Part shown: positions 1 to 32,434 of the stretch, piece by piece | Layout of the letters: each line of letters starts with the position of its first letter | Numbering within the stretch: the first letter of the stretch is position 1 | Origin: Emiliania huxleyi CCMP1516 | Lineage: Eukaryota | DNA: 32,434 bases | Direction of reading: 5' to 3' | Assembly: GCF_000372725.1 (NCBI RefSeq) | Contig: NW_005201240.1 | Coordinates: forward strand, 104,240 to 136,673 | Made by a program: the position numbers and the translations under genes | Notes under the pieces: generated by a model | What the model saw: only the letters and a program-made list of their open reading frames with translations | Told to the model about the DNA's origin: nothing | Database searches by the model: none

Positions 1-5
1 GTTTG

Positions 6-734
6 CTACCACTTTCTGTATGGACACAAATGTTCGATCACAGGCAATCCTAAAGCTGGCATTGCGTGCCACTCCACAGCAAGGATATCGAGCCCGCACA
101 CAGCAGCTGGCTGTGTGACAATGACATGCCGCAGCACTTTGTACTCATGGCCTTCAATATCCAACTTGACGAATACGAAATCGCTCGCATCTACAATCTG
201 TGCGAGGAACGACGTGGCATCCATTGTGTGCACCGTTTTTGGCACGAAACCCTTGCCGTCAGAGATAGCGACCTGGCTGTTACTATGCCATCTTCCCTTC
301 GCATCTTTGTAATGTTCCGCTTTTGAACTCTCGAGGCTTGCATCCACGCCTGCCCCCTGCATTTCAACGTATAAAGTACGATTTGTGGTGCTGCTCACGC
401 TCAATGCAGTTCCAACGAACAGCTTCACGTGGTAATCCCTGGAAAGTCGCTGCTCATACAAACTCAAGCGAGTGCTCCATCTTGGGTTTGCCTCAAAGCC
501 ATAGTAGCAGTTCTCCCGAGGCCGTGATCTACATTTGTGTAAATTACGGGACTGCTTCTGGGAGAGCCGGTCAAGCGCTGGATCCCGCCACCATTTCATC
601 AATGAGCTGCCATCGTTCAGTCCAACGTCGACAAAGGTGCATTTACAGCGGCAAACGCCGAAATATTTTTCATGCAGCGTTGATGAACGCATGCACGAAC
701 CAATGGAGAGTAAGGTCATGACCGAAGTAGGCAT
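6..734 (-). CDS. FkbM/Methyltransf_21-like SAM-dependent methyltransferase
   Basis: ORF 6..743 (first ATG at 734) has FkbM-type motifs in the expected order: FVDVGLNDG, YYGFEANP, FVKLDIEGHEYKVL, LAVEWH. No obvious intron, and visibly less GC-rich than neighbouring genes. Confidence 0.7.
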   Translation of the reverse strand: MPTSVMTLLSIGSCMRSSTLHEKYFGVCRCKCTFVDVGLNDGSSLMKWWRDPALDRLSQKQSRNLHKCRSRPRENCYYGFEANPRWSTRLSLYEQRLSRDYHVKLFVGTALSVSSTTNRTLYVEMQGAGVDASLESSKAEHYKDAKGRWHSNSQVAISDGKGFVPKTVHTMDATSFLAQIVDASDFVFVKLDIEGHEYKVLRHVIVTQPAAVCGLDILAVEWHAMPALGLPVIEHLCPYRKW

Positions 735-1591
735 CCGTTGCAACGACCTGGCGGGAGCGGGCTAAAAGCCCTGTCTCGCCCGAGTCCTGGGAAAGTATAG
801 TAAGTTCGTCTCGGAAAGGAATTTTACCTGTGCACAAGAGAATTTTACGGATAGAGAAGTGAAGAAGTCCTCCAGCACAAACGCGACCGTGCTAAAGCAT
901 GCGATGGTCCCACCCATCCACGCAAGGAGCCAGTTAGAATTTTACAACAAACGATCGCTCCTCATCGCAAACCCCGTCAGCAGTCCTCCTCCGGGAATGT
1001 ACGTAAGAGCTACATACACTGACAAAACTCCCTCGCACGACACTGGGCACGGAGCCAGTTAGAATCGTTACCAAAGAAAGTCGCCCGACCGAGGCCCATC
1101 CATCCATGTCCGTCCGCGAGCCCCCAGCTCGCCGACGGCGAGAGAGATGCCACGAGGGGTCGCGGTGGCGTCCATCGCCAGGCTCCCTAGCTCAACCGAC
1201 GACCCTCGTGCCTCGGGATCGACGGCCGATCGTCATCAGACAATGAGGTCGAGAACCGCATCGGCGGCCTCAGCAGCGTCTGCAGAGAGCCGATCAGACT
1301 CGGGTCCACGGTGAATGTCAGGTCTGCACTAGGCTCACACACAAGTCAAGGTAGATCTAAATACCGGGGGAGGTATTTCCTATGCTTCACAGCCTTGTTA
1401 TTGAGAAGAAAATACGTCCTACTTCACACCTGGCGGACGGGACTGCGCACACCGTGGCGCACACCGTGGCGCACAAAGAAACGTGAACAGGCCCCACTGC
1501 CACTCACCTTGGGTGGTGCAGGTTAGGACTTCCGCGGCGCCGCTCTGGGCGGCGGGCTGAGCCGATCGTAGCGGCGAGCCTCGGTCGAACG

Positions 1592-2264
1592 ATGCATGAG
1601 GCCCGTCACGGACAGCCGCTGAGCAGTGAGCTCCTTCTGCTCGTGGGCGCCGGCGAGGGCACGCCTGTGCTGCCGGCATCGGGCGAGCAGCAGCGGCGCC
1701 CGATCGGCGTGGTCCTGGCGGACGAAGCCTCTTCCGTGGCCGCAAAGCCGGCCGCCGGCTCACGCTGGTGCTTCTCCGACGCGGTCGAGTCCGACCCGGC
1801 CGGCCGCGACTTTGCGCGCTCCACCGACTGCTGCACGCTCCGCTGGACGCCTGCAAAGGGCCGTCACGCCACTGCGACCCGCGAGATCTCGCGTGGACGC
1901 GTGCTTCTGCGGGCCTCGGCTGCGGCAGTCGCCAACACGGCTGCGAGCGGCGCGGCGACGGCCCTCCTCGCGGAGTCGTCGGGGCGCGACGGCGCGGCGG
2001 CCTCTGCGGACGCGCAGCGCGTCGGGCTGGACGCGTCGACGCTCGCTCTCTCGCTCGAGCTCTTGCGGTCGGGTCGCGAGGCGGCCGAGGAGGCGGCGGG
2101 GTCGCTGCTGACGCACCGCGAGCACCTATCCGCCGCCGAGGCGGAGGCGTGGGAGCGCACCGCCCAGAGACTGCGCTCGGCTGCGGCCAGCTCTGGTGGC
2201 TCTGGTTGCTCTTGTGCGTCCGGCTGGAGTGATGAGGCGGTGCTGCGGGTGCTGCTCGCGGTGC
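1592..2264 (+). CDS. Putative SET-domain (SMYD-like) protein, N-terminal part; remainder in the gap
   Basis: KGRHATATREISRGRVLL resembles the N-SET motif (KGRGLxATRDIxxGExLL) and is followed by a helical region ending EAVLRVLLAV at the gap. The catalytic NHSC motif is not visible. Confidence 0.5.
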
Positions 2265-2912
2265 NNNNNNNNNNNNNNNNNNNNNNNNNNNNNNNNNNNN
2301 NNNNNNNNNNNNNNNNNNNNNNNNNNNNNNNNNNNNNNNNNNNNNNNNNNNNNNNNNNNNNNNNNNNNNNNNNNNNNNNNNNNNNNNNNNNNNNNNNNNN
2401 NNNNNNNNNNNNNNNNNNNNNNNNNNNNNNNNNNNNNNNNNNNNNNNNNNNNNNNNNNNNNNNNNNNNNNNNNNNNNNNNNNNNNNNNNNNNNNNNNNNN
2501 NNNNNNNNNNNNNNNNNNNNNNNNNNNNNNNNNNNNNNNNNNNNNNNNNNNNNNNNNNNNNNNNNNNNNNNNNNNNNNNNNNNNNNNNNNNNNNNNNNNN
2601 NNNNNNNNNNNNNNNNNNNNNNNNNNNNNNNNNNNNNNNNNNNNNNNNNNNNNNNNNNNNNNNNNNNNNNNNNNNNNNNNNNNNNNNNNNNNNNNNNNNN
2701 NNNNNNNNNNNNNNNNNNNNNNNNNNNTTCCTTCTTTTGCGACCGCCGCTGAGCGCTGTGAGGTGTGAGCTGTGTGGCGCGCAGCTGCGGAGCGTGCGGC
2801 CTGCGGCCGGTGTGTGCGGAGCGGATCAATTTCTTTACGATTGAACGTTCTCTCTCTCGACCGCCCGCAGTCGCACGCCGTCTCCCTCAAGGCACACAAA
2901 AGAGGGGGCTTT

Positions 2913-3930
2913 TCAAGCATCAGACCGCATTGCGCTTATACCGCCGCCGGCTCCGTCTGCGACTGCGTCTCTGTCGCGCTCTCGGTCCTTCCTCTTCTCG
3001 CGCTTCCTCAAAGCCTTGTTAGCTTTCTTCAGCTCCTTGGCCAACTGGGGCGCAGCCTGCGCCTCCGCCTGCTTGGTCCGCTTCTTCTCGTCCCGAAGCA
3101 GCAGCACCTCCGCCCGCGCCTTCTCCTCCTCGCTCAGGCTCTCGCGGTCAGCAGCGTAGCGCTGCAGCAGCGACTGATTGATCTCGCGCTTCCACTTCTC
3201 ACTCTTCTCGAGCAGCCTGCGCCGGCGGCTCTCCTCGTCGCTCTCCTCCTTCTCGTCGCCAGGCTGCCGCCGCCGCTTCTTCCCCTTCTTGCGTTGCTGT
3301 CTCGCCGCCTCTGCTCCCGCCGCCGCCCCTGCTCCCGCCGCCTCCTCCGCCGCCAAGGAGGAGGAGGGACGACTGGCCGCATCCACGTCGCTCAGCCGGC
3401 CCACGTCGGCAGCGCACCCAACCACCGTCTTCTCGTCGTCCTCCGACTGCCCGCCGCTCGGTGACTCGTCCTGTGGGAGCGCCGGCGGCGGCTGCGGCGG
3501 CGGCTGCGGCGGCGGTTGCGGGGACGACGGCTGCGCGGCACCGGATGCGCCGGGTGCGGCCCGTCTTCCGGTTCCGCTGCCAGCTCTGATGGAGGTCGAC
3601 CGAGTAGCTGAAGCCTCGAGCCTCGTACTCGCCGCGGCCGCCCGCTTCTGCGTCCGAGATGGCGGCGAGCACGCGAGCGTCGGCAGGCACCCACCCGCCC
3701 TTGAGCTCTACCTCCCACCGCGGCGCCGGCACCGCCGCGGGAGCAGCCGCCGCCACCGCGCGCGCATCGGCAGCCGGGTCCGTGTTGGGCTGGAGCGTGG
3801 CGGGCTGGAGCGTGGCGGGCTGGCAGGCGCTGGTTGGTGGCTGGCCGTGGGCGGGCAACGCCGGCGCTCCGCTCGTGGCAGCAGGCTGTCGGCCATCGAC
3901 GCGGGCAACGCTGCCACCACTGCCGCCAAT

Positions 3931-3971
<41 letters not shown>

Positions 3972-4443
3972 CACTCCCCTCCCTTCCGGTGCCCACTCCT
4001 GCACGCTGAGGAGAGCGGGCTGCGACAGAGCCACGCGCGGCGTTTGCAGCGCAGACGGGGCAGGGCGGCGACTGCGGCTGCGTCCAGTGGTCGAAGAGCC
4101 GCTGGGCACACGCCCGCTGGCTGAGCGAGGCGGCGTCCGTGATCTGGTGTGCCAGAAGCGTGGCTCTCACAGCGGTCACCGGGAGCCTCTTCGAGTTGAG
4201 GAAGGCGAGCACGCGCGCCGCGACCAAAGCGTCGTTCTGGAACCGGCTCAGAGCAGGGTCGGGCTTGCCCCACACACTGTTGGTCGCCTGCTGAGCACAG
4301 CGCGAGCGCAGCGCGTCGCCCTTGATCCTCGGGTGGGACGTGTTCGAAAGCTTGGAGTAGAGGCGCTTCGCCTCCTCCTCCCCCTCGATGTGGCGGCACA
4401 CATCGCCGAACCACAGGTGGAGCTGTTTCAGCAGGATTGTCAT
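2913..4443 (-). CDS. WWE-domain protein with K/E/R-rich coiled-coil C-terminus (frame break near 3540)
   Basis: 3717-3541 encodes WEVELKGGWVPADARVLAAISDAEAGGRGEYEARGFSYSVDLHQSWQRNRKTGRTRRIR, matching the WWE pattern (W..W, YxxD, QxNxxTGxxRxIR). The downstream P-rich/charged tail is in a different frame and ends at 2913. Confidence 0.6.
3932..3970. repeat. (GCC)n trinucleotide microsatellite
   Basis: Uninterrupted run of about 13 GCC/CCG units; reads as poly-Gly in the WWE frame. Confidence 0.9.
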
Positions 4444-5767
4444 ACGGCGCCGCGCCGGTTGCACGAGTCCGGCGTCAGCCTCGTGAGCGGCGAGGCGGCC
4501 ACGGCGTCAGCCTCTCGATCGTCAGCAGAGGAGCGGGGCCTCGCGCGCTAGCGGCTTTTCTTTTCCGTACTAGTGGGGACCTGCGGCGGACCCGCCTCTG
4601 TTGAGTGTTGTTCGGGCAGTGAGAGACGCAGGATCTGCACGCCAAAGTGGGGCCACTCCGCATTTTCATTTTGGTTTTGGGTTGTCGGAGATCATCCATC
4701 AGCACTCATGTCTCATCAGTCAGTCACGTCAGTCAAAGCAGTCGTGGCACGTGGAGCAGTCGCTGCATGCAACGGCGCCGCCACACGCTCCGGACGACCG
4801 ACACACCGACACACCACGCACAATGGGAGGCTATCGCGCACGATCGGCCATCGCACCCACCGCAAACACCTCGCCGCACAGATGGGGGGAGGCAAAATCC
4901 CACACACACCGGAGCAGCGCAGACACCTTACACGTCAGCGCTCGCTCGATGTGGCCGGCGCTCTCCCCTCTCCTATCGCCTTTTCAACCCGTTGGCTCCG
5001 TGCCTAAGGCAGATCGATTAGGGTGTGAGCTGCGGCAGCCACCGTTTCTGTACCTCGATCACGTGCAGGCCGTCGGAGGCCGCGCTGGATGGCCCAGGGC
5101 CGGCGGCGGTGAAGGCGTCCGTCGATGAAGGGATGTCGTCGAGGGAGCCATCGTCCTACACGGCTGGTGCACCGGTCCAGTTGTCGGAGTTCGAGATCGC
5201 CGTCGACTTGGAGAGTTCGGCCCGTTGACGAACTCACGGAATGTGAGCGACTTGGTGCACGCTGATAGTCGAGCATCATGGCTCGCACCTCATCCTGAGC
5301 GCAAGGAATTCGCCCAGGGGCCAGCTGTTGGCGTCGCCGTTTTGATCGAGCTGCATCCACTGCATGGTTTCGTAGTCAAGCGTAAACGCCCAGGAGTTGG
5401 TGCCTGGTCGTAGGTTGTGCGGATATCGCTGAGCGTGAGAGGGACTGGATCGGCAGCAGCGCGGGCGGCAGCGGCCGGAGAGGCCGGAGAGCCGTCCGAC
5501 GGAGGCCGGTCGTGCATCGGCGCGTCGGCCGTAGGGGCCGGGGGGGCGGCGGCATCCATTTACAAATATCGCTGCGGGTCGCTGCGGGCCGACGATTGTG
5601 GACTGATCGATCGTCGGCGGGCGGTGTTCTCGAGTGTTCAGCTGGGACGTTCTACGTTAAAAGAGCGTCGGCGCCGACACGAGAGACTTATAAGGGTAGA
5701 TTCCGAATTTTTTTTCCGACGTCACCGAAACTCGGCGCCTGCGGCGGAGTGGCTTACTGCGGCTAGC

Positions 5768-6796
5768 ATGCCGACCGCCATTGTGGCGCCAGCAGATGAA
5801 CACGCCGACGAGGAGGTCCTCCGAGAGGCGTTGGAGGGCGATGCGCTGCGACCGACGGGCGGCGCTCCCGCCTCCAACGACGACACCCTCCTGCCGCAGA
5901 CGACGTGCAAGCTGGTGATGACGCCCGCTCACGACGCCCTCTCGAGGAGTCGCTTCGCGCTGTATCGGCTGCTCATGACGCCCCCTCAAGGCGTCGTATC
6001 TCCGAAGGCCTACTTTGCCGCGAGCAACGAGCTCGTGGTGCTGACGCTAATCGTGTGCTGGATTGTCACGGTCTGCTACGATCGGTCCCAGGTGTGGGAC
6101 CACCCGGCGCGGGTCTACGTGGGGCACTTCAACCCGTGCTTTGGGTGGGACTACGCGCCGGCGTCGTACATCGCCGTCTTTGCGATGTCGTACGACGTGC
6201 ACCTCGCGTGGACCTACGCGAGCCTCGAGGCGATGCGCACCAAGCTGCGCGACGACGACGGCAAGACGAGCAAAGCCGAGCGCTTCTCGCTGGTGACGAC
6301 GTACCTGCACGGGCTCGCGAGCATGGGGTGGATGCTCCTGTGGCTCGTTGGCCCGCCCGACGGCCAGTGGGCCGCGCACCTCGCCATCTTCTCCACCGCC
6401 GTCGCCTTCCGCTACCTCTGCCAGCTGGGCAACTACGTCGAGTGCCGCTGGGGCAAGGCGTGGGAGAGCGGCCACGTGAAGCGCTCGCACACGGTCTACA
6501 TCGTGAGCTACGGCCTGGTGACGCTCTGCCTTCCCATCCTCTACTTTATCGACGTCATCATGTACGAGGCGCAGGGGCGCACCGGCGTCGACCCGCCCAT
6601 ACCGCTCGCGATCATCCAGACGCTGGACGTGGTGTGGATGGTGCTCGTCGCGCTGAGCACGCGCTTCTCGGTCCCCGAGCCGCCCGTCGTCGTCAAGTGG
6701 AGCGTCCTCGAGTTCGACGACGTCGTCGACGCCGACGACTTCACGCCGGCGCAGATCGCGCAGCTGAGGAAGCTCGGGTTCGAGGCCATCGAGTGA
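5768..6796 (+). CDS. Uncharacterised multipass membrane protein (about 6 TM helices)
   Basis: ATG 5768 to TGA 6796 with strongly GC3-biased codons, several hydrophobic segments, and an NPCFGWDYAPASY motif. I do not recognise the family. Confidence 0.8.
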   Translation: MPTAIVAPADEHADEEVLREALEGDALRPTGGAPASNDDTLLPQTTCKLVMTPAHDALSRSRFALYRLLMTPPQGVVSPKAYFAASNELVVLTLIVCWIVTVCYDRSQVWDHPARVYVGHFNPCFGWDYAPASYIAVFAMSYDVHLAWTYASLEAMRTKLRDDDGKTSKAERFSLVTTYLHGLASMGWMLLWLVGPPDGQWAAHLAIFSTAVAFRYLCQLGNYVECRWGKAWESGHVKRSHTVYIVSYGLVTLCLPILYFIDVIMYEAQGRTGVDPPIPLAIIQTLDVVWMVLVALSTRFSVPEPPVVVKWSVLEFDDVVDADDFTPAQIAQLRKLGFEAIE

Positions 6797-6887
6797 GCTG
6801 CGGCTCGCTGCGCCGCCGCATCCTGGAGGACCCAGACCTTGCGCCGTGCGTGCTCCTTAAGACGAGCTGTGCGGGCACCCGGCGGCC

Positions 6888-7307
6888 GTGTGCAAGCGCT
6901 GGTCTCTGATCTGCGCGCCGCGCGGTGCCTTCGCTCGCCTCGTGGAGACTGCTGGCGACGCCACGTCGGCGCTGCACGCTGCTGCGCTCGGAGAGCTCAA
7001 GCGGCTGTCGGAGGCTCCTGCCACGCACGAGGGTGTCGTGGCTAGCAATCGCGCCACCCTCGACGCTGACGACCATTGCCTCTCGTTCCTGCTGGCGCGG
7101 CTCGATGAGCCCGAGGATGATGGCTGGCGCAGAGAAATCATCACCGCCCTCCTGGCCCTCGCAACCTCCTCGTCTGCGTGCGCTGAGCAGTGGCACCGGG
7201 TCGGCGGCGTTGCGGCGCTGCAAGCGCTCGCTCGAGAGACGGCGGAGGAGCGGGTGGAGAGACAGGCGGAGAGGTGCGACGAGGCGCAGCGGTCAGCCTT
7301 GGCGTGA
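6888..7307 (+). CDS. ARM-repeat-like coding fragment without a clear start (orphan exon or pseudogene)
   Basis: LSFLLARL...REIITALLALATSSSACAEQWHRVGGVAALQAL resembles an armadillo repeat. No in-frame ATG. Confidence 0.35.
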   Translation: MCKRWSLICAPRGAFARLVETAGDATSALHAAALGELKRLSEAPATHEGVVASNRATLDADDHCLSFLLARLDEPEDDGWRREIITALLALATSSSACAEQWHRVGGVAALQALARETAEERVERQAERCDEAQRSALA

Positions 7308-7435
7308 GGAGGTCCGCAGGCGGACTGCCAGGTGACTCTCATAGTGTTACGGTACCTTAGAGGCTTAGTTGTGCCAAAACACCGAAAAAATCTCTCTCCT
7401 TGTCCCCCCCCCGGGGTGTCATGTCATGAACGACC

Positions 7436-8386
7436 GTGTCAAGATTGGGGTTGTCTCTGTCAAGGCGGACTCGCTCTTCGAATCATGTTCCTGTGTCCCT
7501 GTCCTCTCTGCGCTGGCCTGCCTCTCTCCCGCTCGACGACCAAACGACGCCGCCGCAAGTGCCGCTCCTGATCGACGACCTCACCTTCAAGCCGCTTAGC
7601 ACGACCGGCTTCGTGCCCTACTACAACTATGAGCAGCAAGACGGCGCGCTCGCCGAGGTGAGCGGCACCGTCGGCCTGCTCACCTCGGACGACGCCGGCC
7701 GCGTCGCGTCTCAGACCTTCATGTTCATGCTCTCGGGCGTGGACTCGAGGTGCAAGGACGGTGCCGGCGACGCACACAACTCGTGTGGTCTCCACATCCA
7801 CCAAGGTGGCTCGTGCAAAGAGGACGCGCGCGGCCACTTCTTCAACGGCGACGGCTCCTTCGACCCGTGGGCGGGCGGGCCGGCGCCGATCGTCTACACG
7901 ACGACGGACGACTTCACCTTTGGCGAGTTCACCGTTCTGACGGGCCTCCCTGCGCACCAGATTGACGGAAGGACGTTCGTTGTGCATGATTTCGAGGGGA
8001 GGCGGAATGCCTGCTCGCGGATCGGCAGGCCCGGCCGACGAGCAAGGTGGACACAACGTCGCCTCCAGCTGGCGGAGCCGCCCGAGGAGAAGAAGGCCAG
8101 CCACTTCTTGGGGGTCCTGGCTGGCGCTGCAGCAGGTGCCCTCGCCGGTCACTTGGCCAGCCAACAGGACAAGTCCCCACACTACGGGCCCCTCAGCAGT
8201 ACTACCCTCAGCAGCCGTGTGCACAGTCATCGTCTCATCATACTAGCACCCCACACGGCAATCCTCAGCAGCAGTACGGTTACCCTCAGCAGCATTACGG
8301 TGGCTACGGTTACCCTCAGCAGCAGTGGCACTCCTGGATCCAAGGCCTTCCACACAGCTTTCTCCCGCTTCTGCCCGTGCGCTTAA
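7436..8386 (+). CDS. Cu/Zn-superoxide-dismutase-like domain protein (approx. 7610-8025) with Gly-zipper and Q/Y/P-rich tail; start and 3' structure uncertain
   Basis: Motifs NSCGLHIHQGGSC, GHFF, DPW, GRTFVVHD and GRRNAC follow SOD-fold order. They are followed by RRLQ, LAGAAAGALAGH, and YPQQ repeats in a shifted frame. Confidence 0.65.
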   Translation: MSRLGLSLSRRTRSSNHVPVSLSSLRWPASLPLDDQTTPPQVPLLIDDLTFKPLSTTGFVPYYNYEQQDGALAEVSGTVGLLTSDDAGRVASQTFMFMLSGVDSRCKDGAGDAHNSCGLHIHQGGSCKEDARGHFFNGDGSFDPWAGGPAPIVYTTTDDFTFGEFTVLTGLPAHQIDGRTFVVHDFEGRRNACSRIGRPGRRARWTQRRLQLAEPPEEKKASHFLGVLAGAAAGALAGHLASQQDKSPHYGPLSSTTLSSRVHSHRLIILAPHTAILSSSTVTLSSITVATVTLSSSGTPGSKAFHTAFSRFCPCA

Positions 8387-8525
8387 CGCTTGCGCGTCCG
8401 TGTCTGGGAGCGCGCGAGTGGAATCTTGGGGGTGTGGGCCTTGCGCCGTCACGCACGCCTCGCCTCACTCACGCCTGCGGCCTGGGCAAAGTTGAATACG
8501 GCTTTATGTTGACGTTCGAGTTCTG

Positions 8526-9259
8526 CTTAGGGGACCCCAGGGTTCTGAGGGCCGGGTTTTTTAAGACCTTTTAAGAAACGAGTGCATCTGACTATCCCGG
8601 ATCCTGCTGAACAAGCTCCTCTTGTAGCTCGATCGGTCACACCGCCATCACCGTCGGGGAGAGGGGGGACGACACTGCTTCGGCAGCGTGCACCTCGATC
8701 CTGCACCGTGTTTGTTATGACCCCCCCCAATGAACACTCCAGTGAGGGTGGGCGAGACGATCGAGGGGTCCCGTACCATGCGGAATCGACCCTATCCAGT
8801 GCTCAAGTGCTCAAGAAACGAGGAGGTTTGGGGGCTTAACTTGCCATTTAAGAGATTGCAGGCACGGGGGGTCCCTCTTTAAAGACCGTTTAAGAAACTC
8901 GGCCTCGCCGGCATGCGTCGCTGGGTTCCGCGCCGTTTTCTCCAATTGTCCAATACTGCCGTTATTGGGCACAAACCCGCCTCTGAAGACACATCTGTAA
9001 GTCTGGTGCACTGGCAGGAGCCATACTCGCATAGGGGACGCGTGCTAGCTGACTGTAGCCAGCTTCCCGGCCTGCGGCGTCTACCGGGAGAGCCTCCCGG
9101 ACCATCGACCTCGGGAGCTCTCCCGCACCGTTTAAGCGTTTAAGACCGTTTAAGGAATCGGCGGCCCAGGCAGCCTTAAAATGGGCCCGGGCCCGCTTTA
9201 AGCCGTTTAAGCCGCAGGCGCCCCAGGGCCCACCCTTTGAAGCCTAGGGGTCCCCTAAG
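8526..9259. mobile_element. Non-autonomous DNA transposon (MITE), 734 bp, 13-bp perfect TIR, 8-bp TSD
   Basis: Left end CTTAGGGGACCCC (8526-8538) is the exact reverse complement of right end GGGGTCCCCTAAG (9247-9259). GAGTTCTG flanks both sides (8518-8525, 9260-9267). Internal repeated AAG(A)CCGTTTAAG motifs; no transposase ORF. Confidence 0.9.
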
Positions 9260-9655
9260 GAGTTCTGATTGTGACCTGGTTTCAAGTAGAAATACAACAC
9301 GCTAGGAGCCGCGTTCGCTTAGTTGGGCGCTAGCGGAGGGCGAGACGATCGAGGGGTGGTCCCGTACCATGCGGAATCGACCCTGCCAGTGCAACAGCGC
9401 AACAGTTGGGCGCTCGCCACGAGCCTCTAGCCCGCTCGGCCCCCGCGGCGCGCAGTCCCAGCAAAATTGCGCCTCGCAAGCGCAGCAATCCTGCAAGCTC
9501 GGCAATGCGTGCAATGTCCACCATGCCTCATACGTACATCATGTAACAGAGTGTGCATGTATCTCCCCTGCATATCGGCACCTAAAAAATAAAACGGCAA
9601 AACACTGAGACGTCTGAGCGCTTGACAGTTGACTGTGTACTTTACTCACTGTGAC

Positions 9656-11199
9656 TCACACCGGAAGCAAACCCTTTGTGCGAGTCCTGCCACTGCCGCT
9701 GGCCCCACCGCTGCTGCTGTTGCCGTCGCGCGCCTTGGTCCGCGCGAAGGCGACGACGCCTGCCACCGCCGTGGCGACGCCCGCGCAGTTGGCCACCTAG
9801 GTTCGGGGTCAGGGTACAGGGTGAAGCTAGGTTCGGGGTCAGGGTACAGGGTGAAGCTAGGTTCGGGGTCAGGGTACGGGGTGAAGCTAGGTTCGGGGTC
9901 AGGGTTAGGGTCAGGCAAGGTCAGGGTCATGATCGAGGTTAGGGTGGGCAGTTGGCCGCCGAGAGCGGCGTCGCAAACACTGCCGCCGCAGCGCCGATGA
10001 CGAGCACGCGGCGCAGGATGTTGAGCACGGCGTGCCTAATCCCGATCACTCTCGGGCGCTCTCGGGCAGTCTCAGGCTCACCTCGGGGTGCGGAGCAAGC
10101 GGCGCACGTCGCGATGCTGACGCGTGCGAGGACGGCGAAGCTGACGCCTGCTCTCCGGCAACCTCGTGTCATCTCGTGCAATCTCGGGTCAGCTCGACGG
10201 CGAAGCTGACGCCGTTGTACAGCGCGTGCGCCGCGCCGTTGGCGGCGAATAGACAAGCGACACGCGCGGCGCCGGCGGCGCTGCCGCCGGCCGCGCTCGC
10301 CAGCAGCGGCCGCGCCTCAAGGATCAGCGCCGTTGGGAGGAGCACGAGCAGGCCGCCTAGTCTCGGGCAATCTCGGCTGATCTCGCCGCATCTCGGGTGA
10401 CCTCGGGAGCAGGAGCCGGGCTGCCGCGCGCGACGTGGTAAAAGAGGCATGCGTCCGAGCGGGCGGCGGGCGAGCCGGCATGGCGGCGCTTGAGCGACTT
10501 GGTCAGCACGGCGCGGCCTATCCATTGACCAACTGAGCTGACCAACGCATGAGGAGGGTCGAGCGACGCGGCTAGCACGGCGCGGCCAGAGAAGGCGACG
10601 TTCGACGCGAGGGCGAGGGCCCCGCCGGTGGCGCTGAAGGCGCCGCCGCCGGAGCAAGCGGTCGCGACGCCGGCGACGATCGGGAGGAGGGCGAGGAGGG
10701 TGGCGGGCCGCTCCCGCTCGCCCAGCACCAGTCCGGCAAGAGCGACCTACTCGGCTCGAGGCCTGCAGCTTGGAGAGGCGCCGTGTGGAGCGGCAGCGGC
10801 ATGCCGTGCAACTGCCGTGGTGAGAGGCTCGGCCGCCTTGACCGTCTCCACAAAGCTCGGCGCGGCGGCGGCGATGGCGGCGTTGGTGAGCAGGAAGCCG
10901 AGCGTGTATGTCAGGCTCACGCCGCGCACCGCCCGCAGCTCGACGTCACTCAGCGGGCCGCGGGAGGAGGACGGCAGCAGGCAGCGTGTGCCTGGTGCGG
11001 AGGCTCGCTCGTGCTGTGGAGAGGCAAAATTCATATTGCTTGTGGTGGTGCGATGCACACCCGCTGCTGCCACGGCAAACTGGACGGCGGCAAGGGTCGC
11101 TGGGCAGGCGAGCTCCTGCAGCACGATCTTGGCGGTCCAGATGGCCGCGATGGAGGCTGCGTACCAGGTTGCCACCAGCGGGCCGACGCGCAGCTTCAT
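9656..11199 (-). CDS. Triose-phosphate transporter (TPT/DMT) family protein, multi-exon
   Basis: ATG 11199 (MKLRVGPLVATWYAASIAAIWTAK); PSFVETVKAAEPLTT; LLPIVAGVA; ALASNVAFSGRAVLTK; NGAAHALYNGVSFAVLARVSIATHAVLNILRRVLVI; FATPLSVANCAGVATAVAGV; stop at 9656-9658. Introns include 9797-9959, 10148-10212 and 10518-10586. Confidence 0.9.
9797..9945. repeat. 30-nt tandem repeat (CTAGGTTCGGGGTCAGGGTACAGGGTGAAG, about 3.6 copies) grading into TTAGGG/TCAGGG-like hexamers; intronic
   Basis: Units start at 9797, 9827, 9857 and 9887, inside the last TPT intron. Confidence 0.9.
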
Positions 11200-11339
11200 G
11201 TCCGCTGTTGGAACACGGCCAGCCAGAAAATGCAAGTGGCGGGGAGGAGGGCGAGCCGGCGGGGTGCCAACTCCGCTCTGCCTGCGCGCGTTGGCGCGCG
11301 TGTTGAAGCGAAAAAAAAAACCGCGCGCACCGCACGTAA

Positions 11340-11432
11340 CCCGATACCGATCATCCGGCCCGCTGGGTGCGCTTCTCAGCTCCCCGGCCCTGGATGTGAG
11401 GTTGATAACTGCACTCCAAGTGCTCCAAGTAA
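11340..11432. repeat. Dispersed approx. 95-bp repeat, copy 1 (copy 2 at 15677-15777)
   Basis: CCCGATACCGATCATCCGGCCCGCTGGG...GGCCCTGGATGTGAGGTT...ACTGCACTCCAAGTGCTCCAAGTAAA recurs with small indels near 15677. Confidence 0.85.
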
Positions 11433-11979
11433 AATACTGCACAGCCGCGGGCGGGCCGGGGCGGTGATTTTGTGGAAGGAATGGCCCAGTCTAATTAGCC
11501 CTGGATAGGCAATGCATACGCCTAGTTGGGCCTCGAATCGCCCGACCGCGTCCCGGTCTTTGCCGTGGGATTTGTTTGTGACGCCACCGCACGCCCACCC
11601 CGCGGCCGGCCGGAGGCGTGCGACCGCAGCGCGCCCGCCGTCAGCTCGACGGGGCGCGCATGTCAGCGAGAGGTTTGCCGGTAGAGCGATCCCGGTCTTG
11701 TCGAACGCGAGCCCCGCGCCACGGTTGCCAGCCGTGCCTTCGCGAGAGTCGCCCTCGAGCCGCGTCCCGTCGGCACTACCCTCGTGCCTCGAGTGCGTGT
11801 CGCTTTGGTTGGCGACACCCACTCGTCGAGGGCAGTCCGGCCGACGGGAGCCTGTCGCGCGCCGGCGACGAATGCGGCGTGTGCCGGTGGTTTCGAGTTC
11901 GAAGCGACGATGGCACACAGAGCTGATGTGCCGATTTTTCTTTTGCGAGGCACTCACCTGGCCCAGGGTCTTCACGGCC

Positions 11980-13070
11980 ATGGCACCCGGCTGCTCGTCA
12001 TTAGACCCCATCCTCTCCGCGCTGGCTATCCCTCCTGCCACCACGGCTGAGGGGCTGCGCGCCGCGCAGAAGGACGAGTTCCACGGCAACGAGTTCTCCC
12101 TGCTCGTATCGCACGCACTCGGCGCTCTCGCCGGCCCGCAGTGGGTGCAGAAGCACCGCGAGGAGGTCCGGGCGGCGGCGCGCCTCGCCTACGGCGGCCT
12201 CTCGACGGCACGCCTCGCGCAGACGCCGGGCGAGGAGTACTGCGACATCACGTGCGTAGACGCGGCCACGGGCCAGCCGCTGCCGCTCCGCCGCCGCTGG
12301 ATCGCCGTCTTGATTGGGGCGCTGACGCCGTACCTTGCTCTCCGCCTCGAGGCGCGGCTCGTCTCCGCGGCCCGCTCCTCCGAGTCGCCCCTCGCCGCCG
12401 CCCTCGCCGCGCGGCTCGGCTCGTTCGGCGAGGCGCTCCGCCGGCTGCAGCTCGCTCTCTTTTGTCTCGGCCGCGCTCCCCGTCGGCTGGTCGACGTGCC
12501 GCTCGGCATCGCGCACGTGCGGCACGGCGCGCGGGCCGGGTCGGCCTCGTCGCCGTACCGTTCCCTCGGCCTGCTCATGCTCTGCCAGCTCGCCCTCTCC
12601 TCCCTCGCCCTGCTCGCAGAGCTCCGCGCCGCCGCCTCCGCCCGCAGCCGCCTCCGCGCAATCGCGTCTGCCGGCGAGCGGCGAGGGCGGGCTGCCTGCC
12701 GCCTGCCGCCGCTCCCCTCCTCAGCGTGGCCGCCCGCGCGCGCAGGAGAGACGGACAAGGAGCGGAGAGCTGCCCCTCCGCCGCCCGCCGCCGCCGCCGA
12801 GTCTGCTCGCCGGCGCACGGCTCCGCTCTGCTCGCTGTGCCTCTCTCCGCGCCGCCAGCCGACCGCGGGCGTTTGCGGCCACATCTTTTGCTGGGAGTGC
12901 TTCCACGCTTGGGCGCGGCCGCACCGCTGCCGCCGCCGCCGCCGCCCCGAAGACACGCGTCCACGCCCCCAAATCCTCTGCCGCCGCAGGTGTCCGAGAA
13001 GCCAGAGTGCCCGCTCTGCCGCGAGGCGCTGCAGCCGCAGGCGCTACGTTGCCTGCACGGAATGGTCTGA
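11980..13070 (+). CDS. PEX10: Peroxin-10 (Pex2/Pex12 N-terminal domain plus C3HC4 RING)
   Basis: LRAAQKDE and QTPGEEYCDI motifs. The RING CSLC...CGHIFCWEC..W|VSEKPECPLCR is completed by removing a GC-AG intron at 12913-12989. Stop at 13068-13070. Confidence 0.9.
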
Positions 13071-13210
13071 CTGATCTTTTTTTCAGGTTTGATCTCAAAT
13101 AAAGCAGAACCGACACGACGCCGGTGTGACTGGTGAGCGCGGTGTTCGCCTCACCACTCGCGTCCCCGACGCGCAGCGGCCAGCGCGGTGCGCGCTCGCG
13201 GCTCGGAACC

Positions 13211-14659
13211 TCAACGCTCACAAGTCTCAGCCCAGCCGCTACCGCACGCCCACGCCTCGATCTTCTTGGGCAGCAGCTGGTTCGACAGGTCCTCTCCGTG
13301 GCCTAGGCAGCCGCTCTTGCCCGCGCCCCAGGTGAAGACGGTGCCTTCGGCGGAGATGGCGAGGCTGTGGTCGGTTCCCGCCGACACAGCGACGACGCGC
13401 TGGTCAGCATAGGCCTCGACCTTCTTGGGCAGCAGCTGGTGCTGCTCGTCGCCGTGGCTCAGCTTGCCATAGAATCCTTCGCCCCAGCTCCAGACAGCGC
13501 CGTCGGCAATGAGGGCGAGGCTGTGGTGCTCTCCAGCCGACGCGGTGATGACGCGCTGGCCAGCCAAGGCCTCGATCTTCTTCGGCTCCAGCTGGGCCTG
13601 CCGGTCGCCGTGGCCCAGCTTGCCATAGCCTCCACCGCCCCAGCTGCAGACGGCGCCGTCGGCGGTGAGGGCGAGGCTGTGTTCGCCTCCAGCCGACACA
13701 GCGACGACGCGCCGCTCAACCAACGCCTCGACCTTCTTGGGCAGCAGCTGGCTCTGCTGGTCGCCGTGGCCCAAGCGGCCAGAGTTGCCACAGCCCCAGC
13801 TCCAGACGGCGCCGTCGGCGGTGATGGCGAGGCTGTGGTCGTTTGCTGCCGTCACAGCGACGACGCGCTGGCCAGCAAAGGCCTCGACCTTCTTCGGCTG
13901 CGGCTGGCGCTGCGCGTCGCCGTGGCCCAGCTTGCCCCCACCTCCATGGCCCCAGCTCCAGAGGCTGCCATCGGCGGTGAGGGCGAGACTGTTGTCGCAT
14001 CCAGCCGACACGGCGAGGACGCGCTGGGCAGCAAAGGCCTCGACCTTCTTGGGCAGCAGCTGGTCCTGCTCGTCGCCGTGGCCCAGCTGGCCGTCGCCTC
14101 CACTGCCCCAGCTCCAGACGGCCCCGTTGGCGGTGAGGGCGAGGCTGTGCGCGGTTCCAGCCGCCACGCTCACGGCGCGCTCGCCACCCAGCGGAGAAGG
14201 GAGGCGGGTCGGCGTGTTGAGCTGCGTCACGCCCTCGCCGTGGCCGAGTAGCCCAGGGAAGACTGCCTCATTGCCGCACGACGAGAGCCGCCCCTCGCCG
14301 TCGATGAAGACGCTGTGCCGCCAGCATGCCGCCGCCCTCGCCGGCGGGTTGGACTCGCGCAGCAGCGCAGCGAAGCACAGCCACTGCACGGCGCAGCTCT
14401 CGCCCTCTGGCTGCGCCGGCAGCTCGTAACCGCGCTCTTGCCCCCACAAGCGGATGCCCTCCTTCGCAAGCGAGGCGTGAAAGAGCGGCGAGACGGCCGC
14501 AACGCGAGCGATGTCGAGGGGGTCGCAGCGAGAGACGACGCGCACGAGGAGGTCGGTGGGGAGGTCGAGGAGGCGGGCGGGCGGCGGCGCGTTTGGCGAG
14601 CGAGCGGCGGTGGAGGCGGAGGCGAGGCGGCGCGAGCGGCGGCGCGGCGGGGTGGACAT
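13211..14659 (-). CDS. F-box-like plus RCC1-repeat (7-blade propeller) protein, intronless
   Basis: N-terminal LLDLPTDLLVRVVSRC..DIARVAAVS (F-box-like), then about seven 52-aa repeats of VAVSAGxxHSLALTADGAVWSWGxGxxGxLGHGD, visible as a 156-nt DNA period. Confidence 0.9.
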   Translation of the reverse strand: MSTPPRRRSRRLASASTAARSPNAPPPARLLDLPTDLLVRVVSRCDPLDIARVAAVSPLFHASLAKEGIRLWGQERGYELPAQPEGESCAVQWLCFAALLRESNPPARAAACWRHSVFIDGEGRLSSCGNEAVFPGLLGHGEGVTQLNTPTRLPSPLGGERAVSVAAGTAHSLALTANGAVWSWGSGGDGQLGHGDEQDQLLPKKVEAFAAQRVLAVSAGCDNSLALTADGSLWSWGHGGGGKLGHGDAQRQPQPKKVEAFAGQRVVAVTAANDHSLAITADGAVWSWGCGNSGRLGHGDQQSQLLPKKVEALVERRVVAVSAGGEHSLALTADGAVCSWGGGGYGKLGHGDRQAQLEPKKIEALAGQRVITASAGEHHSLALIADGAVWSWGEGFYGKLSHGDEQHQLLPKKVEAYADQRVVAVSAGTDHSLAISAEGTVFTWGAGKSGCLGHGEDLSNQLLPKKIEAWACGSGWAETCER

Positions 14660-15676
14660 CGCGAGAAAAAGAATTTAAACTCGCGCCACCCACACCCGCC
14701 ACTGGAACGGCTGCAGGGTCGTGGGGCCGCCCCAGCGGCTCCGCACCAGGCGGTTGGGCCGCGAGGGCCGCCACCGTACCCGCCGCCCCTGCCACCGCCT
14801 CCACCCCCGCCGCCGACGGGGCCGCCACCGTATGGACCCGTTCGGAATAACCTGGGGGACCCGGGACCGCCCCGCCGGAGGTTGGTGTACCCGGGAGGAG
14901 GAGATGGGGGAGGGGAGTTGCCGCGGTACGATAGCGGACCCGCCGGCGGGCCGGAGGGCCGTGGCCGGAGGGCCCCGGGGGGGGCTTGGAGTCAGTTGTC
15001 GGAGGAGGCGAGAGATGAGCTGACGCGGCCCCTGCGAATGGAGTCGGGACGTACGAGCTCACCGGGGGAAGGCCCGTCGCAATGGCAACCGGACCACCGC
15101 GACCTTCGACAGGGAGGGCCACGCCTCCCCGAGCCTGGAGAGGAGCCGGCGGAGGGGGAGGGCGAGCCGAGAACGATAGAGAGGCCGCGGGTGCGGGCGC
15201 GATTCGCCGACCAGGGAGAGCCGGCCCGACCTCCCGGGGAGGGGTGGCGACGAGACACAATGCCGCCACTCCCGCCCGGGGAGGCCCCACCCGGGCTGTC
15301 GGCTCCCTCGGGGCCAATGGGGCTAGCCGACGGAGGTGGGGCGGAGGGACCGCCCCCGAGGAAGAGACATCAGAAACGACTGCAGAGGCAGTGGGGCGAC
15401 GCCCGAAAGGCGAGCAAGAGACCGAACCAGACTGAAGATTCACCCTGAAGGGGGGGGGACGAGGCCGGGCAGTGTACACGTTAGACAGTCGTGTGTGTAC
15501 GTGACGGGTGGTGTCGTAGTGTCCGTGTCCACTAGCTCCGACGTGTAGAGGGGGCGTTCTGCAGTTAAGGGGAAACCCGGTACACGGAGCCCTCTCGGAG
15601 AACTGTGTTTACTTTAAGGCCCTTGCCCTGCGAACGCGCACCCCCCCCTAGGGGTCAGGGCTCTCTAGCCCGTAGC

Positions 15677-15777
15677 CCGATACCGATCATCCGGCCCGCT
15701 GGGGTGCGCTTCTGAGCTCCCCGGCCCTGGGGATGTGTTGTGAGGTTAATGACTGCACTCCAAGTGCTCCAAGTAAA
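15677..15777. repeat. Dispersed approx. 95-100-bp repeat, copy 2
   Basis: Near-identical to 11340-11432, same orientation. Confidence 0.85.
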
Positions 15778-16127
15778 CATTAATTCCGGGGCGGCGGGCC
15801 ACGACTCGTACTGTACACGGCCGGCACGGGGAGCAGCGCACGGGAGGACGCCTGCTCTCGGGGGCTCGGCCGTAAGGCAAGGTAAATTTCTCCAACACAA
15901 AGTGGTAGGGCCCGCAACAAAGGGGTGCAACCCTCGCGACTCCACACGGTGTATGAATCTCGTCGTGTCTATCGTGTATCGACCCGCGAACGAGATCGAG
16001 AACAGCGCTTAAAGCATCATGCCTGGTCTGCGGGACGCGGGGCTACGGACCGGGACCGGTGCGCACTCGACGGGCGGAGCAGGGGCGCCAGCGTGCCTCT
16101 CCCCTCGCCCCGCTCCTCCGCGGTCGG

Positions 16128-19100
16128 CTAGATTGCCTGGTCGAACTGGCTCGTCGTCTTGCTGAAGTGGAACGGCTTTCGGCGGTCGCGGCCTCGCACG
16201 CGCCGGTTGCAGAGCGTGCCGCACACCGCGGCGGTCGCCCCTCCTCCGACGCCCTCCGTCTCGAGGTAGACGTCGAGCAGCATCCTCGCGCGGTGCAGCA
16301 CCCAGAGGAGGTGGTACGGTGCCCCCTGCCTGTCCACCTGACAGAGACGGGGGGGCGGGGAGGGGGTTGCAACACGCCCAGGGAAGGCGACCTGAGCTGG
16401 CCCACTCGGCGGTCTGCGCCGCGCCTCCGGGCCGCTGGGGCGAGAGGAGCTCCGCCCCCAGTCTCTCGGCTCCACCTCGGCTCATCCTGGCATCTCGGCT
16501 CATCTCGGCTCCATCTCGGCTCCATCTCGGCTCGATCTCGCCTCTGCCGCCGGGGCGTTGAGCTCGGCCTCCATCTGCAGCAGCTGGTTGTCCGCCGCCT
16601 CGCCTGCAGGAGAGTTCCCGGAAGGTTCGCACTCACGCGGCTCCCCTGCGGCAGCCTGCTGCCTCCGCCCCCTCTCGCCCGCGTGCCGCTCCGCCAGCCG
16701 CAGGGAGGACAGCGAAGGCAGCAGAAGCAGGGTCGGGCTGCAGCTCGTTCAAGAAGTCCGCGTTCTACGCATCCAGAATCCGCTACACCGTGAGCTACAA
16801 CGTGCTGAGCGACGCCTGCTGCCCCTGCAGCCCCTCCAGGAAGGGCCGCTTCTCCACATTCTGCTCCGGCACCTGCGTGGGCTCGGCCGCCCTCGGATGC
16901 CGCTGCAGCTCACCGACTCGCGCTGCCTCCGATTCGATCTCGAGGCGGATGACGAGCCACTGGTCCCGGGTCCTGCGCCANNNNNNNNNNNNNNNNNNNN
17001 NNNNNNNNNNNNNNNNNNNNNNNNNNNNNNNNNNNNNNNNNNNNNNNNNNNNNNNNNNNNNNNNNNNNNNNNNNNNNNNNNNNNNNNNNNNNNNNNNNNN
17101 NNNNNNNNNNNNNNNNNNNNNNNNNNNNNNNNNNNNNNNNNNNNNNNNNNNNNNNNNNNNNNNNNNNNNNNNNNNNNNNNNNNNNNNNNNNNNNNNNNNN
17201 NNNNNNNNNNNNNNNNNNNNNNNNNNNNNNNNNNNNNNNNNNNNNNNNNNNNNNNNNNNNNNNNNNNNNNNNNNNNNNNNNNNNNNNNNNNNNNNNNNNN
17301 NNNNNNNNNNNNNNNNNNNNNNNNNNNNNNNNNNNNNNNNNNNNNNNNNNNNNNNNNNNNNNNNNNNNNNNNNNNNNNNNNNNNNNNNNNNNNNNNNNNN
17401 NNNNNNNNNNNNNNNNNNNNNNNNNNNNNNNNNNNNNNNNNNNNNNNNNNNNNNNNNNNNNNNNNNNNNNNNNNNNNNNNNNNNNNNNNNNNNNNNNNNN
17501 NNNNNNNNNNNNNNNNNNNNNNNNNNNNNNNNNNNNNTGCGAGGCGGAAGGTGCGCGAGGGGAAGAAGGGAGGAAACGGGGAGGGGAAGAAAAGAGGAGG
17601 GAGGGGGGAAGCGGGAAGGGGGGGGGGGGGGGGGTCTCTCTACCTCTGTCCAGGCGGTGAGGGCGGAGACGAGGGGCGCGGGCGGCATGAGCGGCTGCGC
17701 GGGCGGGAGCGGCGCGGTCCGGCGCTGCTCGAGGTGCTGCAGCTCCGTGGCGAGGTCGGCGCGGGCGGACACTCGCGCGGAGATCGCGTCGATGACCTGC
17801 TCGAAGCGGCGCAGGGCGGGTTAGGGTTAGGGTTAGGGTTAGGGTTAGGGTTAGGGTTAGGTTTCGATGACCTGCTCGAAGCGGCGCAGGGCGGGTGAGG
17901 GTTAGGGTTAGGGTGAGGGTTAGGGTTAGGGTTAGGGTTCGATGACCTGCTCGAAGCGGCGCAGGGCGGGCAGCGCGTGCGCAGACACGGCGCCGGACGG
18001 GAGGTCCGAGCCAAGCTCCTGCGCCTGGGACGCACTCAAGAGGGGAGGGGTGAGGCTAGCTGGACGGTGAAGAGGCGGCAGGCTCCGAGCTCGAGCTGCT
18101 TCACCCAGCGGAAAGGGACGGAGGGAAGCAGCGCCACGAGCGCCTCGTCCGGCGCCAGGCCGGAGGGGAGGGTGGCGGGCGGGAGGTCGGCGCCGGAGTC
18201 GAGGTCGAAAAGGTTGACGAGGAGGGAGGAGGGCCTGGTTGACGGAGGAGGAGGGGGGTGGCTCGGTTCGTTCCGCGCGGCCGGGACAAAGTCTCGAGAG
18301 GGGGGAGCAAGGCCTGTCGATCAGCTGCGCCGCGAGGAGTCCCGCGGAGGCGAGGCAGCAGAACTGCAGCTGCAGCTCCGCCCCTCCCTCCGCGACTTCT
18401 CCGTCGTCCGCAGCCTCGCCCTCCTCCGCCTACCCCGCCAGCAGCCCACTCCCTCGTGAGGAGGCTGCGCGTGTGACGAGGCTCCCCCCCCCCCCCCCCC
18501 CTCCCCCCCTATCCCCTATCCCCTCCCCTCCTACCACCCCTCCCCCCTCGCGCCTCTCCGTCGCCGTCTGCCTCGCCCCTCCCCGCCGCCTCCCGAGCAG
18601 CCGGCCGGAAAGTCACCCTCACGCGCAGCGGGTGCAGCCGACTCGCCTCGTCCTCCTCGGCCTCCTCGTCGCCCTCCTCCTTCTCGTCCGCCTCCTTCGC
18701 GCCGCCGCCCCCCGCCCCGCCGCTCGCCGGGGCGGCGCCGGGCCCTTCCTCGGCCGAGGCGGCGCTCGAGACCTGCAGGAAGGGGCAGGGAAGGGTCGGA
18801 GAAGTCTCGCGGACACTTCCTCCGGCGGAGGCGGCGGCGAGGCTCACTCGAGATATGGGGAGATGTGGGGGAGATATGGGGGAGGTTTATATCGGCGGCG
18901 AGGCTCACTCGCTGCCGCTTGGCGCGGCGCGGAGATGGAGAGGCGAGGGCGGTGCCTGCGGGCGGGGCGGGAGAGTGCGGTGCGGCCGGGCGGCGGCGCG
19001 GGTGTCGGCAGGCGGTGTTGGAGAGCTCAGAGAGAGATGTTCAGAGAGGGCGGTGGCGAGGGAAAGGGGTGCCGGTGTGGTGGTGTAGCCCCCCCCCCCC

Positions 19101-20249
19101 CCCCNNNNNNNNNNNNNNNNNNNNNNNNNNNNNNNNNNNNNNNNNNNNNNNNNNNNNNNNNNNNNNNNNNNNNNNNNNNNNNNNNNNNNNNNNNNNNNNN
19201 NNNNNNNNNNNNNNNNNNNNNNNNNNNNNNNNNNNNNNNNNNNNNNNNNNNNNNNNNNNNNNNNNNNNNNNNNNNNNNNNNNNNNNNNNNNNNNNNNNNN
19301 NNNNNNNNNNNNNNNNNNNNNNNNNNNNNNNNNNNNNNNNNNNNNNNNNNNNNNNNNNNNNNNNNNNNNNNNNNNNNNNNNNNNNNNNNNNNNNNNNNNN
19401 NNNNNNNNNNNNNNNNNNNNNNNNNNNNNNNNNNNNNNNNNNNNNNNNNNNNNNNNNNNNNNNNNNNNNNNNNNNNNNNNNNNNNNNNNNNNNNNNNNNN
19501 NNNNNNNNNNNNNNNNNNNNNNNNNNNNNNNNNNNNNNNNNNNNNNNNNNNNNNNNNNNNNNNNNNNNNNNNNNNNNNGTGGGTTTCTGCTCGAGGAGGC
19601 GCTGCAGCGGGAGCGAGATGGTGGTGAGCGACGCCAGCTGCGCCTGCAGCCCCTCCAGGAAGGCCCGCTTCTCCGCATTCCGCTCCGCCGCCGCCGTGCG
19701 CTCCGCCGCCCTCGCGTCCCGCTCGCCGCAAAGCGACTCGCGCTGCCTCCGCTCGAGCTCGAGGCGGTTGAGGTGGAACTGGTGCGGGTCGGCCGCCTTG
19801 GACGTGCCGCGCAGCTCCTCCGGGGCCGCCGCCGCGAATTCGCTCTCGGGCAGCAGCTCGATCCGCGGGCCCGCGTCCTGCCGAAAGTCGCGCAGGTGCG
19901 TGATCTCTCGCAGAAAGTGGTTCTTCTCGTACTGCAGATTCTGAAGCTTGAGCTCGGCGGCGTCGACCCCCGCGTTGGCCCGCTGCGTGCCCTCCTTATA
20001 CTCCCCCACCAGCTCCCACACACGACGGTTGAGCTGCTTGAGCTCGAGCAACGCCAGCCCCGAGCCGGCGACCAGCTCGGCCGCGTCGCTCCCGCCGGCG
20101 GCGCCGTCCGCCTTTCTGGCCATCGCCGCGGCCAGCTTGCCGCGAAGCGTCTCTGTGAGAGTCTCGAGCCGCTCCAGCTCCGAACCGCCCTCGGGCGAGG
20201 GGTCGGAGCCAGGCGGCATGTTGTCTGCGATTTCTTCACTCGTCCACAT
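16128..20249 (-). CDS. THOC5: THO complex subunit 5 (FMIP family), multi-exon, interrupted by two gaps
   Basis: LLELKQLNR...VDAAELKLQNLQYEKNHFLREI...IELLPESEF...DPHQFHLNRLELERRQR...SLPLQ; later exons HPLRV, LLVNLFDLDSG, PFRWVKQL, DNQLLQMEAELN, LLDVYLETEG, VRGRDRRKPF; stop at 16128. The start could be 20249 or 20219. Confidence 0.9.
16464..16540. repeat. 10-11 nt period (ATCTCGGCTCC-like) intronic tandem repeat
   Basis: Repeated CTCGGCTC(C)AT units in a THOC5 intron. Related GAGAT-core repeats occur at 10160-10190, 10360-10400, 18850-18885 and 27726-27812. Confidence 0.8.
17789..17970. repeat. Interstitial (TTAGGG)n tracts separating three copies of a 32-nt exonic segment (THOC5 intron 17797-17946)
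   Basis: TCGATGACCTGCTCGAAGCGGCGCAGGGCGGG at 17789, 17864 and 17939, with about 7 TTAGGG/TGAGGG units between each pair of copies. Confidence 0.95.
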
Positions 20250-20289
20250 CTCTGTGCGAGAGAGGGTACACAGGAGACACAGACAGGTC

Positions 20290-22345
20290 TGGATATTCGC
20301 ACTAAAGTGCTCAATGGATGACGAGAGGCGCGAGCTCCAGAGGCCAGTCTTGTGGACTAGGCCACTCGCGCCCCTCCCGGCCATGCCGGTAGGAGCCGGG
20401 GCGGCGCTCGTATAGCAAGGCCCGTGGGGCACTCGCCACGAGGCTGCTCCCATATTGGCTCGGTGGGTCCACGTATGCTAGGCGGAGGCTGATACGTGGT
20501 TAGAGTGCCGCAGAGGTAGGGCTGGGAAGGCTCCTAGCGGCTCCCGATATCGTCGCGCAGTCCCTCGCGAATGCGTGCGCGCCTGCGCGAGTTGCTGCAG
20601 CAGGGCGCCTTCGGCACCGGGTCCCGCAGGTCGCCGATTGCGCGGTCGATCGCCGCGCGCCGCCGCTTGTCGCCCGTGCTAGGTCGGGGGGCGAAGCGCT
20701 CCCAGATCGACTGGAAGGAGCGGGACAGGTCGGCCGCGAGGTCCGGCCATTCGACGTGTGAGAAGGGCGTGCTGCCCATCTCAATGAGTAGCTCCCGATC
20801 CCCCCGGGACGGGAGATCAGCGAGGTTCGCCCCCGACGCGACGTATTCGAACCAGACGCTGATGTCGAGCGCCAGGCACAGGGTGTGGAAAATGTGGATG
20901 AGGCGCGCGCAGTCCGCGTCCTTGCAATCGCCCTTACCGAGACCGAACAGTGCGCCGGTGTTATCCACAAAGCAGATCACGTCCCTGCCGCGGAACTGGC
21001 CTGGTCGGGACAGGATCGCGACGAGCGGCGCCAGCGTCTCCAACTGCGTGATGTACTGCTCGCGCTTAGCCCATCCGGCGATGATACGGGCCGGGACTTC
21101 GATAGACAAGTCGCGCCAGCGAGACTCCGTATCAAGCGGGTCATATAGCGCGACACCGATCCGGGCCGGCTGTGCCGCCTTGGCCTCGTACATCGCGTCC
21201 GTGTAGAGAGCTATCGGCGGGCGCGAGTGGCGGTCGCCGCAAAAGTGAAACCTGCGCCGGGGGATGCGCGGCAGCAGGAAATAGAGGAAGATCAGTGCCT
21301 CCCTAACGACGGCCGCAGTGACGCTCTCGTCGAGGGCTCCGCTTTGTCCTCCCGCCCCGGTGGCACGGCGGAGGATCCCTATAGCGGCTCTGCCAATGCG
21401 CCCGGCGGTTGCTGATGAGCGGACGAACTCCAGCTTGCCGAAGAAGTGCCTCGCCTCGGCTGACGGTATGCCGTGCTCGAGGTACCGCTCTATGGAGTCA
21501 ATCAGCTTTGCAATCCTCTCGGGCTTAGATTGCATGAACACTATGCCTTGCCGGAACTGAGAAAGGTCCGTGACAACGCCCAGGAACGGGTTAATCTCGC
21601 GGGGAGGAACATCCTTTAGGCCCTCCGCGAGCGGTACGCCAAGCCAGAGATGTAGCTGGCGCAGCACCACTTTGGCCGACGCCGCTGCNNNNNNNNNNNN
21701 NNNNNNNNNNNNNNNNNNNNNNNNNNNNNNNNNNNNNNNNNNNNNNNNNNNNNNNNNNNNNNNNNNNNNNNNNNNNNNNNNNNNNNNNCCTCCGTACTCC
21801 CAGCCACGAAGCGGCTGTGGGGTCTCCTGGAATGCGCTCAGGGCGGCATCCATCTCGGTGTCAGGCAGGGCACGGCCTTCTGACACACTGGCGAGAGACA
21901 CGGAGCTCTCGCCAACTTCTGCGGGCTCGGCCGGCTCGGCTCGGCCAGCAGGCTCGGCCTCCGTACTCCCAGGCCGCGAAGGCGCTGTGGGGACCTCACG
22001 GAATGCGCCCAGGGCGGCATCCATCCCCGTGTCAGACCTCTCTGGCAGAGCTGAAGCGAGGCCAGGAATGTCGGAGAATGCGAGCAGTGCTGCCTCCGAC
22101 ATTGGGCTGCGCGAGGCGCAGCACAATAGCGGCGCGCGGCGTGGAGCGCGCGCGCCGGCTGGCTGGGTTGTGCCAGCAGAAGAAAGATCGCTCGTGGCGC
22201 GGCGGCGAGGCTCGGGCTCGCTCGCGCGCACGAGAGACCGTCGCCCTTCGGCGAATGAAGTTAGAATGGATTACGTAAATCCATATTGGCACATCGATCG
22301 CTACCAGTAAAGAAAGTCGTGCCGGGCTAAAGCCCTTACTCGTAG
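20290..22345 (-). mobile_element. DIRS/Ngaro-like retroelement (RT C-terminus plus RNase H); boundaries approximate
   Basis: Contains the RT/RNase H ORF (20534-21688), an N-terminal ORF segment (ATG 22102) with an internal approx. 170-nt-period duplication, and a hairpin-rich 3' region. No tyrosine recombinase is visible. Confidence 0.65.
20534..21688 (-). CDS. Reverse transcriptase C-terminus and DIRS-type RNase HI domain
   Basis: PFLGVVTD (late RT motif) and GKLEF, then RNase H acidic motifs YTDA, ITQLE, FVDN and NLADLPSR. The RT catalytic core would fall in the 100-N gap. Confidence 0.85.
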   Translation of the reverse strand, partial: AAASAKVVLRQLHLWLGVPLAEGLKDVPPREINPFLGVVTDLSQFRQGIVFMQSKPERIAKLIDSIERYLEHGIPSAEARHFFGKLEFVRSSATAGRIGRAAIGILRRATGAGGQSGALDESVTAAVVREALIFLYFLLPRIPRRRFHFCGDRHSRPPIALYTDAMYEAKAAQPARIGVALYDPLDTESRWRDLSIEVPARIIAGWAKREQYITQLETLAPLVAILSRPGQFRGRDVICFVDNTGALFGLGKGDCKDADCARLIHIFHTLCLALDISVWFEYVASGANLADLPSRGDRELLIEMGSTPFSHVEWPDLAADLSRSFQSIWERFAPRPSTGDKRRRAAIDRAIGDLRDPVPKAPCCSNSRRRARIREGLRDDIGSR

Positions 22346-22400
22346 TGTTGCTCTCGAAAAAGAATTTGAGGACCGGCCGCGTGCGAAAAAGATTTGTACC

Positions 22401-23692
22401 GGCACGGGCAGAGGAACGAGAGAAGAATATAGGGTGGATAAAGCGCCTGTTCACGGCATGGAGGGTGAGCCACACCGAACGTACCGAGCGAAGAGCCGAA
22501 CGGAAGGAGGACGGGGAAGATGACTCCGAGGAGGACGAACCAGAGAGAGAGATTTTTAGCAATACCAAACAAATCTAACACTCACACGTCATTTGGGGCC
22601 TTGGAGCCCTGTTCACGCGCGCGCGAGACGTGCAGACAGGGTTGCCAGGTGAGAGCGAATGGCGCGGTTCACGCCTCGCACAACAGAGAGAGAGATGCGC
22701 TCTGCATGGTGGGACATAAAAGAACCAGTGGAAATTCAGTTGTCAGATGTCACGATGCATCCGAAGGGGACCCCAGCGCCGGCATCATCCGTAGAGGCAC
22801 GAGTGTTCGAAGTGAGAGTGGACCTGAGCAACAACATGACCTGGAGGCAAATGATCGGAGTGGGAGTCAGAAATGTGGTCCTTGCGCGAGGGGAGCTCGA
22901 TAGACTCGAGGGGCCAGGATATGCAGCAAGGAGGGCGGAGCTGCGCCGAAAGGCGAAAGAAGCCGAGAGAACAAGGGAACGGCAGGCGGCGGCGGCGCAG
23001 GACGAGGCAGAAGAGAATGACGCGACAGAGGAGGAAGTGACAAGGGAGAGAACGACGAGAGTGGGACGGCCGCGAGGTGGCATGAAGGTTGCAGCGAGAA
23101 TCGGCGAGAGACTGCGAAAAGAGATAGGAAGAGGCAGACTCCCTAGGGTGGGCGACGGCTAGCGCATCACACTCCTCTCCTTAAAATCCCTGTGTGGTGG
23201 CGGCGTGCCGTCCTCCCATCCCTCCCTTGGGTTGTCTGTTTTCTTTCTTTTTTAGAATTGTACAGGCTACGAAATGAGACGATCCGGGGCGTTCTGGATA
23301 TCTCCGAGAGGGTGGGCACGCGTGTGTCGTGACGGACTGCTCTGGTTTGGAGGCTCCAGCGAGTATTTGTGGAGAGCGCATCGAGATTCAATCGAGATTG
23401 CGGAGCTACACGTCGAGGTCAAAACGTGCAGGTGTGAGGCCGCTGGTGCCTCCACCGTCCCTTGGAGACGACCCCACTGCCCTGGGGCGTCTTGATACGA
23501 TCAAGGGCGAGCACACGGCGCCCCGGCGCGCGTGCCCACGAAACGGTGGCACAAGGGAGGGTTTTCACTCAAAAATCGCCCCCTGCTCGTGCGGGGGCGG
23601 GGTGAAATGCAAATGCCGACCGGGCCCAGGTGATCCGTTTAGCGTTTTGCCCCGTGTCGTATGGCTCGTGCACTTTTGATAATAACTAACAA
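22401..23692 (+). mobile_element. Probable 3' fragment of a non-LTR (LINE-like) retrotransposon: ORF tail plus 3' UTR
   Basis: Purine-rich degenerate coding sequence ending RLPRVGDG* at 23162, partly duplicated at 29145-29358. It is followed by about 500 nt of hairpin-rich sequence ending in an A-rich tail (ATAATAACTAACAA). No RT or endonuclease motif is visible, so the class is inferred. Confidence 0.5.
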
Positions 23693-24001
23693 GGAAGAGT
23701 GGCTGCTGTGTGTTGGCGCGGCATCGGATCAATCGCTGTCATCGCTCAGAGCAGGCCCCGCCCGGGGCGCCGCCACCGCCTTCCCTTTGCCCTTTCCCAC
23801 GCGCGGCGCCTCCTCCATCGAAGCGCCAGCTCCATGTAGCACCGCCTCCAGGTCAGTGCGGGCATCCGCGTGGAGGGCAACGACCTCTTCCACGAGCTCN
23901 NNNNNNNNNNNNNNNNNNNNNNNNNNNNNNNNNNNNNNNNNNNNNNNNNNNNNNNNNNNNNNNNNNNNNNNNNNNNNNNNNNNNNNNNNNNNNNNNNNNA
24001 G

Positions 24002-24676
24002 GCCACGGGGGTGTCCGACGTGAGCGAGGTGATTGAGAAGTTCCTCACGCAGGAGACGACGCACAGGAACCTGGAGCAGATGACTGCCGAGGCACAGGCC
24101 GACATCGACAAGCTCACGGCCAAGAAACGCGAGGCGCACGAGCGCATGCAGCGGCTCAAGTACAGCGCCGAGGCGGGCGAGGAGCCGCCGCAAGTGGCGT
24201 CGCCCGAGCCTGCGGGCCGCACGCACGAGCGGCACCGGCACCGGCACGAGCGGCTGGCCAAGGTGCTCGTCGCGATCAAGGCGGGGGTCGAGCATCTCGC
24301 CGACCGTCTCGATGGGGTCGACATCGAGGAGGCGCGGCTGGCGCTCACAGAGGACAACATGGTGGAGGTGCTCCACCAGTGCGAGAAGAAGCTGCGGCGG
24401 GTGATTGACGCCATTCGAGAGGAGGAGGAGGCGATGGTGCGAGAGATGGGTCAGTCCACTCTCAAGGCGCGGCCGGACATGCCGTCGGAGCCGATGGCCG
24501 CCAATAATTGCCGCATTGGCGACGTGGATGGCGAGGACGTCGATTCGGAGGAGGAGTACGAGGAGGATCTGGAAGAGGAGGTATTTGACCGCGACGCTCT
24601 CAAAGAGCAGTCGCGAGGCATGCTCGACATGGCGAGCAAAAAGCGGACGAAGAAGAGGAGGGCCAACGGCAACTAG
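24002..24676 (+). CDS. Outer dynein arm docking complex / CCDC151(ODAD3)-like coiled-coil protein, terminal exon
   Basis: AG acceptor at 24000-24001, then ATGVSDVSEVIEKFLTQE...LKYS...IKAGVEHLADRL...NNCRI, an acidic stretch and a basic tail; stop at 24676. Confidence 0.7.
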   Translation, partial: ATGVSDVSEVIEKFLTQETTHRNLEQMTAEAQADIDKLTAKKREAHERMQRLKYSAEAGEEPPQVASPEPAGRTHERHRHRHERLAKVLVAIKAGVEHLADRLDGVDIEEARLALTEDNMVEVLHQCEKKLRRVIDAIREEEEAMVREMGQSTLKARPDMPSEPMAANNCRIGDVDGEDVDSEEEYEEDLEEEVFDRDALKEQSRGMLDMASKKRTKKRRANGN

Positions 24677-25131
24677 CGCGTATGGTGTCGGCGTCGCTGG
24701 TTTCTAGCTCGTTGGACGCATCAGCCTGGACGGCGAGCTGGATGGAGAGGAGGGCGGGAGATCTGTTATAAAGGGTGTTCATTATCAACCCCGATCCGCC
24801 GCACATCTCGTGCACTCCTTGAGCGGTCTCGCGCGCCGGCGCGCCCCCGTCTCAGCTCTCACTCTCAGCTCTCACCCCGGCGTGCAGGGCCGAGATAATA
24901 GGTTATAGCTTATTGCGCGCCGAGCGGGGGTCTCCGGTTTTTTTGCGTAATGCGAGAAATGTGAGTTGTGAGTGTCAGTGGTGTGTGATCTTATGCAGGG
25001 CATCTTATCGTTCACAGCGCCCCCCCAACAACAAGCAGCGGACATGCAGGGTACGGCTAACTAACATGCGCACGTCACACCAGGTTCGCCTCGAACAGAT
25101 TCGCCACGGCTAACGCCACACGCGCGCCACA

Positions 25132-27214
25132 TCACGCTCCCTTGCTCCGTGGCTGGTACTGGAAGAAGGAGAAGGCGGTGTTTTGGCGGAGCGAGGTCTG
25201 CATCGCCTCGTAGAGACGCAGCCCCTCCTCGCGGTACACCTGGATCGGGTCGGTGCCAGAGTACGCCTTGAGGCCCGCAAAGTCCTTGACGTACCCCATC
25301 GCCTTCATGTGCGCCTTCCAGAGCGTGTCCGTCTGCGTCAGCGCGAGGAAGCGGCCGGACTCGACCGCAAGACCCGGCCGGACGCTGTCCAGCTCGGCTG
25401 CCTTGGCGCGCAACGCCTCCTGCACCGCCGCATGCGCGCGCTCCTCGGCGCCGTCGCCCTCGAGGTCGGCGGCGGTGAGCGGCACCGCGGGGAAGAACTG
25501 CTGCAGCTTGGCGAGGGTCGCCTCTGCGCCCGACGCATCCAGGTTGCTCTTCAGGATGTCGGAGGCGGTGCCGGCCGCGTGGGCGGCGAGGGTGTCGAGC
25601 ACCTCGTCGGCCGAGCCGCGCAGCACCGCGGCGCGGGTCCGGTAGGTGTCCTCCCTCTGGACGGCGAGCACCTGGGGGGGTGGGGGTGGTGGGGGTGGGG
25701 GCAGCGGGTGGGGGGGGGAGGGCGCAGCGCGGGGGGGGGGGGGTTGTTGCAGCGGCGCCTCCTCGAACTCGAAAAGCTTCTGGCGGAGCTCGTAGTAGTA
25801 GCGCTCGACCTTGGGCTGGGTCTCCTCCACCACCCGCTGCACCTGCCCCGACTCGAGGGGCTGGTCCTCGGAGATGCGCATGAAGTCGAGCAGCCCCTTG
25901 ATCTTGTCGCCGCCGAAGAGGCGGAAGATGCGGTCCTCGAGCGAGAGGAAGAAGTGCGTCGAGCCCGGGTCGCCCTGCCGGCCCGCGCGGCCGCGCAGCT
26001 GACCGTCGATCCGGCGCGAGTCGTGCAAGTTCGTGCCGATGACGTGCAGCCCTCCCGCCTGCAGCACCCGCTCCTTCTCCGGCGCGAGCTCCTCGGCGAA
26101 CTCTTCGCCGACCGCCTCGAGCGCCTCGCGCGCCTCGTCCTCGACCGACTCCTCGAACACCGCCGCCGATGAGGCCGCCACCGCGAGCAGCTCGTCCAGC
26201 GCCTAGGCGGAGAGGACCCACGCGACGCTCAGGGAAGCCTCCACGAAAGTGCCACGGCGAGCAGCCCTCGTCCGGCGCCGCGAGCTCCGCCCGCTCGTGA
26301 CCCTCGGCGTCGTCGTCCGCCGCCGCCGCCGCGCGCGACTGGGCGAAGCGCGCCGCCGCGCGGCCGACAGCGGCCTCCGCCTCCTCCGACACAGCGCGCG
26401 GGAAGAAGCCGTCGCGAGGCGGCGTGACGCCGGACAGGCCGGCGGCGGCGGCGAAGGCGGTGCGCAGGTAGAGGCGGGCCATGAAGGCGGGGTTGCCGCC
26501 GAGCAGGATGTCGGTGCCGCGCCCAGCCATGTTTGTCGAGATAGTGACGGAGCCCTCGCGGCCGGCCTGGGCGACCACCTCCGCCTCGCGCTGCGCCGCC
26601 TCGGGCGCCGCGGAGAGGACCTGCGGGGGGGGGGGGGGGGGAATCCGGAAAGGGGGGGGGGGGGAAGTGGAAGAACAAGGGAAGAGGAGGGAGGGGGGAA
26701 CCGAAGAAGAAAAGTGGGGAAACCGGAGGAAACCGGAAACGGAGGGGAAAATGGGAGGAGGCCAAGCCAGGGTTTCCAATCTCCCCTCGGGGTTGACCCC
26801 CAGCTCGGTCAGCTTGTCCCAAAAAACCTGAAACCCCCCCACCGAAGTGGTCCCAACCAGAATCGGCCGGCCGCTCCTCCGCAGCGAGAGCAGCTCGGCG
26901 AGCGCCGCGTTGGACTTCCCGCGCGTCGTCTTGAAGACCTGCGGCCGCGGCTCCGGCCAAGCGCTCAGGAGCTAGCTGCCCGGCAGGGTCTAAAAAAGGG
27001 TCCGGGTTCGGGAGTCACAGAGTCTGGGATGTCGGAGCGCAGCGACGGGAGGACGGGCGGCACGTCGACCACGTCGAGGCCGTAGATGGTCGCGAACTCC
27101 TCTGCCTCGGAGAGGGCGGTGCCCGACATGGAGGAGAGCTTGCGGAAGCGGCGGAAGAGCGACTGGTAGGTTACAGACGCGACCACCTCCGTCTCCGGCT
27201 GCACCATCAGCCCC

Positions 27215-27246
<32 letters not shown>

Positions 27247-28981
27247 GCCCCACCGGCGCCCCTCCATCACGCGGCCGGAGAACTCGTCGATGATGACCGC
27301 CTCGCCGCCCTGCACGAGGTAGGACCGCTCCTTGACGAAGAGCTCCTTCGCCTTGAGGGCGTTCGACACGTACGACGCCCACGGGTTGGTCGGCTCGTAC
27401 AGGTCGCCCACCGCGAGCGCCTGTGAACAGCTCACGCCGTGAAGAGGCGAAGTGCGCAGCGGTGGTCGCGCCTCCCGCCGCGAGAACCTTTTCGCAATCG
27501 CGCGTGCCCTTGTCGGTCAGCGAGACCGTCTGCTCCTTCTCGAAAACGTCGTAGTGAATCCCGCGCTCGAGCACCGCCGCCAGCTTGCTCGCCGCGCCTA
27601 GTCGGTGACCACACCGCCCTGTGCGAGCGAGGACAGCAGATGCACGCCGCCGCCCGCTCGCCGCGCCGAACTTGTCGACCGGAGCGTCCGTCTTGCCGGA
27701 GATGATGAGGGGCACGCGCGCCTGCAGATAGGGGGAGATAGGGGGAGATAGGGGGAGATGAGGAGCGGCACGCGCGCCCGGAGATGCAGCCGAGATGAGC
27801 CGAGAGGTAGCCGAAGTTCGTCTTGCCGGAGATGGCGAGCGGCGCGCGCGCCTCGTCGATCAGCACCGAGTCGCCCTCGTCAACAACGCAGTAGTTGAGC
27901 TCGCGCCGAAGCACCACCTGAGCCATGCAGCGGCCCCCGCACCGTGTGAGCACCGTGTGAGTGAGCAGTGGTGTAGCAGCAGCACAACCCCGCAGCGCGC
28001 GCGCCTCCTCCGCAGTCACGGCCAGGTTGTCGCGGAGATAGTCGAAGCCTACAGACAAAGCAATGCGGCCTCCGGAAACAAGAACTGTGACAAGGCGGGG
28101 TTGTCGCGGAGGCAGTCGAGGCCGAGCTCCGAGTTGGTCACATACGTCACGTCGCTCGCGTACGCCTCCCGCCGCGCCGCCGTGTCGGAGCCGGACTGGA
28201 CGAGGCCGACACTCAGCCCGAGGAAGGCGTACACCTGCCGTGCGGTCGGGACGGGCCGTGAGCAGCAGGACGGCAGGAGGAGGAGGAGCGGAGGAGGCGG
28301 AGCAGCGCGCGCTCGAGGAGCAGAGTGGAGGAGCAGGGGCAGGGGGGGGGGGCGGACCTGGCCCATCCCCTCGGCGTCGCGCCGGGCGAGGTAGTCGTTG
28401 ACCGTCACCACCATCGCGCCCTTCCCGCTTAGCGCGTTGAGGTACACCGCCCCAGTCGCCACCAAGGTCTTTCCCTCGCCGGTGCCCATCTGCGCCAGCT
28501 TGCCGTCGTTCAGCGCCATCGCGCCGACGAGCTGCACGTCGTAGTGGCGGAGGTCGAGCGTGCGCCAGGCAGCCTCGCGCACCACAGCGAACGCCTCCTC
28601 GAGCAGCTCCTCCTCCGTCTCGCCCGCCGCGAGCCGCTTCCGGAACTCGGCCGTCTTGGCGGCCAGCGCCTCGTCCTCGAGCGCCTCAATCTCGTCCTCG
28701 AGGTCGTTGATGCGAGCGACCCGCTCGGTGTACGCCATCACCGTCCGATCGTTTGCCGCCGTGAAGGCGGCCGTCTTTGGGTCACTTTTGCTGTCGCTCG
28801 CCTGCTCGCCGCCACCGCGGATGGCCTCGCTCACCTGGTCGAGCACGCCCATCGCCGCGCTCGCCGTGCGCGTGGGCGACGCCACGGCAGGACGCTGGTG
28901 CGTGCACACGCGCACGGCGGGTGCTAGCGGCAGGTAGGCGGTGGACCCGCCGACGAGCAGCGACGCCAGCGCGGCCAGCAT
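25132..28981 (-). CDS. secA: Nucleus-encoded plastid-targeted preprotein translocase SecA, about 10 introns
   Basis: [125 protein letters not shown]. The N-terminus resembles a signal peptide plus transit peptide ([18 protein letters not shown]...). Confidence 0.95.
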
Positions 28982-29144
28982 TCTGCCTAGAGACGATTCA
29001 GTGAAAACGCAAGTACAGCAAAAGAATTCATTGGTGCAAGGAAAGAAAGAGAGGGGGGCTCGCGATGACGAGTGAACTACAGGTAGTGGGGAAGGCAGCC
29101 TCGATTGCCATACAGACATGGGTGCGAAACAACGACAAGACCAA

Positions 29145-29358
29145 GGCACGGGCAGAGGAACGAGAGAAGAATATAGGGTGGATAAAGCGCCTGTTCACGG
29201 CATGGAGGGTGAGCCACACCGGACGTACCGAGCGAAGAGCCGAGCGGAAGGAAGCCGGGGAAGATGACTCCGAGGAGGACGAACCAGTGGAAATCCAGTT
29301 GTCAGATGTCACGATGCATCCGAAGGGGACCCCAGCGCCGGCATCATCCGTAGAGGCA
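29145..29358 (+). mobile_element. Second copy of the LINE-like coding fragment
   Basis: Near-identical to 22401-22543 joined directly to 22729-22799. It may extend left to about 29060. Confidence 0.7.
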
Positions 29359-29359
29359 G

Positions 29360-29750
29360 GTGCCACTCCTCTACATGGACGTCAACCTTGGCCCTGGTAC
29401 GGCGCTCGTCCCAGCCACCGTTCGCAACAAGGCCAAGCGTCACGCCTCCTTCTACGTCCTCTAGGCAAGACTGGCCGCATTGGCCTTCACGAGGACGACG
29501 ACCCGCGGCAGCTCGCGCGCAGCTTTGCTCGCACGTACCAGCTCGATGCGATGATGCGCGAGCGGCTGCAGCAGCTCATCGAAAGGTACGAGTCGGGTTG
29601 CGGGGAGACGTTTACCGCGCAGCAAGAGACGCATGGGCTGCTCCCGATGGTAGGTACATGGACGAGGTTGTGCCGGGACTTGCGGCCCAGTGCAACGCCG
29701 CCCCGTCGACGAGCGACATTTCGTCGGAGGCGGTCGCCGAGGCGCCGTGA
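29360..29750 (+). CDS. 3' exons of an uncharacterised protein; 5' part missing
   Basis: Removing GT-AG introns 29397-29464 and 29586-29653 gives VPLLYMDVNLGPGKTGRIGLHEDDDPRQLARSFARTYQLDAMMRERLQQLIERYMDEVVP...*, which reads like a globular C-terminal domain. Confidence 0.6.
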
Positions 29751-30154
29751 GCGTGAGTGCAGGTCGTCGTCACGGTTCGATGGCTGCGCGTACACGCGAC
29801 GAGCGGCAGCTAAGAATTGACATTCTGTGTAGGCGAACAGAGGCAACAACTTCGCGTGCCGGCTGCTGCCTGTGGAAATTTGCCAACGGTGTTACGGAGC
29901 TGGAAGCTGGGAATAGCTGCGCGTTTAGCGCAGCGGTCTGGGGCCCCCTTTGAGCCTCTCGTTTAGCGCGGCCGTGGAGGTCTCAAATATGATCCAAAAT
30001 GGTGTGCGGTGGTCCAAAATGGTGTGCCAATCTTCGTGGAGACATATATAGACAAAAAAGCGACTGTGACTGTTGCGCTGACCGCTGTGCCGAGACTGGG
30101 TGCGGGTGCGGGTCCGCGATCACGGCCGCGCCGCGCACGCTCCGAGCTGCTGCA

Positions 30155-31142
30155 TCACCCATCCTCAGGCTCCACCGCGTCTGTCGGGCGAAGCAGCTCG
30201 AGAGCACGCTCCTCGTCTAGCGAGGGGCTTCCGGGTGCCTCGCCTCCGCTAGCACCGCTCTCTCCCCGCCCGCGAGCCAGCCGGGCGACACCAGCAAGCA
30301 CCTGCAGGCGTCAGGCCCGGAGGTTTTCACGTGCAAGGCGGCGCCCAGGAGAGGCGCGGTCGGCGAACCTTGCTGCCCCACCACACGTTGAGCGAGTTGA
30401 GAGCGAGGTTGGCGGCCATAGTGACAAAGACAACGTGCGGTCGCAACCGAGGGTCGCCGGCGCGGAGGAGGGCGATGGAGTCGCTCCACCAAAACACCGA
30501 CCCCGGCATGCCAAAGCCCCACCTGCGTGGCGGAGGCTTTGTGGGAGAAACGACTCTTCGGGACGTTCTGTGACGAGGCACGCACCGGATGATGAGGAAG
30601 GCGGCGGCAAAGCCCACGTTAGCGCAGCTGAAGGTGCGTGTGTGGGTTAAGCGACACGCAATAAGCTGCGAGCGGAGGTTGAGCAGAGGCGTCGAGGCCT
30701 CCCAGCAGAGGAAGAAGCAGGCAGCCCGCTGCTGGAAGGGCTGAAGCGCGTGCCAATAAATGAAGAGTCCCGCAGACGCGTGTAACACAAATGGCCAGCC
30801 CTGACAGGCGGCGGTGCAGAAGAACACGTCCCACACAAAGAAGGCCGCTGCGATGGCACAGGCCAGGCTGGCGCGGTCAGAAGTGCCGAAGGCCTCGTCG
30901 GCAGCCAGCGCATCGCCCGGCCAAAGATACTCTGGCAGCGCGACGAAAACTATCCCCGTCGCGAACAGAGAGCCCACCACGCGCCCGTGCCAGTCTCTCT
31001 GCTCTGACGGCGAGAGAGGCCTGTAGTGCGTGGCAAAAAGGCGCGGTGCAACGAGGATGGACGCCACGTGCAAGCCGCAGAAGAGCAACACGAACTTGCC
31101 GACGAGGTGTATAGTGGAGGAGACTGGTAGAGGTCGCTCCAT
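30155..31142 (-). CDS. TLC (TRAM/LAG1/CLN8) domain membrane protein, TMEM56-like, 3 exons
   Basis: DWHGRVVG, FFVWD, FVLH, WEASTPLLNLR, FAAAFLIIR|WGFG and LNSLNVWWGSK| motifs; two GT-AG introns; last exon 30301-30155. Confidence 0.85.
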
Positions 31143-31919
31143 GGTCCGGCAAGAGGAAAAGATATCTGTCTCGGTGTGTCTGCGTGTGTGTGCGACGGCG
31201 CTTCACTTGAATGGCGTTCGCTTCGGCCGGCCTGCCGCCGCCGGCGCTCAACGCTGCCGCTGCCGAGGGCGCGGCGCGCGGCCGCGACGGCGCGCAAGAG
31301 GCCGATGATGGCCAGAGACTCGGCGTGAAGCGCCGCCTCGACGGCGAGCTCGCGAGCGCGCGCGTCAGCAGACGCGAGCGCGCGAGTGTTGAACCGGACG
31401 CTCCATAGCAACACTCAAGATACACTCCAAGGGGGGTACACGTTTTCTTTTCGGGTTTCGTGGGTTCCAGTGCACACTTGGAACCGACGAAACCGAAGAG
31501 GGTTCGGGCCCCGGGGTGGTTTTATTGCGCGAGCGCCGCACCGATGCCCACAGGCTCCGGCTAATGGCTTATTTTGGGGGGGGGGGGGGTGAGGAGGGGC
31601 GGGGGTGTGTCATCGTGATTAGTGTTGTGTTGCGTCGTCAAGCATGGCGTCAAGACACGAGAGCGGTCGTAAGCGCGCGCGCTCGCGCGCGCGCTTCAGC
31701 GCTGCGGGGCTTCGCGCGTGCCCGCGTCGGTAGTCGGTGTGTTTTTGTGGATTGTGCGCACAGCGAACTGCGTTACTCATACTGCGATGTTCTTGCCATA
31801 GCAGTACGAATATGCCTCACGAACGACACAGAGACACTGCACTTTATAACACGTAACACCCCCGCGAACACAACGGCAGCGGCGGCTCTGTCACAGTTCA
31901 CAGATGTGAGATTGGCGAT

Positions 31920-32282
31920 TTAGCAACTGTCAGAATCGCTGTCGAGCGGCTGCGAGTCCGGGGACAGGTCTGCCTCGTCGCAGAGCGGGGGCAGTCGCTT
32001 CGCCTCGCCGTCCTGAATGATCGTCGCCTCGGCGTGCCGGTCCTCGGGCGCCCTGTACTCAAAGCCGAGCGCGGCGAAGATGTCCGCCTCGCTCTCGGCG
32101 GGCACGATGTTGCGCGTTCCTCGAACCTCCTCTCCGCGCGAGTTGATGCCGCCGCGGTTCGCGAGGCCGTGGTCGGAGAGGGAGTACCCCATCTTCTTCG
32201 CGTAGAAGCGCATGCTCCGGTTGAAGTGGTCGTTGCCCGTGAAGTAGAGCAGCGCGTACGCAAACTCCTCCCTCGGGTAGAC
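31920..32282 (-). CDS. Family X DNA polymerase (lambda-like), final exon
   Basis: VYPREEFAYALLYFTGNDHFNRSMRFYAKKMGYSLSDHGL...SEADIFAALGFEYRAPEDR is the PolX C-terminal (thumb) signature. The gene continues beyond the window end. Confidence 0.9.
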   Translation of the reverse strand, partial: VYPREEFAYALLYFTGNDHFNRSMRFYAKKMGYSLSDHGLANRGGINSRGEEVRGTRNIVPAESEADIFAALGFEYRAPEDRHAEATIIQDGEAKRLPPLCDEADLSPDSQPLDSDSDSC

Positions 32283-32434
32283 CTTGGGCGGGGGGGGGGG
32301 GGGGTAACCCCTTCCGCCTGGGCCCTGGACCAAGACGAGAGCATGGCAGGGGCCCTCACCCTTGAGGACAACCCCCCGTGTGAGGCGTAACCCTCGAGCC
32401 GCCCGATGTCCATTTCCGAGAAGCTCTCGCCCAT

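Follow-up and report, generated by a model that had tools for sequence, protein, structure and literature searches.

Where most new introns come from has long been an unsettled question, and an intron in the THOC5 gene of Emiliania huxleyi raises it in traceable form: base by base, its sequence can be followed to its own exons and to a telomeric repeat. How did such an intron arise, and is it one of a kind? The window, i.e., the whole 32.4-kb stretch of DNA analyzed here, is eukaryotic, rich in GC and interrupted by five N gaps. One of its SecA exons matches the E. huxleyi CCMP1516 protein at 99% identity, which places the DNA in E. huxleyi or a very near Gephyrocapsa. The initial annotation had named the gene THOC5, and the name is borne out by a match to PF09766 (E 8e-34) and by P0006, a transcript-derived protein of 711 aa that maps exon by exon onto the minus strand of the window (16131..20219). 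The gene has at least eight introns and is broken by two assembly gaps.

The intron in question is 150 nt long (17797..17946, minus strand), begins with GT, ends with AG, and lies in phase 0 between Q465 and V466 of P0006; its limits follow from RNA contigs, from the sole GT-AG placement and from the P0006 translation. RNA contigs and P0006 likewise define its neighbors on the same strand, the exon on its 5′ side (17947..18024) and the exon on its 3′ side (17644..17796). The whole repeat structure spans 182 nt. As originally described, it holds three identical 32-nt copies 75 nt apart. They start at 17789, 17864, and 17939, and two telomeric spacers of 43 nt lie between them; these starts, with their period of 75, are the only exact occurrences of the 32-mer in the window. 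Every copy consists of 24 nt of the first exon joined to 8 nt of the second. In sense order, the first copy (17939..17970, minus strand) supplies the 24-nt exon end, the donor GT at 17946 and an 8-nt intronic copy of the next exon start; the middle copy (17864..17895, minus strand) is entirely intronic and carries an AG|GT at 17872/17871, a possible zero-length recursive splice site; and the last (17789..17820, minus strand) supplies a 24-nt intronic copy of the previous exon end, the acceptor AG at 17797 and 8 nt of exon. The spacers, given on the plus strand, are a tract with two TGAGGG variants that reads CCCTAA on the sense strand (17896..17938) and a (TTAGGG)6 tract with a variant end (17821..17863). 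They account for 86 of the 150 nt, are the sole telomeric arrays in the window (TRF score 343), and consist of near-perfect TTAGGG, which is the telomeric repeat of G. huxleyi (10.1101/2024.05.26.595999). On the sense strand of the (TTAGGG)6 tract, CTAAC motifs lie 25–61 nt upstream of the acceptor and are candidate branch sites.

That this sequence behaves as an intron was first argued from the reading frame, and the argument holds. The 150-nt excision has 33 equivalent placements, only one of which (17946/17797) gives GT..AG and none GC..AG; its removal restores RRFEQ-VIDAISARV, and the unspliced frame meets a stop after four codons (VIEP*). Splicing of a single 75-nt unit was rejected as an end product, as stops remain. 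The proposed RNA check of the junction gave the expected mRNA form: contigs X14 (transcriptome) and X12 (metatranscriptome), from two studies, skip exactly 150 nt, with 17797 and 17948 on adjacent contig positions (1092/1093 and 1027/1028, respectively; their alignment table has no joint row at the repeat), and both also lack the next two upstream introns. When five window exons are joined at these sites, their translation agrees with P0006 at 231 of 232 residues, and P0006, P0008, P0010, and P0014 all read through the junction. GT-AG ends and absence from mRNA, the criteria for a spliceosomal intron, are thus seen at the contig level in samples other than the source DNA; X14 and X12 prove the mRNA form and not strictly splicing of the window allele, as the samples they come from could carry insert-free alleles.

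Genomic data were also searched for the state of the allele. No piece of the genomic run X1 covers 17698–18103, a hole that is uninformative, and the runs that contain the stretch do so with word shares of 0.55–0.71, insufficient to separate alleles. None of 16 candidate short genomic read-through proteins revealed the allele state, and no intron-less conspecific genomic allele was present among 12 THOC5 loci (484 pattern matches, metagenome contigs), none of them conspecific. Pattern matches in viral contigs (0/197) and prokaryote genomes (0/147) included no THOC5 relatives. Could the structure then be an assembly artifact, or a null allele that is not spliced, given how gappy the draft genome is? 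At a distance of 250 nt the contig runs into an N gap, its edges are homopolymer-rich, and no independent genomic record across the repeat was seen, X1 included. However, the two repeat units differ at three positions, unlike a collapsed or doubled read, the structure measures just 182 nt and its intron is cleanly bounded by GT and AG, and others like it are present in further genes as well as in independent metagenome contigs. We consider an artifact or null allele very improbable.

Between the two 75-nt units, 72 of 75 positions agree, and all three differences fall in the spacers. Because of this identity and the equal 43-nt spacer lengths, the units probably derive from one insertion that was doubled later; two independent telomere additions were rejected on the same evidence. 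Each unit by itself runs from GT to AG and is close to the local median intron length of 83.5 nt. Single origin also bears on the register argued for initially, in which each tract was said to start in phase after a copy ending in GGG. On the plus strand GGG does end the copy before each telomeric tract, but if the tracts are one doubled event the agreement counts only once, and a single such event would be expected by chance in 3–8% of cases in these exons. Concerning age, every intronic copy still matches the exons at 100%, and the intron sequence is therefore young; moreover, the copies span the spliced junction, so the template was intron-less, whether genomic or cDNA.

The claim of a young intron by gain accordingly keeps its first half, and the second half has to be weighed against a relative. 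The closest THOC5 found, on the metagenome contig L001 (approximately 60% amino acid identity), is sister to the window sequence in a tree of nine rows (88/96). It has only one intron, of 448 nt and GT-AG, exactly at the Q|V junction and in the same phase. This intron has no telomeric repeat and no exon copy, and is unrelated to that of the window; comparison with its own exons found no similarity (scores 1 and 0). A position shared with distant lineages had been named as the observation that would turn gain into remodeling, and the outcome is split: L001 has an intron at the same junction, whereas the more distant L003, L004, L005, L006, and L007 have none (with L001, six of the 12 loci were compared at this junction; L003 and L005 are near-duplicates and L007 may be a transcript). 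Introns in this region favor certain sites: AG|G[TC] accounts for 9 of the 16 local ones and occurs 24 times in the L001 coding sequence. One of the eight window THOC5 introns would fall on the single L001 site with a chance of about 17% at AG|GT-type sites, and of about 2% if introns were distributed evenly among all G[TC] sites. Since chance co-location at an AG|GT site is as high as about 17%, parallel gain stays likely. In Daphnia, parallel gains account for 43 of 90 new introns, as given in the accessible text of PMC4202315. If gain is the correct reading for the window, then the L001 intron is either a parallel gain at a favored AG|GT site or an intron lost in the window lineage before regain. 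A common intron position need not imply a common intron history. Elsewhere in L001, short telomeric tracts occur at 3683–3730, accompanied by 10 nt of flanking sequence in inverted copy; they seem to lie at the 3′ end of a candidate intron on the minus strand that has CCCTAA on its sense strand.

The same facts can be read as replacement, in which the position is old, inherited from the ancestor common with L001, and only the content is new. Two routes would lead there. Either the old intron broke and was mended with spliced mRNA or cDNA as template and with telomeric filler, or a duplication-plus-filler became stacked on its donor, after which the old intron was deleted precisely between short repeats. 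The identical position and phase in L001, in a gene with no other intron, speak for replacement, as do insertions across existing donors both in L003/L005 and at 18832–18911 of the window (described below). However, no remnant of an old intron is present, the L001 intron is dissimilar to its exons, and the stacked route demands that the first 8 nt of the old intron equal the window-lineage exon start, even at a synonymous site where L001 has another base. Replacement also takes more steps than parallel gain. It is a serious rival, albeit an unlikely one in our estimate.

Gain is the reading we favor, with moderate confidence: the 150-nt insert would have arisen recently at an intron-less THOC5 junction, through a staggered break repaired with telomeric filler. 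Nicks 32 nt apart would leave a plus-strand 3′ overhang ending in GGG, to which about seven TTAGGG units would be appended; fill-in and joining would then double the 32 nt and yield a 75-nt unit, later duplicated by slippage or unequal exchange. With CAG|GT in the duplicated segment and branch-like CTAAC motifs on the C-rich strand, the insert could be spliced cleanly and hence tolerated.

What wrote the TTAGGG units is a separate matter. The initial annotation had proposed a break followed by telomerase extension, and the geometry does fit a staggered break with a 3′ overhang ending in GGG. The evidence does not, however, require telomerase, because fillers of 10–11 nt, which a TTAGGG template could not write, share the same anatomy at other sites. 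We give telomerase about an even chance; it would fit the polarity and the register, by analogy with mammalian interstitial telomeres. Only slightly less probable, and compatible with the gain reading, is a repair polymerase that switched template by microhomology priming and copied a telomere or interstitial array already present. Apart from the non-telomeric fillers in the same anatomy, it could draw on interstitial TTAGGG tracts, which the available text of PMC13518057 describes as pervasive in the coccolithophore Calcidiscus, and microhomology priming should predict an in-register start as well. Against template switching stand the near-perfect canonical repeats, running 5′ to 3′ on the G-rich strand from the GGG end, and the same polarity in inserts attributed to telomerase (PMC2246262, in the part available). 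Another reverse transcriptase seems improbable as the writer. Strand bias was dropped as a test of telomerase, as selection for branch sites would presumably predict the same bias. If the telomerase version is true, telomerase makes new spliceosomal introns, including their CTAAC branch sites.

Whether the THOC5 intron is an isolated case was addressed in 16 introns defined by transcript-derived proteins, nine in SecA (via P0026) and seven in THOC5 (via P0006); one SecA intron of poor sequence and one THOC5 intron that runs into a gap were left out, and two genes were scored in all. The scored regions are 25672–28357 (SecA) and 16338–18908 (THOC5), both on the minus strand. Downstream exons start with GT or GC in 16 of 16 cases. 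With the first two bases excluded, the intron start resembles the start of the next exon in 10 of the 16 (p < 0.05, with 240 mismatched pairs as the null); permutation of the summed score gives a p of about 5e-5, and five introns exceed the null maximum. Six introns have no trace of duplication, and 3 of the 10 positives are weak or of low complexity. Measured identities of the exon copies range from 22/29 up to 11/11. Four of five other measured introns are just 76–85% identical and hence older than the telomeric intron, which alone among the 16 also has a copy at its 3′ end. The signature thus appears at varying ages in 10 of 16 neighboring introns.

Fillers accompany several of these duplications. 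In SecA, an intron at 27722..27851 (minus strand) has three degenerate copies of the next exon start, the first at 29/34, interleaved with two 10-nt tandem fillers, and can be called an older twin of the telomeric intron. THOC5 itself has a 19-nt duplication across an existing donor, with a 10–11-nt filler between the copies (18832..18911, minus strand). A TPT-family gene on the minus strand has two GC-AG candidate introns. The first, of 163 nt (9797..9959), has a 12-nt terminal duplication (11/12); its removal restores the frame, and the homologs P0113, P0115, and P0117 are colinear, while no transcript of its own was seen. Its filler consists of degenerate CCCTAA/CCCTGA/CCCCGA, since organized as a 30-nt higher-order repeat. 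The GGG register, anticipated across loci, is found at the single THOC5 event and is missing from this telomere-like candidate. The second, of 65 nt (10148..10212), has a 17/17 terminal duplication and a tandem filler of about 10 nt, and homologs read through as expected.

In another haptophyte the same anatomy is seen as an insertion polymorphism. L003/L005 and L004 form an allele pair (1.9% mismatch over 4758 aligned nt), and L003/L005 at about 11955–12059 have a 105-nt insertion relative to L004 at about 4158, stacked on an existing THOC5 donor. The insertion is a 20-nt exact duplication (exon end plus GTG) with a 10-nt tandem filler, and P0017 and P0021 suggest a third allele with a different insertion at the same donor site. 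Two further sites in L003, 6997–7096 and 19116–19228, have direct repeats of 32 and 43 nt around the same 10-nt filler; on the minus strand, the latter could form a GT-AG intron of 70 nt.

These observations suggest that target duplication with tandem-repeat filler is likely a general haptophyte route to introns, of which the THOC5 intron would be one young member. In E. huxleyi, GC donors make up 56–65%, attributed to GC content in the accessible text of PMC4028052. As an alternative, copying of next-exon starts may explain this excess: if donors are copies of the first bases of the next exon, the GC-donor majority would follow. We venture, only tentatively, a broader extrapolation, that of an ongoing, genome-wide haptophyte intron factory without transposons, in which breaks would duplicate 10–45 nt of exon, a polymerase would fill in simple repeats, and telomerase would be one writer among others. 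The E. huxleyi genome paper reportedly found 10–11-bp tandem repeats enriched in introns. Genomes of E. huxleyi strains allow a test at scale, using presence/absence, duplication length, filler type, register, and strand.

Other features of the window concern THOC5 and its neighbors. Positions 16781–16972 hold a diverged copy (81% over 193 nt) of the gene's own 5′ coding region (19600–19790); it sits within the 3′ half of THOC5, adjoins an assembly gap and is followed by stops. One X1 contig (depth 21) joins 18193 and 18332 through four other letters, a join that removes one intron and parts of both exons and that represents either a deletion allele or a paralog. P0013 and P0001/P0009/P0011 derive from THOC5 transcripts that retain introns; the intron retained in P0013 is unlike that of the window at 18313–18235, hinting at rapid intron turnover among strains. 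Outside THOC5, a long gapped ORF at 20534–22270 (minus strand) has motifs that recall what we take to be the RT/RNase H region of DIRS-type retroelements, and a Pfam search of 20537–21688 gave no match. A single-exon gene at 13211–14674 (minus strand) encodes an F-box and RCC1 repeats, and a dispersed repeat is present in two pieces, 22401–22799 and 29145–29358, which are 97–99% identical.

How does the THOC5 intron relate to known systems of intron gain? Unambiguous gains by break repair were few as counted in the available part of one review, with only five in 2012 (PMC3443670). The same source reviews gain through tandem genomic duplication of an AG|GT exon segment, a route also credited to Hellsten 2011 in the accessible text of 10.1101/051292. 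As in tandem-duplication introns, both THOC5 splice sites descend from a single exonic CAG|GT that was duplicated, and excision gives back the exact coding sequence. In contrast to them, the THOC5 case has three copies and twice 43 nt of foreign telomeric filler rather than duplicated gene sequence only; a 32-nt duplication without filler would presumably be too short for an intron. An Introner origin, for which a family of like intron bodies, often with terminal inverted repeats, would be expected at many sites, was considered and rejected, as self-comparison of the window (E 1e-4) turned up neither a further copy of the intron nor an inverted match to it. Introners, as presented in the accessible text of 10.1101/2022.06.06.494994, which reports them in a Chrysochromulina MAG, likewise co-opt a splice site from a target-site duplication; their duplications are of 4 bp and they form sequence families, whereas the body of the THOC5 intron is exon copies and simple repeat only.

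Searches for precedents covered open-access literature at the level of titles and abstract openings. Within that scope, no intron made from exon duplication plus telomeric filler was described, nor was the exon-copy pattern in haptophyte introns; the Daphnia, Introner, and Calcidiscus supplements could contain such cases. A supposed report of telomeric sequence in a ciliate intron is not borne out by the accessible part of PMC1805493, and the parts available of PMC13685798, PMC6387519, and a Mesodinium preprint add nothing further on such introns.

The closest parallels are the staggered-break neointrons of Daphnia pulex and mammalian short interstitial telomeric inserts. According to the accessible text of PMC4202315, the Daphnia neointrons have an exon-derived direct repeat at the far end and an inserted filler, as in THOC5, together with secondary internal duplications and frequent parallel gains at one site. 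The differences lie in the repeats shared with the exon, 4–12 bp in Daphnia compared with 32 in THOC5 and 11–43 in the other haptophyte cases, and in the filler, which is a tandem repeat in THOC5; the string “telomer” has no match in the main text of that paper. The mammalian inserts, as characterized in the available part of PMC2246262, resemble the THOC5 case in their TTAGGG and in having nucleotides in register at the broken 3′ end; those with target duplications form a class of their own, with 6 of 130 loci in rodents and 4 of 25 in primates. They are not described there as making introns, whereas the THOC5 insert lies in coding sequence and is spliced out. Overall, the parts are known, namely AG|GT duplication, intron gain by break repair and telomeric insertion at breaks; the THOC5 intron combines them, as a variant of known routes of intron gain.

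What the first reader, a model, noticed from the sequence alone, without database searches (positions are those of the whole stretch)
26177..28122. SecA introns start with an 11-33 nt copy of the next exon, which supplies the GC donor
Seen: intron 28049-28122 begins GCCTCGACTGCCTCCGCGACAACC versus next exon GCTTCGACTATCTCCGCGACAACC (21/24). Intron 27722-27851 matches its next exon at 29/33 and holds a further partial internal copy. Intron 27598-27666 matches 11/11. Intron 26203-26278 matches over about 26 nt with a 2-nt indel. All four use GC donors taken from the duplicated coding sequence. A gene of bacterial/plastid origin must have gained its introns after nuclear transfer. Inference: a recurring duplication-plus-filler mechanism creates introns and could explain an excess of GC-AG introns. 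Variable repeat length and the lack of shared TIRs argue against classical introner transposons.
Basis: partly seen in the sequence, partly recalled or inferred. Interest (0 to 1): 0.85.

Follow-up and report, generated by a model that had tools for sequence, protein, structure and literature searches.

The report
Algal introns echo the next exon
In the chalk-forming alga Emiliania huxleyi, many introns begin with a 12-40 base copy of the exon that follows them, likely the scar of recent insertions that borrowed their unusual GC splice signal from the gene's own coding sequence, which would catch new introns in the act of being made.

Summary
Real and beyond chance. The window is Emiliania huxleyi. 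RNA contigs of two studies skip all four flagged stretches exactly. Of 20 supported introns in the window, 8 start with a copy of the next exon, 0 end with a copy of the previous exon, and 20 are followed by G[C/T]; the effect holds without the four flagged introns (p=0.0002) and outside secA (p=0.0006). All five echo positions in secA are absent from 5 of 5 other haptophyte-like genomic loci (an intron-poor sample), so they are likely gains. The one-sidedness does not fit random staggered-break repair. Best reading: a ~50-nt insert bringing its own AG lands in a staggered cut; an RNA source is inferred, not shown. Duplication explains only part of the GC excess: 6 of 12 non-echo introns also use GC. 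Related patterns are known (Daphnia 4-12 bp repeats; introner TSDs); this long, polar, frequent form was not found in 10 paper searches. The scan noted single echo cases in other genomes, none here. No genome was held, so the genome-wide test is open.

The parts
25132..28981 (-). Nuclear secA gene, 11 exons, 962 aa with N-terminal extension
   Evidence: Exon 1 is 100% identical to E. huxleyi CCMP1516 EMIHUDRAFT_466893; spliced alignment to transcript-derived P0002; Pfam SecA domains
28049..28122 (-). Intron 2, 74 nt, GC..TAG, phase 1; first 24 nt copy the next exon (21/24)
27722..27851 (-). Intron 4, 130 nt, GC..CAG, phase 0; 31/36 echo, second internal copy from 27777, then 10-nt tandem repeats
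27598..27666 (-). Intron 5, 69 nt, GC..TAG, phase 1; 11/11 echo (20/23 gapped)
27421..27487 (-).
   Evidence: (score 8, p=0.008)
26203..26278 (-). Intron 9, 76 nt, GC..TAG, phase 0; 24/28 echo with 2-nt indel; the database gene model reads the echo copy as exon
   Evidence: (P0001 ELAAPDELL vs P0002 ELAALDELL)
28235..28357 (-). Intron 1, GT..CAG, no echo
27918..28004 (-). Intron 3, GC..CAG, no echo; allele L019 has a ~22-nt tandem duplication over its acceptor
26939..27018 (-). Intron 7, GT..CAG, no echo
26621..26785 (-). Intron 8, no echo; donor GC in allele L019, window sequence erroneous here
25672..25758 (-). Intron 10, GC..CAG, no echo; the only position shared with another haptophyte-like locus (L014)
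   Evidence: table 8 (92 skipped, 5 letters between)
10518..10586 (-). TPT-family transporter intron 3, GC..TAG, 30/40 echo
   Evidence: transcript-type protein P0125
10357..10424 (-). Transporter intron 4, GC..TAG, 15/19 echo plus 49-nt filler of 10-nt repeats
10148..10212 (-). Transporter intron 5, GC..CAG, 17/17 echo plus 48-nt filler alike to intron 4's (34/47 ungapped)
9797..9959 (-). Inferred transporter intron 7, GC..TAG, 11/12 echo, telomere-like filler; reading frame only, not RNA-verified
17797..17946 (-). Inferred intron with a two-sided duplication (24 nt of previous exon, 8 nt of next) around CCCTAA repeats, in two tandem units; reading frame only

Best explanation
These introns start with a copy of the next exon and are likely recent gains, each likely made when a short (~50-nt) insert that already ended in AG entered a staggered cut in coding DNA, the insert most likely being an RNA-templated copy of an existing intron's 3' end. 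Shown: the introns are spliced; each is [12-40 nt copy of the next exon's start] + [filler ending CAG or TAG]; the copy starts at the donor, at a G|G[C/T] site; the downstream copy keeps the conserved protein and the intron copy decays. Inferred: repair of the staggered cut duplicates the target, the left edge of the duplicate is fixed where the insert's AG was joined and the right edge varies, as in target-primed reverse transcription (general knowledge); the lax E. huxleyi donor accepts G|GC with no further consensus, so splicing restores the reading frame at once. With time the echo fades, +5 G and CAG would be acquired, and A/T-to-G/C drift would also turn GT donors into GC. Odds: gain by insertion with target duplication about 0.8; RNA-templated source about half of that.
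For: Polarity: 8 of 20 supported introns echo at the 5' end, 0 of 20 at the 3' end (permutation p=0.93 for 3'). A simulated random staggered break with random filler gives only 22-25% 5'-only products; 9 of 10 duplication-bearing introns (two of them inferred from frame only) are 5'-only, p=3e-5, or 1e-3 under a lenient class. Gain: positions 244.1, 281.0, 299.1, 336.0, 635.0 are absent from L004, L008, L013, L014-17, L028-33 (some of these contigs cover only part of the gene); intron-free L004 groups with E. huxleyi (SH-aLRT 85, quick tree); the one shared position, 783.0, has no echo. Echo introns are a distinct, young-looking class (9 vs 12): next exon starts GC 8/9 vs 3/12 (p=0.008), TAG acceptor 6/9 vs 2/12 (p=0.03), +5 G 2/9 vs 9/12 (p=0.03). 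Filler is 47-53 nt in 6 of 9. Transporter introns 4, 5 and 6 share a filler type in phase with the AG (z=8.9, 3.7, 3.8; top 3 of 210 pairs). No TIRs.
Against: No source intron was found for any secA filler among 21 introns, and no reverse transcriptase was sought. The likeness of transporter fillers 4 and 5 is largely 10-nt periodicity: 36/49 in register but 22/29 at a 20-nt shift. TAG-rich acceptors are not what copies of mostly-CAG older introns would give. With the unverified intron dropped, the TAG and +5 G contrasts weaken to p=0.06, and all three contrasts were noticed after the fact. One two-sided duplication with telomere-type filler (17797-17946) and a 3'-side echo in L030 (score 15) show that other routes operate. 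The simulation has no branch-point rule. The comparison loci are the best 80 of 529 matches, biased to intron-poor genes, and include no close relative. No intron-free allele was seen in X3, X9 or L019.
Confidence: 0.4

Rival explanations
1. Staggered double-strand breaks repaired by end joining with locally synthesised or telomerase-added filler (the Daphnia model); the 5' bias would come from selection, because any G|GC serves as donor while the acceptor and branch point must come from filler.
For: Published for Daphnia, 33 intron/adjacent-exon repeats of 4-12 bp (PMC4202315, passages). Telomere-type fillers at 17797-17946 and 9797-9959; internal second copy in secA intron 4; a within-species tandem duplication over the intron 3 acceptor; TAG-rich new acceptors; short inverted copies of flanks in two fillers.
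Against: The simulation expects about 60% of products with a visible 3'-side echo of 4 nt or more on both-sided types and 14% 3'-only; observed 1 of 10 and 0 of 10. Inverted local templating is not significant (p=0.051; direct p=0.50). Repeats are longer than Daphnia's.
Confidence: 0.3
2. Not gain but rewriting: the 5' ends of older introns were overwritten with next-exon sequence, by aborted repair on a spliced cDNA, or by a tandem duplication across the acceptor followed by loss of the upstream part.
For: Gives strict 5' polarity and a left edge exactly at the junction without further assumptions. Allele L019 shows a duplication across an acceptor. The old shared position 297.2 has a weak 5' echo in L030 (score 6). 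No close relative was available to exclude old positions.
Against: Echo introns differ from the non-echo pool in parts such rewriting leaves untouched: next-exon start (GC 8/9 vs 3/12) and acceptor (TAG 6/9 vs 2/12). Echo positions are absent from 5 of 5 other loci, and the one shared position has no echo.
Confidence: 0.17
3. Decayed DNA-transposon introners that carried the 3' splice site and took the donor from their target-site duplication.
For: The same splice-site logic is described for Symbiodinium introners, and introners occur in Chrysochromulina (PMC9860276, passages). Near-constant filler length in 6 of 9.
Against: Duplications of 12-40 nt, variable, against 3-9 bp in that paper; no TIRs; contig depth of DNA run X9 over introns 2, 5 and 6 stays at background (81-91 vs 75-92), a rough measure only.
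Confidence: 0.08
4. Chance likeness in GC-rich sequence, or assembly artefact.
For: The window has local errors (25815-25858, 26765-26846) and is rich in simple repeats.
Against: Null maximum 8 vs scores up to 26; introns 4, 5, 6 are 128/130, 69/69, 67/67 identical in an independent metagenome contig; RNA joints match.
Confidence: 0.01

Closest known systems
Staggered-DSB intron gain in Daphnia pulex (PMC4202315; passages read)
   Same: New intron carries a direct repeat of an adjacent exon's terminal bases at its opposite end; heterogeneous filler; internal repeats; no transposon ends.
   Different: There 4-12 bp, 33 cases among 90 new introns, AT-rich, with presence/absence alleles. Here 12-40 nt, 5'-sided in 9 of 10, GC donors, no absence allele seen.
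Introners with donor co-opted from the TSD, e.g. Symbiodinium microadriaticum; TIR-less Chrysochromulina introners (PMC9860276; passages)
   Same: Insert carries one splice site, the duplicated target gives the other; mRNA restored exactly.
   Different: TSD 4 bp (3-9 bp overall) and fixed, multi-copy families, TIRs in Symbiodinium; Chrysochromulina has the opposite polarity. 'huxleyi' and 'Emiliania' do not occur in the main text; its supplements were not read.
Tandem-duplication (AG|GY) model of intron gain (recalled; named in earlier finding e1-9869788)
   Same: Donor comes from duplicated coding sequence.
   Different: That model also takes the acceptor from the duplicate, so the intron's 3' end copies the previous exon. 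Not so in 8 of 8 supported echo introns; 7 of 9 echo sites lack AG before the donor; filler does not continue the exon (p=0.78). It does fit the single 17797-17946 case.
GC-AG majority in E. huxleyi (PMC4028052; passages)
   Same: 56-65% GC donors there; 14 of 21 here.
   Different: Attributed there to genome GC content; the passages seen do not mention exon copies at intron starts.
Direct repeats near intron borders across taxa (PMC11782384; abstract and introduction)
   Same: 4-30 bp repeats near borders, read as insertion scars.
   Different: Broad survey of 213 introns of all classes, repeats anywhere near the borders; whether it includes a haptophyte was not checked.

Membership tests
U2-type spliceosomal GC-AG intron | Removed from mRNA with G[CT]..AG ends, frame restored | tested here: met
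Recently gained intron | Absent at the orthologous position in relatives | tested here: met
   0 of 5 other loci share any of 5 echo positions; sample biased to intron-poor genes, no close relative
Recently gained intron | Presence/absence polymorphism or absence in sister species | tested here: inconclusive
   No intron-free joint in X3, X9; L019 retains the introns it covers; no sister species available
Introner (DNA transposon type) | Short fixed-length TSD (3-9 bp) | tested here: not met
   12-40 nt, variable
Introner (DNA transposon type) | Terminal inverted repeats | tested here: not met
   none in 9 of 9 fillers by inspection of 14-nt ends; TIR-less introners exist
Introner (any type) | Many near-identical copies genome-wide | tested here: inconclusive
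   No genome held; contig depth at background over introns 2, 5, 6, high over intron 4's simple repeats; 3 of 21 introns share a periodic filler
Staggered-DSB neointron (Daphnia type) | Exon-terminal repeat at the opposite intron end | tested here: met
   8 of 20
Staggered-DSB neointron (Daphnia type) | No side preference beyond splice-site constraints (my inference from the model) | tested here: not met
   9 of 10 5'-only vs 22-25% simulated; null lacks branch-point rule
Pure tandem-duplication intron | Intron 3' end copies the previous exon, AG|GY inside the duplicate | tested here: not met
   0 of 20; met only by the unverified 17797-17946 case
TPRT-type retro-insertion | Variable TSD with a fixed edge at the insert's 3' end | tested here: met
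TPRT-type retro-insertion | Identifiable source RNA and an active reverse transcriptase | not testable with these tools
   No genome; no source among 21 window introns for secA fillers

The most novel reading that the evidence does not exclude
E. huxleyi seeds new introns from old ones: the AG-ending tail of an excised intron is joined to sense-strand DNA at G|GC sites, often in the same gene (partial reverse splicing at an R-loop, or target-primed reverse transcription), and copied back about 50 nt, leaving a long one-sided duplication that becomes the donor. This would be a transposon-free, self-propagating route that made a large share of this genome's introns and drove its GC-AG majority.
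Probability: 0.25. Interest if true: 0.93.

Novelty: new variant of a known kind. Interest (0 to 1): 0.72.

Why it matters
The source of new introns that are not transposon families is a long-standing open question, and E. huxleyi's GC-AG majority has only been put down to base composition (PMC4028052, passages). If about 40% of its introns keep a datable copy of their own insertion site, this genome offers thousands of time-stamped gains: echo decay gives age, and filler origin, polarity and splice-signal maturation can be measured directly with public genomes and RNA-seq. It also explains a class of gene-model errors: the database model reads the echo copy as exon at one junction.

Tried and rejected
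No whole genome was held, so no genome-wide count was made. A second RNA lay on 2728-16980 added only 2 clean introns among the 15 joints shown (59 not shown). A homologue search for the gene at 17538-20218 found nothing, Pfam gave no family and the profile search never ran, so that gene's introns stay mostly undefined. Attempts to fetch more E. huxleyi DNA through intron-repeat motifs in viral and prokaryotic collections gave no E. huxleyi-like locus among those inspected or listed; secA in viral contigs: none. An annotation-free scan at lenient scoring was swamped by simple repeats; at strict scoring it gave 13 5'-type hits in 51,161 pairs (254 per million) vs 40-94 for four control acceptors and 36 for 15 GC-rich bacterial loci, but 6 of the 13 are the known introns or the internal copy, so it is not independent. 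Rejected: whole intron being a decayed exon copy (p=0.78); local templated filler as a general rule (p=0.05-0.50); Helitron-like CTAG ends (4 of 9, no consistent hairpin by eye); sliding of the 297.2 intron to 299.1 (5 nt apart, no AG at the needed place, proximity plausible by chance; my estimate). tho_a (16678-16604) scored 7 (p=0.024) and was counted as non-echo. The careful tree did not finish; the quick tree was used. The 2013 genome paper was not held; its remarks on 10-11-bp intron repeats are recalled only.

Full report
Organism and gene. Exon 1 of the flagged gene (28981-28358, minus strand) is 100% identical to E. huxleyi CCMP1516 EMIHUDRAFT_466893 and 99% to a transcript-derived 962-aa protein, P0002, which carries the SecA domains. 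A spliced alignment of P0002 to the window gives 10 introns. RNA contigs of two studies (X12, X13) show joints at nine of them and bridge the tenth (92 skipped with 5 letters between, i.e. 87 nt); DNA runs X3 and X9 show none of these joints. All four runs that cover them differ from the window at 25815-25858 and around 26765-26846, so intron 8's donor was read from metagenome contig L019.

Observation. The four echoes are as stated: 21/24, 29/33, 11/11 and 24/28 with a 2-nt indel. In each RNA joint's ambiguous range the only G[CT]..AG placement is the GC..AG one. The downstream copy is the functional one: it reads [22 protein letters not shown] as in homologues, whereas the intron copies read [20 protein letters not shown]. 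A fifth secA intron (27487-27421) echoes at 11/14 with a GT donor.

Statistics. I assembled 20 supported introns: 14 by RNA joints or bridges (10 secA, 2 at 30302-30585, 2 at 16338-16678) and 6 from a transcript-type protein of a TPT-family transporter. Against 380 mismatched intron/exon pairs (maximum score 8), 8 of 20 score 8-26 at the 5' end and 0 of 20 exceed 3 at the 3' end. Permutation p is below 5e-6 for all 20, 1.7e-4 for the 16 not flagged, 6.2e-4 for the 10 outside secA, and 0.93 for the 3' side. All 20 next exons start G[C/T] against a background of 0.20. One more 5' echo (9959-9797) and one two-sided duplication with CCCTAA filler (17946-17797) are inferred from reading frame only.

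Gain or loss. A haptophyte-specific alignment matched 529 stretches in metagenomes, of which the best 80 were kept; 13 loci from five lineages judged genomic, plus the E. huxleyi-like L019 among them, were aligned. L004, L008 and L013 have no intron in the conserved gene body; L014-17 have up to five (297.2, 442.1, 539.0, 735.1, 783.0); L028-33 have two (227.0, 297.2). None has 244.1, 281.0, 299.1, 336.0 or 635.0. Only 783.0 is shared with E. huxleyi, and it has no echo. L008's contig is short and could be a transcript, though its cluster has a full-length member on a 148-kb contig. In the quick tree intron-free L004 falls in the E. huxleyi/Chrysotila group (SH-aLRT 85). Gain is the simplest reading; the sample favours intron-poor genes and lacks close relatives.

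Two classes. With the frame-inferred transporter intron, 9 echo and 12 non-echo introns differ: next exon starts GC 8/9 vs 3/12 (p=0.008), TAG acceptor 6/9 vs 2/12 (p=0.03), +5 G 2/9 vs 9/12 (p=0.03); on the 20 supported alone p=0.001, 0.06, 0.06. These were post hoc. All 9 echo sites are G|G[C/T]. The copies differ from their exons mostly by A/T to G/C (16 of 58 sites vs 6 of 154). GC donors are 8/9 in echo and 6/12 in non-echo introns; 5 of those 6 precede GT-starting exons. So there are likely two routes to GC: co-option at birth and later T-to-C change.

Mechanism. If a random staggered break duplicated 13-41 nt of these coding sequences around random filler, spliceable products would be 5'-only in 22-25% of cases, because an internal YAG|GY is the commonest solution. 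Observed 9 of 10 (p=3e-5; 1.4e-3 if near-5' products are pooled). The null has no branch-point rule. The anatomy, a fixed left edge at AG| with a variable right edge, is that of an insert carrying its own acceptor. Fillers are 47-53 nt in 6 of 9 (29, 94 and 151 in the others), have no TIRs, and in transporter introns 4-6 share a 10-nt repeat type in phase with the AG, though periodicity explains much of it. I commit to an RNA-templated copy of an intron 3' end (0.4); break repair plus selection (0.3) and rewriting of old donors (0.17) remain open. Against my choice: no source for secA fillers, TAG-rich acceptors, telomere-type fillers, a within-species duplication over an acceptor, and a 3'-side echo in L030 plus a weak 5' echo in L014, which show duplication-linked introns of both polarities elsewhere in haptophyte-like loci.

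Literature. Daphnia new introns carry 4-12 bp intron/exon repeats ascribed to staggered breaks (PMC4202315, passages; also PMC3488318, passages). Introners may take the donor from a 3-9 bp TSD (PMC9860276, passages; PMC11282704, passages). Repeats near borders are reported broadly (PMC11782384, abstract and introduction). Reverse splicing into R-loop DNA has been proposed (PMC10996645, passages). E. huxleyi's 56-65% GC donors are ascribed to GC content (PMC4028052, passages); PMC11347168 and 10.1101/2024.10.30.620910 (passages) and PMC9481584 (passages) add nothing on echoes. Ten searches (listings and abstract starts only for papers not named above) showed no report of this pattern in E. huxleyi. 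The library lacks most subscription papers, including the 2013 genome paper, and no supplements were read; those of PMC9860276 and of the genome paper may bear on novelty.

Verdict. A confirmed, recurrent, one-sided duplication scar marking likely young GC-AG introns; a new variant of a known kind; interest 0.72.

Noticed in passing
window 17797-17946 (-): Two tandem units, each [8 nt of next exon + CCCTAA repeats + 24 nt of previous exon], at a CAG|GT site in an open frame: a textbook two-sided duplication with telomere-type filler (repeat identity recalled).
   Followed up: partly
L019 1-78 vs window 27918-27990: Allele with a ~22-nt tandem duplication across the acceptor of secA intron 3, the extra copy followed by GC instead of GT; shows ongoing short duplications at splice junctions.
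   Followed up: partly
window 26203-26278 and 25672-25812: The database model P0001 reads the echo copy as exon (ELAAPDELL) and lacks 17 residues before intron 10 that the transcript-derived protein has.
   Followed up: yes
window 25815-25858, 26765-26846, 26993-26996: Clusters of assembly errors next to poly-C/G tracts; the laid runs agree against the window.
   Followed up: yes
L030 9702-9861 and 18981-19038: In another haptophyte-like locus, a secA intron ends with a 16/17 copy of the previous exon, and a 58-nt GT..AG stretch ends with a 31-nt copy of its upstream flank: the opposite polarity.
   Followed up: partly
L014 11005-11099 and 7457-7565: GC-donor secA intron with a weak 5' echo (score 8) and a candidate GC..AG intron with a 9/9 echo in an open frame.
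   Followed up: partly
window 16338-16541, 10036-10424, 27722-27851: A 10-11-nt CCGAGAT-type repeat occurs in 5 of 21 introns, in the opposite orientation in secA intron 4.
   Followed up: partly
window 22400-22520, 22720-22800 and 29140-29360: Shared pieces of a high-copy repeat; contig depth in DNA run X9 is thousands of times background at 29076-29357.
   Followed up: no
window 13140-14660 (-): Gene of ~153-nt internal repeats that looks like an RCC1-repeat family member (label recalled, not tested), with very many RNA contigs laid on it.
   Followed up: no
window 16800-16980 and 19620-19760: Two similar copies of a coding stretch in one gene, on either side of assembly gaps; possibly haplotypes or an internal duplication.
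   Followed up: no
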